Positions 1 to 63,061 of a stretch of 63,061 nucleotides of DNA are shown piece by piece (the first letter of the stretch is position 1; each line of letters begins with the position of its first letter). The position numbers and the translations under genes are program-made. Source of the DNA: Eubacteriales bacterium. Its GTDB lineage: Bacteria; Bacillota; Clostridia; Oscillospirales; CAG-272. The notes below the pieces were generated by a model that was not told where the DNA came from, made no database searches, and saw nothing but the letters and a program-made list of their open reading frames with translations. The DNA is taken from assembly GCA_045535095.1 (NCBI GenBank), contig JAZSKY010000002.1, positions 1 through 63,061 of the forward strand, given 5' to 3'.

Positions 1-5
1 GGCCA

Positions 6-76
6 AAACTGTCGGTGAAACCGACACTTAACGATGCTATCGCATTGAAGAAACTGTCGGCAAAGCCGACACTTAA
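6..76. repeat. Two 26-bp direct repeats (period 45 bp), each a 7-bp-stem hairpin, just 3' of tRNA-Met
   Basis: AAACTGTCGGTGAAACCGACACTTAA (6-31) and AAACTGTCGGCAAAGCCGACACTTAA (51-76). Confidence 0.85.
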
Positions 77-77
77 G

Positions 78-151
78 TAGCGGAGATTGGACTTGAACCC
101 ATGACCTACCGGGTATGAACCGGTTGCTCTAGCCAACTGAGCTACTCCGCC
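78..151 (-). tRNA. tRNA-Met (CAT), elongator type; CCA not encoded
   Basis: Reverse complement GGCGGAGTAGCTCAGTTGGCTAGAGC...ACCGG-TTCATAC-CCGGT...GGTTCAAGTCC...CTCCGCTA folds as a cloverleaf; TTCATAC loop as in Firmicute elongator Met. Confidence 0.95.
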
Positions 152-189
152 ATATTGTGCAGTCGAGCGTCACGCTTGACCGCCTAAGC

Positions 190-218
190 ATTATAACATA
201 ACGCCACCTATTTGTCAA
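190..218 (-). promoter_or_regulatory. Sigma-A promoter for tRNA-Met
   Basis: TTGACA-17 bp-TATAAT on the minus strand. Confidence 0.9.
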
Positions 219-301
219 TACCTTTTTTGAAAAAAATCGCAAAAAATAACATATTTTTTTGCTCTCTTCTGAACGTTTCATTTTTGTCGGTAATTACGGG
301 A

Positions 302-904
302 TTATTTTTTCGACAAAATGCTCTCGCACATAAGAAATGTCACCATAAGAAGCAGAGAAACGTTGAAATTTGCGTACAAAATCATATATATGGAAAACAT
401 CCATATTCCCGAAAGTACGCTCAGCGAAACGACCCTGCATATTCTTTCGCTGAACGTTGGTGAAAAACGTGAAAGAAGAAGCGCGGAGAGCGCGCAGTAT
501 CCGTCAAGCGGACGTGCAGGAAGAAGGTTTATAAGAGCGAGCGCGAGACTTGCCGACGCAAAATATCCGTCTTTTCCGAGCATCATACAAAAGACAAGAG
601 AAACGAGATTTACAAGCGGCCCTGCGAGCGATATTACCGCGTCTCCTACATAAGAGCTGCAGCTTTGCTCCCTCTCTATGACCGCCCCGAACGGACGGAG
701 TGTTATACACGAAGCTCTGCTTTTGAAAAGATATATCGCCGCGAGATGTCCTATCTCGTGTAAAAGGGAAGCGGCGAGAATTGAAAATACGTATCTCCCT
801 CCGTATATCGCTCCGAAAGCGGCAATGCAGATAGGTACTGACGGCGATGCTTTTATTTTAAACGGTAAACTCAAGTTTTCCTCCGAAAATAAATATACAC
901 TCAA
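302..904 (-). CDS. spoIVFB: M50 family site-2 zinc metalloprotease, SpoIVFB-like
   Basis: HEIGH (HExxH), SLAGPLVNL and NLLPARPLDG motifs; hydrophobic, 200 aa. Confidence 0.75.
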   Translation of the reverse strand: MSVYLFSEENLSLPFKIKASPSVPICIAAFGAIYGGRYVFSILAASLLHEIGHLAAIYLFKSRASCITLRPFGAVIEREQSCSSYVGDAVISLAGPLVNLVSLVFCMMLGKDGYFASASLALALINLLPARPLDGYCALSALLLSRFSPTFSERICRVVSLSVLSGIWMFSIYMILYANFNVSLLLMVTFLMCESILSKK

Positions 905-984
905 GTATATTCGATCCCACTTAGCAAAGATTACCGAAAAACAAAAACACTCTGCAAAAGCAGAGTGTTTTATGTATTTTTTAA

Positions 985-3048
985 TTACTCAGCGTCTTCA
1001 GCGAGATCTGCGGGAAGAGTGGAGGGATCATCGGAAGAATATACGAGAGCGCTGTCATCAGCCTCTTCCTCAGATGCTTCAACCTCTTCTACCTCGGGAA
1101 CGAGGAGAGCGCGGATAGAAAGGCTGACCTTCTGCTTCTCGTCGTCGATAGCGGTGATCTTAGCGTCAACCTTCTGACCAACCTCGAGAACCTCTGCAGG
1201 GGTGCCGATTCTCTTATCAGCGATCTGCGAGATGTGGATAAGTCCGTCAACCTCGGGAACGATCTCAGCGAATGCTCCGAAGGGAGTGAGTCCTACAACG
1301 GTAACGTTTGCAACGTCGCCAACTGCGTACTGTGCGGTGAAGATCTTCCAAGGGTTCTGGTCCTCGGTCTTGCAGCCGAGAGAGATGCGCTTCTTTTCAG
1401 CGTCAAAGGACTTAACGAATACGTCGATGCTGTCGCCAACCTTAACGACCTCCGAAGGATCCTTGATTCTCGACCAGGAAAGCTCGGATACGTGAACCAT
1501 ACCGTCAACTCCGCCGAGGTCAACGAATACGCCGTAAGAGGTCATGGACTTAACGGTTCCGGAGAACTTCTTGCCAACCTCCATATCAGCCCAGAACTGC
1601 TCGAGCATAGCCTTGCGCTCGCGGCGAAGGATAGCGCGGATAGATCCGACTGCGCGGTTCTTCTGATCGTTTACTTCAATGATGATGAAGCTCTGAACGG
1701 TGCCGATAAGCTCGTTCAGGTCGCCCGAAGCGGGAACTCCGGTCTGCGAAGCGGGGATGAATACCTTGGTAGTGCCAACGGTAGCGATAACGCCGCCCTT
1801 AACAACCTCGGTGATCTTGCCCTCAAGGGTAGCGCCTTCTTCGGAAGCAGCCTTGATCTTCTTCCAGTCGGCAATGCGGTCGATGCGGCGTCTGGAAAGA
1901 CCAACAACGCCCTCAACGTCGCTTACTCTGACAACGAACGCTTCGATCTCGTCGCCTACGTTATACAGGGAACGAACGTCGGTATTCGCATCAGTTCTGA
2001 TCTCATCGACAGAAAGGATACCGGTTCCCTTGCAGGAAAGGTCAACATGGATTTCGGTGTTCGAAATGGATGTAATAATACCCGTTACGATGTCTCCTGT
2101 ATTTAAAGTCTTGAGAGAACTCTCAAGCATGGATGCAAAACTTTCATTTGCCTGCTCGTTTGCGTTAACAAATTCGCTCATAGTTTTAATTACCTCCTCT
2201 ATTATGTAGCCTGGTGTCGATGCACCGGCTGTAATAGCAACGTTATTTATTCCCGAAAGGGGAATGCTTTGAACGTCCTGCGCCTTTTCTATAAGAAAAG
2301 AATTTTCGCAGACCGTCTTGGAAAGAGCCAGAAGGCTCATGGAATTGGAACTGCTTCTGTCGCCAATGACGAGAGTGAGATCTGCTTTTTTTGCAAGATC
2401 TATAACGTCATTTTGCCTACTTTCAGTAACACCACATATTGTATCAAAAAAAATAGCATTTGTACATAGGTTTTTGAGTATTTTTTTGCATTTCTCCCAT
2501 TCGTACAATTTTTTGGTCGTTTGAGCTACCATTATGGGCATTTTGTTAGTGAAATTGTACAATTCAAGCTCTTCGGGCGAGCCGATGACGACTACTTCGC
2601 CCTTCGCTCTGCCTACGATTCCGCGCACCTCGGGGTGCTCTGCGTCGCCGTAAACTATGAGAGTGCTGTCGGGAGTTGTGTTTTCGGATACTATGCCGTG
2701 TATCTTTTTAACGAGCGGACAAGTGAGATCGCAAAATCTGAAATAGGGATTTTTTTCTGACAGTTCTACGAGCTGATTTTCAATACCAAGCTCTATTCCG
2801 TGTGCGCGTATTACGACAGTACATATATTATTCTCGCTTGCCTCGTTGCAGAGTGCTTCGAGATCGTTCGGAGTGATGACGGTGAGTCCCTTGTCCGCAA
2901 GGTCGCTCATAACCTGTCGGTTATGGATTATGTCGCCGAGAGAATATATTCTTCCGTTTGACTTGTCCTCAAGCAGACTGCCAACCATTTCAACTGCGCG
3001 CTTTACTCCAAAGCAAAATCCCGCGTATTTGGATACGTTAATTTCCAT
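985..3048 (-). CDS. ispH-rpsA: Bifunctional 4-hydroxy-3-methylbut-2-enyl diphosphate reductase / 30S ribosomal protein S1
   Basis: AGFCFGVKRA, IIHN, IRAHG, TCPLV, HPEV, TIC and SSNS motifs followed by four S1 repeats (e.g. GVFVDLGGVDGMVHVSELSW). Confidence 0.95.
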   Translation of the reverse strand: MEINVSKYAGFCFGVKRAVEMVGSLLEDKSNGRIYSLGDIIHNRQVMSDLADKGLTVITPNDLEALCNEASENNICTVVIRAHGIELGIENQLVELSEKNPYFRFCDLTCPLVKKIHGIVSENTTPDSTLIVYGDAEHPEVRGIVGRAKGEVVVIGSPEELELYNFTNKMPIMVAQTTKKLYEWEKCKKILKNLCTNAIFFDTICGVTESRQNDVIDLAKKADLTLVIGDRSSSNSMSLLALSKTVCENSFLIEKAQDVQSIPLSGINNVAITAGASTPGYIIEEVIKTMSEFVNANEQANESFASMLESSLKTLNTGDIVTGIITSISNTEIHVDLSCKGTGILSVDEIRTDANTDVRSLYNVGDEIEAFVVRVSDVEGVVGLSRRRIDRIADWKKIKAASEEGATLEGKITEVVKGGVIATVGTTKVFIPASQTGVPASGDLNELIGTVQSFIIIEVNDQKNRAVGSIRAILRRERKAMLEQFWADMEVGKKFSGTVKSMTSYGVFVDLGGVDGMVHVSELSWSRIKDPSEVVKVGDSIDVFVKSFDAEKKRISLGCKTEDQNPWKIFTAQYAVGDVANVTVVGLTPFGAFAEIVPEVDGLIHISQIADKRIGTPAEVLEVGQKVDAKITAIDDEKQKVSLSIRALLVPEVEEVEASEEEADDSALVYSSDDPSTLPADLAEDAE

Positions 3049-3051
3049 TGA

Positions 3052-3672
3052 TTATTTCGTTTCAGGCTCCTTTATCATATCGGTAATGCGGTCGAAAACG
3101 AGATGCGCCGCGCGATCGTATTCGGAGACCGATCCTTCTGTAAAATTGAACTCCTCAGTAGTGATAGGCTTGCCGACCGTTACGTAGGTTCTTTTTAAAA
3201 ATCCTATCTTCCAGTCCTTTGTCTGTATGGACATAGGGAGAACGGTAGCGCCCGATCGGTACGCTATCTGACCGATTCCGTTTTTAATAGGCGTGCCCTT
3301 AGGATTCCTTCCTGCGTGGCGAGTGCCTTGTGGGAAGAGTCCTACCATTTCGCCTTCGCCAACGAGACTCAGCGTGTGTCTCGTTGCAAGAGCCGCCGAT
3401 GCAGGAGACTTTCTGTCAACAGGGAAAGCGCCCATAGCCTTCATAAAATGCTTCAGTACGGGTACGCCGAAAAGCTCCTTTTTCGCGAAAAATCTGACCT
3501 GACGGTTCATTACCGCGCCGACTATTGCCGCGTCCCACATAGAAATATGGTTGGCGCATACTACCACACCGCCCTCGGCAGGCTCGTTTTCAAGCCCCTC
3601 GACATTGACTCTGAATATAGCCTTTACCAGAGACGAGCAGGTGATAGACATAAAATTATAAAACTTGTTCAT
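3052..3672 (-). CDS. plsC: 1-acyl-sn-glycerol-3-phosphate acyltransferase
   Basis: NHISMWD (HxxxxD) and FPQGTR motifs; cmk-plsC-ispH synteny. Confidence 0.9.
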   Translation of the reverse strand: MNKFYNFMSITCSSLVKAIFRVNVEGLENEPAEGGVVVCANHISMWDAAIVGAVMNRQVRFFAKKELFGVPVLKHFMKAMGAFPVDRKSPASAALATRHTLSLVGEGEMVGLFPQGTRHAGRNPKGTPIKNGIGQIAYRSGATVLPMSIQTKDWKIGFLKRTYVTVGKPITTEEFNFTEGSVSEYDRAAHLVFDRITDMIKEPETK

Positions 3673-3687
3673 ATAAATTCGCTCGCG

Positions 3688-4356
3688 TCAGAGAGTGATG
3701 CGTTCCTTTATTATTTCAAGCGCGCGTGCAAAGGTCTCGTCAGGCTCGAAATTCGAGTTGTCGAGAAATACTGCGTCCTCTGCAGGGGTAAGGGGAGCGA
3801 CTGCTCTGGAGGAATCGTTTGCGTCGCGTGTTTCGAGATCGGCAAGAACCTCCTCGTAGGTGGTCTTGACGCCCTTTGCGAGAAGCTCCTCGCAGCGGCG
3901 CATAGCTCTTGTCTCGTTGTTCGAGATAAGGAAGATCTTGACGTTGGCGTCGGGCATTATGACCGTGCCTATGTCACGTCCGTCCATAATTACGTTGTTT
4001 GCGCGGATAATATCCTGCTGTGTTCCGAGAAGGAATTTTCTTACCTCGGGAAGAGCGGATACCGCAGATGCGTACATCGAAATATCGGGGAGTCTTATCT
4101 CCTTTGAAACGTCCTCTCCGTTGAGAAGCGTTTTCTGCTCGCCGTCGATATACTTTATTCCGACCTCTATATCGCTAAGAAGGGGAGATACCGCCTCAGA
4201 GCTTTTGGGGTCTTTTCCTGCGCGGTAAACGTAGAGACCGACAGCGCGGTAAAGTGCGCCCGTATCAACGTAAACGAAGCCGAGATGCGCGGAAAGGCGC
4301 TTTGCAAGGGTTGATTTTCCCGAACCGGATGGTCCGTCAATAGCAATTTTATACAT
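3688..4356 (-). CDS. cmk: Cytidylate kinase (start moved to ATG at 4356)
   Basis: IAIDGPSGSGKST, DTGALYRA, MDGRDIGTV, RDANDSSRAVAPL. Confidence 0.95.
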   Translation of the reverse strand: MYKIAIDGPSGSGKSTLAKRLSAHLGFVYVDTGALYRAVGLYVYRAGKDPKSSEAVSPLLSDIEVGIKYIDGEQKTLLNGEDVSKEIRLPDISMYASAVSALPEVRKFLLGTQQDIIRANNVIMDGRDIGTVIMPDANVKIFLISNNETRAMRRCEELLAKGVKTTYEEVLADLETRDANDSSRAVAPLTPAEDAVFLDNSNFEPDETFARALEIIKERITL

Positions 4357-4387
4357 ATCGTTTTTTCCTTTCGGATAAATTATCGTT

Positions 4388-5656
4388 TTATTGTTCTGTC
4401 GCGGCAGATATTCCTGCAAGACGTCCGGTTGACCACGCTATCTGGAGATTGAAGCCTCCCGTATATGCGTCAACGTCGATTATCTCACCTGCAAAATAAA
4501 GACCGCGTATTTTTTTAGATTCCATTGTTTTGGGGTTTATCTCGCGAGTGTCTATTCCACCCGACGTGATTATCGCCTCGTCGATAGGACGAGTTGATTT
4601 CACTGTCAGCTCAAACGATTTGAGAAGAGAAAGTATCTTCGCTCTCTCGACCTTGGTTATCGAGTTGACCTTTCTCTCGGGCATTATTCCCGAAAGCTTT
4701 ACGAAAACGGGAATCATCTTCGAGGGAAGAAGCTCGGTGAGAGCGTTCGTGAAATTCTTGTTTTTGCCCTTTTCAAAATCGGAGATGAGTCGCTTGTCGA
4801 GTGTTTTTTCGTCAAGCGCGGGCTTTAAGTCGATAAGTATCTTGTACTTTCCCGAGGTAATATCGGAAAGATGCGCCGACATCGAGAGGATAATAGGTCC
4901 GCTCACGCCGAAATGTGTGAAGAGCATTTCGCCGAAATCCTCGTATATCACCTTGCCGCTTGACATATCTACTGCCTTCACCGCGATATTTTTAAGCGCG
5001 AGTCCTTGCATATCGCGAGGATAACGCTCGAGCGTTTCAAGAGGGACGAGCGAGGGCTTGGCAGGGATAATATTTATTCCAAGCTTTTGAGCAAATCTGA
5101 AGCCGTCTCCGTCAGATCCGGTGCGCGGATAGGAAAGTCCGCCGGTTGCGAGAATTACCTTGTCGTACGCTACGGTTGCACTGTTTGATGCAAGGCGTAC
5201 TCCGTATATTTCCTCGCCGCTTTCGGTGTTTTTTATGAGAAGGTCGCTTACCTTGTCAAATACAGTTTTGACGCCGAGAGCGCTCATTTTTCTCCTCAGA
5301 GCGTCAACTATATCGGACGCCTTGTCCGACACGGGAAAAACTCTGTTTCCACGCTCTGTTTTAAGGGGTACGCCCTCATTTTCAAAGAAATCCTTTACGT
5401 CATACGGCGTGAAAGCAGAGAGGGAAGCGTACATAAAGCGAGGGTTTCTCGGTATGTTTTCTATGACCTCGTTTACAGGAGAGTCGTTTGTGAGGTTGCA
5501 TCTGCCTTTTCCTGTGATGCGGAGCTTCATACCCGTAAATTTCATTTTCTCGTAAAGAGTTACAGTGGCTCCGTTTTGCGCGGCAAATATTGCCGCCATC
5601 ATTCCTGCAGCGCCACCGCCGACTATGGCTATCTTCACCGGTACAGCTCCTTTCAT
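4388..5656 (-). CDS. HI0933/YhiN family NAD(P)/FAD-dependent flavoprotein
   Basis: GGGAAGMMAA, GKGRCNLTN, ATGGLSYPRTGSDGDG, GEMLFTHFGVSGP, TGGFNLQIAWSTG. Confidence 0.92.
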   Translation of the reverse strand: MKGAVPVKIAIVGGGAAGMMAAIFAAQNGATVTLYEKMKFTGMKLRITGKGRCNLTNDSPVNEVIENIPRNPRFMYASLSAFTPYDVKDFFENEGVPLKTERGNRVFPVSDKASDIVDALRRKMSALGVKTVFDKVSDLLIKNTESGEEIYGVRLASNSATVAYDKVILATGGLSYPRTGSDGDGFRFAQKLGINIIPAKPSLVPLETLERYPRDMQGLALKNIAVKAVDMSSGKVIYEDFGEMLFTHFGVSGPIILSMSAHLSDITSGKYKILIDLKPALDEKTLDKRLISDFEKGKNKNFTNALTELLPSKMIPVFVKLSGIMPERKVNSITKVERAKILSLLKSFELTVKSTRPIDEAIITSGGIDTREINPKTMESKKIRGLYFAGEIIDVDAYTGGFNLQIAWSTGRLAGISAATEQ

Positions 5657-5676
5657 AAAAAAGTACAGACAAATAT

Positions 5677-5705
5677 ATTATATTGTATTTCTCTCCGAAT
5701 GTCAA
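5677..5705 (-). promoter_or_regulatory. Sigma-A promoter for the HI0933-cmk-plsC-ispH/rpsA operon
   Basis: TTGACA-17-TATAAT on the minus strand. Confidence 0.85.
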
Positions 5706-5799
5706 GTAAAAAAACGAATAAAGGGCAAAAAATCAGACTATGAATACTTGACTGCAAAAAAGAGTATAATAGTCGAAAGAAATTACTGTAAAAGGGGTC

Positions 5800-6906
5800 T
5801 TGCACGTGAATCTTCCCGAAAAGGGATATAAGAGAGATTTCGTTATATTCACTTACTTTTTGATAGTACTCACAGTCCTTGCCGTTTCGGGCGGAGTTAT
5901 AGTCAAGCTTCTCCTTCCGTTTGTCGCCGCATGGCTTGTAGCCCTCCTTCTTCAGCCGATGATAGAGCGCGCGGTGAAAAAAACGAGATGGAGCGTAAAA
6001 AGCGCGGGAATACTCGTTTTTTCTCTCATTCTGATCCTTACCTCCGCGATACTTTTTCTCGTTTTCAGAAGGCTTTATAACGAGCTTCGCTCGCTTAATA
6101 TCTATATTGCCGAGAACTATGAAAATATAGCGTCAAAGGCGGTAGGGCTGATCAGGAGCGTGCTTGACAGATTCCGCAGATCTGACACGCCTGACGGCGG
6201 TTATATCTACGATATGATGACCGAAACGGTAAGATCGTCTCTTTCCGATCTCACATTCAGAATAACCGACGCAGTTGGTGATTTTCTTGCGTCACTACCG
6301 TACTTTTTCTTTGCTCTGATAATATTTATAATGGCGGCGTTTTACTTCTGTGCTGACTTTGACGGAATAAACAGAGCGATCCTTTCGGTAGTGCCGAGCA
6401 GAATAGCACCGAGCTGGAGGGCGCTTCGTACCAAGGTGCTCACCTCGGCTCTGAAATATATAAGGGCGTACGTGATACTGTTTCTCATAACCTTCGTAGC
6501 TCTCCTTGTAGGATTTGCCCTGATGGGCGAGAGGTACGCAACCCTTCTTGCCGCACTCGTCGCCCTGCTTGACATTCTGCCCGTTATCGGTGTGGGAACC
6601 GTCCTTATCCCTTGGATAATCGTGCTTTTTATACTCGGTCAGGTCAAAAAGGGAATTATCCTTACGGTGGTTTGCCTTGTCGTTATGATAGGACGTCAGG
6701 CGCTTGAGCCTTACGTTGTGGGAACACAGCTCGGCGTTCACCCTCTGCTCACCCTCGTTTCGGTGTTTGCGGGATACAAGATATTCGGGATTTTGGGCTT
6801 TATTATAGGACCTATCGCAATAGTCATAATTAAAAATCTGTTCGAGCTTTTCTTTGCAAAGCTCGTTCTGCGTGACGAAAAGAGCGCGAAAAAAACGGGA
6901 GGGTGA
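5800..6906 (+). CDS. ytvI: Sporulation integral membrane protein YtvI (AI-2E family)
   Basis: LPFVAAWLVA, LDILPVIGVGTVLIPW, RQALEPYVVG, LHPL-like GVHPLLTL, G.IIGP motifs. Confidence 0.85.
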   Translation: MHVNLPEKGYKRDFVIFTYFLIVLTVLAVSGGVIVKLLLPFVAAWLVALLLQPMIERAVKKTRWSVKSAGILVFSLILILTSAILFLVFRRLYNELRSLNIYIAENYENIASKAVGLIRSVLDRFRRSDTPDGGYIYDMMTETVRSSLSDLTFRITDAVGDFLASLPYFFFALIIFIMAAFYFCADFDGINRAILSVVPSRIAPSWRALRTKVLTSALKYIRAYVILFLITFVALLVGFALMGERYATLLAALVALLDILPVIGVGTVLIPWIIVLFILGQVKKGIILTVVCLVVMIGRQALEPYVVGTQLGVHPLLTLVSVFAGYKIFGILGFIIGPIAIVIIKNLFELFFAKLVLRDEKSAKKTGG

Positions 6907-6924
6907 AATTCACCCTCCTTATTT
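6898..6924 (+). terminator. Intrinsic terminator after ytvI
   Basis: GGAGGGTGAA-A-TTCACCCTCC followed by a T-rich tract. Confidence 0.75.
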
Positions 6925-6935
6925 TTATAAAATAC

Positions 6936-6964
6936 TTGACCTTTTTGTGAGTTTGTGGTAGAAT
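6936..6964 (+). promoter_or_regulatory. Sigma-A promoter for the ECF-S/DUF362/MFS operon
   Basis: TTGACC-17-TAGAAT. Confidence 0.7.
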
Positions 6965-6994
6965 TTACACAGTAATCAAAAGGAGTAACCGACT

Positions 6995-7549
6995 TTGAGA
7001 CGTGACCGTAAACCCATTTATAATATAACGCTGACGGCAATGTTTTTTGCAATAGGACTCGTTTTGCCCTTTTTTACGGGACAAATAAAGGAAATAGGAA
7101 GTATGCTTCTTCCGATGCACCTTCCCGTAATGCTTTGCGGACTTATCTGCTCGTGGCGCTATGGCGCACTTATCGGGGCATCTCTTCCGATAGCGAGATC
7201 GCTTCTTTTCGGTATGCCTGTCTTTTATCCGCACGCACTTTCAATGGCAGTTGAGTGCGCCGTTTACGGACTCGTTATCGGTCTTGTGTTCGACCTTTTA
7301 AAGAGAAAAAATATTATTTCCGTTTATATTTCGCTCATTTCGGCGATGATAGTCGGACGAATAGTAAAAGGCGTTTTTACCGCGCTTTTACTTGGATTTA
7401 CGGGCAAGGCGTACACCTTTGCCGCATTCATCTCGGCAAACATTCTGAACTCGATACCCGGAATAATACTCCAGATAATTCTTATCCCCTCGATAATGCT
7501 CGTCCTTTATAAAACCAAGGTTGTAAAACCGTACAAGAAAGGTGAATAA
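6995..7549 (+). CDS. ECF transporter S component
   Basis: Six hydrophobic segments; LLPMHLPVMLCGLICSWRYG and IPGIILQIILIP motifs typical of clostridial S components. Confidence 0.8.
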   Translation: MRRDRKPIYNITLTAMFFAIGLVLPFFTGQIKEIGSMLLPMHLPVMLCGLICSWRYGALIGASLPIARSLLFGMPVFYPHALSMAVECAVYGLVIGLVFDLLKRKNIISVYISLISAMIVGRIVKGVFTALLLGFTGKAYTFAAFISANILNSIPGIILQIILIPSIMLVLYKTKVVKPYKKGE

Positions 7550-7550
7550 A

Positions 7551-8420
7551 ATGAAAAAAAGCACCGTATATTTTTCCAAAACGATAACACCCGAAAAGGT
7601 ACTTGAAATGTATAAAATGCTCGGAAAAGAGCTTGGCGGCAGAGTTGCGATCAAGCTTCACTCGGGCGAAAAGGGAAATCAGAACTTTATAAAGCCCGAA
7701 TTCTGGCGTCCTGTCATTGATCACGTCGGCGGTACTGTCGTTGAGTGCAATACCGCATACCCCGGAGCGCGTGACACCACAGAGCGTCACAGAAGGCTTC
7801 TTGCCGACCACGGATGGAGCAAATATTTTCCGGTCGATCTGCTCGATGCAGAGGGACCTGACAAGATCCTTCCTGTACCGTACGGAAAGATAATTGACAA
7901 AAACTACGTCGGTAAAGATATCGAAAACTACGATTCTATGCTCGTCCTTTCGCATTTCAAAGGACACCCGATGGGTGGCTACGGCGGAGCAATAAAGCAG
8001 CTCTCGATCGGACTTGCCTCCTCGTTTGGCAAAAAGCACATTCACGGAGCAGGAGACGCCGAAAAATCGTTTGACGGCGATCACGACGGCTTCCTTGAAG
8101 CAATGGCAGAGTCGGCAAAGTCTGTTACCGATTACTTTAAAAACGAGGTTCTTTACGTAAACGTAATGAAGAATATGTCGGTTGACTGCGACTGCTGTGC
8201 AGTAGCCGAGGATCCCTGTATCAAGGACATCGGAATACTCGTGTCCGACGATCCCGTTGCAATAGATCATGCGTGCATCGACCTCGTTTACGCATCAAAT
8301 GACGTGGGCAGAGACCACCTTATTGAGCGTATCGAATCGCGCAACGGACTTCACACGATAGAGCGTGCCGCAGAGCTTGGACTCGGATCGCGCAAGTACA
8401 CCCTTATTTCGGTAGATTAA
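7551..8420 (+). CDS. DUF362 domain protein (probable Fe-S protein)
   Basis: VAIKLHSGEKGN, VECNTAYPGAR, SHFKGHPMGGYGGAIKQLSIG, DCDC, DPVAID. Confidence 0.85.
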   Translation: MKKSTVYFSKTITPEKVLEMYKMLGKELGGRVAIKLHSGEKGNQNFIKPEFWRPVIDHVGGTVVECNTAYPGARDTTERHRRLLADHGWSKYFPVDLLDAEGPDKILPVPYGKIIDKNYVGKDIENYDSMLVLSHFKGHPMGGYGGAIKQLSIGLASSFGKKHIHGAGDAEKSFDGDHDGFLEAMAESAKSVTDYFKNEVLYVNVMKNMSVDCDCCAVAEDPCIKDIGILVSDDPVAIDHACIDLVYASNDVGRDHLIERIESRNGLHTIERAAELGLGSRKYTLISVD

Positions 8421-8431
8421 GGAGTTTTTAT

Positions 8432-9718
8432 ATGAAAACAAAGCTTTCTCGCCGTTTTTGGGCGGCACTTACAGTGTTTTCTCTTTTCGGACAGGTTGCG
8501 TGGGTAGTTGAAAATATGTATTTCAACGTCTTTATTTACAATATGTTCAACGCGAGCGCGTCGGATATTTCGATGATGGTTGCGGCGTCCGCTATCTCGG
8601 CGGCACTGACCACAGTATTTATCGGATCGCTCTCCGATAAGATAGGAAAGCGAAAGCTTTTCATCTGCGGAGGATATATCCTCTGGGGCGTTTCGATCTT
8701 CTCGTTCGTTTTGCTTCGCAGTGACGTTCTCGGAAAGCTCTTTCCGATGACTCTTTCGGCGGCAAGCCTCGGAATTACTCTGACGATAATCCTCGACTGC
8801 ATAATGACATTCTTCGGATCAAGCGCAAACGACGCTGCCTTCAACGCGTGGCTGACAGACTCCACCGACTCCTCGAACAGAGGCGCGGCAGAGGGAATAA
8901 ACGCTATGATGCCGCTTGTCGCAATACTCGTCGTTTTCGGCGGATTTATGTTCTTCGATCTCACCGCTGCATCGAGCTGGACTCTCATCTTCTCGATAAT
9001 CGGTGCGGTAGTCATACTCGTCGGCGTGCTTGGAATCTTCCTTATCGACGATCCCGATATTCGCCCCACCGAAACGGGATATTTTCATAATATCACCTAC
9101 GGATTCAGACCGCGCACAGTAAAGAAATATCCTCTTTTGTACGTGCTTCTTATCGCGTTTGCGGTCTTTAATATCTCGATACAGATATTTATGCCGTATC
9201 TTATCATCTACTACGAAAAGACACTCCAAATGGCAGATTACGTTCTCATAATGGCGCCTGCTATTATCGTAGCATCGGTCTTTACCGCCTTTTGGGGAAG
9301 AGTTTACGATAAGCGCGGACTCAGCTTTTCGCTCTCGGTTTCACTCGCATCTCTTGCATCGGGATACCTTATCCTCTATTTCACCCGCACAACGCTTCCC
9401 GTGTTTGTCGGATCGCTCCTTATGATGAGCGGATACCTCTCGGCAATGGCGGTATTCGGCGCGGTGATACGCGACTATACCCCCGAGGGGAAATCGGGAA
9501 TGTTCCAAGGGCTGCGTATCTTCTCGCAGGTGCTTGTTCCCGGTGTTGTCGGACCTGCTATCGGAGCGGCGGTGCTTAAAAACGCCGAGCTTATCACAAA
9601 CAGCGACGGCACGACCTCCTTTTTACCTAACGAAAACATCTTCATAACCGCACTGCTCGCCCTTGTAGTTCTTTTAGTACCTATGGCGTTCTTCCTTAAA
9701 AAAAGGAAGGAAAAATAA
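8432..9718 (+). CDS. MFS transporter
   Basis: About 12 TM segments; motif A GSLSDKIGKRK and its second-half repeat GRVYDKRG. Confidence 0.9.
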   Translation: MKTKLSRRFWAALTVFSLFGQVAWVVENMYFNVFIYNMFNASASDISMMVAASAISAALTTVFIGSLSDKIGKRKLFICGGYILWGVSIFSFVLLRSDVLGKLFPMTLSAASLGITLTIILDCIMTFFGSSANDAAFNAWLTDSTDSSNRGAAEGINAMMPLVAILVVFGGFMFFDLTAASSWTLIFSIIGAVVILVGVLGIFLIDDPDIRPTETGYFHNITYGFRPRTVKKYPLLYVLLIAFAVFNISIQIFMPYLIIYYEKTLQMADYVLIMAPAIIVASVFTAFWGRVYDKRGLSFSLSVSLASLASGYLILYFTRTTLPVFVGSLLMMSGYLSAMAVFGAVIRDYTPEGKSGMFQGLRIFSQVLVPGVVGPAIGAAVLKNAELITNSDGTTSFLPNENIFITALLALVVLLVPMAFFLKKRKEK

Positions 9719-9726
9719 ATAAAAAT

Positions 9727-9754
9727 AAAGCGTGTGGCATTTGCCACACGCTTT
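9727..9754. terminator. Bidirectional intrinsic terminator between convergent genes
   Basis: AAAGCGTGTGGCA-TT-TGCCACACGCTTT. Confidence 0.85.
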
Positions 9755-9759
9755 TGTTT

Positions 9760-11100
9760 TTACGATAATTTAATTGTTACGTCTCTGCGCTCCTCGGTGG
9801 GGTTTGTGACCGAGATCACGTCACCTGCCGAGAAAACGTACTCGAAATTGCCGTTTTCGTCCGAGGTTATCTCGCTGCCGTTTATCTTAACGCTTATCTG
9901 CTTGTCCTTTATTTTGAGAGTAGTTGCATTAAGAAGAAGCGAAACGAAATGATACTCCTCGCCTGAGGGGATAGAGAAGGTAACCGACGAGTCAAGAAGG
10001 ATTATCGGATTATTCGTATCGCCGTCGAGACAGTTGAGAAGGAACTCGACCTCGCTGACGCTCGCCTTACTTGTGGAAGCGATCGCAATAGAGATCTCGT
10101 CGCCTGCGTTCACGTAAACGTACTGCGAAACCTTACCCTCGGTGTAGGGGGAAACCTCCATTGTCGTCTTGTTGTAGAGCATAATGGTATTGTGCGAGGT
10201 ATAGGATACTACCTGAAGAAATCCGTTTCTTTCTGCTACGTATCCGTAATAAACGGTCTTGTCCTTTTCAACGCTTACTGTATAGGTGGTGTCGAGAAGA
10301 GCGTCAAAGGGAAGCTCGGGCGAGCCGGGAATGGACTCGAACTCAAGGTTTAAAGACTTTTCAGCGTCCGTCTTGTTTATAATTTTAAGTACGGTAGGTG
10401 AGAAATGGCTTTCGGGAATGAGTCTGAACTCGATCTTTCCGTTTTCGTCGGGAGTGTAGGTGTTTTCGTCGTAGATTATCTCGATGTCGGTAGCGTTTAT
10501 TTTGAGGATTCTCTCACCGCCGCCTATCGAATAGAAGAAATCGGAGCTTGCCGCAAGAATAAGAGGCGAGCCGTCAAGGGCAACGGGAAAGGGACGCTCC
10601 GCGCTTCCGTCGGGAGTGATGTTCTCAACGAGTATTTCGCTCTCTGTCTCGCTTTCGCTGACAGTTAAGGGGTAAGAGGGCTGATACTCGGAATATCCGT
10701 CGGGGAGAGATTCAAAGCTGAGCGTGTAAGCGCCGACTGCAAGAGAGGCGTTGAAGCATCCGTTTGTATCGGTCTTACCGCGAAGAGCTTCGTCATATCC
10801 GAAATAGAGCACGAACTCTGCATCGGCAACGGGAGTGCCATCCTGATCGGTAACCTTTATAACGTGGCTTATCTTAAGCTCGGCAGGAGCAGACTCCTTG
10901 CCGCAGACGTCACAGATGCCGTCGGAATTTTCGTCACTGTGCTCGGTACACTCGGTCTTTTTCTCGATCGGCGTGGAGCATACGTCGCATGCGCCGTCCG
11001 CGTTTTCGTCAACGTGCGAGGTGCAAGTGTCGGTAGTGCAAGCCGAAAAGAGAAGTGCTACGAGAGCAAATATAGATATCAGAGATATTATTTTCTTCAT
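9760..11100 (-). CDS. Lipoprotein with two N-terminal Cys/His repeats and beta-sandwich (prealbumin/CnaB-like) modules
   Basis: Lipobox LFSAC; CTSHVDENADGACDVC and CTEHSDENSDGICDVC; VTDQDGTPV...GKTDTNG...GAYTLSFESLPDGY. Confidence 0.75.
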   Translation of the reverse strand: MKKIISLISIFALVALLFSACTTDTCTSHVDENADGACDVCSTPIEKKTECTEHSDENSDGICDVCGKESAPAELKISHVIKVTDQDGTPVADAEFVLYFGYDEALRGKTDTNGCFNASLAVGAYTLSFESLPDGYSEYQPSYPLTVSESETESEILVENITPDGSAERPFPVALDGSPLILAASSDFFYSIGGGERILKINATDIEIIYDENTYTPDENGKIEFRLIPESHFSPTVLKIINKTDAEKSLNLEFESIPGSPELPFDALLDTTYTVSVEKDKTVYYGYVAERNGFLQVVSYTSHNTIMLYNKTTMEVSPYTEGKVSQYVYVNAGDEISIAIASTSKASVSEVEFLLNCLDGDTNNPIILLDSSVTFSIPSGEEYHFVSLLLNATTLKIKDKQISVKINGSEITSDENGNFEYVFSAGDVISVTNPTEERRDVTIKLS

Positions 11101-11130
11101 TTTTCCTCCAAGAAGATCAAAATATAGATT

Positions 11131-11159
11131 ATTATAACATTTTTTCGATCACTTTGCAA
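11131..11159 (-). promoter_or_regulatory. Sigma-A promoter for the 9760-11100 lipoprotein
   Basis: TTGCAA-17-TATAAT. Confidence 0.75.
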
Positions 11160-11181
11160 GGGGTTTTGAAAAAAGAAAGAA

Positions 11182-11209
11182 AAAACAGCAGACCGAAGTC
11201 TGCTGTTTT
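11182..11209 (-). terminator. Intrinsic terminator
   Basis: AAAACAGCAGAC-CGAA-GTCTGCTGTTTT. Confidence 0.85.
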
Positions 11210-11227
11210 GGTTAATCTGAATATGAA

Positions 11228-12094
11228 TTACTCAGCGATTCTCTTCTTGGAAACGATAGCGCATCCGAAGATAGAAGCAAGAGCAACTGCTGCAACTGCA
11301 ACGTAGAGTGCAGTGCTGTCGCCGTTCTCGGGCGATCCGCTATTGCCGCCTGCGGGAGCATCAACCTTCTTGGTGATGATAAGGTTGATAGTATCAGAGG
11401 TCTCGGGACCGGGCATGGGAATATTGGAAGAAATGAAGCCCTCAAAGGTTTCGCCTGCAGCAAGAGTAACCTCATAGGGCGCTTCAAACCATTCGCTACC
11501 GTACTGATCTTCAACACCGATAGAAGCATTCTCTTCGCCGTCAGCAGCAGCAATAATATATGTACCTGCTTCGGTTGCGGTGAATGTAACAGCTACTTCT
11601 TTAGCGGTGAAGTTTTCGATAGCAATGTCGATGTCGTTTGCGCCGAGAGTAAGCTCGATAGCTTCGGGCTCTACAGGACCGGTGCCGCTTCCGTCAGCGG
11701 GAATGCACTCCTGAGGCATGCTCATACCGAAACGAACCATAAGGGTTTCGCCTTCAATGGTGAAGAATATGTAATTTGCTGCTTCGGGATCTCCGGTATT
11801 TCCGTCCTCGACGGTGATAGCTACAGCGTCACCATCAAAGGTGTAGGTGTAGGTTCCGCTAAATCCAGAGTAGTTATCATCAACGATGGTGAGGATTCCG
11901 CCGCCAAGGCTAGTTCTCTGGAAGGTCAATGTGTAAGCTACGACGTGCATTGCGGGAGGTGCCATAGAGTTGAGAACCTCATATTCGTCGCCATCCATGA
12001 GATCAGCGAAAGTGGTGCGAGGCGCCGCTGAAACGGTGAGTGCCATAGTAAGTACCATAGCAAGAACTAAAATGGTTGCGATCAGTTTTTTCAT
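11228..12094 (-). CDS. Secreted surface protein with a C-terminal sortase-type sorting signal
   Basis: Signal peptide (…MALTVSA); C-terminus SPENGD + hydrophobic helix + KKR tail. Confidence 0.7.
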   Translation of the reverse strand: MKKLIATILVLAMVLTMALTVSAAPRTTFADLMDGDEYEVLNSMAPPAMHVVAYTLTFQRTSLGGGILTIVDDNYSGFSGTYTYTFDGDAVAITVEDGNTGDPEAANYIFFTIEGETLMVRFGMSMPQECIPADGSGTGPVEPEAIELTLGANDIDIAIENFTAKEVAVTFTATEAGTYIIAAADGEENASIGVEDQYGSEWFEAPYEVTLAAGETFEGFISSNIPMPGPETSDTINLIITKKVDAPAGGNSGSPENGDSTALYVAVAAVALASIFGCAIVSKKRIAE

Positions 12095-12160
12095 TTTAAA
12101 ATTCCTTTCTGAAAACTGAAAATTAAACTAATTCAGTATATTTTTAATTAGTTTGTGTAT

Positions 12161-12189
12161 ATTTTATCACCCTTTTCTTGATATGTCAA
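12161..12189 (-). promoter_or_regulatory. Sigma-A promoter for the 11228-12094 gene
   Basis: TTGACA-17-TAAAAT. Confidence 0.8.
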
Positions 12190-12252
12190 CAGTTTTTTGA
12201 CAAAATATTAACTTATTGGTAAAAAAACTAACGTTTGGGGAGAAAAAATACA

Positions 12253-12280
12253 AAAAAACGAGCCGAAAGGCTCGTTTTTT
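12253..12280 (-). terminator. Intrinsic terminator ending the MoxR-vWA-lipoprotein operon
   Basis: AAAAAACGAGCC-GAAA-GGCTCGTTTTTT. Confidence 0.85.
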
Positions 12281-12289
12281 ATATATGGA

Positions 12290-14443
12290 TTATGCTTTGG
12301 TGATTACGAGGTCGATAGTATCTGGCTCGAAGTTATCGGTCATAACGAGGAACGAGAAGCTTTCGCCTGATTCAAGAGTAATCTCGTAAGGAAGTTCAAA
12401 GGTAGAAAATCCGTATGCATCTTCCGTACCGCAGGAGGCATTAGTCTCGCCTGCTGCTGCACTGATGGTGTAAGTTCCGGCTTCGATTGCCGTGAAGGTT
12501 ACGTTAACGCCCATAAACGAGTTGACAACATTAATCGAGTTTTCTCCAAGGTTGAGTTCTGTTCCGGCAGGAATATCCTCTCCGCCGCCAATATCTCCGC
12601 CTTCTTCATCAACGGTTGCGTCGGTGATAGTGAAGGTGACCTCTGCATCTGCGCTTGCGTTAAGAGTTGCAACAGCGGCAATAGCGCCCGACATATAGTA
12701 GTCGATCTGCTCACCCGATACGATCGCGCTCCAGCCGTTGTTTACGTCAACGTTTGCGTTGTTCCAAGTGATAATGAACGACTTATACATTGCGTTCGCG
12801 GTGAAGCCTTCAACGTAAATGTTGTACGAAACGCCTGCGGTCATAGTTACGGTATTAGTACCAACGGTAAGCTCGATCTTGTTTTCGAACTCCTCGATAA
12901 CTACGTCAGCGGTGTCAGAAGCGCCCTTAAGAAGGAAGGGAATGCTTCCGCCCACTGCTGTGACCTGAACCTCTCTTGCCCAGGTTGCGCCGTCGTCAAC
13001 GCTTACCTCGAAGCCTTCGGGTGCCTTGATGATGAAGAGTGCGCCGTCCCATGCTTCGTTGAATACGTTGAGGGTACCCTCTGCGCCTGCCTTGGCGGTG
13101 TAGGTGGTTGTATCGCTCTCAACGAGGTATCCTGCGTGGGTAATGGTGATAGTTGCGTCAACGGTGGTTTCGGTGGTCTCGAAGTTGCTTGCCTTTACGT
13201 AGAAGCAGATCTTCTCGCCTGCTTCAAGGTTTGCGGTGATGAAGTCGCCCCAGATGCCTGCCATGTAGCTGTATTCTTCGCTCCACTGATAGAAATAAAT
13301 GTCCTCGCTGTCAGCGACTATCGAGTAAGCGCCTGCCTTGGGTGCGGTGAACTCTGCGGTGAAGTATTCGCCGTAGGTGAAGGTGTGGCTGTTCTCGCCC
13401 TCGTTTACTGCAGTAGAGCTGAAGGAAACGATCTCAAAGTCAAACTCGAAGGTAGAAGAGCTGAGATCCTGGCACTGAACGGTGAAGCTTACGTCTGCTC
13501 CGTCAGCGGTAGCGCCAACTGTAACAGAGGTATCAAGCATATCGTTCCAAGCGAGGTTTTCAGCCTCAGAGGAGATCTGATAGAGTCCTGCGGTGGGCGC
13601 CTTGAAGCTTACGTTCATAACAACGCCTGTGGGGAGAGAGTAAGTACCCTTAGTGCCTACAAGAACAACGTCCTCGTAGGAAACGATGGTATATTCGAAG
13701 GGAATTACCTTATCGTCGGGAATTTCGTATGGCCAGATAGAAGCCTTGACGGTGAATTCTCCTGCCTCGGCAACCTCAAACATGTAAACCTGAGTAAAGG
13801 ACCAGAGGTTTTCCTCGCTTTCCTCGTCGAGCATTCCGCCGTAGTTTACGCCAGACTCATCGGTAGAGAAGATCGCGTACTTGCCTGCCGCAGGAGCGTT
13901 GAAGGTAACTGTCTGATAGTAGGTTACCCAAGCCTGCTCAACCGCGATAGATCCGTCGCCCGTGGTGACCACTTCGCCGAACACGGTCTTGAATGCCGAG
14001 ATGCTGACAGAGGTGTTTGCATTGATGGATGCTACCTTAACGGTATAAACGAGCTTAGAGTCCTTAGCCTCGGGCTCGCCAACGATCTCTGCGCCGTTTA
14101 CCGAAAGAGCGTAGTCGCTGTCAACGGTAGCCTTGAAGGTGACGTCAGTGCCGGGTGCGCCCGAAAGAGTGCCATCAACGGTAACGTTCTCGGGAGCATT
14201 TACCGTAACGAAATACGCGGTAACGTATCCGCAGACGTCACAAATGCCGTCCTCTGTGCCTGTGTGAGCGGCAAGATCCGATTTTTCGGAAGTATGCTCG
14301 CAGTTTGCCGCATGCCAATGGTTTTCAGCGTCTGACGACCACTCGGCAGCGAAGGTGTGTGTGTGTTCTACCTTGTCAGTGCAGCTCGCAAGGGCTGTGA
14401 GCGCAAATACAAAGCAAAGAACGAGAGAGATTATTCTCTTCAT
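12290..14443 (-). CDS. Lipoprotein with a His/Cys N-terminal motif and multiple beta-sandwich repeats (start moved to 14443)
   Basis: SD GGAGG before ATG 14443; lipobox ALASC; HTHTF..EW..D..NHWH...CEH; four FxA[PI]xxGxYxI modules. Confidence 0.75.
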   Translation of the reverse strand: MKRIISLVLCFVFALTALASCTDKVEHTHTFAAEWSSDAENHWHAANCEHTSEKSDLAAHTGTEDGICDVCGYVTAYFVTVNAPENVTVDGTLSGAPGTDVTFKATVDSDYALSVNGAEIVGEPEAKDSKLVYTVKVASINANTSVSISAFKTVFGEVVTTGDGSIAVEQAWVTYYQTVTFNAPAAGKYAIFSTDESGVNYGGMLDEESEENLWSFTQVYMFEVAEAGEFTVKASIWPYEIPDDKVIPFEYTIVSYEDVVLVGTKGTYSLPTGVVMNVSFKAPTAGLYQISSEAENLAWNDMLDTSVTVGATADGADVSFTVQCQDLSSSTFEFDFEIVSFSSTAVNEGENSHTFTYGEYFTAEFTAPKAGAYSIVADSEDIYFYQWSEEYSYMAGIWGDFITANLEAGEKICFYVKASNFETTETTVDATITITHAGYLVESDTTTYTAKAGAEGTLNVFNEAWDGALFIIKAPEGFEVSVDDGATWAREVQVTAVGGSIPFLLKGASDTADVVIEEFENKIELTVGTNTVTMTAGVSYNIYVEGFTANAMYKSFIITWNNANVDVNNGWSAIVSGEQIDYYMSGAIAAVATLNASADAEVTFTITDATVDEEGGDIGGGEDIPAGTELNLGENSINVVNSFMGVNVTFTAIEAGTYTISAAAGETNASCGTEDAYGFSTFELPYEITLESGESFSFLVMTDNFEPDTIDLVITKA

Positions 14444-14482
14444 AATTTTTGCCTCCTTTAAAAGCATAAATTTATTTTAATT

Positions 14483-16051
14483 TTATTTTTCAACGTAATA
14501 TCCGCAGGCGAACAGCCACTGATCGTCCTCGTCTGCATATACCGAAATGCTCGGATTTGTCTCAACGAAGCCGTTTCCGTCGAAGAAGAGAAGCTGCGAG
14601 ATGCTGAATTTCTGCAAAAATGCCTTCAGTTCTTCTGTTACGGCGTAAAGTCCGTCGCTATTGGTGTAGTTCGCGTATCCGCCGACTCCGACCGCCTCTA
14701 CGGGACATCTTCTGCAGTCTGCGTGACAGCGAGTACAAGCCTCGGTACAAGCACCGATATATCCCGTGTTACACTGATTTCTGAGTCTGCAAGGGCAGCT
14801 TGTCGTACAGAAATAAGGTCCGCTATCTCCGGGGGGATCTACGAGAAGCGCCTCAAACCCCTCGATGAAGAGCTTATAGTTTTCGGTTCCGCCAGAAACG
14901 GTCAGAACCTTGTTTCCTGCAAGCTCGATGGTTGTAAAGGGTGAGTCGATAAATCTGCACGCCGTGCTTATATATGCATACAGAATCGGACCGTATCCGT
15001 GTGTCTCGGGATATTTTGCCTCGTCGTAGAGGTGATAATATCCGTCGCCGCCGTTTTCCTTTGCCCAAAGCTTGTAGAGCGATCCGTCAAAGATGTTCGC
15101 GCTCGCGCCTCCCACCGTTTGAGTGGTCTCCGCGCCGACAAATTCATATTTTGAAGGATCGTAATCAGGTTGCTGAACGAGAGTCTCGCTCGGAATTATG
15201 AGTCCCGATTCTATGTGCGGCATTGAAAATTCGCCGTCAAGCATTATGACGAAATAAACGTGTACGGGATATTCGCCGCTCTTCGAGTCTGCCTTGATAC
15301 CGAAGGTGAAGGTGACCTGACCGCCGTTTCCTATCATTTCATCGGCGATATTTACGTCAAGCTTGAAGTTCTTCGTGAAGGAGGACTGCGCTCCTCCGTC
15401 GTCGGCAGTAAAGTCAAGCTGCTTGAAATATGCGTTTGCGCCGTAGTAATTCGCTTTCGGATTTACAGTGTTTTCAACTGTATCGGTCCACGAATGTATC
15501 GAATAGGTTCCGCTCTTTCTCGGGGAAAATTCGAAATAGACCTCATCGCCTGCGTCCTCGATCTCAGCGCGGTAAACGCCCGTCGATGCGATATTTATAC
15601 AGCTGTTGTAGAGGTGATTTCCTTTACCCTTCGTCTCAACGAGGCGGTAAAGCTTTATGACAACGTTTTTACTGTCGCTCGTTGCGGTATATGCGCTCGG
15701 ATCGTATCCGTAGCCGTCGGGGATATCCGAAAGGGTTACCTTGTAGTCTCCGTCGAGTCCGCTGATCCTTGCAACTCCGTCCTCACCGATCTTTGCCTTG
15801 TGGAAGGAGAATCCGTCGTTCCACTGAACGTATATCTCCTTGTCGGGGGTGGGAATATAGACCTGCGAATTGTATTCGAGAGATACTGTGAAATCGCCTG
15901 ACGTGTCAGTGCCGCTTGGCCGGTCGGTCTGATCCTCGCCGCCTTGAGAAGCACCGCTCGACGATCCGATAGGAGAATACTCTCCGCACGAGGCAAGTAT
16001 CATTGAAAGGGAAAGAAGGAGGATAAGAAGAGAGAAAATCTTATTTTTCAT
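14483..16051 (-). CDS. Lipoprotein with a 9-Cys cluster, uncharacterised
   Basis: Lipobox ILASC; prealbumin-like module (GDYKVTLSDIPDGY); CTTSCPCRLRNQCNTGYIGACTEACTRCHADCRRC; ATGA overlap with the upstream vWA gene. Confidence 0.75.
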   Translation of the reverse strand: MKNKIFSLLILLLSLSMILASCGEYSPIGSSSGASQGGEDQTDRPSGTDTSGDFTVSLEYNSQVYIPTPDKEIYVQWNDGFSFHKAKIGEDGVARISGLDGDYKVTLSDIPDGYGYDPSAYTATSDSKNVVIKLYRLVETKGKGNHLYNSCINIASTGVYRAEIEDAGDEVYFEFSPRKSGTYSIHSWTDTVENTVNPKANYYGANAYFKQLDFTADDGGAQSSFTKNFKLDVNIADEMIGNGGQVTFTFGIKADSKSGEYPVHVYFVIMLDGEFSMPHIESGLIIPSETLVQQPDYDPSKYEFVGAETTQTVGGASANIFDGSLYKLWAKENGGDGYYHLYDEAKYPETHGYGPILYAYISTACRFIDSPFTTIELAGNKVLTVSGGTENYKLFIEGFEALLVDPPGDSGPYFCTTSCPCRLRNQCNTGYIGACTEACTRCHADCRRCPVEAVGVGGYANYTNSDGLYAVTEELKAFLQKFSISQLLFFDGNGFVETNPSISVYADEDDQWLFACGYYVEK

Positions 16052-18687
16052 ATTTTCATTCCTCCTTTTCTTGACTTAAAGAAGCTCTTTACGTCGCTTA
16101 TTTTGAGCTTTCTTATAATTATATCAACGATAAAGGCAATTATCGCGAGAATCATAAGGGGTGCCGTCATACGGAGCGTGTAGGTTGCGATATCGTCGTC
16201 CTCGTTTTCAAGTGAGGGAACAACGCCTTCGCTTACGCTTCCTCTGTTTCTTATAGCGGCGTGGAGAGTTGACGGATCAAAGACCGCGAAGCTGTCATAT
16301 TCGGGTGAATAGGAGACGTTGAAGGTCTCGTTTGCCGCAAACGATCTTTCGCCGTACGAATAAACTATGTCTATCTGATATTTTCCGCTCGCCGGAGTTT
16401 CAAACTTGTAGAAATATCTCGACGAGTCGAATGTGAGCTGCTTTGTAACGGACGTGCCGTCGGGAAGTGTGACGGTAGCCGTTGCGGTAGCGCTCGGATT
16501 AAGATCAGCAGGGATTATCTCAACGCTTGAGCTTGTACCGTCATACTCAACGTTAAGGGTGTAGGGATATCCGATTCTTTCGTCGGGCGTGCAGCCCTTA
16601 CATACGTTTGAGAAGAAGGCTTTTCCTTCATCGGACGCCCAAAGTTCGCTCCAGTCTCCCGAGAGAGTGCTTGTGAAGCTTGCAACCCTTCCTTCACCGT
16701 AGCTCCAGTATGCGTAGAGAGGAGCTTTGACCGTTTTTCCGCTGCTCTTTACGTATTCTACCTGCAATGGTGTGTAGGCACTCGCCTTGCTCTTTGCGTA
16801 AACGTATCCGAAAACGTCGGGAAGAGAAGTGATGCCCTCGAGAAATTCGTCGCCCGGAAGGGCAATCTCTACCGAGGTCTGCTTTTCTATTACCGACTCG
16901 GTAAGGTCGTCCGCAATATCGGTAAACATTACCTTGTCAAGCTCTTCCTCGGTGGTTATTTCGTAGTATTTTCCGCCACCTGCGCTTGCGATACCCTTGA
17001 GTGTTGCCATTCCTTCCTCACGCGGCGGCGCGTGAATTACCGAGGTTGTAATGCCGCTTTCATAGAGACGGGCAACAACGTCAGAGGGCGTGTCGCTGTC
17101 GAGAGTATAGGACATACCGTCGCTTATCAGCATTATCTGCTTTTCGTCAAAGGCAAGCTCTGTCATAAGGTCGCCCGCTTTGTCGAGTGCTGTTCCTATA
17201 ACAGTACCCTGATAGGGCTCTATCGAGTTTATCTTCTTTGCAAGAAGGTCCTTGTTACTGTCAGATGCGCGTGTGGGTGACTGAAGGACGTTGATCTCGC
17301 CCCAGAAGTTTACTACCATAACGTAGTCGTTCTCGTCGAGGAGATCAAGCAGACGGACTGCCGCCATTTTCGCTATTATAAGACGGGAGAAGTTCTGCAT
17401 ACTGCGCGACGAGTCTATTACGATAGCGTAAAGCTTGGGGTCTCTGTCTCCGTTACCGAACTTGACGGGGAGCATATCCTCAAGCTGCATAAGAATATCC
17501 TCGGTCTTGTTCTGTATCTTGAGATCTCCCATAGTTACGAGACTTTTTCCAAAGAGAGATACCGATTTGTCAAGTGCGTCTATGAACGCGGTGTAGTTGT
17601 TTATTTCGCGAACGTCCACGTTTGAAATGACGATCTCGTCGTATTCGCACAGCTCTTCAATGCTGCAAGGAACGTCTCTGTTTTTCTTCGTTATTATATA
17701 GGACGTGATAGATGCCCTCTCACCGAAAAGCTCCTTCGCTCTCGTTTCGTCGTCCTTTGAAGAGCTTACGAGAAGAACCTTAAGCTCCTCGCTGACGCTC
17801 TGAGTGAAGAAATACGAATTGTTTATACCAAGGGTATCATCGTCAGACGAGATCTTGACGCTGTAATCAAACGTGCCTGCGACTCCTGTCGGAATGTCAA
17901 AGCTGAATACGTTGTATCCCTTTGTTAGCGAGAGTGCGCGAGAGTCTATCTCACTCTCTCCTGAGAAAAGGGTGATTATCGCATTCGAATCCTGATTGGA
18001 CTGAATAAGTATCTCTGCGCTTTCCTCATGGTTTAAATAGGTCGATTTTGTGAAATCAACGCCGCTTATCTGTATTTCCTTTGTGTCGGGCGAGATGTTA
18101 TCGTCAACGTATATCGCGTCTATCGAAATATCGTCGGCGTAAAGTCGCTCAACAGTGCTTATAAGTCGCGAGGTCGATTCGGGATCGCTGTCGCGTCCGT
18201 CGGTTATAAGAACTATCTTTTTGATACAGTCGTCTCCGAACAGCGCGGCGGTGTATTCAAGCGCAGATGCAATATCTGTGGCGCTGTCGTCCACGTTTTG
18301 CTCGCTTACTGACTTTATTTTTTCACCCATGGAGGTGAGGAGTGTCTGATCCTTGCCGAAGCAGACGATTCCCATTTTCGAGTTTCTCGGAAGCGAGTCT
18401 TTGACCTCGCCTACGTAATCGTCGATAAGATCGAGATTTTTGTTTGCCGAGAATGATACGTCTGTAACGACGTAAACCTCAGTTTTGGTTATTACCGAGG
18501 TGATGACCGCACCCGAGAGAGCTACCGTTATAAAAGCGGCAATAAGAAGGTGCAAAGTAAGGGACGCCGTTGTGCTTTTAGACTTGTTTTCCTTTCTTAT
18601 TGCGATAAAGAAGGGAATCAGTATAAGCGCGATAACGGGGACCGCTATAAGAAGCAGATAGGGATTATCGAAACTGATATTTATCAT
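16048..18687 (-). CDS. Membrane protein with two vWA (MIDAS) domains (start moved to 18687)
   Basis: N-terminal double TM; TDVSFS...LITDG and IDSSRS...LISDG; C-terminal TM. Confidence 0.85.
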   Translation of the reverse strand: MINISFDNPYLLLIAVPVIALILIPFFIAIRKENKSKSTTASLTLHLLIAAFITVALSGAVITSVITKTEVYVVTDVSFSANKNLDLIDDYVGEVKDSLPRNSKMGIVCFGKDQTLLTSMGEKIKSVSEQNVDDSATDIASALEYTAALFGDDCIKKIVLITDGRDSDPESTSRLISTVERLYADDISIDAIYVDDNISPDTKEIQISGVDFTKSTYLNHEESAEILIQSNQDSNAIITLFSGESEIDSRALSLTKGYNVFSFDIPTGVAGTFDYSVKISSDDDTLGINNSYFFTQSVSEELKVLLVSSSKDDETRAKELFGERASITSYIITKKNRDVPCSIEELCEYDEIVISNVDVREINNYTAFIDALDKSVSLFGKSLVTMGDLKIQNKTEDILMQLEDMLPVKFGNGDRDPKLYAIVIDSSRSMQNFSRLIIAKMAAVRLLDLLDENDYVMVVNFWGEINVLQSPTRASDSNKDLLAKKINSIEPYQGTVIGTALDKAGDLMTELAFDEKQIMLISDGMSYTLDSDTPSDVVARLYESGITTSVIHAPPREEGMATLKGIASAGGGKYYEITTEEELDKVMFTDIADDLTESVIEKQTSVEIALPGDEFLEGITSLPDVFGYVYAKSKASAYTPLQVEYVKSSGKTVKAPLYAYWSYGEGRVASFTSTLSGDWSELWASDEGKAFFSNVCKGCTPDERIGYPYTLNVEYDGTSSSVEIIPADLNPSATATATVTLPDGTSVTKQLTFDSSRYFYKFETPASGKYQIDIVYSYGERSFAANETFNVSYSPEYDSFAVFDPSTLHAAIRNRGSVSEGVVPSLENEDDDIATYTLRMTAPLMILAIIAFIVDIIIRKLKISDVKSFFKSRKGGMKI

Positions 18688-20518
18688 AACAGTACACCAT
18701 CCAATCTGCAAGGAATATGATTGCGAGAATAATGAAGATTACGGGGAGCGGATCGTATTTTCCGTCAAATCCCTTGTCGCTCGCCTCTCCGACGAGAGAG
18801 ATCTCGCCCTCACTAACGCTCGGATCGCGCTCGGCTTCGCTCATCTCCGAGAAGATCGAGAAGCTTTTTGCCGATCCCGCAACGGTCATTGTGACCTTAT
18901 ATACTCCCACCTCGCTGAGCGGGAGAGATGCGCTCGGTGCGGACGTACTCAGATAAGAAACGTTGCCAAGCGGACTTTCAACTCTTATGCTTTCGCAGTT
19001 GGAGACTACGTTTATCTCTGCGCTCTCTGCGTTTTTATAAGAGGTCTTTTCCACTACGTCGGGGAATGAATAGTTAACGAGATTACGCATAAGAATCGCG
19101 TAATCGGAGAGCAGGGGAAGGTTGGAATCGTGAATATCGAAGGCAAATACGACCTCACGTACTCCGTCTGTCGTGCTTCCTGCAAAGACTATCGGATTAC
19201 CCTTGTATGTGAAAATATTTGTGAAATTGCGGTAAAATCCGCATTTTACGTATCTGGTAATGTGTATTCCTTCTCCCGGAAGATCCTTGGCAAGAGCCTT
19301 TGAGAGAGAGGATGTTGACGTGCTGAGCGAAAGAGTCTCTGAGCCCTCGAAGTCAACTGCACCCTGTACGCTGTATCCTGCGCCGTTGACGCTGCCCTGA
19401 ATATTCATAAGCCACACGCTTCCGTCCTTGGGAAGCTCGCTGATGAGACTTTCCTCTACCGAATCGAAGATATAAAGTCCGTATCCGCTTTGTCCGTTAT
19501 ACTGCGAGGGCTTTATAACGTCTATCTTAGCGTGAAGGATATTTGAGAGCATCGCCTTTATAAGGAAGGGACGCTCGCTGATAATAAGCGTGTTGTACGA
19601 GCCTTCGCTTTTAAGATCGTAAACGATATACTCGTTATCGTACGCAAAATCGTCGGCACTTGTTATCCTGATCTTCGCCTCTGTGAAGATCTCAACGTTT
19701 GCGCTGATAGTAAAGGGCGTTTTTTCGTCTGCAACGACGCTGACAGTTTCCTTTGCGATCGCAGTATCGGACGAGTTAATGAAAAGCTCCACGTCGAGAA
19801 GCGCGTCCTTATCGTACGAAATAAGGCTTCCTTCAAACTCAAGAAGAGAATTTTCGTGTGTGTAGATAACGTCGGAGAGAGCGTGATTAGATTCTCCGCG
19901 CGATAAGTTTATAACGTTTATATTATTTGATGCGCTATGCTCCTTGTCACTTACAAGATAGGTGATAAGAGAGGGGTTTTCATTGAAATATCCCTGCGCT
20001 ATTCCGAGCGCCTCGGTAAGGTCTGCGCTGTTATATGCGCTTTCAAGACCGCCAAGAAGGGTAAGAGCCTCCTCCTTATCCTCACTCTTTTCAAAGATGA
20101 CTCTCGTCTCGTTTCCGACTAAAACGAGCGAATAGAGGCTTCCGTCCGACGATTCCTCGATGATATCCGAGATCTCGCGCTTTCCTCTCTCAAATCTCGT
20201 TTCGCCGTCCTTTGACATATTCATACTGCCCGAAGCATCAAGGATAAAGCAGTATTCGTTTGCCGAGTTAGGCACGGCAATTATCGGATGCGCGATGGCG
20301 AGCGAAATGAGAATAACGGCAAGTATCTGCAAAATGAGACTGATGATTCCGCTGAGCTTGCTTAAAGGATTTCTCCTTTTAAGGAATTTCTCGCTGAGAG
20401 TCCACAGATAAGTAGAGGACACCGTTTGCTCGGTATATTTACTTTTTATTATGTAAATGATTACCAGTATAGGCAGTCCTATAAGTCCGAGTAATCCAAG
20501 TGGGTAAATAAAACTCAC
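18665..20518 (-). CDS. BatA-type N-terminal double-TM + vWA domain protein
   Basis: MSFIYPLGLLGLIGLPILVIIYIIK..., FILDASGSM (DxSxS), C-terminal TM. Confidence 0.85.
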   Translation of the reverse strand: MSFIYPLGLLGLIGLPILVIIYIIKSKYTEQTVSSTYLWTLSEKFLKRRNPLSKLSGIISLILQILAVILISLAIAHPIIAVPNSANEYCFILDASGSMNMSKDGETRFERGKREISDIIEESSDGSLYSLVLVGNETRVIFEKSEDKEEALTLLGGLESAYNSADLTEALGIAQGYFNENPSLITYLVSDKEHSASNNINVINLSRGESNHALSDVIYTHENSLLEFEGSLISYDKDALLDVELFINSSDTAIAKETVSVVADEKTPFTISANVEIFTEAKIRITSADDFAYDNEYIVYDLKSEGSYNTLIISERPFLIKAMLSNILHAKIDVIKPSQYNGQSGYGLYIFDSVEESLISELPKDGSVWLMNIQGSVNGAGYSVQGAVDFEGSETLSLSTSTSSLSKALAKDLPGEGIHITRYVKCGFYRNFTNIFTYKGNPIVFAGSTTDGVREVVFAFDIHDSNLPLLSDYAILMRNLVNYSFPDVVEKTSYKNAESAEINVVSNCESIRVESPLGNVSYLSTSAPSASLPLSEVGVYKVTMTVAGSAKSFSIFSEMSEAERDPSVSEGEISLVGEASDKGFDGKYDPLPVIFIILAIIFLADWMVYCYDKYQFR

Positions 20519-21399
20519 TTCAAGACCTCCGTGTTTACGAGTTTTTCAAAGAATACGTCTCCTACGCTGTCGTCTGCCGAGACGAGAAGGTATGCGCCTC
20601 CGCGTGACGCGCAAAGGTCCCCGACCTTTCCGGTGACGTAGATAAGCGCTTCCTTGTACGCCTTCGCAATGTCTCTGTCGATGTTTTTGCGATAGGTCGA
20701 AATGGCGTTTTCAGAGTCGAAGAAATGAACCTTTCCGCGAACGAGGGGATTTAATTCTTCCTTAGTCAGCACCTGAATACATACGATGTCGCGCTTTTTC
20801 TCGGAGAATCGGTCGATAGCGCCCTCATAATCGTTGTCGGTGAGAAAGTCGGATATAAGCACCGAAAGTCCGTCACCGTAGCCAACGTTTTCGGGGAGAA
20901 TGGCATCGCTTATGCGGCAGTCACCCTCAAATACCACGTCGTTAAGCTGACCGATCGACGAGAGATAAGCCTCTTTTCCGACGATGCTTTTTATTACCTC
21001 GGTGACCTTTCCGCCGTTTAACGTGTATATTGACACCTTGTCCATTTCGCATACAGAAAGATAGGCGATCAGCGCGGCAATTCGGAGTGCCTGCTCGGCC
21101 TTTTTTGCCTCTCCGTATTCCATAGAGCGGCTGGCGTCGATATATATTCTCGTGTGCATCTGACGCTCGTCAAGATAAAGCTTCGTGTAAAGCTTTTCAA
21201 AGCGCGCGTACGCATTCCAGTCTATTTTGGTTGTATCGTCGCCCTCGGCATAGTCCCGAGAGTCGGCAAATTCACAGGAAGAGCCGTAGGTTTTACTCTT
21301 TCTGTTTCCGCCAAACATTCCTGCGACGTTGTTTTTGAGAAGCATTTGCAGACCTTCTATCTGCTGAAGAAGCTCCTCGTTAATAACAGATCTGCCCAT
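20515..21399 (-). CDS. DUF58 domain protein (vWA-like MoxR partner)
   Basis: GSSCEFADSRDYAEGDDTTKIDWNAYAR, IYIDASRSM, LISDFL. Confidence 0.9.
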   Translation of the reverse strand: MGRSVINEELLQQIEGLQMLLKNNVAGMFGGNRKSKTYGSSCEFADSRDYAEGDDTTKIDWNAYARFEKLYTKLYLDERQMHTRIYIDASRSMEYGEAKKAEQALRIAALIAYLSVCEMDKVSIYTLNGGKVTEVIKSIVGKEAYLSSIGQLNDVVFEGDCRISDAILPENVGYGDGLSVLISDFLTDNDYEGAIDRFSEKKRDIVCIQVLTKEELNPLVRGKVHFFDSENAISTYRKNIDRDIAKAYKEALIYVTGKVGDLCASRGGAYLLVSADDSVGDVFFEKLVNTEVLK

Positions 21400-21402
21400 A
21401 GA

Positions 21403-22383
21403 TTATTTCTTTATCTCCTTAACGAGCATATCGATAACCTCGTCAACTGTGAGCTTTTCGCTTATTGCGGTGTAGCTGAGCTTAACTCTGTGGCGAAGAA
21501 CGGGCTTTGCGAGTGCTTCAATATCCTCGTAGGATACGTTGAAGTTTCCATTCATAAGAGCGCGTACTCTTGCTGCGGAAACGAGAGCCTGAGCGGCACG
21601 GGGAGAAGCGCCGTATCTGAGGTACTTCTTTGCAACACTCGGAGACTCTTCGAGCTCGGGGTGAGTACCCGAAACGAGGCGCGAGGTGTAATCGAGTATC
21701 TCGTCAAGGACGGGAACCTCCTTTGCAAGCTCTCTCATATCGAGTATGGTCTCTCCGTCAAGGACTGCCTCTGCGGTCTCAGCCATGGTGATTCTGGTCA
21801 TTTTTACGATATCAACGATTTCCTTTGCAGAGGGGAACTTCATTATAAGCTTGAACATAAAGCGGTCCATCTGCGCTTCGGGAAGGGGGTATGTACCGTC
21901 CTGCTCGACAGGGTTCTCGGTAGCAAGCACGAAGAAGGGCTCGGAAAGCTCGTAGGGGACGTTTGCAACCGTCACCTTATGCTCCTGCATCGCCTCAAGC
22001 ATTGCCGACTGCGTTTTCGGGGTTGCTCTGTTGATCTCGTCTGCAAGAACGAGGTTTGCAAATATAGGTCCGCGGCGGAAGGTGTTCGTCATTCTGCCGT
22101 CGGGATCCTTTTCGATAACAACGTTACCGGTAATATCGGAGGGCATAAGGTCGGGGGTGAACTGTATTCTCGAGAAGGGAAGATTGAGCACCTTTCCGAG
22201 CGAGCGCACGAGACGTGTTTTTCCGACGCCGGGTACACCCTCGAGAAGCACGTTACCGCCCGAGATTATAGCGAGGATAACGTTGTCAATTATCTCTTCC
22301 TGACCGACGACGTCGCGGCGGATCTCCTGCTTGACCTTAGCTATTGATTTGCTGAAATTCTGTATTCTTTCCATGTTTTCCAT
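21403..22383 (-). CDS. moxR: MoxR family AAA+ ATPase (MoxR-proper type)
   Basis: LLEGVPGVGKT, RIQFTPDLMPSDITG, LADEINRATPKTQSA, NPVEQDGTYPLPEAQMDRF, GASPRA. Confidence 0.95.
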   Translation of the reverse strand: MENMERIQNFSKSIAKVKQEIRRDVVGQEEIIDNVILAIISGGNVLLEGVPGVGKTRLVRSLGKVLNLPFSRIQFTPDLMPSDITGNVVIEKDPDGRMTNTFRRGPIFANLVLADEINRATPKTQSAMLEAMQEHKVTVANVPYELSEPFFVLATENPVEQDGTYPLPEAQMDRFMFKLIMKFPSAKEIVDIVKMTRITMAETAEAVLDGETILDMRELAKEVPVLDEILDYTSRLVSGTHPELEESPSVAKKYLRYGASPRAAQALVSAARVRALMNGNFNVSYEDIEALAKPVLRHRVKLSYTAISEKLTVDEVIDMLVKEIKK

Positions 22384-22412
22384 TGTTATATTCCTTTCAA
22401 ACCTTCGTTTTG

Positions 22413-23834
22413 TTAGTTGTTTTCGCCTGTTCCGTTAAACAGTGCGGCAAAATAGTCGCTGATAAGCTGTTCAAGCTCGTGTTCGACGTTTCCGTCTGCA
22501 AACTGCTCGGAGATCTTTGCGTAGTATCTGTTAATGACCTCGCCGTACGAAACGTACTTTCCGCTTTCGGGATCGTATATCATATCGTCGCTTCCGAAGA
22601 TCATATCTCCGCTTCCGAATCCGCCCGAATTAAGCGGATCGTCGCTGTCCTCATGCTCGTAGTCGCCCTCTTCCTCTTTAAGAGCGGGAGCGGACGGTCT
22701 CGACTCTGCGGGAAGCTCGCTTTCGCTTATGCCGAATATCTGCATAAGTCTGCGGACTGCTCCGTCACAAACCGAGCGGTTAGTGTACTGAACGAGCAGC
22801 GCCGACGAGATGCTCTCGCCATGGTGAGCAAAGGACGCGTCTATCTCGCCGTCGGTAAAGCTTCCTGACGCAAGAGAGGAAATCGCGGATGCAAAATCGT
22901 TCAGCGCGATATAGAGCTTGTCTGTGTCGTTAACTCCCGAGCCTTCAAGCGCGCTTACTATCCCGGACGATATTTCGGTGAGCTTTGCCTTGCCGTTATC
23001 ACTAAAGAGTGCGCGTATCTCGGTAAGCTCTCCGCCGAGCGTTATAGCATCAAGCGACTCTATCGGAACGGAAAGTGCCTTCGTTTGCTCGTCAGATGCA
23101 AGGGACAGAGAAATATACGGTGCAGAGTTGTGGCCGCTGAGTATCTTCTTTACGTCGCGTATTGCGCCGATTACCGAGGTCTTCATTTCGCTGACCTTTT
23201 TTGCCGCGCGAAGCTCGGTGAGGAGTCCCTCAAGCTCGCCGACCGTTGCACCTCTCGGCTCACTCTCCATCTCGGAGCGCCGAACGTCCTCAATAAGATC
23301 CTTCAGCGCCTGCTCCTGCCACGAGGAAAGGGTGAAGGCGGGATCGTCATCAATCGGACCTGTCTGTCCCTCTGAAACTGCGTTTGGAATCAGAAGAGTT
23401 ACGACAAGCAGTACCGCCGCTAAAATCGGCATTATGAGGTGAACAAGGAAGCTTTCGCCACGAAGCTTTTTGACGTCGGCTTCGCCGAGTATTCTTTCGG
23501 TGTCCGATCTCTGCATTTCGATCATATCGCCGTCTGCGTTTTTAAACTCGATCATGGTAGATACCTTTTCGCCGAGCGAAAGGGAGGCGTCCAGTCTTTT
23601 TGCAACTCGCTTTTCGCTTGGATAGAAGGCTATCAGCGAGATAGCAATAAATATCAGCGCACACAGAGCGCCCGATATAAGAGATACCGAATTTATCGGT
23701 ATTTTTCCTGCGCACTTATATATAAGTGAGATAAGAGACGATACGAATATTCCCGACGATAGCGCAAACACTGCTGATTTGAGGAGTGTTACGAGAGTCA
23801 GACGTCTCCTTAGCCTTTGAAAGTTTTTATACAT
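22413..23834 (-). CDS. Uncharacterised 3-TM membrane protein with a long helical domain, first gene of the MoxR operon
   Basis: 473 aa; two N-terminal TMs, VAKRLDASLSLGEKVSTMIEF, third TM, acidic helical tail ending in YFAALFNG. Confidence 0.75.
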   Translation of the reverse strand: MYKNFQRLRRRLTLVTLLKSAVFALSSGIFVSSLISLIYKCAGKIPINSVSLISGALCALIFIAISLIAFYPSEKRVAKRLDASLSLGEKVSTMIEFKNADGDMIEMQRSDTERILGEADVKKLRGESFLVHLIMPILAAVLLVVTLLIPNAVSEGQTGPIDDDPAFTLSSWQEQALKDLIEDVRRSEMESEPRGATVGELEGLLTELRAAKKVSEMKTSVIGAIRDVKKILSGHNSAPYISLSLASDEQTKALSVPIESLDAITLGGELTEIRALFSDNGKAKLTEISSGIVSALEGSGVNDTDKLYIALNDFASAISSLASGSFTDGEIDASFAHHGESISSALLVQYTNRSVCDGAVRRLMQIFGISESELPAESRPSAPALKEEEGDYEHEDSDDPLNSGGFGSGDMIFGSDDMIYDPESGKYVSYGEVINRYYAKISEQFADGNVEHELEQLISDYFAALFNGTGENN

Positions 23835-23885
23835 ATATGTACCTCTTTTTGGTATAGAAAAAATGCGAAACTACTCCAACTAAAT

Positions 23886-23914
23886 ATTATATATAATAAA
23901 ATATATAAAGTCAA
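23886..23914 (-). promoter_or_regulatory. Sigma-A promoter for the MoxR operon
   Basis: TTGACT-17-TATAAT. Confidence 0.8.
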
Positions 23915-23972
23915 GAGTTTTTTCGCATTTTTCGTTTGTATTTGACACTTTAATATGAGAAAACCGCGCTTT

Positions 23973-24767
23973 TCAGAGCTGTTTTTTGATTCTCTCAAGC
24001 GCGCTCTTTTCAAGACGGGATACCTGCGCCTGAGATATTCCTATCTCGTCTGCTATCTCCATTTGAGTCCGTCCGCTGAAAAAACGCTTTGAAATTATCA
24101 TTTTTTCGCGTTCTCCGAGCTTTGCAAGAGCATCGCGCAGAGCAATATTTTCAAGCCACGCATCGTCCGTACTGCTTTCGTCCTTGATCTGATCCATAAT
24201 ATATATAGCGTCTGACGACGAGCCGTCCGAATATACGGGATCGTAAAGAGAAACGGGATCAACTATCGCTTCAAGAGCGCATACGACCTCGCCGCGAGTG
24301 TGAGTGTCGCCCTCATTTTTAATAAGAGCGTATATCTCGTCTATCGTCGGCTCTCTCGACAGCTTAGACGAAAGTCTGTCACGCGCAGAAAGTGCCTTGT
24401 AGGCGAGATCGCGCACTGATCTGCTGACTCTGACCATATTATTATCCCGTAGATACCGACGAATTTCGCCGATTATCATAGGGACTGCATAAGTGCTGAA
24501 TCGCAGTCCAAGCTCTGTATTGAAGTTATCTACCGCCTTTATAAGACCGATGCAACCGATCTGAAAAAGATCGTCGGGATTTTCGCCGCGTCCCGAAAAT
24601 CTCTGAACTATGCTCAAAACGAGACGGAGATTTCCGTCTATAAGCTCGCGCCGCGCCACCTCGTCTCCCTCGCGTACCTTTTTCAGAAGAGCGTCCTTTT
24701 CGTCCTCGGTCAGAACCTTCAGATGAGAGGTGTTTATGCCGCAAATATCGACCTTTCCGATATACAT
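23973..24767 (-). CDS. sigG: Forespore RNA polymerase sigma factor SigG
   Basis: KVDICGINTSHLKVL N-terminus (SigG-type), GNLRLVLSIVQRF, DDLFQIGCIGLIKAVDNF, GISQAQVSRLEK. Confidence 0.92.
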   Translation of the reverse strand: MYIGKVDICGINTSHLKVLTEDEKDALLKKVREGDEVARRELIDGNLRLVLSIVQRFSGRGENPDDLFQIGCIGLIKAVDNFNTELGLRFSTYAVPMIIGEIRRYLRDNNMVRVSRSVRDLAYKALSARDRLSSKLSREPTIDEIYALIKNEGDTHTRGEVVCALEAIVDPVSLYDPVYSDGSSSDAIYIMDQIKDESSTDDAWLENIALRDALAKLGEREKMIISKRFFSGRTQMEIADEIGISQAQVSRLEKSALERIKKQL

Positions 24768-24801
24768 TTTACCAAATCCTTTGTTTTACATTTCTGTAAA
24801 A

Positions 24802-24831
24802 CATTATTGCCGTTGAGTGCTGAAATGATAC
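24802..24831 (-). promoter_or_regulatory. Probable sigma-F/G-type promoter of sigG
   Basis: GTATC-15 bp-GGCAATAATG on the minus strand, resembling the sigma-F consensus GYWTA-N15-GGnrAnAnT. Confidence 0.6.
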
Positions 24832-24864
24832 ACAAGGCGGACTATGGTAATTTTTTGAAAAAGA

Positions 24865-24888
24865 AAAACAGACCCGAAGGTCTGTTTT
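24865..24888 (-). terminator. Intrinsic terminator separating the DUF1015 gene from sigG
   Basis: AAAACAGACC-CGAA-GGTCTGTTTT. Confidence 0.8.
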
Positions 24889-24893
24889 ACGTT

Positions 24894-26084
24894 TTATTTA
24901 ATTTTTCTTGCCTCGATATAGAATCTCTTATCGGAAGCGTGACCCATAGAGAAGGTCTTTCTCGGAAGTACTCCGTCGTGCATAATAGCAGGGAAAAGCT
25001 CGCTTTTCTGCATTCCGTCAAAGATAAATCCTACCGTATTTTCCTTTCTTGAAAGGCTTTCAAGCACGTCCTCGCCGTGAATATAATCTACCGACGCTCC
25101 GCCGTTTTCCTTGACGTATCTGTCAATGAAATCCTGAAGCGCGCCGACAGTCAGCGAGCCTTTTGTGTCGATATAAATATCCTTTTCATTATCTCCGAAG
25201 ATGAGGTGTATCTTGCTGCCGTTTTCTACGTTAAGATCGCCGAAATGCTTTTCCATTGCAGAGAGCATATCGCCGGGGCAAACACCGAATACGGTGCGGT
25301 ATATCGGCTCAAAAACGAGTGACGCGTCGTGAATATTGACTATCTCGCAGAGCGCGTATCTCGATGCCTCGAAGGGATTTCTCGTGTAGCATTCCTTTGC
25401 GGTTGCAAGCGAGTGGTTTCCGTCTCCGACCGCGAAAAGCATACCGTCGTCAGAGATAAGCTCGGAGAGAGCCTCGTTTATCTTTATCTGCGCGTTTTCA
25501 TCTACGAAATATCCTTCGATGTGACCCGAATCCTGCATAAGATCAAAGTCATACGCCTTCTTCATATCGCCCTTGGTGTTTTCAAGAGGACCGAGTACCT
25601 TGTTCTCGGGGTCGTCTATAAGAATAAGAATGTGGGGAAGCTCAAGCGGAGCGTCCTTTCTTATCGCAACTCTCGGGGGGATTCTATCAATTACCGTCTG
25701 CTCTGTTGCACGGATGAGCGACTTTGCGCCGGGGTGCCAGTCGTACTCGGAAAGGTCGATAGCGCCGACGATTCCGTGACGTATCTCGCCCGACGAGATC
25801 TCTCTTTCAACGTATATCATAGAGTTCTCAAAGCTGTCAAAAACGCCGCCGTCAAGGTAGTTTTTCATATTTTCATTTACCTTGTCGATTCGCTTTTCAA
25901 CGTTATCTGTAAGATAGATTTCGGGAAGAGTGATGCGAAGCGCGGACGGCTCGTTTCCAACGAATGAGTCAACCGCATTCCAATAGTCAGGCTCGCTCGT
26001 GTACTGATCGCAAGCAACGACTGCCCATTTTTCAAAGTTCTTTTTCGGCAGAAGAATGTCTGCGCTGTGAAGATATTTTTTCAT
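24894..26084 (-). CDS. DUF1015 domain protein
   Basis: WAVVACDQYTSEP, RATEQTVIDRIPPR, FAVGDGNHSLATAK, LPRKTFSMG. Confidence 0.9.
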   Translation of the reverse strand: MKKYLHSADILLPKKNFEKWAVVACDQYTSEPDYWNAVDSFVGNEPSALRITLPEIYLTDNVEKRIDKVNENMKNYLDGGVFDSFENSMIYVEREISSGEIRHGIVGAIDLSEYDWHPGAKSLIRATEQTVIDRIPPRVAIRKDAPLELPHILILIDDPENKVLGPLENTKGDMKKAYDFDLMQDSGHIEGYFVDENAQIKINEALSELISDDGMLFAVGDGNHSLATAKECYTRNPFEASRYALCEIVNIHDASLVFEPIYRTVFGVCPGDMLSAMEKHFGDLNVENGSKIHLIFGDNEKDIYIDTKGSLTVGALQDFIDRYVKENGGASVDYIHGEDVLESLSRKENTVGFIFDGMQKSELFPAIMHDGVLPRKTFSMGHASDKRFYIEARKIK

Positions 26085-26114
26085 AATATACGTCCTTTCA
26101 GAAAGCTATAACTG

Positions 26115-26143
26115 ATTTTATATCCTTTTTCTCAAAATGTCAA
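26115..26143 (-). promoter_or_regulatory. Sigma-A promoter for the DUF1015 gene
   Basis: TTGACA-17-TAAAAT. Confidence 0.75.
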
Positions 26144-26161
26144 TAGGTATAGGAAAAATTG

Positions 26162-28102
26162 TTAATCGGAAAGATCTTTTTCGCCTGCGATATAACGTCT
26201 TGCCTGAGTTGAGAAAAGGGTATAGTAGTCGCCCTTTTTCTCCATAAGCTCGTCGTGGCATCCGATTTCGGAGATCTCACCGTCCTTCAGCACGATTATC
26301 TTGTCAGCAACCGTTGCGCTTGAAAGTCTGTGAGATACGAAAAGGGTGGTTTTGTCCTTTCTGAGCTTGTCAAACTGATCGTAAATCTCCTGCTCGGCAA
26401 GCGGATCGAGAGACGCGGTAGGCTCGTCAAGAATGAGTATATCACTGTTGCGGTAAAATGCGCGGGCTATCGACAGCTTCTGCCATTGACCGACCGACAG
26501 CTCAAGTCCCTCCTGCTCGAAGATCCTCATAAGAGGAGTATCGTATGCTTCGGGCAGCTTTTCGATAAATTCATCTGCGCCCGACTGCGATGCAGCTTCT
26601 CTGATAGCCTTTGCGTCCTTCTCGCGCGAGATCTCGCCGAATGCGATGTTTTCTCCCGCAGTAAAGGCATATCTGCCAAAATCCTGGAATATGATACCGA
26701 ACACCTTGTAAAGCTCGGACGGATCGTAATACCTTATATCCCGTCCGTCGAAATATATCTCTCCCTCGGTGGGATCGTAGAGACGGGTGAGCAGCTTTAT
26801 AAGGGTGGTCTTACCCGCGCCGTTGAGTCCGACGAGAACTGCGGTATCTCCCGCGTCAAGCTTGAAGCTCACGTTTTTGAGTACCTTGCGTTCCTTTCCG
26901 GGGTAGGAAAAGCTTACGTTTCTGAACTCTATCGAGTGACCTTTTCCGCGCTCTACGGGGATAATATTTTCCTTGTCAAGCGGTGCGATCTTCTTTTCTT
27001 CATTCATAAATATTATCATATTTTCGATGAAGAGAGTGCCCTCGTATATACCCGATGATGTGGAAATAAGCGTGTTTATTCCGCCTGAAATGGAGTTAAG
27101 TGCGCCCGAATAGAGAGAATACTGACCGATCTCCGCTATCGTGCCGATTCGCACTCCGTTTGCGATAAAGAGAAATAGGAGACAGTTTATCGAGGTCGAT
27201 ACGAAGGAAAGGGCAATATGCCAGAATCCTTCGGCTTTTATCAGCTTTTTGTGACCTTTATAGTATTTTTGGAATACCTCGTCGTATTTTTTTTCAAAGG
27301 TATCGTTAAGATCAAAGAGGCGTACCTCCTTGACCGTATTTTTGTCTATCGTGAGTCCCGAATAGTAATTAAGCTGTCTGCGCTCCTTTGAATTTCTGCG
27401 CATATACATAAAGTTCTTGCGTCGGTACTTGAAATTGATTATCGCAGAGGGGATAGCAAATGCGATAGTCACGAGAGACGCCCACCACGCAACAGTGCTG
27501 AGTATTATTATATAGGAAACGATGCTGATTATCGCGCTGACTATCGAGAAGGTCGAGTTGAGAACGTTTATGGGACGAATACTCGCCTCGCGGTTTGCGT
27601 TTTCAAGTCGCTCGTAGAAATCGGGCATATCGTAGCTTGAAATGTCAAGCTCTCTCGCCTTTTGCATTATCTTGCGCTTTATGTGATTTGTAACCACCTC
27701 ACCCGAGGTACGGTTGATTATCGTGTTTATATTGTTTACAAGGCTTCTGAAAAAGAGAAAAGCAAACTGTAAAACGAGAGGGAAAAGAATAAGAGAAAAG
27801 GGCGCGACCTCACCGTGAATATTGAGGTGCGTGAGTACGATATAAAGCTTATTTAAGAGATTTGCGCTGATAAGCGAGCCGATAACCGGCATAATTCCGT
27901 CAAAGATCGCCATAAACGCCATAAGGAAGAGAAGTGCAGGTCTTGCCTCCCAAACGAGCTTTACTATGTAAAACAGACGCGAGAAGAAGCCTCCGATCAC
28001 CTTTTTAAGATAAGAGGGAACCTCCTTCAGCGATTTCGGAGGCGGCTCTTTCAGTTTTTCTATCATTATGCGATGATCGGGCATTCCGAATTTCTGATCC
28101 AT
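26162..28102 (-). CDS. ABC exporter, fused permease/ATPase (start moved to 28102)
   Basis: TM domain plus GLNGAGKT, LSVGQWQKLSIARA, ILDEPTASLD, SHRLS; SD AAGGAG before ATG 28102. Confidence 0.92.
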   Translation of the reverse strand: MDQKFGMPDHRIMIEKLKEPPPKSLKEVPSYLKKVIGGFFSRLFYIVKLVWEARPALLFLMAFMAIFDGIMPVIGSLISANLLNKLYIVLTHLNIHGEVAPFSLILFPLVLQFAFLFFRSLVNNINTIINRTSGEVVTNHIKRKIMQKARELDISSYDMPDFYERLENANREASIRPINVLNSTFSIVSAIISIVSYIIILSTVAWWASLVTIAFAIPSAIINFKYRRKNFMYMRRNSKERRQLNYYSGLTIDKNTVKEVRLFDLNDTFEKKYDEVFQKYYKGHKKLIKAEGFWHIALSFVSTSINCLLFLFIANGVRIGTIAEIGQYSLYSGALNSISGGINTLISTSSGIYEGTLFIENMIIFMNEEKKIAPLDKENIIPVERGKGHSIEFRNVSFSYPGKERKVLKNVSFKLDAGDTAVLVGLNGAGKTTLIKLLTRLYDPTEGEIYFDGRDIRYYDPSELYKVFGIIFQDFGRYAFTAGENIAFGEISREKDAKAIREAASQSGADEFIEKLPEAYDTPLMRIFEQEGLELSVGQWQKLSIARAFYRNSDILILDEPTASLDPLAEQEIYDQFDKLRKDKTTLFVSHRLSSATVADKIIVLKDGEISEIGCHDELMEKKGDYYTLFSTQARRYIAGEKDLSD

Positions 28103-28157
28103 TTTTACTCCTTTTCTATGCACAAAACAGTACTTATACTTAAAAAATATACACCCT

Positions 28158-28186
28158 ATTTTACCACGATTTGCTAAAAGTGTCAA
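28158..28186 (-). promoter_or_regulatory. Sigma-A promoter for the ABC exporter
   Basis: TTGACA-17-TAAAAT with an extended -10 TG. Confidence 0.75.
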
Positions 28187-28204
28187 GATAGGGTGTTATT
28201 TTGT

Positions 28205-29587
28205 TTATGCTGTGGTTTTTTCCGAAAGTATAACGGAAACGTTCACTGTTCGTCCGTTTCTCATTACGGTTACGATGATCTTGTCGCCGACCTTTGACGC
28301 CGAAAGAATGCTTCGTATAGAATCTCCGCTTTCGACCGTCAGATAGTTGCCTTTTTCATCGGATAGACGGTATATACGGTCTCCGTACTGAAGAACTCCG
28401 TCCGAGTCCTCGGCGTATTTTATATCGCTGTCAACGCCAACGACGTAAACTCCGGGATAAATGGTCGTTCCCCATCTTCCGGACGAAGCGCTTGCATAGT
28501 CGGCAAGCTCTGGGAATTTTGAGAATACGGTGCGGTAGTTAGAGGATGTTACCTGCGCGTAGTCGATGCCGATTTCGGGTCTGCCCGAAACGTATCCCTT
28601 GCTTGCAAGCTGGGAAACTACGTCAATTACGGTGTCGATCGGTATTGCAAAGCCGATTCCCTCAACGTCAACGTCAGATATTTTTGCATTGACTATTCCG
28701 ATAAGCGATCCGTTTATATCGAAGAGTCCGCCACCCGAATTTCCCGAGTTTACAGCGGCGTTTATCTGCATAAGCACCATATTCGAGCCTTCTACCGAGA
28801 TAGAGCGCTCAAGCGAGGAAAGTATTCCGTCTGTTACCGTGCTTGTCAGATATCCGAGAGGATTTCCGATAGCAATTACCGTTTCACCGAGCATAAGCTT
28901 GCTTTTTTCGGTGTTTCTTGCGGTTATGGGACGTGTAGTGCTGCCTTCGGGAATAGTGATTTTAAGAAGTGCAAGATCGGTTGCAGGGTCTGTTGCCATA
29001 CCCTCGGCGAAATACGAGCTTCCGTCTGTAAAGGTGACCTTTATAGTGGTAAATCCCTCTACCACGTGATTACAGGTGACAACGTAACCGTCAGACGTCC
29101 AGAGTACTCCGCTTCCGGTGCTTGCAAGCGAGGTGGCAGAGCTGTCGGTGTAAGCCTGAATGAGAAGAGAAGAATCGTATGCCGCGTAGGTTGCCTTCGT
29201 AAGCTCGCTCGCGTTTACGTCAAGATCGCTCATATTTACGGTTATATTCGTGCCTCCGAGAGTACCTATCTCGCTTTCGTTATAATTTGAGGAGTCCAAA
29301 AGGCCGCCAAGCAGCTTGCACGCTGAATAGATACCGAGCGAGATCGCTCCGATAATAATTGCCGCGGCAAGTGCGAGTACGCCAATGCGCCAGAACGGGG
29401 AAGAGCGCTTTTTCGGCTTGCTCTTTTCGTCCTCGCTCGTAGCCACAGGCTCGCCTTGCGTGCTTTCAGACTCTGTAATGTCCTCGGTGCAGCAGACGTC
29501 ACCCGTTTCAATTTCTTCGGTAACTTCTTTAATTTCTTCGGATATTTCCGCGTTTTTCGAGGTGTGATTATCAAATTCACCGTTCAT
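28205..29587 (-). CDS. htrA: HtrA/DegP-like membrane-anchored serine protease with PDZ
   Basis: Acidic N-terminus, one TM, triad TCNHVV / TDLALLK / GNSGGGL, C-terminal PDZ. Confidence 0.9.
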   Translation of the reverse strand: MNGEFDNHTSKNAEISEEIKEVTEEIETGDVCCTEDITESESTQGEPVATSEDEKSKPKKRSSPFWRIGVLALAAAIIIGAISLGIYSACKLLGGLLDSSNYNESEIGTLGGTNITVNMSDLDVNASELTKATYAAYDSSLLIQAYTDSSATSLASTGSGVLWTSDGYVVTCNHVVEGFTTIKVTFTDGSSYFAEGMATDPATDLALLKITIPEGSTTRPITARNTEKSKLMLGETVIAIGNPLGYLTSTVTDGILSSLERSISVEGSNMVLMQINAAVNSGNSGGGLFDINGSLIGIVNAKISDVDVEGIGFAIPIDTVIDVVSQLASKGYVSGRPEIGIDYAQVTSSNYRTVFSKFPELADYASASSGRWGTTIYPGVYVVGVDSDIKYAEDSDGVLQYGDRIYRLSDEKGNYLTVESGDSIRSILSASKVGDKIIVTVMRNGRTVNVSVILSEKTTA

Positions 29588-29642
29588 AATAACTTATCTC
29601 CTGATCGGTTGCATAGGGTTTTGCGCCAAATGATTTTTATGC

Positions 29643-30683
29643 TTATTTGGTAGAATACTTGTAAGTGGTTTTCTGAGTGTAGGTCTCGCCTGCTTTAAGC
29701 ACTACCGAGGGAAAATCCTTCTGGTTGGGCGAGTCGGGACGTGCGCAGCACTCCATACATACGCAGCCTCTCGGCTTCTGAACGTACTTTCCGTAGAAGG
29801 GGTTATCCTGATCCATACGGTTTCCTGCGTAGATCTGAACTCCGTCCTCGGTGGTGTAAACGTCAACGTTTATGCCGGTCTTCTTCGAGTAAAGGGTAAC
29901 GGCAGGAGCGTCCGCTTCAGAGTGGTTGAGTACCCAGCAGTGGTCGTATCCGCCGCCGCGGCTGAGCTGAATGTCGTCAAACTTATCGATGTCCTGACCG
30001 ATTGTCTTGGTCTTTCTGAAATCGAAGTAAGTGTTTTCAACGTCCGCAACGCCGATCGGAATGAGAAGATCGTCAACTGCTACGAACTTGTCTGCGTCGA
30101 TAGTAAGCTCCTGATCGAGAATGGTCTCGCCGCAGCCCGAGATGCAGAAATAGCTGTGGTTAGTCATCGAAATAACGGTGTCCTTGTCGGTAGTTGCCGC
30201 GTAGTCGATGGTGAATGCGTTGTCGCTCGTAAGAGTGAAGGTGACTGCGATGTCGAGCTTTCCGGGGTAACCCTCCTCGCCGTCCTCCGAAATAAGGGTG
30301 AAGGTAGCCCACGCCTTGTTTTCGTCCTCTGCAACCTCTTTGAGAGTCCATACTCTTACGTCATAGCCGATATTTCCGCCGTGAAGGTGAGTAACGCCTC
30401 TCTCGTTCTTTGCGAGAGTGTACTTTTCGCCGTTGAGGTAGAAAATACCGTCCTTGATACGGTTTGCGTATCTTCCAACGGTAGAGCCCTGATGCTCGGT
30501 GTCGGTGAGATAGCCTTCGAGCGTGTCAAATCCGCCGATGGTCTGAACTCCCTTGTAGTTTATGTCGGCAATTCTTGCTCCATACTCGATAAGAGTGACA
30601 GTCATATCACCCTTTTTAAGTACGCAGCAGTCAACGTTTGTGCCGTCGGGCATAGTGCCGAAATTCTTTCTTACAGTACTCAT
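29643..30683 (-). CDS. galM: Aldose 1-epimerase (galactose mutarotase) (start moved to 30683)
   Basis: GRYANRI, HLHGG, GEEGYPG, MTNHSYF, GYDHCW, CME. Confidence 0.93.
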   Translation of the reverse strand: MSTVRKNFGTMPDGTNVDCCVLKKGDMTVTLIEYGARIADINYKGVQTIGGFDTLEGYLTDTEHQGSTVGRYANRIKDGIFYLNGEKYTLAKNERGVTHLHGGNIGYDVRVWTLKEVAEDENKAWATFTLISEDGEEGYPGKLDIAVTFTLTSDNAFTIDYAATTDKDTVISMTNHSYFCISGCGETILDQELTIDADKFVAVDDLLIPIGVADVENTYFDFRKTKTIGQDIDKFDDIQLSRGGGYDHCWVLNHSEADAPAVTLYSKKTGINVDVYTTEDGVQIYAGNRMDQDNPFYGKYVQKPRGCVCMECCARPDSPNQKDFPSVVLKAGETYTQKTTYKYSTK

Positions 30684-30734
30684 TTTAAATCCTGCCTTCC
30701 GCGCGTTGCGCGCTTGAATGATATTATTTACAAG

Positions 30735-30763
30735 ATTATACAATATTTTTTCGCGCTTGTCAA
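30735..30763 (-). promoter_or_regulatory. Sigma-A promoter for galM
   Basis: TTGACA-17-TATAAT with an extended -10 TG. Confidence 0.85.
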
Positions 30764-30815
30764 TCAAAAAAGAGGCTTTTCCGAAGAAAAACCTCTTTAA
30801 AAGTGCTGATATTGT

Positions 30816-32278
30816 TTATTTCATCGCCTTTTTTGCCATTCCGGGCGCTTGACTTGCGTCGAGAACCTTGTGAATATACTCTTCATTCTTGTACACAAAA
30901 TCAGAGAAAGCGGAAAGGCACTTATTCTTTTCGTCCTCGTTTTCTCCCACGCTTGCTATGATGCAGTCTGCGTAGAGATGGAGGTATTTCGTGTGGAAGG
31001 AAAGATATTCCCAAGACCTTTTCCCAGCCGCTGAGCAGGGCGAAATTCGCCTCTACCTCCTTCGGGGAAACGAGCTTGTTTCTTACGTACTCAGGCTCGG
31101 TATATTTTTTAGACATATCAAGCTCGTCGTAGCTTGTGGTGTAGGTTCTCGATATGGGCGCGAACATAAGAACAAAGCGGTCGGGACTCTTCAGCTTTTC
31201 CTTGATGGGCGCCCACAAAAGGTCGAAATAGACGAGGAACACTATCTTCGTGTCGATTCCTTTTTTGGTAAGAAGCTCGTCTGCCTCGTTGAGCATCATT
31301 ACGAAATAATCGGAGGGACGCTCGACGCACGCCTTACATTCACAGTTGTTGTTAGAGCTGTCCGCAAGCCAGAAATGAAGGTGTTTGACGTCACGATTTT
31401 CCTCGCAGTACTCGGCAATTTTTGAGGTTATAGCGGCGCGGACCTCTTTGTTTGAATAGCAGAGATTTGTGTTGAGCGGAACGTTGTGATGGAATTTCCT
31501 CTCGCCGCCCACCATTGCAAGATAATCCTTGATATTTTCGGGTATCGTAGGATCTGCCAGCTTTTCCCAGCTGTCGCCTGTGATGCCAAAGGGCTCACAC
31601 GTCCAGCCGTGTCCGACCTTGTGAAGAAGGAGTCCGCGCTTTTTTATCTCGTTTGTGAGAGACGAGACGATAGAATCAATGTTCTCGCGCGTGATGTTTT
31701 CGGGCGCACAGTACGGATTATAGGTGTGATCGTACCAGATTCTGAAAAAGTGCGTAGGTCTGAAAAACTGGAAGAAGTATCCGCTCATGCCGACGCGCGG
31801 TATCCATTTTATCATATTGAGAACGTGCTCGTACGAGGTTGCGCCCTCGATACAAATTGCTCTGTGTCTGTACGACGCCTTTTCCGCTACGCTCACGTTA
31901 AGAGAGTCTATTTTGAAGGAGGGAATTACCTCCCCGTCGTCGGTCGGTCTTACCCACGCAACACCGACCTCGCGCAGGAAACGGTATGCAGCAATAAGCA
32001 CTGCTCTCGAGTTGCACCCTGTGATGATTCCTGCGTTATTTTCAACGCTTATATAAATTGCATCGTCGAGCTTTTTGTCGGTAGTCACGGGATTTTAGAG
32101 GCAAAGCTCTCGCTCTCGCCGATCCATATTACCCCCTGCACGCCCTCGTCGTAATCGGGGTATGAGCGTATGTCAAGAAAGAGGGTATCGTCGATAGCCT
32201 GAGACAGCGGTAAAGCTCGTCTGCGGCGTAATTTACAGTATCGTTTTTGCCGATCTTTGCAATAATTATCTGTGTCAT
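30816..32278 (-). pseudogene. Disrupted DUF4838-like (glycoside-hydrolase-fold) protein: two -1 frameshifts near the 5' end and a frame break/probable deletion near the 3' end
   Basis: SD+ATG at 32278 reads MTQIIIAKIGKNDTVNYAADELYRCLR; next frame IDDTLFLDIR...FASKIP; next frame 30922-32088 (SYRHRAICIEG, GHGWTCEPFG, NLCYSN, CECKAC); then another frame SWEYLSFHTKY...KKAMK* to 30816. Confidence 0.75.
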
Positions 32279-32339
32279 TTTGCGTTCTCCTCAGATAAAA
32301 ATAAGAATGTGTAGATAAAAGAAAAAAGAAGATTTTTTG

Positions 32340-32873
32340 TCAAAAAGCTTCTTTTTTGTAAATACTGTTTCCGTAAATATCGGTTCCGACGAAAAGAGGG
32401 AAATCCTCAAATTCGAGCGCACGGATAGCCTCGCAACCGAGATCGTCGTACGCTACCGTTTCTGCGCTTTTTATGTGTGATGTCGCGATCGCTCCCGCAC
32501 CGCCGATTGCGACGAGATATAGCGCTCCGTTTCGTACCTGTGCCTCTGTGACAGCCTCGCTACGCTCGCCCTTGCCGATCATAGCGGCAAGTCCGAGGTC
32601 GAGAAGTCTGGGCGAAAAAACGTCCATTCTCGACGAGGTGGTAGGACCGCACGATCCGATAGAAAGCCCGTTTTTCTCGGGGGTAGGACCTGCGTAGTAA
32701 ATAGCCGCGTCCTTTATGTCAAAGGGGAGATTTTCGCCGCTGTCAAGCGATTTTATCATTCTCGCGTGCGCTGCATCTCTTGCAGTATAAACCTTGCCCG
32801 AAAGGAGAATTTTGTCTCCTGCGCGCAGATCCTTTGCTATCTCCCTGAGCTTTGAAACATTGACCTTGATCAT
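32340..32873 (-). CDS. Fe-S fumarate/tartrate hydro-lyase beta subunit (class I fumarase C-terminal part)
   Basis: LSGKVYTARDAAH, IYYAGPTP, GPTTSSRMD, MIGKGER, GGAGA, DLGCEA. Confidence 0.9.
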   Translation of the reverse strand: MIKVNVSKLREIAKDLRAGDKILLSGKVYTARDAAHARMIKSLDSGENLPFDIKDAAIYYAGPTPEKNGLSIGSCGPTTSSRMDVFSPRLLDLGLAAMIGKGERSEAVTEAQVRNGALYLVAIGGAGAIATSHIKSAETVAYDDLGCEAIRALEFEDFPLFVGTDIYGNSIYKKEAF

Positions 32874-32937
32874 TGGCTGTTTCCTTTTTAGTTTTAGTAA
32901 AAGTTTTTTGAAGCTTAAAGGGACAAAGCCCCTTGGC

Positions 32938-33945
32938 TTAAAGTATCATTACGCCCTTTTCAGCACATTCCTCGCGAACGTCGTCGGGCCATACGGACGA
33001 CTGTACCTCGCCGATATGCGCCTTGCGAAGGAAGAACATACACATTCTCGACTGACCGATACCGCCACCGACAGTATAGGGAAGCTTGCCCTCAAGGAGT
33101 GCCTTGTGGAAGGGAAGCTCGGCTCTCTCGGGACAGCCTGCGATCTCAAGCTGCTTGAGAAGCGACTTTTCGTCAACTCTTATACCCATCGAGGAAAGCT
33201 CAAGCGCAATATCAAGAACGGGATAATATACGATAATATCGCCGTTGAGATTCCAGTCGTCGTAGTCGGGTGCGCGTCCGTCGTGCGGCTTGCCCGATTT
33301 CAGAGCGCCGCCTATCTTCATAATAAATATAGCGCCGTATTCCTTTGCCGCGAGATACTCTCTTTCCTTGCCCGTCTTGTCGGGATAGCGGTCCTCAAGC
33401 TCCTGCGAGGTGATGAAGGTGATATGCTCGGGGAGGAGTCTGCCGATAAACTGATAATCGTCCGTTATGTAGTTTTCGGTGTGACGGAGTGCGCGGTAGA
33501 TTCTGTTTACCGTGAGCTTTAAAACCTCCTCGGTACGCTCCTCGGAGGTGATAACTCTCTCCCAGTCCCACTGGTCAACGTATATCGAGTGAATGTTGTC
33601 GGTCTCCTCGTCACGACGGATAGCCGTCATATCGGTGTAGAGACCCTCGCCCGGCTCAAATCCGTAGTATGCAAGCGCAGAACGTTTCCATTTTGCAAGC
33701 GAGTGGACTATCTCGCAGTCCTTTCCGCTCTCAAGAAGATCGAAGCTTACGGGACGCTCGTATCCGTTGAGAGTATCGTTAAGTCCCGATGAGGATTCAA
33801 CGAATATCGGCGCGGAAACACGGGTAAGATTTAACTGTATTGCGAGGTCTCTCTCGAAAAAGTCCTTTACCTTTTTTATTGCAGACTGTGTCTGACGCAG
33901 GTTAAGCTCAGAGCGATAGCCCTCGGGAATGTATAATTTAGACAT
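32938..33945 (-). CDS. asnA: Aspartate--ammonia ligase
   Basis: [48 protein letters not shown]. Confidence 0.96.
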
Positions 33946-33986
33946 AAAAATCAGTCCTTTCGACGTTTAACTGAAAATAATGATTC

Positions 33987-34015
33987 ATTATAACACATTT
34001 TTCCGAAATTGTCAA
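33987..34015 (-). promoter_or_regulatory. Sigma-A promoter for asnA (divergent pair)
   Basis: TTGACA-17-TATAAT on the minus strand. Confidence 0.88.
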
Positions 34016-34044
34016 TAAAAATGCGCGAAAAAATACGAAAACTC

Positions 34045-34073
34045 TTGACATACGCGTCCGTCACGATTATAAT
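34045..34073 (+). promoter_or_regulatory. Sigma-A promoter for gmk (divergent pair)
   Basis: TTGACA-17-TATAAT. Confidence 0.88.
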
Positions 34074-34124
34074 ATCAACAAGCAGTCAGCTTTTCTTTTA
34101 TGATATGATAGGAGATTCAAAAGA

Positions 34125-34922
34125 ATGTTAGTTATTTTTTCGGGTTGCTCGGGAGTCGGAAAGAACACAGTTATAAACAAGCTCATTTCCGAAAATGACA
34201 GCTACGGCATAATGCCCACCTACACCACAAGAGACAGACGACCCGGCGAAAAGGACGGCGTTCCGTACTATTTTCTTACCGACGAGCAGTTCGAGGCGAA
34301 GATAGAAAGCGGCGAGTTCTACGAATACGAAAGAGTGCACAATCATTATTACGGCACCTCGAGAAAGCTTCTCGCTGAAAGCGTTGCGAGCGGTAAAACT
34401 CTTATGAAGGATATCGACGTTAACGGTGCTGTGAATCTTTCCAATATACTTAAAAACGACGTCAAGACAGTACCTCTTTTCCTCTACGTTGAAAGCGCAG
34501 ACGTTCTCGTTGAGCGCCTTATCGGAAGAGGCGAGAAGGATATCGAGCTTAGACTCAAGAGATACGAGTTCGAGATGTCCAAGATAAACTGCTACTCCTA
34601 CATTATAGATAATAAGTCTCTCGAGGACACCTCCAAGATGGTGGACTCGCTTATAAAGCTCGAAAAGAGCGGCGAAAAAATACTTTCCAATATTAAGAAA
34701 GAGGATATTTCCGCGGAAAAGATTGCCGAGGCGCTCAAGCTTTACGAGAGCGGAGAATATCCCGAGCCCGTAAAGGTCAGCGTGTGTGACGGAAAGTTCG
34801 TCATTACCGAGGGCGTTGAGAGATATATCGCTTCGCTCAAGGCAGATAAAACGGTTGCAAAGGATCTCGTTCTTGTCAGCGAGAGTTTTGAGGCAAACGA
34901 CGATTTTTACAGCCTCGTTTAA
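34125..34922 (+). CDS. gmk: Guanylate kinase with a ~80-aa C-terminal extension
   Basis: SGCSGVGKNT, TTRDRRPGEKDGVPYYF, HYYGTS, DIDVNGA; 265 aa is longer than a usual ~190-210 aa Gmk. Confidence 0.88.
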   Translation: MLVIFSGCSGVGKNTVINKLISENDSYGIMPTYTTRDRRPGEKDGVPYYFLTDEQFEAKIESGEFYEYERVHNHYYGTSRKLLAESVASGKTLMKDIDVNGAVNLSNILKNDVKTVPLFLYVESADVLVERLIGRGEKDIELRLKRYEFEMSKINCYSYIIDNKSLEDTSKMVDSLIKLEKSGEKILSNIKKEDISAEKIAEALKLYESGEYPEPVKVSVCDGKFVITEGVERYIASLKADKTVAKDLVLVSESFEANDDFYSLV

Positions 34923-34930
34923 TAAAAAGC

Positions 34931-34960
34931 AAAAACGACTTGCAAAAGCAAGTCGTTTTT
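34931..34960. terminator. Bidirectional terminator between gmk and tRNA-Leu
   Basis: AAAAACGACTTGC-AAAA-GCAAGTCGTTTTT. Confidence 0.88.
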
Positions 34961-34962
34961 TA

Positions 34963-35046
34963 TGCCGGTGGCGGGGGTCGAACCCGCACCCCGTTGCCGG
35001 GACCGGATTTTGAGTCCGGCGCGTCTGCCAGTTCCACCACACCGGC
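34963..35046 (-). tRNA. tRNA-Leu (CAA)
   Basis: GCCGGTGTGGTGGAACTGGCAGAC...CCGGA-CTCAAAA-TCCGG, long variable arm, GGTTCGACCC, 84 nt. Confidence 0.95.
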
Positions 35047-35128
35047 GAAGTTACTTCGGTATTATAGCACAGACTTTCAAAAAAATCAACACTTTTAAAA
35101 ATTTTTTTATTTTTTCTTAAAAATACTA

Positions 35129-35157
35129 TTGACAAATCGATTTTGCTCTGCTATAAT
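35129..35157 (+). promoter_or_regulatory. Sigma-A promoter for tRNA-Thr
   Basis: TTGACA-17-TATAAT. Confidence 0.88.
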
Positions 35158-35183
35158 GCAAAGGTACTCAGCGAGAGCGCTAT

Positions 35184-35241
<58 letters not shown>

Positions 35242-35256
<15 letters not shown>

Positions 35257-35429
35257 TAAACGAAAAACACACCCAAGCGGGTGTGTTTTTTTGTTTAAAA
35301 TTACTCTCGCTTCAAATCGGGTTTTGCGAGCGAAGCGAAGCAAAGACCGGTTCGTGGTTCCTCGAACGCAGTGAGAGTATCCGGGTAGTAGCTTAAAATA
35401 AAAAGCAACCCAAACGGGTGTGTTTTTTT
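35242..35429 (+). repeat. Direct repeat of the tRNA-Thr 3' end plus terminator (period 137 bp) enclosing a palindromic 76-bp element
   Basis: ATCCGGGTAGTAGCTTAAA exact at 35242-35260 and 35379-35397, both followed by ...ACCCAA.CGGGTGTGTTTTTTT. Confidence 0.88.
35263..35292 (+). terminator. Intrinsic terminator after tRNA-Thr
   Basis: AAAAACACACCC-AAGC-GGGTGTGTTTTTTT. Confidence 0.85.
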
Positions 35430-35440
35430 CGCTTTTCCTC

Positions 35441-35469
35441 TTGACACCGCGAAAGACGCGTGATATAAT
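35441..35469 (+). promoter_or_regulatory. Sigma-A promoter for the GLUG surface protein
   Basis: TTGACA-17-TATAAT. Confidence 0.85.
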
Positions 35470-35514
35470 CATTTTCGTCGGTTTTCGACAAAAATTCACA
35501 CTAAGAGGCAGTTT

Positions 35515-37503
35515 ATGTGCGTCAAAAAACGGCTTTTTTATACTTTGTTCTTAATAGCGTTTGCGAGTGCGGCAGTTCTTGGAAACGCCTTTTTTGTAAA
35601 CGCAGAGGAGATCGGATCTGTGGCAAGTGCGTTCTCTTCGGGAATTGGCACGAAAAACGATCCGTACGTTATAAAAACTTCGGCTGAGCTTGAGTTCTTT
35701 GCTGAAAGCGTGAACAACGGAAATTCGTACGAAGGTAAATATATAGTGCTTGGCGCTGATATTATAATGAACGACGAGACCTTTGCTTTTGATTCTGACA
35801 GCGGACTTGTGAAGATAACAGACTCGGATAATACTGTATGGCTCGGATCGGGTGTGCGTGGCGATAAAAGCGGAGGAAATGCTACGTTTGACAATACTCC
35901 GAGCGAGATCGGCGCGTTTTACGAAAGTCCGTATTCCCCTGAGCGCGTATCTTATGGTGGCGACCTTCTGAGACATACTCCGATAGGAAAGAAAACCCAA
36001 CCGTTTTCCGGATATTTTGACGGTTGCGGATATACTGTAACGGGACTTTGCTGTATAGAGCCGATAAAAAATTTCATCGGACTTTTCGGATATACAGAAG
36101 GCGCATCCATCAGGAATGTTACACTTGAAAATTCCTGCATCTGCGGCAATTCTTCTGTTGGCGCAATAGTTGGAAATCTTGTGGATTCACATATTACCTC
36201 GTCTGCCTCGGACGCTAGCGTGGTGGGAGGGGGAATCCTCGGAGGAGTGGTTGGTCATCTTCTCGATTCGGATCTTTCCGAATGCTACAATCTTGGTGCG
36301 ATCATCGGATCTGAAAAGGTCGGCGGAGTAGTCGGCGTGAATCAGGGCGACGTTACGAATTCATACAACGCAGGACTCGTTTGTGCCGATGCGCTTGTCG
36401 GAGGTATAGCCGGACAAAATATTGGACGGATAAGCACGTCATACAATCTCGGAAAAGTATTCGCACTGCGCGATTTTGGCGCAATATCCGGGTCCGGTGA
36501 GAATGGAATACAAAATTCCTTTTATATAAACGGATCGCTCGGTGAGGACTGTGACGGAATGACAGATGCTCAGATGAGAGATGCCGACACCTACGATGGC
36601 TTTGATTTTACGTCGGTCTGGACTCTTGACGATAACCCCTCGTATCCGTACCCGACGCTTGTTTCTGTAAGTCACATCTATAAAGAACATATCCACACGT
36701 ATAAAAACGATTGTGACGTTTCGTGCGACAGCTGCGGTTACGAAAGAAAAATAAGCCATTCTTACGGCTCGGAGCTTCAGAAGGATGAAAGCGCGCACTA
36801 TTTAGTGTGTAGCGTATGCGGTAATATAGGAAAGGTCAGTGCCCATAAATACGACGATGCTTGCGACAGTATCTGCAACGAATGCTCGTTTGACAGAAAC
36901 GTTTATCACGATTTTTCTGCTGCTTGGTACTCGGATAGCAAGTGTCACTGGAACGAATGTACACGCTGCGGCGAAAGAATAAATGAAGGCGCTCACGAGG
37001 GCGGCAAGGAAGCAACCGAGGGAAGCCCCAAGACCTGTAAGATATGCTCGTATATTATCGAGCCCGCTCTCGGTCATAAGCACTCCTATACAGGCAAGTG
37101 GCTCAGTAGCGACGATGGGCATTATAAGGAGTGTGAGTGCGGTCAGAAAAGCGACCTTTCTCCGCACGAATGGGACTCGGGAACTATCACAAAATTTCCC
37201 ACCGCTGATAACCCCGGAACGTACACTTATAAGTGCGACGTATGTGCGCGAAAGCGTGTTGAATACGTTGAAGATATTACAGATATAATCTATCCCGACA
37301 ACGAAGAAACGGACGCTTCTGACGGCGATACAAGTGAGGAAATACTTCGCGAAAATAACGTCTATCCTATCGAGGAAAACGATAAAAATATCAGCCTTGC
37401 GCTCAGCATAGGAGCGCTCGTTATAGGACTTCTCAATCTTGTAATGTTTGCCGTAATTATCGTGATTTTGTTAAAGAAAAATGAAAACGGAAGGAATAAA
37501 TAA
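35515..37503 (+). CDS. Surface protein: GLUG-motif beta-helix, His/Cys repeat stalk, C-terminal TM anchor
   Basis: Signal peptide; GTKNDPYVIKTSAEL, FSGYFDGCGYTVTGL, GLFG, repeated VGGIAG/VGGVVG; many H..CxxC repeats; TM + KK tail. Confidence 0.8.
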   Translation: MCVKKRLFYTLFLIAFASAAVLGNAFFVNAEEIGSVASAFSSGIGTKNDPYVIKTSAELEFFAESVNNGNSYEGKYIVLGADIIMNDETFAFDSDSGLVKITDSDNTVWLGSGVRGDKSGGNATFDNTPSEIGAFYESPYSPERVSYGGDLLRHTPIGKKTQPFSGYFDGCGYTVTGLCCIEPIKNFIGLFGYTEGASIRNVTLENSCICGNSSVGAIVGNLVDSHITSSASDASVVGGGILGGVVGHLLDSDLSECYNLGAIIGSEKVGGVVGVNQGDVTNSYNAGLVCADALVGGIAGQNIGRISTSYNLGKVFALRDFGAISGSGENGIQNSFYINGSLGEDCDGMTDAQMRDADTYDGFDFTSVWTLDDNPSYPYPTLVSVSHIYKEHIHTYKNDCDVSCDSCGYERKISHSYGSELQKDESAHYLVCSVCGNIGKVSAHKYDDACDSICNECSFDRNVYHDFSAAWYSDSKCHWNECTRCGERINEGAHEGGKEATEGSPKTCKICSYIIEPALGHKHSYTGKWLSSDDGHYKECECGQKSDLSPHEWDSGTITKFPTADNPGTYTYKCDVCARKRVEYVEDITDIIYPDNEETDASDGDTSEEILRENNVYPIEENDKNISLALSIGALVIGLLNLVMFAVIIVILLKKNENGRNK

Positions 37504-37516
37504 TTCCTTCCGTTTT
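37484..37516. terminator. Bidirectional terminator between convergent genes
   Basis: AAAACGGAAGGAAT-AAATA-ATTCCTTCCGTTTT. Confidence 0.85.
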
Positions 37517-37523
37517 TCTGTTT

Positions 37524-38066
37524 TTATAAGGTGTGACTCATATACTCATTGCCATCAAGATCCTTCCACGTAAAGCGTCCGTTTTCGAGCGTCATATACG
37601 AGTGCGGCGAGTTCTCCTTGGGTATGGAAACAGAGCCGGGATTCATATAAATATTCTCTCCGAATTTTTCGCATTTCGGGACGTGCGTGTGTCCGTGAAG
37701 AAGAACGTCTCCGCTTGAGATCGGCGGCGGATTCTGAGTGTTGAAAACGTGTCCGTGGGTGATAAATACGGTTTTTTCGCCCTGCGAAAGAAGAGCGTAG
37801 TCAGCGAGAATAGGGAAGCTAAGCACCATCTGATCGACCTCGGTATCGCAGTTTCCTCTGACGCAAAGAAGCCTGTTCTTCATGGGATTCAGCATTTCGA
37901 TAACCTTCTTGGGTGCATATCCCTCGGGGAGATCGTTTCTCGGTCCGTGATAGAGAATGTCTCCAAGAATTATCATTTTGTCCGCACCCTCGCGCTCAAG
38001 GGCGCAAAGGAGCTTTTCGCAGTAGTATGCGGAGCCGTGTATATCTGAAGCAATGAGAAATTTCAT
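37524..38066 (-). CDS. yfcE: YfcE/MJ0936 family metallophosphoesterase
   Basis: SDIHGS, LGDILYHGPRN, VRGNCD, THGH, HGHTH, NPGSVSIPK. Confidence 0.92.
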   Translation of the reverse strand: MKFLIASDIHGSAYYCEKLLCALEREGADKMIILGDILYHGPRNDLPEGYAPKKVIEMLNPMKNRLLCVRGNCDTEVDQMVLSFPILADYALLSQGEKTVFITHGHVFNTQNPPPISSGDVLLHGHTHVPKCEKFGENIYMNPGSVSIPKENSPHSYMTLENGRFTWKDLDGNEYMSHTL

Positions 38067-38096
38067 ATAAATATCCTTTCAAGGTGACTTTTTTAC

Positions 38097-38125
38097 ATTA
38101 TAAACCGCTGTGGCGTCCTTGTCAA
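38097..38125 (-). promoter_or_regulatory. Sigma-A promoter for yfcE
   Basis: TTGACA-17-TATAAT. Confidence 0.85.
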
Positions 38126-38206
38126 GCGCTTTTTTCGCTTTGTACTGCGCAACTCCCGATTTTTTCAAAAAAGTGTGAAGAAAAAGTTAATTCGTTTAAA
38201 GAACTA

Positions 38207-38235
38207 TTGAAATTATTTGAAATATATTATATAAT
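38207..38235 (+). promoter_or_regulatory. Sigma-A promoter for the deaminase-rimI-tsaD operon
   Basis: TTGAAA-17-TATAAT. Confidence 0.7.
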
Positions 38236-38321
38236 ATGTTGTTAAATTCGATATTTCTGCGTTTTTCACATTTTTTCGCTTGAAACGGGCGAAAAAACGC
38301 GGAGCAAGGAAGGATAAAACA

Positions 38322-38810
38322 GTGGAAAGAGTAAGTAAACCCAATTATTATCTCGATATAGCGAGAACAGTTGCAACTAGATCGACCTGCCTGAGAAAGA
38401 AATTCGGAGCGGTCATAGTAAACGAGGATACTATCGTATCAACGGGATACAACGGCGCGCCGCGTGGCAGACAGAACTGCGATAAGCTTGGAAACTGTAT
38501 GCGCGATAAGCTCGGAATTCCGAGAGGAGAGCGCTATGAGCTTTGCAGATCGGTACACGCAGAGCAGAACGCGATAATTGCCGCCTCCCGCGAGCGTATG
38601 ATAGGCTCAACTCTCTATCTCGCTTGTCTCGACAGTAAGACGGGCGAGCTTGTAGGAGACGTTACCTGTTGTATGATGTGCAAGCGTACCGTTATAAACG
38701 CAGGCATTGAAAACGTGGTTATAAAAACCGGAGAAAACGAGTTCAAGACCATTAAGGTCAGAGACTGGATATTAAACGACGACAGTCTTTCGGGAGTATT
38801 CGGATACTGA
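38322..38810 (+). CDS. dCMP/cytidine deaminase family protein (GTG start at 38322)
   Basis: RSTCLRKKFGAVIV, STGYNGAPRG, HAEQNA, CMMC zinc ligands. Confidence 0.88.
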   Translation: MERVSKPNYYLDIARTVATRSTCLRKKFGAVIVNEDTIVSTGYNGAPRGRQNCDKLGNCMRDKLGIPRGERYELCRSVHAEQNAIIAASRERMIGSTLYLACLDSKTGELVGDVTCCMMCKRTVINAGIENVVIKTGENEFKTIKVRDWILNDDSLSGVFGY

Positions 38811-38848
38811 TATTTTAAGTCAAAGCAAACTGAAAGGATCGCTAAAAG

Positions 38849-39565
38849 ATGAAAAAGGACTCGACAGTCGAAAAAAAGAATAGCATAAGACCGTGGCTGA
38901 TCGCGCTTTCGATCGTCCTTTTCGTTCTTCTGATCACCGCGCTCGCATACTTTCTCGAGGGCTATCACCACGTGAGAAGAATATCGTACGATGCAGATAG
39001 CGACACGCTTTACGACAAACGTCACGACATTACCTACGTTCGTGCGCCCGAGTGCTATGAGCCGGTAAGACTTTCCAAAAACGCTTACGCAAAGGACGGT
39101 GAGCTGAAATACTATCAGCTTGGCTATCTTGATGCAGACGGAAACGAGCAGCTTATTTCGGTTACCGATATGCTTTCGACATCAAGAGACAGCGGATCGG
39201 TGATATATTATAATCCGGATACGGTAAAGATGCCCGAGCTTCGCGATTTCGGTGCAAACGTAATATACGCCTGCGACTACTATAACACGCTCGATCAGCT
39301 TTCAGAGAGCGAAACGAGAGTGTTCATTGAGTCCTATCTCAAATCAAACGAGGCGTCTGTTATGAGCGCGGACGAATTTTTCACGCTTCGCGTAAGATCG
39401 TCCGAATATCCGCATCTTTCTTACAGAATGAATCTTTTCTGGGAAAATGACACCTTTTACGTGCAGGACGTAGTCACAACCAAAACATACGAGCTTCCTG
39501 CAAACGCGCAGAGAATATTTGACAAAGAGCGTCTTTCCCTTATTGCAGAGGGTGGATCGAAATGA
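38849..39565 (+). CDS. Hypothetical single-TM membrane-anchored protein
   Basis: 238-aa ORF with an N-terminal TM; ATGA overlap with rimI. Confidence 0.75.
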   Translation: MKKDSTVEKKNSIRPWLIALSIVLFVLLITALAYFLEGYHHVRRISYDADSDTLYDKRHDITYVRAPECYEPVRLSKNAYAKDGELKYYQLGYLDADGNEQLISVTDMLSTSRDSGSVIYYNPDTVKMPELRDFGANVIYACDYYNTLDQLSESETRVFIESYLKSNEASVMSADEFFTLRVRSSEYPHLSYRMNLFWENDTFYVQDVVTTKTYELPANAQRIFDKERLSLIAEGGSK

Positions 39566-40002
39566 GTCTTAGGATAGTACCTTTTGAGGAAAAATATCTC
39601 GACTCTATCTGCGAAATAGAGAACGCAAGCTTTAGTGATCCGTGGTCGAAAAACGCATTTTGCGACTTTTCCTCGTCAATATACGCGATATACCTCGCGC
39701 TTGACGGCGAAAACGACATTTGCGGATATATCGTTGCTTCCTTTATCTCTCCCGAGTGTGAGATATTAAATCTTGCTGTGTCGCCCTCGTTCAGAAGAAG
39801 AGGAATCGCAGACAGTCTCCTTGAATTTCTCTTTGAAGAGGCGAAAAGAAGAGACTGCGACACTGTGCTTCTTGACGTGAGAGCGTCAAATACGCCTGCA
39901 ATATCTCTTTATGAAAAGCACGGCTTTTACAAGGTGGGCGTGCGCAAAAGATATTATGCGGGTCCGGTCGAAGATGCACTACTGATGGACAGAAATTTAT
40001 AA
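39562..40002 (+). CDS. rimI: Ribosomal-protein-alanine N-acetyltransferase
   Basis: IENASFSDPWS, EILNLAVSPSFRRRGIA, VRASNTPAISLYEKHGF, YYAGPVEDAL. Confidence 0.92.
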   Translation: MSLRIVPFEEKYLDSICEIENASFSDPWSKNAFCDFSSSIYAIYLALDGENDICGYIVASFISPECEILNLAVSPSFRRRGIADSLLEFLFEEAKRRDCDTVLLDVRASNTPAISLYEKHGFYKVGVRKRYYAGPVEDALLMDRNL

Positions 40003-40018
40003 GTAAGAGGGAATTTAT

Positions 40019-40570
40019 ATGAAAGATAAACTTTACAATATTTTACAGAAGATCGGAGCACTTTTTCTGCTTAATATAGCCGTTATACTCGTATATCTGC
40101 TCATATCTCTTTTCTTTAAAATACCCGTTGTGCGTGAGCTGCTTGAGAGACATACCGACTCGTTCGTTCTTGTAATCGTGCTTTTGCGCGTTTACTGCAT
40201 AGCCTACTACGTCATTCTTGCTTTGGCAATATTTAAAAACGCGTCGGCAAAAAGAGCGTTTCTGAATGCTACCGCGGAGAGTGGGTACACCCTTCGTGAC
40301 GGAGCGCTTGATTATTTTAAAAACTATTTTATGAGCGATACTCTTGCAGTAGCGACGGTGTCGGTGATAGCGTATGCGCTCCTCGGAATGCTCGATATAG
40401 GTTTTGTAAAGCTTTTGTTTCTTCCGCAGCTTGCACTTTTCGGCTTCTTTTCGAACGGTGCGTGTGTAGTATATCTTGTACTGACTCTTGCGCTCAACTT
40501 CGTTTTAACGCTCGCGGCGCAGTATATCTGGGATAAAAACAGACTCGGAAGTCGCAAAGACGCTAATTGA
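40019..40570 (+). CDS. Hypothetical 4-TM membrane protein
   Basis: 183-aa ORF with SD and four hydrophobic segments, inside the operon. Confidence 0.7.
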   Translation: MKDKLYNILQKIGALFLLNIAVILVYLLISLFFKIPVVRELLERHTDSFVLVIVLLRVYCIAYYVILALAIFKNASAKRAFLNATAESGYTLRDGALDYFKNYFMSDTLAVATVSVIAYALLGMLDIGFVKLLFLPQLALFGFFSNGACVVYLVLTLALNFVLTLAAQYIWDKNRLGSRKDAN

Positions 40571-40593
40571 CACTCTAAAAGAAAGGTAATAAG

Positions 40594-41601
40594 ATGCTTA
40601 TTATTGCATTTGAGTCCTCGTGTGACGAAACTTCGGTTGCAGTTGCCGAGATCGACCAGAATAAATACGAAATACGCTCGAATATCGTTGCCTCGCAGAT
40701 AGAAATGCACACCCTTTACGGCGGTGTCGTTCCCGAGATAGCGAGCAGAGCGCATACCGAGGCTATATCGAGACTGACATACGAGGCACTCGATAAGGCA
40801 GGCGTTACCCCCGAGGAAATAGACCTCGTTGCGGTCACGTCAAACCCCGGACTTATCGGAGCGCTGCTTGTCGGAGTCGGCTTTGCAAAAGGCTTTGCCG
40901 CTGCATACAACAAGCCGATAGTAGCGGTAAACCACATTAAAGGACATACCGCGGCGGCGTATTACGCGCACGAAGGTCTTAAAGCACCCTTTTTCGCGCT
41001 CGTTGCTTCGGGCGGACACACCTCCCTTATCGACGTAAAGAGTCCGTCTGAATATATTACGGTCGGAAGAACGCGCGACGATGCGGCAGGAGAAGCCTTT
41101 GATAAGGTTGCAAGAGTGCTTGGCATCGGTTATCCGGGCGGCGCAGTTATGGATAAGCTCGCTTACGAGGGCGATCCGAAGGCGATAAAGCTTCCGAGTC
41201 CCGCACTTGCAGACTCGATAGATTTCTCGTTCAGCGGTCTTAAAACTGCCGTTATAAATTACGTTAATACCGCAAGGCAAAAGGGCGTTGAAATATCGCA
41301 CGCCGATATTGCCGCTTCCTTTACCGCTTCGGTGGTTGGCGCGATAATAAAGAATCTTGAAAAGGCACACGGGATATACGGCTACGAGACTCTCGTTATC
41401 GCAGGAGGAGTTGCCGCAAACTCGCATCTTCGCGCGGCGGCAGAAAAGCTTGCCGAGAGACTCGGCGTACGCCTTTGTTTCCCTGATAAATCGCTTTGCG
41501 GAGACAATGCCGCGATGATAGCCGCTCAGGCTTATCACGAATTTTGCGCGGGAAATATGGCTGACAGCACGCTTAACGCGTATTCCTATCAGGAGACCTG
41601 A
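40594..41601 (+). CDS. tsaD: tRNA N6-adenosine threonylcarbamoyltransferase
   Basis: ESSCDET, GGVVPEIASRAH, NHIKGH, SGGHT, DDAAGEAFDKVAR, FSFSGLKTA, DNAAMI. Confidence 0.96.
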   Translation: MLIIAFESSCDETSVAVAEIDQNKYEIRSNIVASQIEMHTLYGGVVPEIASRAHTEAISRLTYEALDKAGVTPEEIDLVAVTSNPGLIGALLVGVGFAKGFAAAYNKPIVAVNHIKGHTAAAYYAHEGLKAPFFALVASGGHTSLIDVKSPSEYITVGRTRDDAAGEAFDKVARVLGIGYPGGAVMDKLAYEGDPKAIKLPSPALADSIDFSFSGLKTAVINYVNTARQKGVEISHADIAASFTASVVGAIIKNLEKAHGIYGYETLVIAGGVAANSHLRAAAEKLAERLGVRLCFPDKSLCGDNAAMIAAQAYHEFCAGNMADSTLNAYSYQET

Positions 41602-41732
41602 AATTTTTGGTGATTTCGACAAATTTTTCGCGGCATAATGACGTCAAAAACGCCTGAAAATGTATATTTTTCTGTATATACAAAAACCGAAAAGATTTAT
41701 TCCACCCATAAAATTATGGTAAAAAATGCACT

Positions 41733-41853
41733 CTTTCCACAAAAAATGCCTTAAAATCGGTACTTGTTGTGGAAAACTCTGTGGATACTGTGGATAATTT
41801 ACACTTTTCACACATAAGAAAATTATACCAAAAAACTGTATGCAATTTGCACA
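41733..41853. promoter_or_regulatory. DnaA-box cluster
   Basis: Perfect TTATCCACA (minus, 41789-41797), adjacent GTATCCACA (41780-41788), TTTTCCACA (41768-41776), CTTTCCACA (plus, 41733-41741), weaker TTTCACACA (41806-41814) and ATTTGCACA (41845-41853). Confidence 0.75.
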
Positions 41854-41905
41854 AAAGCAATTTTGAATATTTAATCCAAATCAATATAAGAGAGGTAAAA
41901 AAACA

Positions 41906-43096
41906 ATGGAAAACATGGTAAACGTAAAGGAAAAGTACAGTAGCGAGATCGATAGCGCGGTAGAAAAGTACAGAGCGCTTCTCGAATCTCAGCTTGCGAG
42001 AGTTGAGCGCATCAACGCGTCCAAGGAAACCGTTGATTATAAGAGTCTCGACAAGATAATAATCGGCGTTTGCGGCGGAGACGGAATCGGTCCCGTTATC
42101 ACAGGCGCGGCTATGAAGGTTCTTGAGTACCTTCTCGACGGCGAAGTCAAAAAGGGGAAGGTAGAGTTTAGAGTTATCGACGGACTTACCATTGAAAACA
42201 GAGCGGCGCAGAACAAGGCTATTCCCGAGGACGTTCTCGAGGAGCTTAAAAAGTGCACCGTTATACTTAAAGGACCGACCACTACTCCCCGTGCAGGCGA
42301 TCCGTGGCCGAATATCGAGAGCGCAAACGTTGCAATGAGAAAGGAACTCGATCTTTTTGCAAACGTACGTCCCGTAAAGGTGCCCGAAAAAGGAATCGAC
42401 TGGACCTTCTTCCGCGAGAATACCGAGGGTAGCTACGCGGTTGGAAGCCAGGGTGTGAACGTTTCCGACGATCTCGCACTCGATTTCTGCGTTACCACCA
42501 CCGAGGGAACAGAGAGAATCGCACGTCTTGCATTTGAGTTCGCACGCGCAAACGGCAAGAAGAGAGTTTCGATAGTTACCAAGGCAAACGTTATCAAGAC
42601 CACCGACGGTAAGTTCCTGCGCATCTGCGAGGAGATCGGTAAGGAATATCCCGAGATAACTACCGACGAATGGTTCATAGATATTATGACCGCAAAGCTC
42701 GTTGACGAGAAGCGCCGTACCGATTTCCAGGTATTCATTCTTCCTAACCTCTACGGTGACATCATTACCGACGAGGCGGCAGAGTTCCAGGGCGGCGTAG
42801 GTACTGCGGGAAGCGCTAACATCGGTAAGAAGTACGCAATGTTCGAGGCTATCCACGGAAGCGCACCCAGAATGGTCAAGGAAGGACGCGCTAAGTACGC
42901 AGATCCTTGCTCGACTCTCCGTGCCGCAGCACTCCTTCTTTCGCACATCGGATACCAGAGCGAGGCGGACAGACTTTCCGCGGCGCTTGACAAGTGTATG
43001 TTCACCGAGAAGAAGCTCGTCGTTACCGGTAGAGATACGGGTGCTACCTGCGAGCAGTTTGCAGATTACGTTACCGAGACTCTCAAGTCTCTCTGA
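41906..43096 (+). CDS. Isocitrate/isopropylmalate dehydrogenase family protein (probably NAD-dependent IDH-like)
   Basis: GGDGIGP, ILKGPTTTP, NVAMRKELDLFANVRPV, VTKANVIKTTDGKF, NLYGDIITD, FEAIHGSAP. Confidence 0.9.
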   Translation: MENMVNVKEKYSSEIDSAVEKYRALLESQLARVERINASKETVDYKSLDKIIIGVCGGDGIGPVITGAAMKVLEYLLDGEVKKGKVEFRVIDGLTIENRAAQNKAIPEDVLEELKKCTVILKGPTTTPRAGDPWPNIESANVAMRKELDLFANVRPVKVPEKGIDWTFFRENTEGSYAVGSQGVNVSDDLALDFCVTTTEGTERIARLAFEFARANGKKRVSIVTKANVIKTTDGKFLRICEEIGKEYPEITTDEWFIDIMTAKLVDEKRRTDFQVFILPNLYGDIITDEAAEFQGGVGTAGSANIGKKYAMFEAIHGSAPRMVKEGRAKYADPCSTLRAAALLLSHIGYQSEADRLSAALDKCMFTEKKLVVTGRDTGATCEQFADYVTETLKSL

Positions 43097-43123
43097 TAAA
43101 ATTAAGAAAACGGAGATAATTAT

Positions 43124-43795
43124 ATGTCAAAACCGATAAAGGGCATTGACTTTAACAGAAAAAACGAGATACCTCAGGCGGTTATCAACCGCCTTCCGAG
43201 GTATTACAGATATTTAAGTCATCTTGTTTCAAAGGGCGAATACAGAATCAGCTCGCTCGCTCTGTCCAGACTTATGGGTACGACTGCGTCCCAGATACGT
43301 CAGGATCTTAACTATTTCGGCGGCTTCGGTCAGCAGGGATACGGATACAACACCAAAAATCTCTGCGATCGCATCGGCGATATTCTCGGAAACAACGATT
43401 GCTACAATACTATTATAATAGGAGCGGGAAATCTCGGTCGCGCTATTGCGACGTCGTCCTCGTTTGCTCATACCGGAATGTTCCTTAAGGGACTTTTCGA
43501 CGTAAAAAGCGAGCTTATCGGCGAGATGGTAAACGGATGCGAGATAAGACATTTTGACGATATCGACGATTTCTTTGCAGGAAACAGAGTTGACGTTGCA
43601 ATTCTTGCGCTTCCGTCCGAGGCGGCAGTATCGGTTGCAAAGAAGCTCGTTGACCTCGGAATTCAGGGAATCTGGAATTTCTCCGAGGCAGAGCTCGATG
43701 TTGATCCGACGAAGGTTGCGCTCAGAGACGTGCATCTTGTTGACTCCTTTATGACTCTTTGCTTCGACGTAAAGAGAAACGAACAAAAAAACTGA
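43124..43795 (+). CDS. rex: Redox-sensing transcriptional repressor Rex
   Basis: RLPRYYRYL, ISSLALS, SQIRQDLNYFGGFGQQGYGY, IGAGNLG, GIWNF. Confidence 0.95.
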   Translation: MSKPIKGIDFNRKNEIPQAVINRLPRYYRYLSHLVSKGEYRISSLALSRLMGTTASQIRQDLNYFGGFGQQGYGYNTKNLCDRIGDILGNNDCYNTIIIGAGNLGRAIATSSSFAHTGMFLKGLFDVKSELIGEMVNGCEIRHFDDIDDFFAGNRVDVAILALPSEAAVSVAKKLVDLGIQGIWNFSEAELDVDPTKVALRDVHLVDSFMTLCFDVKRNEQKN

Positions 43796-43814
43796 TCTAA
43801 GAAAGACGGATAGT

Positions 43815-44798
43815 ATGATACTTAACGTAGAATTCGGAAACGGAGTTATATCTCTTCCCGAAAAGACTCTCGATATTCTCGGCAGAGCGTCCGAGCTTGA
43901 AATAAAGCTTCTTCTCCTTATATGCTCGAGTAGCGCGCTTCGTGAGGATTTCTCCGTCACGGAGGCGGCAAGTACGCTTTCGGTCGGCGAGGACGAGATA
44001 GATCGCGCAATAGCGTTTCTTTCGGGCGCAGGTCTTGTTACCGTAAATAACGGCGAGAAGAAAAATATCTCGGTCCGCGTGAAGAAATCGGGCGGAGCGG
44101 CAGTGACAGTTGTAAAGTCGGGAAATGATACCCCCGTATATACAGGACCTGAGATCGAGGAGATATTCAGACAAAACGATAAGCTCGGCGGACTCGTTGA
44201 CACCTGTCAGAGAATACTCGGCAAGATGTTTACTCTTGTTGAAATAAACAGAATAATCGCTCTGTACGATCTTTACAGACTTGACAGAGAATATATTGAA
44301 AAGCTTTCAAATTACGCGGTAAGTATCGGAAAACCGTCTGTGCCGTACGTTGATAAAATGGCGCGCGAGCTTTATGAGCAGGGTATAACCACCGCAGAAA
44401 GTCTTGAAAAGAGACTTTCCGAGCTTACAAGAGCGCACACTCTTGAATCGTTCGTGCGCAGACTTTTCGGTCTTGGCGAGAGAAAGCTGACCGCAAAGGA
44501 AAACAAGTTTATCGAGCAGTGGGTATCCTTTGAATATCCCGAGGATATGATAGAGCTTGCTTACGAAATAGCGGTAGATAATGGCACTGACAATTATTTC
44601 CCTTATATGAATAAGGTGCTGACTAATTGGCGAGACGCAGGTCACAAGACTTCGGAGGCGGTAATTGAGTCGATAGAGAAATACAGACTCGCTAAAAAGG
44701 ACTCCAAGGGAACTCCTCAAAGCGAAATAGAACAAGCGATACTTATGAGCTCCAAGCTTAGAGCAAAAAAGCAGCTTGAAGGAAAAAAGGATAACTAA
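43815..44798 (+). CDS. DnaD/DnaB_2 domain replication protein
   Basis: Two DnaB_2-like helical domains (VPYVDKMARELYEQGITT; YMNKVLTNWRDAG); directly upstream of a DnaC-like ATPase. Confidence 0.8.
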   Translation: MILNVEFGNGVISLPEKTLDILGRASELEIKLLLLICSSSALREDFSVTEAASTLSVGEDEIDRAIAFLSGAGLVTVNNGEKKNISVRVKKSGGAAVTVVKSGNDTPVYTGPEIEEIFRQNDKLGGLVDTCQRILGKMFTLVEINRIIALYDLYRLDREYIEKLSNYAVSIGKPSVPYVDKMARELYEQGITTAESLEKRLSELTRAHTLESFVRRLFGLGERKLTAKENKFIEQWVSFEYPEDMIELAYEIAVDNGTDNYFPYMNKVLTNWRDAGHKTSEAVIESIEKYRLAKKDSKGTPQSEIEQAILMSSKLRAKKQLEGKKDN

Positions 44799-44837
44799 TA
44801 CATAAAATACAGATTCATACGGAAGGAAAATGCTAAA

Positions 44838-45815
44838 ATGGCGTATAATAGCGAAGCATTTAAAAAGGTTATGGACGACTACGCCGCAAAACGCGCGGCG
44901 GCAATAGATGAGGCAAACAGACGTCTTGACGACGTTATTGAAAAATGCCCCGAAATAAAGATGATAGATACCGCTCTTGCAGGTACCGGCGTTGCTATAA
45001 TGGAGGCTATCTCCTACGGTCGCGACGGTATTGAAGAGAGAATAAATAAAATAAGAAAGAATAACGAGGAGCTTCAGATGCAAAGAGCAGACTGCCTCTC
45101 GCTTCTCGGCTATCTCCCTGACCACACCGAGCCTCATTTTGAGTGTAGCGAGTGTAAGGATACGGGATACGACTCGAACGCGCGTCTCTGCAAGTGCTTC
45201 AAAAAGGCGCTTATGCTTGAGACCTGCCGCCGCTCGGGACTTGGACGTCTTGTTGACATTCAGACCTTTGACAGCTATTCTCTTGAATATTTTGAGTACG
45301 ATAAGGACGTTTACGAGAATATGAGCGACGTTTTTGCCTTCTGCAAGAACTACGCGGAGACATTCTCGTCAAAGAGCGAAAACCTTATGCTTATCGGAAA
45401 TACCGGACTCGGAAAGACGCATCTTTCCACTGCTATTGCAGGTAAGGTCATCGAGCGCGGATTTGACGTTTGCTACGATACCGCAACCAACGTCTTTACC
45501 TCATTTGAAAATGAAAGATTCGGTAAGGAAAGCTCTAAATTCGCAACTCCTACCGAAAGATATTTCAGCTGCGATCTTCTTATTATTGACGACGTGGGAA
45601 CAGAGGCGGTAACACAGTTTACTATCTCCGCTCTCTACAATCTTATAAACACGAGAGCGATAAACGAAAAGCAGATAATGCTCAGCACCAACCTCACTCT
45701 TGAGGAAATGAAGAAAAAGTACGGAGACAGAATCGCTTCGAGACTTTTCGGAGAGTCTATCGTGCTTCAGTTTACGGGTAAGGATATACGCCTTCAAAAA
45801 ATAGGTGTGAACTGA
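44838..45815 (+). CDS. dnaC: DnaC/DnaI-like helicase loader ATPase
   Basis: CSECKDTGY...CKC zinc motif, GNTGLGKTHL, LLIIDDVGTE, STNL, RIASRL. Confidence 0.85.
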   Translation: MAYNSEAFKKVMDDYAAKRAAAIDEANRRLDDVIEKCPEIKMIDTALAGTGVAIMEAISYGRDGIEERINKIRKNNEELQMQRADCLSLLGYLPDHTEPHFECSECKDTGYDSNARLCKCFKKALMLETCRRSGLGRLVDIQTFDSYSLEYFEYDKDVYENMSDVFAFCKNYAETFSSKSENLMLIGNTGLGKTHLSTAIAGKVIERGFDVCYDTATNVFTSFENERFGKESSKFATPTERYFSCDLLIIDDVGTEAVTQFTISALYNLINTRAINEKQIMLSTNLTLEEMKKKYGDRIASRLFGESIVLQFTGKDIRLQKIGVN

Positions 45816-45816
45816 T

Positions 45817-46617
45817 ATGAATTTTTGCGATAAATTCAAGTTTGTCGAGGAAAAGGGTGTCGGAATATTCAGATCGGAGAATATATCGTCACCTCACGCC
45901 TTTTCGACGCGCCTTGGAGGTGTGAGCGAGGGCGAGCCGTTCAGATCGCTTAATCTCTCGTACGACAGAGGCGATCCGAATGAAAACGTGGATAAGAATT
46001 TCGATATATTCACCTCGCTTTTTGATTCCGATAAGGACAGCCTCGTCTGGTCGGGACAGATACATTCCGTAAACGTTTTAAAAGCCACGTCAAGCGACAA
46101 GGGAAAGGTCTATAACTGCTACGACGGATTCGTAACGAGCGATAAGGGAATTATCCTTTCCGTCTCGGTTGCGGACTGCACACCGATACTCCTTGAGGAC
46201 AGGGAAAACGGTGTCATCGGTGCGCTTCACGCGGGTTGGAGAGGTACTGTCGGCGGTATCGCGCGCGTTGGAGTTACTAAAATGACAGAGCTTGGCGCGG
46301 ACGCAAAAAAGATAAACGTAGCAATAGGAGCGTGTATTCACGACTGCTGCTACGAGGTCAAAGAGGATTTTTATAATTCTGTGGCAGAGATCGCAGGACA
46401 CGATTTTGCCGCAAGACATATAAAAAAGGACGCCTTCGGCGTCATGCACGCAAATATCGTTGCAATGAACTGCGAAATACTGCTTTCGAGCGGCATTCTG
46501 CCCGAAAACATCAGCATTTCTTCGAGATGCACCTGCTGTGAAAGTGATCTTTTCTTTTCGCACAGAGCGTCAAAGGGTGTTCGCGGCGGTATGAAAGCGG
46601 CAATAATGCTTAAATAA
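45817..46617 (+). CDS. pgeF: YfiH/PgeF family purine nucleoside phosphorylase / peptidoglycan editing factor
   Basis: FSTRLGGVS, QIHS, DGFVT, ADCTPILL, HAGWRG, CCYEV, CTCC, FFSHRA. Confidence 0.92.
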   Translation: MNFCDKFKFVEEKGVGIFRSENISSPHAFSTRLGGVSEGEPFRSLNLSYDRGDPNENVDKNFDIFTSLFDSDKDSLVWSGQIHSVNVLKATSSDKGKVYNCYDGFVTSDKGIILSVSVADCTPILLEDRENGVIGALHAGWRGTVGGIARVGVTKMTELGADAKKINVAIGACIHDCCYEVKEDFYNSVAEIAGHDFAARHIKKDAFGVMHANIVAMNCEILLSSGILPENISISSRCTCCESDLFFSHRASKGVRGGMKAAIMLK

Positions 46618-46656
46618 GTTACACATACAGATAAATGAAAGGTACGGTCAAAATCA

Positions 46657-47631
46657 ATGATTCAAATTGAAAACCTTGTGAAAAAATACGGAGATAAAAC
46701 TGCCGTTGGAGGAATCAGCTTCTCGGTAGAGGAAGGTGAAATAGTAGGATTTCTCGGTCCTAACGGAGCGGGAAAGACGACAACTATGAGCATAATAACC
46801 GGTTGTCTTTCGGCAACGTCGGGAAGAGCGCTCATTAACGGAGTTGACATTCTTGAAAATCCGATAGAGGCAAAGCGCAATATCGGTTATCTTCCCGAGC
46901 AGCCGCCCCTTTACCTTGAAATGACGGTAAAGGAATATCTCAACTTCATTTACGATATGCGCTCCTGCAAGCTTGACAGAGAGAAGCATCTCAAGGATAT
47001 ATGCGACACAGTCAAGATAAGCGACGTTTTAAACAGAGTTATCCGCAATCTTTCCAAGGGATACAGACAGAGAGTCGGCATAGCGCAGGCGCTCGTTGGC
47101 AACCCGAAGGTCATCATCTTCGACGAGCCGACAGTAGGTCTTGACCCGAAGCAGATAATCGAGATAAGAAATCTTATCAAGGCGCTTGGAAAAAATCATA
47201 CCGTTATTCTTTCGACACACATTCTGCCCGAGGTTCAGGCTGTGTGCGACCGTATCGTAATAATAAATAAAGGAAAGATAGTTGCCAACGAAAAGACCGA
47301 AAACATTTCGAAGATAATAGACGGCAACCGCAGACTCAGTGTTAAGGTGTGCGGACCTCAAAAAGAGGTTATCTCGCTGATAAAGTCTATCCCTGGTGTT
47401 TCGTACGTTGACGTACTCGGTAATCACGAGCTTGACAGCACCGCTTATCTCGTTGAAAGCGAGCCCGGTATCGACGTCAGAAAATCTCTTTTCAATGCTC
47501 TTGCATCCAAAAACTACGCAATGATAGGCATTGAGGCAATGGGAATCAATCTTGAGGACATCTTTATCGCGGTAGTTGATACGCCTGAGGAAAATAAAAA
47601 GTCCAGAAAGAGATCGAAAAAGTCTAAATAA
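46657..47631 (+). CDS. ABC transporter ATP-binding protein (GldA-like)
   Basis: GPNGAGKTT, LSKGYRQRVGIAQA, DEPTVGLDPKQI, STHILPEV. Confidence 0.93.
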   Translation: MIQIENLVKKYGDKTAVGGISFSVEEGEIVGFLGPNGAGKTTTMSIITGCLSATSGRALINGVDILENPIEAKRNIGYLPEQPPLYLEMTVKEYLNFIYDMRSCKLDREKHLKDICDTVKISDVLNRVIRNLSKGYRQRVGIAQALVGNPKVIIFDEPTVGLDPKQIIEIRNLIKALGKNHTVILSTHILPEVQAVCDRIVIINKGKIVANEKTENISKIIDGNRRLSVKVCGPQKEVISLIKSIPGVSYVDVLGNHELDSTAYLVESEPGIDVRKSLFNALASKNYAMIGIEAMGINLEDIFIAVVDTPEENKKSRKRSKKSK

Positions 47632-47676
47632 TCACCCAAAGTAATTAAAAGTCACAAACGAAAGGGATCTTCAAAA

Positions 47677-48384
47677 ATGTTTGCAATATATAAAAGGGAA
47701 CTGCGTTCCTACTTCGTTTCTCCGATAGGATACATCTTCGTTGCCGCGTTTCTTTGCGTCAGCGGAATACTCTTCTCGGTAACCACAATTCAGGCAGGAC
47801 AGGCAAGTAACGTCGGAAGCTATTTCTCGCTTCTTCTTATGGTGTTCATTATCGTTCTTCCTCTTCTCACGATGAAGCTTTTCTCGGACGAGAGACGACT
47901 CCGCACAGAATCACTCCTTCTCTCCGCACCGATAAGTCTTATGAGTATGGTACTTGCGAAATTCTTCGCGGCTTATACCGTATTTGCAGGAACCTTCCTT
48001 TTCTCCTGTCTTGACTTTATCGCCCTCTATTCTCACGGAGAGCCTAATACCGCGATTATACTCGGTAACGTTATCGCAATTTTGCTCGTCGGAGCGGCTT
48101 GCATCGCTATCGGAGTGTTCGTTTCCTCGCTTACCGAAAACCAGCTTATCGCGGCACTCGGAACTATGCTCATTATCGCATTCTTTGTGTTCACTACCGT
48201 ACTTAACTCGTATATCGACAGCTACGTTGTAAGAGCGGTACTCAACTGGGTTTCTATATTCGGCAGATATGCTAACTTCACCTACGGATATTTCGATTTC
48301 AGCGCGATACTTTACTATATATCGCTCTCCTTCGTATTCCTTTTTGTGACCGTTCGTATATACGAAAAGCGCCGTTGGAGCTGA
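47677..48384 (+). CDS. ABC-2 type permease (GldF-like)
   Basis: AIYKRELRSYFVSPIGY, LTMKLFSDERRLRTESLLLSAP, SSLTENQLIAA. Confidence 0.9.
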   Translation: MFAIYKRELRSYFVSPIGYIFVAAFLCVSGILFSVTTIQAGQASNVGSYFSLLLMVFIIVLPLLTMKLFSDERRLRTESLLLSAPISLMSMVLAKFFAAYTVFAGTFLFSCLDFIALYSHGEPNTAIILGNVIAILLVGAACIAIGVFVSSLTENQLIAALGTMLIIAFFVFTTVLNSYIDSYVVRAVLNWVSIFGRYANFTYGYFDFSAILYYISLSFVFLFVTVRIYEKRRWS

Positions 48385-48412
48385 TCTGATTTGCACGATT
48401 ATAACAAGCGAA

Positions 48413-50113
48413 ATGGAGACAAAAATGAGATACGATAAATTTGGTAAAAGATCGCTGTTTGCACTCGTTACCTGCGCCGTTCTTGCGGCAGTTATCGCTC
48501 TGAACGTTCTCGTTGGATTTATAGCGTCGAGAAACATACTTTATCTTGACCTTACGAAAACCAGCTATACGGACGTTTCCGAGACCTCGGAAAAATACCT
48601 TTCCGAGCTTCAGGGTCAGGGCAATGATATAACGATATATTTCCTTGCTGCAAAGGACGAGCTTCAGAATGCGGGATTTGGATACAGCGTTGATTATTCG
48701 GGAGATATGGGCGATCTTTGGGGTATGAAGCATATTTACGAGCTTGCCAAGGTATATTCCGAAAAATACGACTTTATAAAGGTCGAGCATCTTGATATAG
48801 CAGACGATGCAGAGGTGCTTGAAAAGTACAAGACGAGTATTTCTATGACCTTTAACAAGCAGAGAATAATAGTCGATAACGCAACTCCCGAAAAGGACGA
48901 AAACGGAAACGTTGTCCTTGACGAAAACGGAAACGCGATAATTCAGCACGATTTCCGTATGTCGAGCAGAGACTATTTCTATTATTTCGATTCCTCTACC
49001 TACTACGCGTTCGGATTTAACGGAGAGCTTCGCTTTACCTCTATGATTATGAGCGTTGCGGGAGAGTCGCCCGTTGCATATTTCTCTTACGGACACGGGG
49101 AGAATATCGGGGACTATACTATCGGTGAAAACACCGCTCTATCAAGTGAGGATTACGGAAAGGCGCAGACACTCAGAGACTTTATTCATAACTCGGGCTT
49201 TACCGTAAAGAAGATTGATATTTCAAAGCAGTACGATCAGCTTCTTTCCGACGATAACGCGCGACTCCTTATAATCTTCGATCCCACGAAGGATTTTGGC
49301 GGAGTTGAAGCGGAAAAGGACGGAGACAGCGCAAGCGTAAACGAGATCTCGATCCTCAGAAAGTTCCTTAATAAGGAAAACACTCACCTTATGGTATTTT
49401 CCGATCCTAAGGACTGTGAGCTTGCAAATCTTTCCGAGTATCTTTACGATTACTGGGGACTTTCCTTCGACAATTCGAGCGTAAAGGATAATTCCACTGC
49501 GAGCATCTCGCCCGACGGAAGCATCTTCACTGCCGATTATGAAACGAGTAAGCTCAGCCCCGGTGTCAGCCTTACGGCAGGTCTTACCTCTATGGACTCG
49601 CTTCCGAGAATCTATTTCGGAAACGCAGGTACTATCTCTATAAACGAGAATTTCTCTAACGACGTCGGATTTACAGAATCCTTCTCGATAAAGTATTCGG
49701 GCAGCATATTCCTTACCCCCGAAACCTCTGACGTTACCTATCCCGACGGAAGCGTTCAGAAGGGAGAGGACAGCGCTCCGAAGAGTCTTATGGCAATAAC
49801 CTACGAAAAGTGGTATAACGAATTAAATAACGAAGTACCCACTTACGTTCTCGCGTGTGCATCTACCGATTACGTCAGCGAGACGGCCATGTCGAGTCAG
49901 TACGGAAACAGCGACGTTATGGGATACCTTCTGAGATCGCTCGGCAGGGATTCCTTTACCTTTGACGTTGAGATGAAGGAAATAGAGACAGAGGAGATCG
50001 AAACTCCCTCCGACGCTCTTATGACCCTCTGGAATGTCTTTATCTACGTCATTCCGCCTGTAATCGCGCTTTCTCTCGGCACCGTCGTATTTATAAAGCG
50101 CAGACACGCGTGA
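48413..50113 (+). CDS. GldG-like ABC auxiliary component, paralogue 1
   Basis: N- and C-terminal TMs, YLDLTK, WGMKHIYELA, YFSYGHGE, ends FIKRRHA. Confidence 0.75.
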   Translation: METKMRYDKFGKRSLFALVTCAVLAAVIALNVLVGFIASRNILYLDLTKTSYTDVSETSEKYLSELQGQGNDITIYFLAAKDELQNAGFGYSVDYSGDMGDLWGMKHIYELAKVYSEKYDFIKVEHLDIADDAEVLEKYKTSISMTFNKQRIIVDNATPEKDENGNVVLDENGNAIIQHDFRMSSRDYFYYFDSSTYYAFGFNGELRFTSMIMSVAGESPVAYFSYGHGENIGDYTIGENTALSSEDYGKAQTLRDFIHNSGFTVKKIDISKQYDQLLSDDNARLLIIFDPTKDFGGVEAEKDGDSASVNEISILRKFLNKENTHLMVFSDPKDCELANLSEYLYDYWGLSFDNSSVKDNSTASISPDGSIFTADYETSKLSPGVSLTAGLTSMDSLPRIYFGNAGTISINENFSNDVGFTESFSIKYSGSIFLTPETSDVTYPDGSVQKGEDSAPKSLMAITYEKWYNELNNEVPTYVLACASTDYVSETAMSSQYGNSDVMGYLLRSLGRDSFTFDVEMKEIETEEIETPSDALMTLWNVFIYVIPPVIALSLGTVVFIKRRHA

Positions 50114-50137
50114 GTTTTCCCGAAAGGAATTAGTAAT

Positions 50138-51700
50138 ATGAATTCAGTAAAAAAGAAAAGGATAAAATACGGCTCGCTGGCGATAGGTCTGACCGTTATA
50201 ATGGTAGCCTCCATTATAGTTGTCAATGCGGTGTTTTCTGCGCTGTCAAATCACTTTTTCTGGTATTTTGATATGACGCCGAGCGGAATATACTCTCTTT
50301 CCGAAAGCTCGGTAAGCTATCTTGACAAGATCGACGCCGAAAAGAATAAGGTGACCGTATATTTCTTCACAGATAAGGATAATATGACTCAGTCGGTAAG
50401 CTCCTCAAACAACGTCAGCGATACGTCTATGTGGGGTATGAAGCCGATACACGAGCTTGCGCTTCAGATATCCGACCGATATGAGTTTATAAATATCGAC
50501 TATATAGATCCCTCGAGCGAGCCTGACAGACTCAAATCGCTCGTTGGAGAGGACTATTACGCAATTACCAGCTTTACAAACAGAAACGTTCTCATAGTAA
50601 ACGAGACCTACGAGCGCGATGCGGACGGAAATCTCGCTTACGGCACTGACGGTGCGCCGATAAGATATACCGATTTCAAGCTTTGCTCGAGAAACTCGTT
50701 CTATCTTTTCGACCACTATACGGGATACGTCAACGCATTCCGCGGAGACTACTATTTTACCTCGATGATAACCGCTCTCTCGAAGGTTGAGAAGCCTACT
50801 GTATATTTCCTCACAGGACACGGTGAGCAGGTAGGAGACGCGAGCGGAGAGGCTGCAACCTCCTTCGGTAACGCGACCGCGCTTTACTATATGTTTGAGG
50901 AAGCAGGCTGTAATATTCGCAAAATAGACCTTAGACACGGCGATTTTGAAAGAGATTCGACAAACGATATTCTCGTAATATACGCGCCGCAAAGAGACAT
51001 CACCTCGCCCAGTACAACTATGGGTGTCAGCGAAAGCGAAAAGATAAAGACCTTCCTTGCAGGCGAGGGCAACTCGATGATGGTATTCTTTGATTCCAAA
51101 TCGGTATCCCTTACAAACCTCTCCGCACTCGTCGGCGAGACTGCGGGAGTTACCGTTTCGCAGACTAAGGCGCACGACGTAGGCGAGTCGAGTGTTTCGG
51201 TTGACGGATACTCGATAGTCGGTCAGTACGTTTCGGGCAGTTCGACAGTTGACAGAATACTCGATGGTGGCAAGGGAAGCAAGGTAGTGTTCAGAAACGC
51301 ATATCCTCTCGTTATTTCCGAGGGGGACGCTCGCTCGAAGGCTATAATAGCTCTTCCCGAGACGTCGGGCGCATCGCAGTACAACGGAAGTGCCGCTCTT
51401 ATGACGCTTGCAGAGAGCGAGGGTAAGGGTAAGATACTTCTGTCCGCGTCTGCCGAGTTTGCCGATAACGATACGCTTGAGAGCGACGTTTACGGAAACA
51501 AAAACCTGCTTATCTCGTCGGTGTACGATATGAACGTCGGTGAGGTTATGCTTAATATGGATATAAAGCTGATAAGAAGCGAAGGTCTTGACAGAACCGA
51601 AAAAGAGGCAAGACTCTGGACCCTCCTTCTTTCGGCTCTGATCCCTGCGGCAGTAGCAACGATCGGAACGGTAGTTTATATAAGGAGAAGACATTCCTGA
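50138..51700 (+). CDS. GldG-like ABC auxiliary component, paralogue 2
   Basis: YFDMTPSGIYSLS, WGMKPIHELA, YFLTGHGE, PQRDIT, ends YIRRRHS. Confidence 0.8.
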   Translation: MNSVKKKRIKYGSLAIGLTVIMVASIIVVNAVFSALSNHFFWYFDMTPSGIYSLSESSVSYLDKIDAEKNKVTVYFFTDKDNMTQSVSSSNNVSDTSMWGMKPIHELALQISDRYEFINIDYIDPSSEPDRLKSLVGEDYYAITSFTNRNVLIVNETYERDADGNLAYGTDGAPIRYTDFKLCSRNSFYLFDHYTGYVNAFRGDYYFTSMITALSKVEKPTVYFLTGHGEQVGDASGEAATSFGNATALYYMFEEAGCNIRKIDLRHGDFERDSTNDILVIYAPQRDITSPSTTMGVSESEKIKTFLAGEGNSMMVFFDSKSVSLTNLSALVGETAGVTVSQTKAHDVGESSVSVDGYSIVGQYVSGSSTVDRILDGGKGSKVVFRNAYPLVISEGDARSKAIIALPETSGASQYNGSAALMTLAESEGKGKILLSASAEFADNDTLESDVYGNKNLLISSVYDMNVGEVMLNMDIKLIRSEGLDRTEKEARLWTLLLSALIPAAVATIGTVVYIRRRHS

Positions 51701-53568
51701 TGGATAATAATATGAAGAAAACGAAGGGAAGTATTTTTTCCAGACAGAAAAATACTATAATAGCTCTCGCTTTGGTATTTGCCGTACTGCTCGGAGCGTA
51801 TCTCTTCATAATCAGACCGCTGATGAAGGACGATTCGTCGTCCACCTCTGCGCCCGTATCGCTTATATGGCAGAGAGAGGTTCAGTCAAGTGCGGGAATT
51901 ATGATGTTTGAGCACGTACCCAGAGACTCTGTGTCGAAAATCGCAGTACACAATCCTGCGCTCTCGACGACAGGCTCGGAAAGCTACGTTGACTGGGCAA
52001 TATACAGAGCAGCCGAGTCAACGAAAATAGGCGGATACGAGATCGAAAAGGGTGCGCTTTACCTTGAGGGATACGAATACGCTCCTCTTGAGGATAACGA
52101 TACCGATTCGGTGATCGCGTCTATAATCAACGATGCAGGCTTCACTCTTGCCGTTTCGCGAGTAGTGGACCACGCAGGCGATCTTTCAAAGTACGGACTT
52201 GATTTTGAGAGTGACGATGATGCCACATACTGCGAGATAACCACACTTGACGGCAAGACCTATAAATTCTATATCGGAGACAAGATCCCCTCGGGAAATG
52301 CGTACTACGTGCGCCTTGCAGGCAAGGATATATGTCTCGATAAAAACAGCGAGCATTACGGCAAGGAAATAGAGAACGATTCGGTCTATATCTACGACTG
52401 CGCAGGCGTTCTTATATCTCCTACCGATGCGGTTTCGCCCATTCTCACCTATCCTCTCAACTCGTCGCTTATCGCTTATTTCGATAAATTCTCTATCACA
52501 GAATACAGTGAAAACGATGATGAAAAGGGAAACGTTAAGGTTGATTTCCGCTCGGCTATGACCAAGGACTATCTCACAAAGCCGATCTCGTCATTCGCGC
52601 AGGAGGCGATATACTACGCAAAGATTCCTGCAGGATACCATTCGTCCTCGGCGTTTGAGGGACTTTTTGAAAGCTTTGTTGACGGTCTGCGCGGAAGTCG
52701 TGTTGTAGAGCTTGCAACTCTTAACGAGAAGATAAACGAGGAGGACGGCTCTACCTATTACAGATTCGGCTTTACTGATGACGTGCTGAATAAATATTTC
52801 AGCGGAAACACCGCTTATATGCTCAACTTTATGTGGAACGGCATAAATAACGACGTGATCGTCAGCCGTCCCAACGAAGACGGACTTTGTTACGTTTATT
52901 CGCTCGTTTATAACACTATAAGCGAGGTTTCGATGGACACGCTTTCCTTCCTTGAGTGGAAGCAGTCTGTATATATCGACAAGGATTTCTTTAAGGTAAA
53001 TATCATAAACTGCTCTAAATTCGAGGTTTCGGGAAGCTATACCGAGCTTTCGGGCGGAGAATATATAAATAAAAACGTTGACGCGTCCTTTGATGTGAAG
53101 CTTAACGCAAACAAGGATAATATCGTTGTATCCTCTGAGAATTTTAAGGAAAACGGAACGATGAGCGAATCCCAGCGCACCGAAAATTTCCGTACCCTTT
53201 ATCAGATCCTTCTTTTCGCGGGACTTAGTGAAAAGGTAGATAGCGCAACCGTTCAGGAGGCTATGAAGACTCCTGCCTACGCCACTATAAAGATCACAAC
53301 GAGAGATCACACCAAAACGGTGACCGATCCGGACAGTGAGGATGGCGAGCAGATAGAGGTCACGGTTCTCGGTATGACGAGAATATACCGTTTCTACACG
53401 CTTACGTCGGGCAGAACGCTTATGACCTCGCAGAACGTATATCAGGACGGTACTACCGACGAAGAGGTCGGCGAGTATTATATGAAGTCCTCGATAGTCG
53501 AGATGCTTCTCGTTTCGGCTGATAAGATCGTAAACGACGTTGCTATAAGCAAGTACGACAGATATTAA
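51700..53568 (+). CDS. DUF4340-like extracytoplasmic protein with an N-terminal TM
   Basis: DLSKYGLD, YKFYIGDKIPSGNAYYVRL; position after GldG-type genes. Confidence 0.7.
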   Translation: MDNNMKKTKGSIFSRQKNTIIALALVFAVLLGAYLFIIRPLMKDDSSSTSAPVSLIWQREVQSSAGIMMFEHVPRDSVSKIAVHNPALSTTGSESYVDWAIYRAAESTKIGGYEIEKGALYLEGYEYAPLEDNDTDSVIASIINDAGFTLAVSRVVDHAGDLSKYGLDFESDDDATYCEITTLDGKTYKFYIGDKIPSGNAYYVRLAGKDICLDKNSEHYGKEIENDSVYIYDCAGVLISPTDAVSPILTYPLNSSLIAYFDKFSITEYSENDDEKGNVKVDFRSAMTKDYLTKPISSFAQEAIYYAKIPAGYHSSSAFEGLFESFVDGLRGSRVVELATLNEKINEEDGSTYYRFGFTDDVLNKYFSGNTAYMLNFMWNGINNDVIVSRPNEDGLCYVYSLVYNTISEVSMDTLSFLEWKQSVYIDKDFFKVNIINCSKFEVSGSYTELSGGEYINKNVDASFDVKLNANKDNIVVSSENFKENGTMSESQRTENFRTLYQILLFAGLSEKVDSATVQEAMKTPAYATIKITTRDHTKTVTDPDSEDGEQIEVTVLGMTRIYRFYTLTSGRTLMTSQNVYQDGTTDEEVGEYYMKSSIVEMLLVSADKIVNDVAISKYDRY

Positions 53569-53580
53569 AGGAGAAAAGCG

Positions 53581-54564
53581 ATGAAAACTAACAGATTTTT
53601 CTCTTTGATTCTGTGCGTGGCGATTCTTGTATCCTCCCTTTTTTGCTTTAGCTCGTGCGCTAAAACCGCGCTCGCGCTTTCAAGCGAGGACGGAAGCTTC
53701 AAGGTTTCGTACGGTATGCTCAGATATTTCACAATGAACTATATAAACGGATATAAGGACGTTTCTGCCGAGGACTTCGCATCAAGCGAGGAGCTTCAGA
53801 AAACGCTCACCGATAACGTTTATGCCTCGATAAGCGATCTTGCAACCTACAAGATTCTTGCCGATAAGTACGGCATATCGCTTACCCGCGAGGAAAAGAA
53901 AGAGGTCAAGAACACCTTAAAGGAGTATAAGGATTCTTACGAAAGCAAGGAAGCGTACAAAAAGGATCTTGAAGCGAATTTCATTACCGAAAAGCTTCTT
54001 GAGGAAATATATATGCTTCAGGCACTCTTTGACAAGCTTTACGATCACATGACAGACGAATATACCGGTATATTCAGATACGATAACGACGTTATTGATG
54101 CAGACATCGAGGCAGGAAACTTTTTCTCTGCCGAGTATATAGTTATATACTACACCGCGGACAACAAGGAGGAAAGACTCTCCGAGCTTCGCGAAATGCT
54201 CAAAGATGCTAAAGACGGCAAATCTATGAGCGATATGCGTGACGATAAATATTCCGAGTACGGAGAGCAGATAGTTTATAATAAGGAAGATATATTCACC
54301 TATACCGAGATGAACGAAGCCTATGAAAATGCGGTAGTTTCTCTTGAGGTCGGTGCATACAGCGACGTTATAAATATGGAAAACGCCGCGATGATAGTAC
54401 ACAGACTTCCGCTCAGCGCAGAATATATTGATAAAAACTACAACGACGTTATTGCAAAGTATCTCTCACGCGAGTTTTTCGAGTACATCGAGCAGTATTC
54501 GTCCTCTCTCACAAGCGAGTTTAAGAAAAAGTACAGCGATCTAAAGCTTTGGGAGATGGAGTAA
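53581..54564 (+). CDS. PrsA/SurA-like lipoprotein with a degenerate parvulin domain
   Basis: Lipobox FSSC; helical N domain; MNEAYENAVVSLEVGAYSDVI resembles parvulin M..EFE.A.F.L..GE.S..V. Confidence 0.65.
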   Translation: MKTNRFFSLILCVAILVSSLFCFSSCAKTALALSSEDGSFKVSYGMLRYFTMNYINGYKDVSAEDFASSEELQKTLTDNVYASISDLATYKILADKYGISLTREEKKEVKNTLKEYKDSYESKEAYKKDLEANFITEKLLEEIYMLQALFDKLYDHMTDEYTGIFRYDNDVIDADIEAGNFFSAEYIVIYYTADNKEERLSELREMLKDAKDGKSMSDMRDDKYSEYGEQIVYNKEDIFTYTEMNEAYENAVVSLEVGAYSDVINMENAAMIVHRLPLSAEYIDKNYNDVIAKYLSREFFEYIEQYSSSLTSEFKKKYSDLKLWEME

Positions 54565-54572
54565 AACAATAT

Positions 54573-54599
54573 AAAGAGCACGGTTTTTCCGTGCTCTTT
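54573..54599 (+). terminator. Intrinsic terminator
   Basis: AAAGAGCACGG-TTTTT-CCGTGCTCTTT. Confidence 0.85.
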
Positions 54600-54609
54600 T
54601 ATTTTTTGA

Positions 54610-54638
54610 GAATATTCGGACAAACCCTATAATATACT
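54610..54638 (+). promoter_or_regulatory. Probable sigma-E promoter of spoIIIA
   Basis: GAATATT-14 bp-AATATACT, close to the sigma-E consensus; spoIIIA is sigma-E controlled in B. subtilis. Confidence 0.65.
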
Positions 54639-54674
54639 GTACCGTAAGGCAAGTCCGAAACGAGGTGAGATGGT

Positions 54675-55565
54675 GTGAACAGAGCGCTTGAAAATCTGCT
54701 TGACGCCTTGCCCGGCACAATAAGTGACTGCGTACGCGAAAGCACGCAGTATAAAAGCGGTATTCCGATAAATGAAATACGCCTGAGAGTTAATAAGCAC
54801 GTCTCACTTAACTGCGGAGAGCGGAATGTAATTCTTTCTCACCTTGTTAAAAAAGACGAGCTTGAAAACGCGCTGATGAGCCTTTGCAAGAGGTCGATAT
54901 ATTCTTATATGGATACTATCCGCGAGGGATATATCCCGTTTTCCGACTCGGTGAGAGTGGGTGTTTGCGGAAATGCGGTCTGCGAGGGCGGCAGGATAGT
55001 GAATGTATCGGGCATAACCTCTCTTTGCGCCCGTATTCCGTATTTTGTGAGAGGCGCGGCAAGCTCTGTGTATAAGGCTCTTCGCGAGAGAGGATTTTGC
55101 GAGAGTGTGGTGATATATTCGCCACCTGCCGCAGGTAAAACGACGCTTCTGCGCGACCTTGCGCTATCTCTTGCATCGGGTGACGCGTCAAGACGTCTTG
55201 CAGTTATAGATTCAAGATACGAAATAGCGGGAGACCACCTGCGTAGCGCCGAAAATATCGATATTTACGCGGGATATCCAAAAGCGAAGGGAATAGAGAT
55301 AGCAACGCGTACAATGTCACCGCAGTACGTTATTTGCGACGAGATAGGACTTTCAGAGGCAGAAACGATACTTGCGTGTCAGAGTCTTGGCGTTCCTATG
55401 ATAGTGGGCGCTCACGCGCGCAGTATTGACTCGCTGATTCGCTCAGGGCCGTTTTCAAGGCTTCACAGCGCAGGTCTTTTTGATCTGTACGTTGGAATCA
55501 GAGTCCTTGAAAACTCTGAAAGAGTGCTTGATATAGTTCGCAGAGAGGATATTTGCAAGGGGTAA
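54675..55565 (+). CDS. spoIIIAA: Stage III sporulation ATPase AA
   Basis: EIRLR, YSYMDTIREGYI, RVGVCG, SPPAAGKTTLLRD, DSRYEI, RTMSPQYVICDEIG. Confidence 0.92.
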   Translation: MNRALENLLDALPGTISDCVRESTQYKSGIPINEIRLRVNKHVSLNCGERNVILSHLVKKDELENALMSLCKRSIYSYMDTIREGYIPFSDSVRVGVCGNAVCEGGRIVNVSGITSLCARIPYFVRGAASSVYKALRERGFCESVVIYSPPAAGKTTLLRDLALSLASGDASRRLAVIDSRYEIAGDHLRSAENIDIYAGYPKAKGIEIATRTMSPQYVICDEIGLSEAETILACQSLGVPMIVGAHARSIDSLIRSGPFSRLHSAGLFDLYVGIRVLENSERVLDIVRREDICKG

Positions 55566-55566
55566 A

Positions 55567-56052
55567 ATGACACTTAAATATTTAGGAATGATATTGATAG
55601 TTGCATCTTCAACTCTTATCGGGAGCCGTCTTGCGCTTTCTGAAAAAAGACGAATAGAGCGAAGCGAGGCGCTTTGTGATCTCGTACGCTTCATTTACAG
55701 AGAAATAGAGTGCTTCAGAACGCCTCTTTACGATATTTATATGCGCTTTTCAAGTCCTGTGCTTGAGAAGATCGGATTTACGGCAGATGCTCGCGAGAGG
55801 TCGCTGAAGGACGCTCTTGAAAATATGAAGGACAGCCTGTCGTTTAGAGATCAGACTCGGGCGGATATTATGAATTTTGCCGAAGGACTCGGCAAAAGTG
55901 AATATCAGGATCAGGTGGCAAGGTGCAAATACGTCCTCTCCGTTATGGACGAGGATCTCAAAAAATCAAAGGAAGCGTACCCGAAAAACCGAAAGATGTA
56001 TATATCTCTCGGTCTGCTTTCGGGGCTTATGATAATAATACTTATGATATAA
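55567..56052 (+). CDS. spoIIIAB: Stage III sporulation protein AB
   Basis: LKYLGMILIV, LGKSEYQDQ, YISLGLLSGL; operon order. Confidence 0.88.
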   Translation: MTLKYLGMILIVASSTLIGSRLALSEKRRIERSEALCDLVRFIYREIECFRTPLYDIYMRFSSPVLEKIGFTADARERSLKDALENMKDSLSFRDQTRADIMNFAEGLGKSEYQDQVARCKYVLSVMDEDLKKSKEAYPKNRKMYISLGLLSGLMIIILMI

Positions 56053-56070
56053 CCGAAAAGGAGCTTCAAA

Positions 56071-56265
56071 ATGGACACCGCACTTATCTTAAAGGTTGTT
56101 GGAATAGGACTTCTCGTCAGCGTTTCCTGTCAGATACTTAATAAATCAGGACGGGACGAGCAGGCAATGCTCGTCACTCTGTCAGGCATAATAATCGTGC
56201 TTCTTATGGTGGTCGGTGAAATATCCGATCTTCTGACGAAGATACGCGAGCTTTTCGGGCTATGA
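56071..56265 (+). CDS. spoIIIAC: Stage III sporulation protein AC
   Basis: ILKVVGIGLLVSV..QIL.KSGRDEQA. Confidence 0.93.
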   Translation: MDTALILKVVGIGLLVSVSCQILNKSGRDEQAMLVTLSGIIIVLLMVVGEISDLLTKIRELFGL

Positions 56266-56648
56266 GCGTTTTTTCTGTCTGCGCAGGGACTGTCGGAGCG
56301 GTCGTGCTTCTGCTTATAATACGCGAGATGAGAAGCGGTATGGCGATGCCCGTATCGGTCTGTATTACTACCGCACTCTCGATATGCGCGGTAGCACTTA
56401 TCGAGCCGATAAGCGAGTTTGTCAGCGAGATGGCGGAGAGCGCAAGATACGGAGAATACGCCAAGGTTATGATGAAATCTCTCGGCATTTCGCTCGTCAG
56501 CTCAAGCAGTGCCGATATATGCAGAGACTGTGGCGAGAGCGCGGTAGGAGCAAAGGTAGAGCTTGTAGGGAAGTGCGCGATACTGCTCGTCTCCCTGCCA
56601 CTCGTGAGAGCGGTGCTGACTCTCGCAGAGGAAATAATGTATGCGTAA
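56262..56648 (+). CDS. spoIIIAD: Stage III sporulation protein AD
   Basis: KSLGI..., ADICRDCGESAVGAKVELVGK. Confidence 0.92.
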   Translation: MSVFSVCAGTVGAVVLLLIIREMRSGMAMPVSVCITTALSICAVALIEPISEFVSEMAESARYGEYAKVMMKSLGISLVSSSSADICRDCGESAVGAKVELVGKCAILLVSLPLVRAVLTLAEEIMYA

Positions 56649-57759
56649 GGCTAAAATTTTTGCGCTCACTCTGATTATTCTTCTTTTGTCTCATAGCGTC
56701 TGCTTTGCAAATGACGATACCCGAGAGGGTCTTGAAAGCGCGCTTGACACTCTCCCCGAGAGCGTTACGGAGGATCTGCCCGAGGGTATAGAGGAAGCAC
56801 TCTCGTCTCCCGAAAAGCTCTCCGAGCTCTTTAGTATCGACTACGTGTTTTCTTTGTCGGGTGGACTTTTTAAAAGCGCACTTTCGTCCGCGCTCAAGGC
56901 ATTTGCCTTCGTTGGAGCGTCTCTTGTAATTTCTGCGCTGTTTAGCGCACTTTCCGGCGCTTTTTCAAATACGGGAGCGCAGGTGTCATCTCTCGCATCA
57001 AGGCTTTGTATCAGCACGTGCGCCTATTTTACGGTGTGGTCGCACGTCAAGGAAACGCTTGCGTTTTCTCAAAATATAAGCGCGTTTATGAAGGCGCTTG
57101 CCGTCACCTTCGGCGCGGTATATACGAGCGCAGGAGAGATAGGAAGCACCGCCGCGCATAGCGCGTGGGCGTTTTCTCTCACCGCCGTCACAGAGGAGCT
57201 TTGCGGAGGACTTCTGTTGCCCGTAATGCAAATATCCTTCTCGTCAAGCCTTGTGTCAAGTATATCGGACGGGGTTGATATATCGAGGCTCGTCAGAATG
57301 ATACGAAACTTATTTACATCTCTGCTCGTCTTTTTTATGACGGTAATATCGGTAATTTTGGCATTTCAGACGGTGATCGCGCACACGTCCGATTCACTCG
57401 CTATGCGCGGAGTCCGATACGTGGTATCAAACTCTGTGCCGATAATAGGCGGACTTGTCAGCGATAGCGCAAGGACTCTCGCGACAGGCTTCTCGCTCAT
57501 AAAAAACTCGGTAGGATTTTTCGGAATTGCAGTAGTCTGCATAATCTCGCTTTATCCTCTTGTCGGACTCATTTCCACAAAGTACGCGCTTCAGCTTTCG
57601 GGCGCTCTCGCCTCGATACTCGGCGAGGATAAAAGCGCGGCGGTTCTCGATGAATCACTCAAAATGATAAGCTTTATGATGGCGGTAGTAATAATGCTTG
57701 ACGTTGCCTTTATCTTCTGCATTTCGGTCTTTGCGCTTCTTCCTGCCGCGAGTATATAA
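56641..57759 (+). CDS. spoIIIAE: Stage III sporulation protein AE
   Basis: Multi-TM; SNSVPIIGGLVSDSA, IKNSVGFFG. Confidence 0.9.
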   Translation: MRKAKIFALTLIILLLSHSVCFANDDTREGLESALDTLPESVTEDLPEGIEEALSSPEKLSELFSIDYVFSLSGGLFKSALSSALKAFAFVGASLVISALFSALSGAFSNTGAQVSSLASRLCISTCAYFTVWSHVKETLAFSQNISAFMKALAVTFGAVYTSAGEIGSTAAHSAWAFSLTAVTEELCGGLLLPVMQISFSSSLVSSISDGVDISRLVRMIRNLFTSLLVFFMTVISVILAFQTVIAHTSDSLAMRGVRYVVSNSVPIIGGLVSDSARTLATGFSLIKNSVGFFGIAVVCIISLYPLVGLISTKYALQLSGALASILGEDKSAAVLDESLKMISFMMAVVIMLDVAFIFCISVFALLPAASI

Positions 57760-57773
57760 GCAAAGGAGAAGAT

Positions 57774-58259
57774 ATGGATTCTGTAAAATCGTTCGTGCTT
57801 TGCGCTCTTCTTGCGGCAGCAATATCGGGCGTTGTGAAAATGCTGTCGTCGGGAATGAAGGGCTTTGAAAAATATACCGGTCTCGTTGCCTCGCTTGTAA
57901 TGATACTCGTTCTTGCAAAGCCGATGTGTAGCCTCGCGCGTGGCGTGATGGACGAGATCTCCTCGGTGGTGTCCGATTACGCGGAGAGCGAAAAGGATAG
58001 TCCGGAGGACGAAAAGAGCGAGAATATAGCGTCGGATCACGTACGGGCAGCGCTTGAAGAGACGGTAAAGGATATTCTGTGCAGGCATTTCAGTATAGAT
58101 GGATCAGATATCGGCGTCAGCGCGGTCTTTGCCGACGATATGAGCGTTGAGGGTGTCGTGATATATATAAGCGAAGAGTCGCTTTCAGACGAAATAGAAA
58201 GCTACGTAGAAAAAAGTCTGCTGATTCCGGCTGAAATAAAGAGGAAGGAGAAGCAATGA
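57774..58259 (+). CDS. spoIIIAF: Stage III sporulation protein AF
   Basis: Two N-terminal TMs, FEKYTGLVASLVMILVLAKP; operon order. Confidence 0.78.
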   Translation: MDSVKSFVLCALLAAAISGVVKMLSSGMKGFEKYTGLVASLVMILVLAKPMCSLARGVMDEISSVVSDYAESEKDSPEDEKSENIASDHVRAALEETVKDILCRHFSIDGSDIGVSAVFADDMSVEGVVIYISEESLSDEIESYVEKSLLIPAEIKRKEKQ

Positions 58260-58744
58260 AAAAGGGAATGTTTGCAGGGGTAAAAGAGATAAAGGGTATT
58301 GTGTGGATGATAGCCGCTCTCGCGCTCGGTATAGTTCTTATTCTGTGGGGAGTGATCTTTCAAAATAATAGCACGAAGGAGAGCGAGACGCGAGAGGCGT
58401 TTTCATATTCGGACTATGAGAAAAATATCGAGTCGCGCGTTGCCGACATCGTGTCGCAGGTTGGCGGTGTTTACGACGTCAGCGTAATGGTCACGCTCGA
58501 CAGTACAAATAGCTATTCGTATGCCGAAAACGATAAGAGCGGCGGTAGCGAGTACGTTACTGTAAGAGATAAGGACGGAAACGAAAGCGGAGTTCTTATC
58601 GGTGAAAACACGCCCAAAATACGCGGAGTTGCGGTGGTTTGCGGCGGAGGTGAAAATCCAAATACGCGCCTCGAGATAATAAAGCTTGTGAGCGCTCTAT
58701 TAAGTATTCCGCAAAACAAGGTGTACGTTGGCGGACGAAACTGA
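58256..58744 (+). CDS. spoIIIAG: Stage III sporulation protein AG
   Basis: SQVGGVYDVSVMVTL, PKIRGVAVVCGGG, VSALLSIPQNKVYV. Confidence 0.9.
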   Translation: MKKGMFAGVKEIKGIVWMIAALALGIVLILWGVIFQNNSTKESETREAFSYSDYEKNIESRVADIVSQVGGVYDVSVMVTLDSTNSYSYAENDKSGGSEYVTVRDKDGNESGVLIGENTPKIRGVAVVCGGGENPNTRLEIIKLVSALLSIPQNKVYVGGRN

Positions 58745-58821
58745 AAAAATGAAGTAAAACCGGAATACTTGAACGATATGCCGAATAAATAATAACAAAG
58801 CTTATTTTTAGGGAGGATACT

Positions 58822-59475
58822 ATGAAGATCATAAAGACCGATAGACCGAAAAAGCCGATAAAGGCCGAGATAAACGAGAACACCGAGCCCGAAATATTCG
58901 AAAATGAAGAATATAAGATCTGGGATAAGCTGAAGGAGGCTCTCACTAAAAACGTAAAGAGAAACGCCGCTATCTTCTGTACGCTCGTCCTTATTGCAGG
59001 CGCGGTATATCTTAATTGGATGCTTTTTTCGGGTACGTCCGACTACGATCCCGACAACTACGTTTCGGGTACTGTAAATCAGGACGGAAACAATCAGGTG
59101 AGTGCGGACGCCTCTACCGAAGAGGACGGATATTTCGCACTTGCGATAATTGATCGGGCAGAAGCGCGCGCAGAGGCTCTCGAGGTGCTTTCGTCAATAA
59201 CTACGAGCGAGGACGCAACAGAGGAGGCTCGTGAGAGCGCGTATTACGAAATGGCAAAAATAGCCGAGGAAATAGAGTGCGAGGCGAATATCGAAACTCT
59301 TATCAAGGCAAAAGGCTTTAACGAGTGCGTTGTGGTTATCGCATCGGGAAAGGCGAGCGTTATAGTTTCGGGCGAGAACCTTCTTGCATCCGAGGTCGCG
59401 CAGATAAAAGAAATAGTTTATACGCAGGCGAGCATATCTCCACAGAACGTAACGATCATTGAAAAGGCTCTCTGA
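58822..59475 (+). CDS. spoIIIAH: Stage III sporulation protein AH
   Basis: AVYLNW, EANIETLIKAKGFNECVV, EVAQIKEIV. Confidence 0.92.
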   Translation: MKIIKTDRPKKPIKAEINENTEPEIFENEEYKIWDKLKEALTKNVKRNAAIFCTLVLIAGAVYLNWMLFSGTSDYDPDNYVSGTVNQDGNNQVSADASTEEDGYFALAIIDRAEARAEALEVLSSITTSEDATEEARESAYYEMAKIAEEIECEANIETLIKAKGFNECVVVIASGKASVIVSGENLLASEVAQIKEIVYTQASISPQNVTIIEKAL

Positions 59476-59487
59476 TCACTTAAATTT

Positions 59488-59517
59488 GGGCAGGACACCG
59501 TCCTGCCTTGTTTTTTT
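59488..59517 (+). terminator. Intrinsic terminator after spoIIIAH
   Basis: GGCAGGAC-ACC-GTCCTGCC followed by a T tract. Confidence 0.8.
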
Positions 59518-59559
59518 GTCGTTTTTTGGAAAAAAAGTGATAAAATTTGTAAAAAAGAC

Positions 59560-59588
59560 TTGAAATTTGTAAAACTTTGGGTTATAAT
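59560..59588 (+). promoter_or_regulatory. Sigma-A promoter of the giant surface protein, overlapped by TTTGTAAA direct repeats
   Basis: TTGAAA-17-TATAAT. Confidence 0.7.
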
Positions 59589-59630
59589 TATCATAAGTAT
59601 TTTTGTAAATACAAAAAAAAGGAGGAAAAT

Positions 59631-62600
59631 ATGAAAACAAGAAAATTTAGCGCATTTCTTTCAATACTGCTTGTTGCAGTAATGCTTTTCTCTATGATAC
59701 CCGCAACGGTATCGGCAGATGCACTTACGGCAACAAAAGTAAACAATCTTTCCGAAATCACTTCCGGAGACTATGTTATTTCCGTCGTTTACGGCGGAAA
59801 AAGTTACGCATTTACCGGCAAGAGCGGCGATTACGGTGCTGCAACCGAGATTACACCGTCCGGCGATACGATCTCGGATGCAACCGGACTTTATGCCACT
59901 CTTACAGCAGTTCCGGGAAAAAGCAACACTTATACAATCGAGTTTGGTAGTACCGTTATTGGATATGATGGCTCGGGAACTAAATTTGACCCTAATGCTT
60001 CCAACTGGGTTATAAGCGCAAATGGTGACGGCTTCCGCATTGTTCCCGAAACCACTGCTACTAGAGCTATTGCATATCAGAATACCAATAGTAGATTCGC
60101 AGTCTATGCCATAAGCAATGCAAGCAATGCGAGCTATGCATTTGACATTATTCTCTACAAAGTCGGCGGCACTTCGGGCGGTGGCACAACACCCACACCT
60201 ACTCCCGATCCGGAACCCGGTAATCCTCCGGCAGCTGACGGACTCGTTGCAGATTTCGAGTTCGGAACCGACATAGCTCCCACTGAACATAAAGATGGAT
60301 CTGACATCGGTGCTTCGAAATCGTACACCGAAAATGGTTATACACTCGCCATTACGGGCGCATCGAAGGTGTTCGACGGCGGAAATGACGCTCAGGGTAA
60401 AAAGTGCTTGAAGCTTGGAACAAGCTCTGTTATTGGTAAATTCACCTTCACCGCTCCCAGCGATGTTACTAAGGTGATTATTTACGTTGCAAAGTACAAG
60501 GATAAAACTACCAAGATATCTGTTAACGGAACCGCTTATACCATCGACACCCTCTCTAATAATGGAGAATACACCGCTATCACTGTCGATACTTCCTCAA
60601 ATAAGACTGTAGAATTCACCACTGTTTCCGGCGGTGTAAGATGTATGATCGACTCTATCGAGTTCTATGTAGATGCAACTCCCGAACCTACCCACACCTG
60701 CAAACCCAAGACCTACGTTCCTGCCGTTGCCGCAAACTGCATGAAGGGCGGAAACATCGAGCACTGGATCTGCGAGTGCGGAGAGAAGTATCTCGACGAG
60801 GCTTGCAAGAATCTCGCTACTGACGTTACGACCGCTATTGATGCAACCAACCATACCGGCAACAACACCGTTAAGAGCGATGCAAACGGTCACTGGACTG
60901 TATGCGACGAGTGCGGAGCAACTGTTGTTGAAAAGGAAGCACACACCTACGAAAACGGTAAAGACGGCGTATGTACCGCAAGTGGCTGTGGCTACGAAAA
61001 GGCGCACGTTTGCGAGGCTGCATCTCATACTGATGCAGAAAAAGCAACCTGCCTTGCAGGCGGTACTATTGAGTACTGGACCTGCGGATGCGGTTGTGAG
61101 TGCGGCGACGAGGCATGCAAGGATCTTGTTACTGATGTCGCAACCGACGTTGATGCAAGCAACCACGCAGGAAAGACCGTCGTTAAGAACGATGCAGACG
61201 GACACTGGACCGAGTGTGAGTGCGGAGCAACCGTTGTTGAAAAAGAAGCACACATCTACGCTAACGGCAAGGACGGCGTATGTACTGCTAACTGCGGATA
61301 TACCAAGGAGTGTGACTTCGGTGATGCTACTTGTACCGAGCCTGCAACCTGTAAGAACTGCGGCGCGCCGAGCGGCGATGCTCTCGGTCACGATATGACC
61401 TTCCACGCAAAGGCTGAAGCAGATTGCAACAATACCGGTCACGAAGCATACTATGAGTGTAACGTCTGCGGCAAGCTTTACTCGGATGCAAACGGTGAAA
61501 ATGAAATCACCGCAGCAACCGAAATCCCCGCAACCAAGCACCCGAACAAGTATCTCATCAACGAAAAAGAGCCTACCCTTAACGACAAGGGTTACACCGG
61601 CGACTACTACTGCCCCGACTGTGACACTATCGTTTCCACCGGAACCGATATTCCCGTAAAGACCGGCGCAGTTGCAAGTGTTAGCGGATACAACTACGCA
61701 ACCTTCGAGGAAGCCGTTGCTAATGCAGACGGCAAGACCGTTGTGCTTCTCGGCGACGTAGTTCTCACTAACGTTCTTTACGTAAACGGAACCCAGACCT
61801 GGAATCTCGCAGGCTATACGCTCACCTCTATGGCTATATCGGATAACTATGCGATCGTAGTTAAGGGCGACCTTACTATTAAGGATGGTGAATTCCTTCT
61901 CACTCCTTATTTCGGAATCGGCGTTCTTGGCAAGCTTACCGTTGACGGCGGACGCTTCATTGCTAACGGCGAAACCGATTACCTCATCGGAAACTGGGGA
62001 ACTACCGTTATCAACGGCGGTACCTTCAACGGATATTACAGCTGCGTACTCTGCGAGCAGGGAACCACCGTTATCAACGGCGGTAACTTCAAGGTAGAAG
62101 GATACGTTTACGATCCCCAGTGGGATGATGCGTGCGACCTCTTCTCCGATGCAGAGCTTATCGTAAAGGGCGGTACCTTCTCTTGCGACGTAAGTGAGTT
62201 CTGTGAGAACGGATGCACCGCTTACGACGAAGCAAGCGGCAAGTACGTTTACGGCGCACACAAGTATGTTGCAGGCGAGGTTGTTAAAGCTACCTGTATG
62301 GCTGGCGGATACACCGTTTACACCTGCGCGTGCGGCAACACCTATAATGGCGATACCACCGGTATCGATGCAAACAATCACGTAGTTGATGCTGAAACCC
62401 TCGACTGGGCTTACGGCGACCATACTCACTACAAGACCTGTAAGTGTAACGCTAAGCTCGAAGAAGAAGCTCACGATGGCGAACTTAGCTGCTCGATATG
62501 CGGACACAAGACTATCGGTGTGTTCCAGAGCGAAGGCAACCTCTACTTTATCGAGTGGAACGGCAAGCTTCTCAAGGGTAAGTTCTACGTAACCGAGGAA

Positions 62601-62912
62601 ACTGCAAACGGATACGTTAACGCAGGCTGGTACTACGCAGACGAAAACGGTAAGTTTGTAAACGAAGAAATTATCCTCGACGAAGGTGTTCTCCGTTACG
62701 TCGTTGGCGGTAAGACCTACTACAACAACGGCGGAGCGATCGAGCTTAACGGCAAGATCTACTTCATCGAGTGGGACGGCAGAGTACAGATCGGCAAGTT
62801 CTACGTAACCGAGGCTATGATAGCTGCAAGTGAGGTTACCATCAGCGGCGGCTCGGGCTGGTACTATACAGACGATACCGGCGCTATGATCATGAACGGC
62901 TTTGTTGAGTAA
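59631..62912 (+). CDS. Large secreted mosaic surface protein (beta-sandwich domains, His/Cys repeats, beta-helix, aromatic cell-wall-binding-like repeats); probably continues past the window end
   Basis: SD GGAGG + ATG 59631, signal peptide ...ATVSA, PTPTPDPEP linker, duplicated Cys/His block, YATFEEAV...VVLLGDV, FIEWDG/WYY repeats; frame stays open and repeat-like after TAA 62910-62912. Confidence 0.8.
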   Translation: MKTRKFSAFLSILLVAVMLFSMIPATVSADALTATKVNNLSEITSGDYVISVVYGGKSYAFTGKSGDYGAATEITPSGDTISDATGLYATLTAVPGKSNTYTIEFGSTVIGYDGSGTKFDPNASNWVISANGDGFRIVPETTATRAIAYQNTNSRFAVYAISNASNASYAFDIILYKVGGTSGGGTTPTPTPDPEPGNPPAADGLVADFEFGTDIAPTEHKDGSDIGASKSYTENGYTLAITGASKVFDGGNDAQGKKCLKLGTSSVIGKFTFTAPSDVTKVIIYVAKYKDKTTKISVNGTAYTIDTLSNNGEYTAITVDTSSNKTVEFTTVSGGVRCMIDSIEFYVDATPEPTHTCKPKTYVPAVAANCMKGGNIEHWICECGEKYLDEACKNLATDVTTAIDATNHTGNNTVKSDANGHWTVCDECGATVVEKEAHTYENGKDGVCTASGCGYEKAHVCEAASHTDAEKATCLAGGTIEYWTCGCGCECGDEACKDLVTDVATDVDASNHAGKTVVKNDADGHWTECECGATVVEKEAHIYANGKDGVCTANCGYTKECDFGDATCTEPATCKNCGAPSGDALGHDMTFHAKAEADCNNTGHEAYYECNVCGKLYSDANGENEITAATEIPATKHPNKYLINEKEPTLNDKGYTGDYYCPDCDTIVSTGTDIPVKTGAVASVSGYNYATFEEAVANADGKTVVLLGDVVLTNVLYVNGTQTWNLAGYTLTSMAISDNYAIVVKGDLTIKDGEFLLTPYFGIGVLGKLTVDGGRFIANGETDYLIGNWGTTVINGGTFNGYYSCVLCEQGTTVINGGNFKVEGYVYDPQWDDACDLFSDAELIVKGGTFSCDVSEFCENGCTAYDEASGKYVYGAHKYVAGEVVKATCMAGGYTVYTCACGNTYNGDTTGIDANNHVVDAETLDWAYGDHTHYKTCKCNAKLEEEAHDGELSCSICGHKTIGVFQSEGNLYFIEWNGKLLKGKFYVTEETANGYVNAGWYYADENGKFVNEEIILDEGVLRYVVGGKTYYNNGGAIELNGKIYFIEWDGRVQIGKFYVTEAMIAASEVTISGGSGWYYTDDTGAMIMNGFVE

Positions 62913-63061
62913 TGGTACTTACTTCGCTACATAGAAAACCGGAAGACCTACTACAACTACGGTGGAGCGATCGAGCTTAACGGCAAGATCTACTTCATCG
63001 AGTGGGACGGCAGAGTACAGATCGGCAAGTTCTACGTAACCGAGGCTATGATAGCTGCAAG
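62712..63061 (+). repeat. 231-bp (77-codon) tandem repeat unit
   Basis: 62733-62830 identical to 62964-63061; 62712-62830 vs 62943-63061 differ at 2 positions; a more diverged copy lies 216 bp upstream. Confidence 0.92.

Follow-up and report, generated by a model that had tools for sequence, protein, structure and literature searches.

Operons of the Bat (Bacteroides aerotolerance) type, as in B. fragilis, Leptospira (bat) and Borrelia (bb0170-0176), encode a MoxR ATPase of AAA_3 type and a DUF58 protein, followed by membrane proteins that join the N-terminal double-TM domain of BatA to a MIDAS-bearing VWA domain. For the BatA-type protein BB0173, the VWA domain was found by experiment to be periplasmic (PMC5700661). 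In the Gram-positive gut genus Bifidobacterium, the PFNA cluster (pkb2-fn3-MoxR-DUF58-tgm) likewise places MoxR-proper and DUF58 genes beside one for a beta-sandwich (FN3) protein that is secreted or displayed on the surface and has been proposed as the MoxR client (PMC8430577). In RavA-ViaA, CbbQ-CbbO, NorQ-NorD, CoxD-CoxE and BchI-BchD, an AAA+ ring cooperates with a VWA protein that bears a MIDAS and takes hold of the client; in this class both partner and client reside in the cytoplasm, the client being a known enzyme.

The window (the whole stretch of 63,061 nt that was analyzed) contained a locus with the Bat gene order, BatA-like membrane proteins (BatA617 and VWA887) and VWA domains predicted to lie outside the cytoplasmic membrane. 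It differed from them in having no BatC/BatE TPR protein and no Pfam BatD, in VWA proteins of 617 and 887 aa, two- to threefold the Bat length, that carry a C-terminal TM anchor and of which one has two VWA domains, in a leading 3-TM protein, in two fixed, dedicated lipoproteins, and in its Gram-positive host. In the PFNA cluster, a Ser/Thr kinase and a transglutaminase-like membrane protein replace BatA/VWA, and the FN3 surface protein is neither a lipoprotein nor homologous to those found here. By analogy, MoxR and DUF58 could be an AAA+/VWA pair like those of the RavA-ViaA class, although here lipoproteins are the candidate clients and most MIDAS sites are predicted to be extracellular. Taken as a whole, the locus is best explained, with a fair degree of probability, as a lineage-specific "type A" form of a Bat-like MoxR envelope cassette in which lipoproteins are obligate partners.

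Organization of the operon

Seven minus-strand genes (tm473, MoxR, DUF58, BatA617, VWA887, lipo522 and lipo725) shared one promoter, about 45 nt from the tm473 ATG, and one terminator (Table 1), confirming both signals proposed in the initial annotation; within the operon, neighbouring genes overlap or lie close together. An Rfam search found no element, and no RNA run was found that contains this locus. Two ATGA overlaps had also been claimed. The first, at 16048-16051, joins the VWA887 stop to the lipo522 start and has AGGAGG 9 nt upstream; the other, at 20515-20518, proved to be GTGA, the GTG start of BatA617 lying over the TGA stop of DUF58. The true starts of VWA887 and lipo725 are probably the ATG codons at 18687 (MINISFDNPYLL) and 14443 (MKRIISLV...), respectively.

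Table 1. Features of the locus, in order of transcription.
Feature	Position	Strand	Remarks
Promoter	23914-23886	-	sigma-70-like, TTGACT-17-TATAAT, 11/12 positions match; precedes seven-gene operon
tm473	22413-23834	-	3-TM protein, three hydrophobic segments; leads operon
MoxR	21403-22383	-	MoxR-type AAA+ ATPase, cytoplasmic; Pfam AAA_3 9.9e-60, AAA_lid_2 1e-17
DUF58	20515-21399	-	no TM segment; Pfam DUF58 2.8e-26; MIDAS-like motif DASRS
BatA617	18665-20518	-	BatA 2.3e-11 and VWA_2; TIGR02226
VWA887	16048-18711	-	two VWA_2 stretches, 5.6e-22
lipo522	14483-16051	-	522 aa; LASC lipobox; signature lipoprotein; ATG overlaps VWA887 stop
lipo725	12290-14467	-	LASC lipobox; last operon gene
Terminator	12280-12253	-	intrinsic; 12-bp stem, then T run; ends seven-gene operon
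tm288	11228-12094	-	secreted; promoter 12189-12161; terminator 11209-11182
lipo446	9760-11100	-	promoter 11159-11131; bidirectional terminator 9754-9727

No significant Pfam match was obtained for tm473, and 3 of its 27 homologues matched DUF4175 weakly (best E 0.002). It combines a conserved cytoplasmic loop (KRLA..LD....EKVQT..AF....LQR.D.E) with an acidic ectodomain of about 320 aa ending in a conserved C-terminus (GG.G.G...Y.P..G.Y..Y....YF..L). DUF58 is probably the cytoplasmic, VWA-like partner of MoxR, and DxSRS was kept in 69 of 70 type A homologues. BatA617 consists of the N-terminal BatA double-TM hairpin, a VWA domain, an unassigned ectodomain of about 400 aa and a C-terminal TM, whereas VWA887 has a TM hairpin, VWA1, a linker domain, VWA2, a probable sandwich, a C-terminal TM and a basic tail. 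All four DxSxS MIDAS motifs reported earlier (DASRS in DUF58, DASGS in BatA617, DVSFS and DSSRS in VWA887) were present, and more than 70 type A homologues, as well as 13 of type B, have kept them. Conservation in the two VWA proteins is highest on the cytoplasmic side, with a near-invariant loop and C-terminal ADWMVYCYEKYQLR tail in BatA617 and a conserved tail motif in VWA887 (DIIIRK.KW.DIKSLF). Topology was predicted from hydropathy and charge alone; a position of the VWA domains outside the cytoplasm agrees with the positive-inside rule and with the periplasmic domain of BB0173.

Conservation of the cassette in gut Clostridia

A lipo522 relative was encoded in 163 species genomes. Among the best 80 of these relatives, the lipo522 homologue lay directly downstream of VWA887 in all 77 loci with upstream DNA, and 68 loci had the five core genes in the same order, headed by tm473, with differing flanking genes. 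This adjacency persisted down to 33% identity, in hosts comprising at least 77 uncultured gut Clostridia species of Oscillospirales type. In a sample of 301 genomes of the family, a lipo522 homologue mapped next to the close VWA887 homologue in all 14 genomes that had one; a distant VWA887 homologue (25–31% identity) occurred in more than 20 genomes, and none of those copies adjoined a lipo522 homologue. Where present in the compared genomes, the seven-gene unit was kept intact, and it was present or absent as a whole.

Cassettes of the lipo522-linked lineage were designated type A and the paralogous cassettes type B. The two fell on opposite sides of one branch of the VWA887 tree with a support of 100, so that one change explains the lipoprotein association, which had a single origin and no loss. 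MoxR identity was 60–78% across all cassettes of both types. Homologous MoxR operons without these lipoproteins, a finding that the initial annotation regarded as contrary to its proposal, do occur as type B, which never had lipo522 and had other neighbours, whereas type A cassettes retain them throughout. Some type B cassettes adjoined BspA-LRR lipoproteins, suggesting cassettes with exchangeable lipoprotein partners. Within the source genus, identity was 52–55% for tm473, 58–65% for lipo725 and 52–55% for lipo446, compared with 78% for MoxR and 76–77% for DUF58; on these values, the parts predicted to face outward evolve faster.

The synteny survey was therefore strongly positive, and the earlier proposal of partners encoded in cis is well supported as a functional link, given the unbroken adjacency and single origin. 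On the genomic comparisons, the lipoproteins are probably coupled to the cassette both genetically and functionally. Conserved adjacency in a vertically inherited operon proves shared function rather than a direct client relationship, and the lipoproteins could be passengers that share only transcription and regulation, for instance as binders of nutrients or host glycans, with no VWA contact and with a core that serves the envelope or a stress response independently. Type B cassettes work in their absence, the lipoproteins bear standard Sec/lipobox signals, and a distant lipo522 paralogue occurs on another contig (C5) of the same genome, adjoining no MoxR gene. We consider this unlikely, in view of an adjacency that holds among varying flanks and at low identity, the absence of loss on the VWA tree, the ATGA overlap joining the VWA887 stop and the lipo522 start, and the rarity of the lipo522 C-terminal domain, found in only 411 clusters among 1.84 billion representatives and in one architecture throughout.

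Lipoprotein modules and a possible surface assembly

Searches of lipo522 against Pfam and NCBIfam gave no match, and AF2 models with fold searches resolved three domains. Residues 54-137 form a prealbumin-like sandwich in the model; together with the Pfam SpaA match of lipo446 (1e-9), this bears out the prealbumin-like module claimed for two of the lipoproteins. Residues 150-271, which carry FSPRKSGTYSI, form a sandwich resembling the collagen-binding domain of ColG (1nqd_B, TM 0.70; 3jqw_A, TM 0.63; normalised by target), a fold shared with ColH and the related C-terminal domain of C. perfringens enterotoxin. With 7–15% identity, no Pfam PPC match and no collagenase or toxin domain, the modelled domain resembles ColG/ColH in fold, not in function. 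The alpha/beta domain at residues 285-522 (238 aa) was confidently modelled and had no match in a PDB fold search. It contains a Cys-cluster insert at 415-446, and the cluster in lipo522 comprises nine Cys. A paralogous lipoprotein on contig C5 bears an AhpC/TSA-thioredoxin insert.

The gene after lipo522 encoded a large, hypervariable lipoprotein, with homologues of 514–2053 aa and 0–7 N-terminal Cys/His modules. A lipobox was present in 54 of 57 loci and at least one module in 49; module-bearing lipoproteins had up to 34 Cys and 58 His. Here, lipo725 has one 51-aa module (residues ~33-80), followed by repeated beta-sandwich modules. In Thomasclavelia ramosa IgAse, the putative zinc "spacer" domains ZBD1/ZBD2 (PDB 9QA6; PMC12237041) are relatives of the 51-aa module (phmmer E 1.7e-4) and share H.H.[FY]..EW..D...HWH..C with it, a weak likeness covering part of the module. 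Both are tandem short Cys/His units in surface proteins of gut Firmicutes, situated between the functional domains and the cell anchor, but those of IgAse are C-terminal beside a sortase anchor and those here N-terminal beside a lipid anchor; zinc binding is a prediction for both.

Several MoxR-class systems mature metal centers, and a chaperone like NorQ/NorD or CoxD/CoxE might load zinc or another metal extracellularly into the Cys/His modules and the Cys cluster. Such a role would suit partners so rich in conserved Cys and His and the nine-Cys cluster of lipo522, yet that cluster is an insert missing from several homologues still linked to the cassette, 8 of the 57 next-gene lipoproteins have no module, and known metal-inserting MoxR/VWA pairs work in the cytoplasm. 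The similar IgAse modules are described as structural spacers, with no dedicated chaperone mentioned (PMC12237041). Metal insertion by MoxR is distinctly unlikely, and by analogy with the IgAse ZBDs the best reading of the Cys/His richness is that the modules are structural zinc spacers.

An aerotolerance role of the Bat kind, in which the Cys-rich lipoproteins would serve as thiol or metal buffers outside the cytoplasm, guarding the envelope of a strict anaerobe, appears highly unlikely. The core does match MoxR-DUF58-BatA operons linked to aerotolerance (PMC3557215, PMC5700661), and the thioredoxin-type insert of the C5 lipoprotein would be in keeping with it. A Pfam search, however, found no BatC, BatD or BatE equivalents at the locus, and lipoprotein Cys content varies, with 2–4 Cys in some lipo522 homologues. 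In Leptospira, moreover, Bat proteins reportedly had no clear role in oxidative stress. A conflict- or defence-related surface system, with a MoxR-vWA thresholding pair in control of a hypervariable surface protein as conceived by Kaur et al. 2020, would fit the hypervariable outer lipoprotein and the variable effectors regulated by MoxR-vWA pairs in other systems (PMC7159879), but is scarcely credible at a locus where the third components VMAP, iSTAND, FtsH and beta-propeller are all absent. Searches turned up neither effector or toxin domains nor any diversity-generating element; MoxR, which accompanies DUF58, is of AAA_3 type, and an extracellular position is predicted for the VWA domains.

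Under the preferred reading, a type A cassette with obligate lipoprotein partners, MoxR and DUF58 would act in the cytoplasm, while BatA617 and VWA887, each anchored in the membrane at both ends, by a hairpin at the N-terminus and a helix at the C-terminus, would expose ectodomains of 500–770 aa with three intact MIDAS sites, beside the acidic helical ectodomain of tm473. These ectodomains may build a membrane-proximal, metal-ion-dependent scaffold that docks lipo522 as a conserved adaptor lipoprotein and, alongside or via lipo522, the variable binder, in which putative zinc modules would form a stalk that keeps the beta-sandwich modules off the membrane. Working from inside, MoxR/DUF58 would assemble or remodel the complex by way of the membrane subunits' near-invariant cytoplasmic loop and tails, and the output would be a complex for surface binding or adhesion, with an outer part that diverges rapidly from species to species. 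MIDAS docking and ATP-driven remodelling in this specified form are doubtful: Sec and Lgt suffice to bring lipoproteins to the surface, so the need for a MoxR chaperone is not obvious, and we know of no Bat-type system that explains how a cytoplasmic AAA+ ring acts on ectodomains. Their fixed place in an operon with a poorly understood ATPase/VWA cassette nevertheless makes two uncharacterised lipoproteins concrete candidate partners.

Surface genes after the operon and the strand motif

The two further surface genes noted initially, tm288 and lipo446, did follow the operon on the same strand, but each has its own promoter and terminator and is thus a separate transcription unit. The proposed coupling of a whole surface family to the operon held for lipo522 and the Cys/His-module lipoprotein, which are fixed, whereas tm288 and lipo446 are additions, either genus-level or occasional.

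The shared strand motif F.{5}G.Y.I was truly enriched, with 7 of its 17 occurrences in the whole proteome (~524,000 residues) falling in four adjacent genes here, where ~0.05 were expected. GxYx[ILV] is, however, a generic beta-sandwich strand signature, and type B VWA homologues retain only G.Y.[ILV]; the motif is therefore not evidence of a specific VWA-lipoprotein relationship. In VWA887, FETPASGKYQI is probably carried by an Ig-like sandwich, its region giving only a weak Ig-like match (Big_3_5, E 0.0024, below the Pfam cut-off).

Restricted to the source genus, tm288 copies the last lipo725 module (49% identity over 106 aa, E 1e-27) and ends in a TM and a KKR tail, an architecture like that of a sorting signal with a non-canonical motif. 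The lipobox of lipo446 is also non-canonical (FSAC), and is followed by two short CxxH..DGxCDxC modules, the SpaA/prealbumin domain and further sandwiches. About 27 of 80 loci had a lipo446 relative no more than 10 kb downstream, and relatives also occurred in loci L028-L030.

Organization of the operon and its core proteins

Between positions 23834 and 9760, nine co-oriented genes were found on the minus strand, whose core is a Bat-like MoxR/DUF58/BatA-VWA cassette. Pfam recognized MoxR, DUF58, BatA617 and VWA887 among the core proteins, and searches of both Pfam and NCBIfam assigned no family to tm473, lipo522, lipo725 or tm288. The unassigned parts of BatA617, VWA887, lipo725 and lipo446 likewise gave no significant match in these two databases, only weak similarity to Big_3_5, and a GATase1-like identity of the unassigned ectodomain regions, not being confirmed there, was dropped. 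Relatedness of tm473 to DUF4175 is only hinted at, with matches in 3 of 27 members and a best E-value of 0.002.

Features of the MoxR operon and its surroundings (numbers in protein names are lengths in aa; domain positions are residues)
Feature	Position	Strand	Assignment
SigG gene	23973-24767	-	NF006071, 4.7e-119
Operon promoter	23914-23886	-	11 of 12 positions match
tm473	22413-23834	-	
MoxR	21403-22383	-	MoxR-type AAA+; AAA_3 (PF07726) 9.9e-60, score 200.6 against a cut-off of 27 bits; AAA_lid_2 1e-17
Antisense ORF, 397 aa	21154-22347	+	opposite MoxR
DUF58	20515-21399	-	Pfam DUF58 2.8e-26
BatA617	18665-20518	-	BatA N-terminal double-TM domain PF07584 2.3e-11; VWA_2 5.8e-11; TIGR02226 above cut-off
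VWA887	16048-18711	-	two VWA_2 stretches (Pfam)
lipo522	14483-16051	-	
lipo522, first domain	54-137		prealbumin-like sandwich (AF2)
lipo522, second domain	150-271		second sandwich, carries FSPRKSGTYSI (AF2)
lipo522, third domain	C-terminal		alpha/beta domain (AF2), no PDB match
lipo725	12290-14467	-	
Antisense ORF, 399 aa	13136-14335	+	opposite lipo725
Operon terminator	12280-12253	-	
tm288	11228-12094	-	
lipo446	9760-11100	-	SpaA prealbumin domain, Pfam 1e-9
Bidirectional terminator	9727-9754		perfect 12-bp stem
Multi-TM gene, 428 aa	8432-9718	+	convergent with lipo446

The operon promoter and terminator proposed in the initial annotation were both confirmed, as was the ATGA overlap joining VWA887 to lipo522, which is accompanied by a good ribosome-binding site; the DUF58/BatA617 junction, also described as ATGA, is a GTGA overlap. 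Each of tm288 and lipo446 has its own promoter and its own terminator, the latter's being shared with the convergent multi-TM gene. A search for a riboswitch or leader RNA found none. The sequencing runs that contained the locus were DNA metagenomes only. The long antisense ORFs opposite lipo725 and MoxR had no homology support and were treated as shadow ORFs; in several related loci a greedy longest-ORF filter chose such ORFs over MoxR. Although sigG immediately precedes the operon promoter, a link to sporulation was rejected because the two are neighbors in this genus only.

Hydropathy and the positive-inside rule predicted for both BatA617 and VWA887 a short external N-terminus followed by a TM hairpin whose cytoplasmic loop is rich in K/R, then an ectodomain (514 and 766 aa, respectively), and lastly a C-terminal TM helix with a basic tail. 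By the same approach, tm473 would begin inside the cell and have three TM helices, with a cytoplasmic loop of 60 aa and an acidic ectodomain of 324 aa, and hydropathy revealed no TM segment in MoxR or DUF58. The VWA domains are therefore predicted to lie outside the cell, an orientation on which the proposal of surface partners had been made to depend, and which matches the topology determined experimentally for the VWA domain of the Borrelia BatA-type protein BB0173 (PMC5700661). All four DxSxS MIDAS motifs described initially were present in the translations, and each of them retained its D, S and S residues in almost every homologue compared (>70 of type A and 13 of type B, from cassettes with and without the lipo522 family, respectively), as would be expected of functional MIDAS sites. 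Alignments of >70 homologues showed that the best-conserved parts of the membrane proteins are those facing the cytoplasm, namely the BatA loop (STYLWTLSEKFLKRRNPLS), the BatA tail (ADWMVYCYEKYQLR) and the VWA887 tail (DIIIRK.KW.DIKSLF).

Distribution of the cassette and its lipoproteins

Among 41 relatives, the five-gene core (tm473, MoxR, DUF58, BatA617 and VWA887) was found in eight genomes, and the lipoproteins were limited to four congeners and one other genus. Two groups of VWA887 homologues were distinguished in the taxonomic family, of which 301 genomes were sampled. Type A homologues (35–100% identity) occurred in 14 genomes from eight genera, with a lipo522 homologue at adjacent coordinates in all 14, whereas type B homologues (25–31% identity), found in >20 genomes, adjoined a lipo522 homologue in none. 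A 401-genome sample of the order contained lipo522 only in the genome studied here. When one genome per species was searched, lipo522 relatives were found in 163 species, all represented by MAGs of uncultured Clostridia, “Eubacteriales” or Oscillospiraceae; the samples came from ruminant, deer and other guts. In the best 80 of these 163 species' loci, lipo522 directly followed VWA887 wherever upstream DNA was available (77 of 77 loci, all type A), as would be expected from the initial claim that partner proteins are encoded in cis, and the five core genes kept the same order in all 68 loci reaching far enough. In every locus MoxR was followed directly downstream by DUF58 and then by two VWA proteins, and the flanking genes varied from locus to locus.

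A single branch with a support of 100 separated types A and B in the VWA887 homologue tree, so that one change accounts for the lipoprotein distribution. BspA-type LRR lipoproteins were encoded near some type B cassettes (LRR_5, 2e-141 and 6e-44 at two loci), and the neighbors of other type B cassettes were unrelated. Both types occurred together in three genomes of the family sample; G640, G659 and G665 each carried a type A cassette plus one or two type B cassettes. Paralogous cassettes therefore coexist in one genome, where they presumably serve different partners. The cassette was missing from four congeneric genomes, in which synteny downstream of sigG was not kept, and an empty-site comparison did not delimit the indel.

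Taken together, the strict adjacency over deep divergence, the single origin without loss, the translational coupling and the presence or absence as a unit show that the cassette and the lipoproteins share a function.

The lipoprotein pair and its possible role

What is new is a lipoprotein pair strictly co-inherited with the cassette, consisting of a conserved lipoprotein with a PDB-unmatched domain and a hypervariable lipoprotein on a putative zinc-module stalk. Using the pattern [LVI][ASTVI][GAS]C at the end of the signal peptide, a lipobox (LASC) was found in both lipo522 and lipo725, with a variant (FSAC) in lipo446. The lipo522 family comprised 546 matches, none of them named, and the lipo522 profile had no match among PDB sequences. 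The full-length AF2 model of lipo522 (mean pLDDT 82.7) had three parts. Its second sandwich resembled the collagen-binding domains of ColG/ColH (1nqd_B, TM-score by target 0.70, rmsd 3.5; 3jqw_A, 0.63) and, in the fold search, the related C-terminal domain of the C. perfringens enterotoxin; by sequence it had neither a Pfam PPC match nor a PDB match. A profile of the C-terminal domain, searched against 1.84 billion representatives, retrieved just 411 clusters, always at the C-terminus of proteins of ∼440–720 aa, and its HMM matched only lipo522 itself in the proteome of this genome. The Cys cluster of lipo522 is an insert, missing from several cassette-linked homologues.

The gene following lipo522 (lipo725 in the window) encoded lipobox-bearing proteins of 514–2053 aa in 54 of 57 loci, using a looser pattern, and 49 of the 57 proteins contained one to seven copies of a 51-aa module (HxHTFx3WSxDx3HWHx3TCxHx5Dx3HxDx3DGxCDVC) for which no Pfam family was found. 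In most species only the N-terminal part aligned with lipo725, the remainder being hypervariable. With three Cys and about six His per copy, the module is compatible with putative tetrahedral 2His+2Cys zinc sites. It showed weak similarity to the ZBD region of Thomasclavelia ramosa IgAse (E-value 1.7e-4) over two short 34-aa stretches, one inside ZBD1 and the other immediately preceding ZBD2, domains whose zinc sites are predicted only and which were described as a possible new metal-binding fold that provides spacing from the cell wall (PMC12237041). Structural spacer modules are a better explanation of the Cys/His richness than metal insertion driven by MoxR. In L086, L097, L113 and L118, the gene following lipo522 was extremely Cys-rich (in L086, 117 of 2053 residues are Cys), a composition unlike that of the usual Cys/His-module lipoprotein.

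All seven reported instances of the strand motif FxxxxxGxYxI were present in the translations, as were the two G.Y......P.GY segments of the claimed prealbumin-like module. The motif occurred 17 times in ∼524,000 residues of genome ORFs, seven of them in these four adjoining genes. As proof of homology between VWA887 and the lipoproteins, however, it was rejected: pairwise E-values were 0.03 or worse for the VWA887 segment against the lipoprotein modules, compared with 1e-4 to 1e-27 among the latter. Rather than connecting VWA887 with the lipoproteins, the motif is a signature of sandwich strands.

Among described systems, the Bat operons and the Bifidobacterium PFNA cluster come nearest; in the latter, a MoxR-DUF58 pair accompanies an FN3 surface protein (PMC8430577). 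The Bat operon (BatI/MoxR, BatII/DUF58, BatA, BatB, BatC, BatD and BatE) shares the BatA N-terminal double-TM domain fused to VWA, but none of the nine genes here matched TPR (BatC/BatE) or BatD (PF13584). Unlike in the MoxR-vWA ternary conflict systems (Kaur et al., 2020), a third component (VMAP, iSTAND, FtsH or vWA-fused beta-propeller) was not detected. The bpMoxR profile match (6.6e-13) lies under the far stronger AAA_3 match. No account of this cassette in Clostridia was found in the searchable literature.

The VWA ectodomains may dock the lipoproteins via their MIDAS sites, and MoxR/DUF58 may remodel the complex via the conserved cytoplasmic segments. A broader reading, which we consider unlikely, is that gut Clostridia possess a generic ATP-controlled surface machine operating inside-out, as integrins do. 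The cytoplasmic MoxR/DUF58 motor would act on the doubly anchored VWA proteins through their invariant cytoplasmic loop and tails, switching the external MIDAS sites so that a dedicated lipoprotein set is captured or released. Paralogues within one genome would each have one lipoprotein family (lipo522 with zinc-stalk binders; BspA-LRR or other binders), and the PDB-unmatched C-terminal domain of lipo522 would be the cassette-specific docking adaptor.

To our knowledge, no client has been identified for the widespread MoxR-DUF58-BatA/VWA cassettes since the first description of the Bat operon. The strict co-inheritance provides two defined candidate partner proteins in at least 77 species, one of them with a compact, confidently modelled and PDB-unmatched domain suited to binding and structural work, and the question of partners could be approached with recombinant ectodomains, with no need for culturing. 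These results point to an uncharacterized kind of surface complex in abundant uncultured Clostridia of ruminant and other animal guts, whose variable outer part may bind the host, glycans or particles.

Adjoining surface genes and related proteins elsewhere in the genome

The sandwich modules of lipo725 are mutually related, and the last one is copied in tm288 (E 1e-27). Within this genome, DGxCDxC was found only in lipo725 and lipo446. Outside the operon, two further lipoproteins (contig C56:35896-39838) have a single degenerate Cys/His module each, CQSHKDADNNEKCDVC and HTKHEGNGTCTVC.

A distant lipo522 paralogue (25% identity, E 7e-11) on contig C5 is not MoxR-linked and adjoins a protein with an AhpC/TSA-thioredoxin insert. 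Three adjacent lipoproteins of 962, 443 and 350 aa are encoded there (C5:24570-29834), with no adjoining MoxR gene. The 962- and 443-aa proteins are built like lipo522, with a prealbumin-like domain, an F.PT.SG.Y.I sandwich, a DGYYH motif and an ending resembling WLFACGYY of lipo522 (WLFACCY in the 443-aa protein); the AhpC/TSA-thioredoxin domain (4e-13) is inserted in the 962-aa protein.

A TM segment and a KKR tail are present in tm288, which was rejected as a sortase substrate as its motif is non-canonical (the window has SPENGD and three orthologues have xNTGD, where LPXTG/SPXTG was sought). Bearing on whether tm288 could be sortase-anchored, contig C48 (48645-52329) carries a sortase-like gene (TLFTC motif) between two proteins with LPSTGG and PPDTGD sorting signals, a region that may be a pilus or adhesin cluster.
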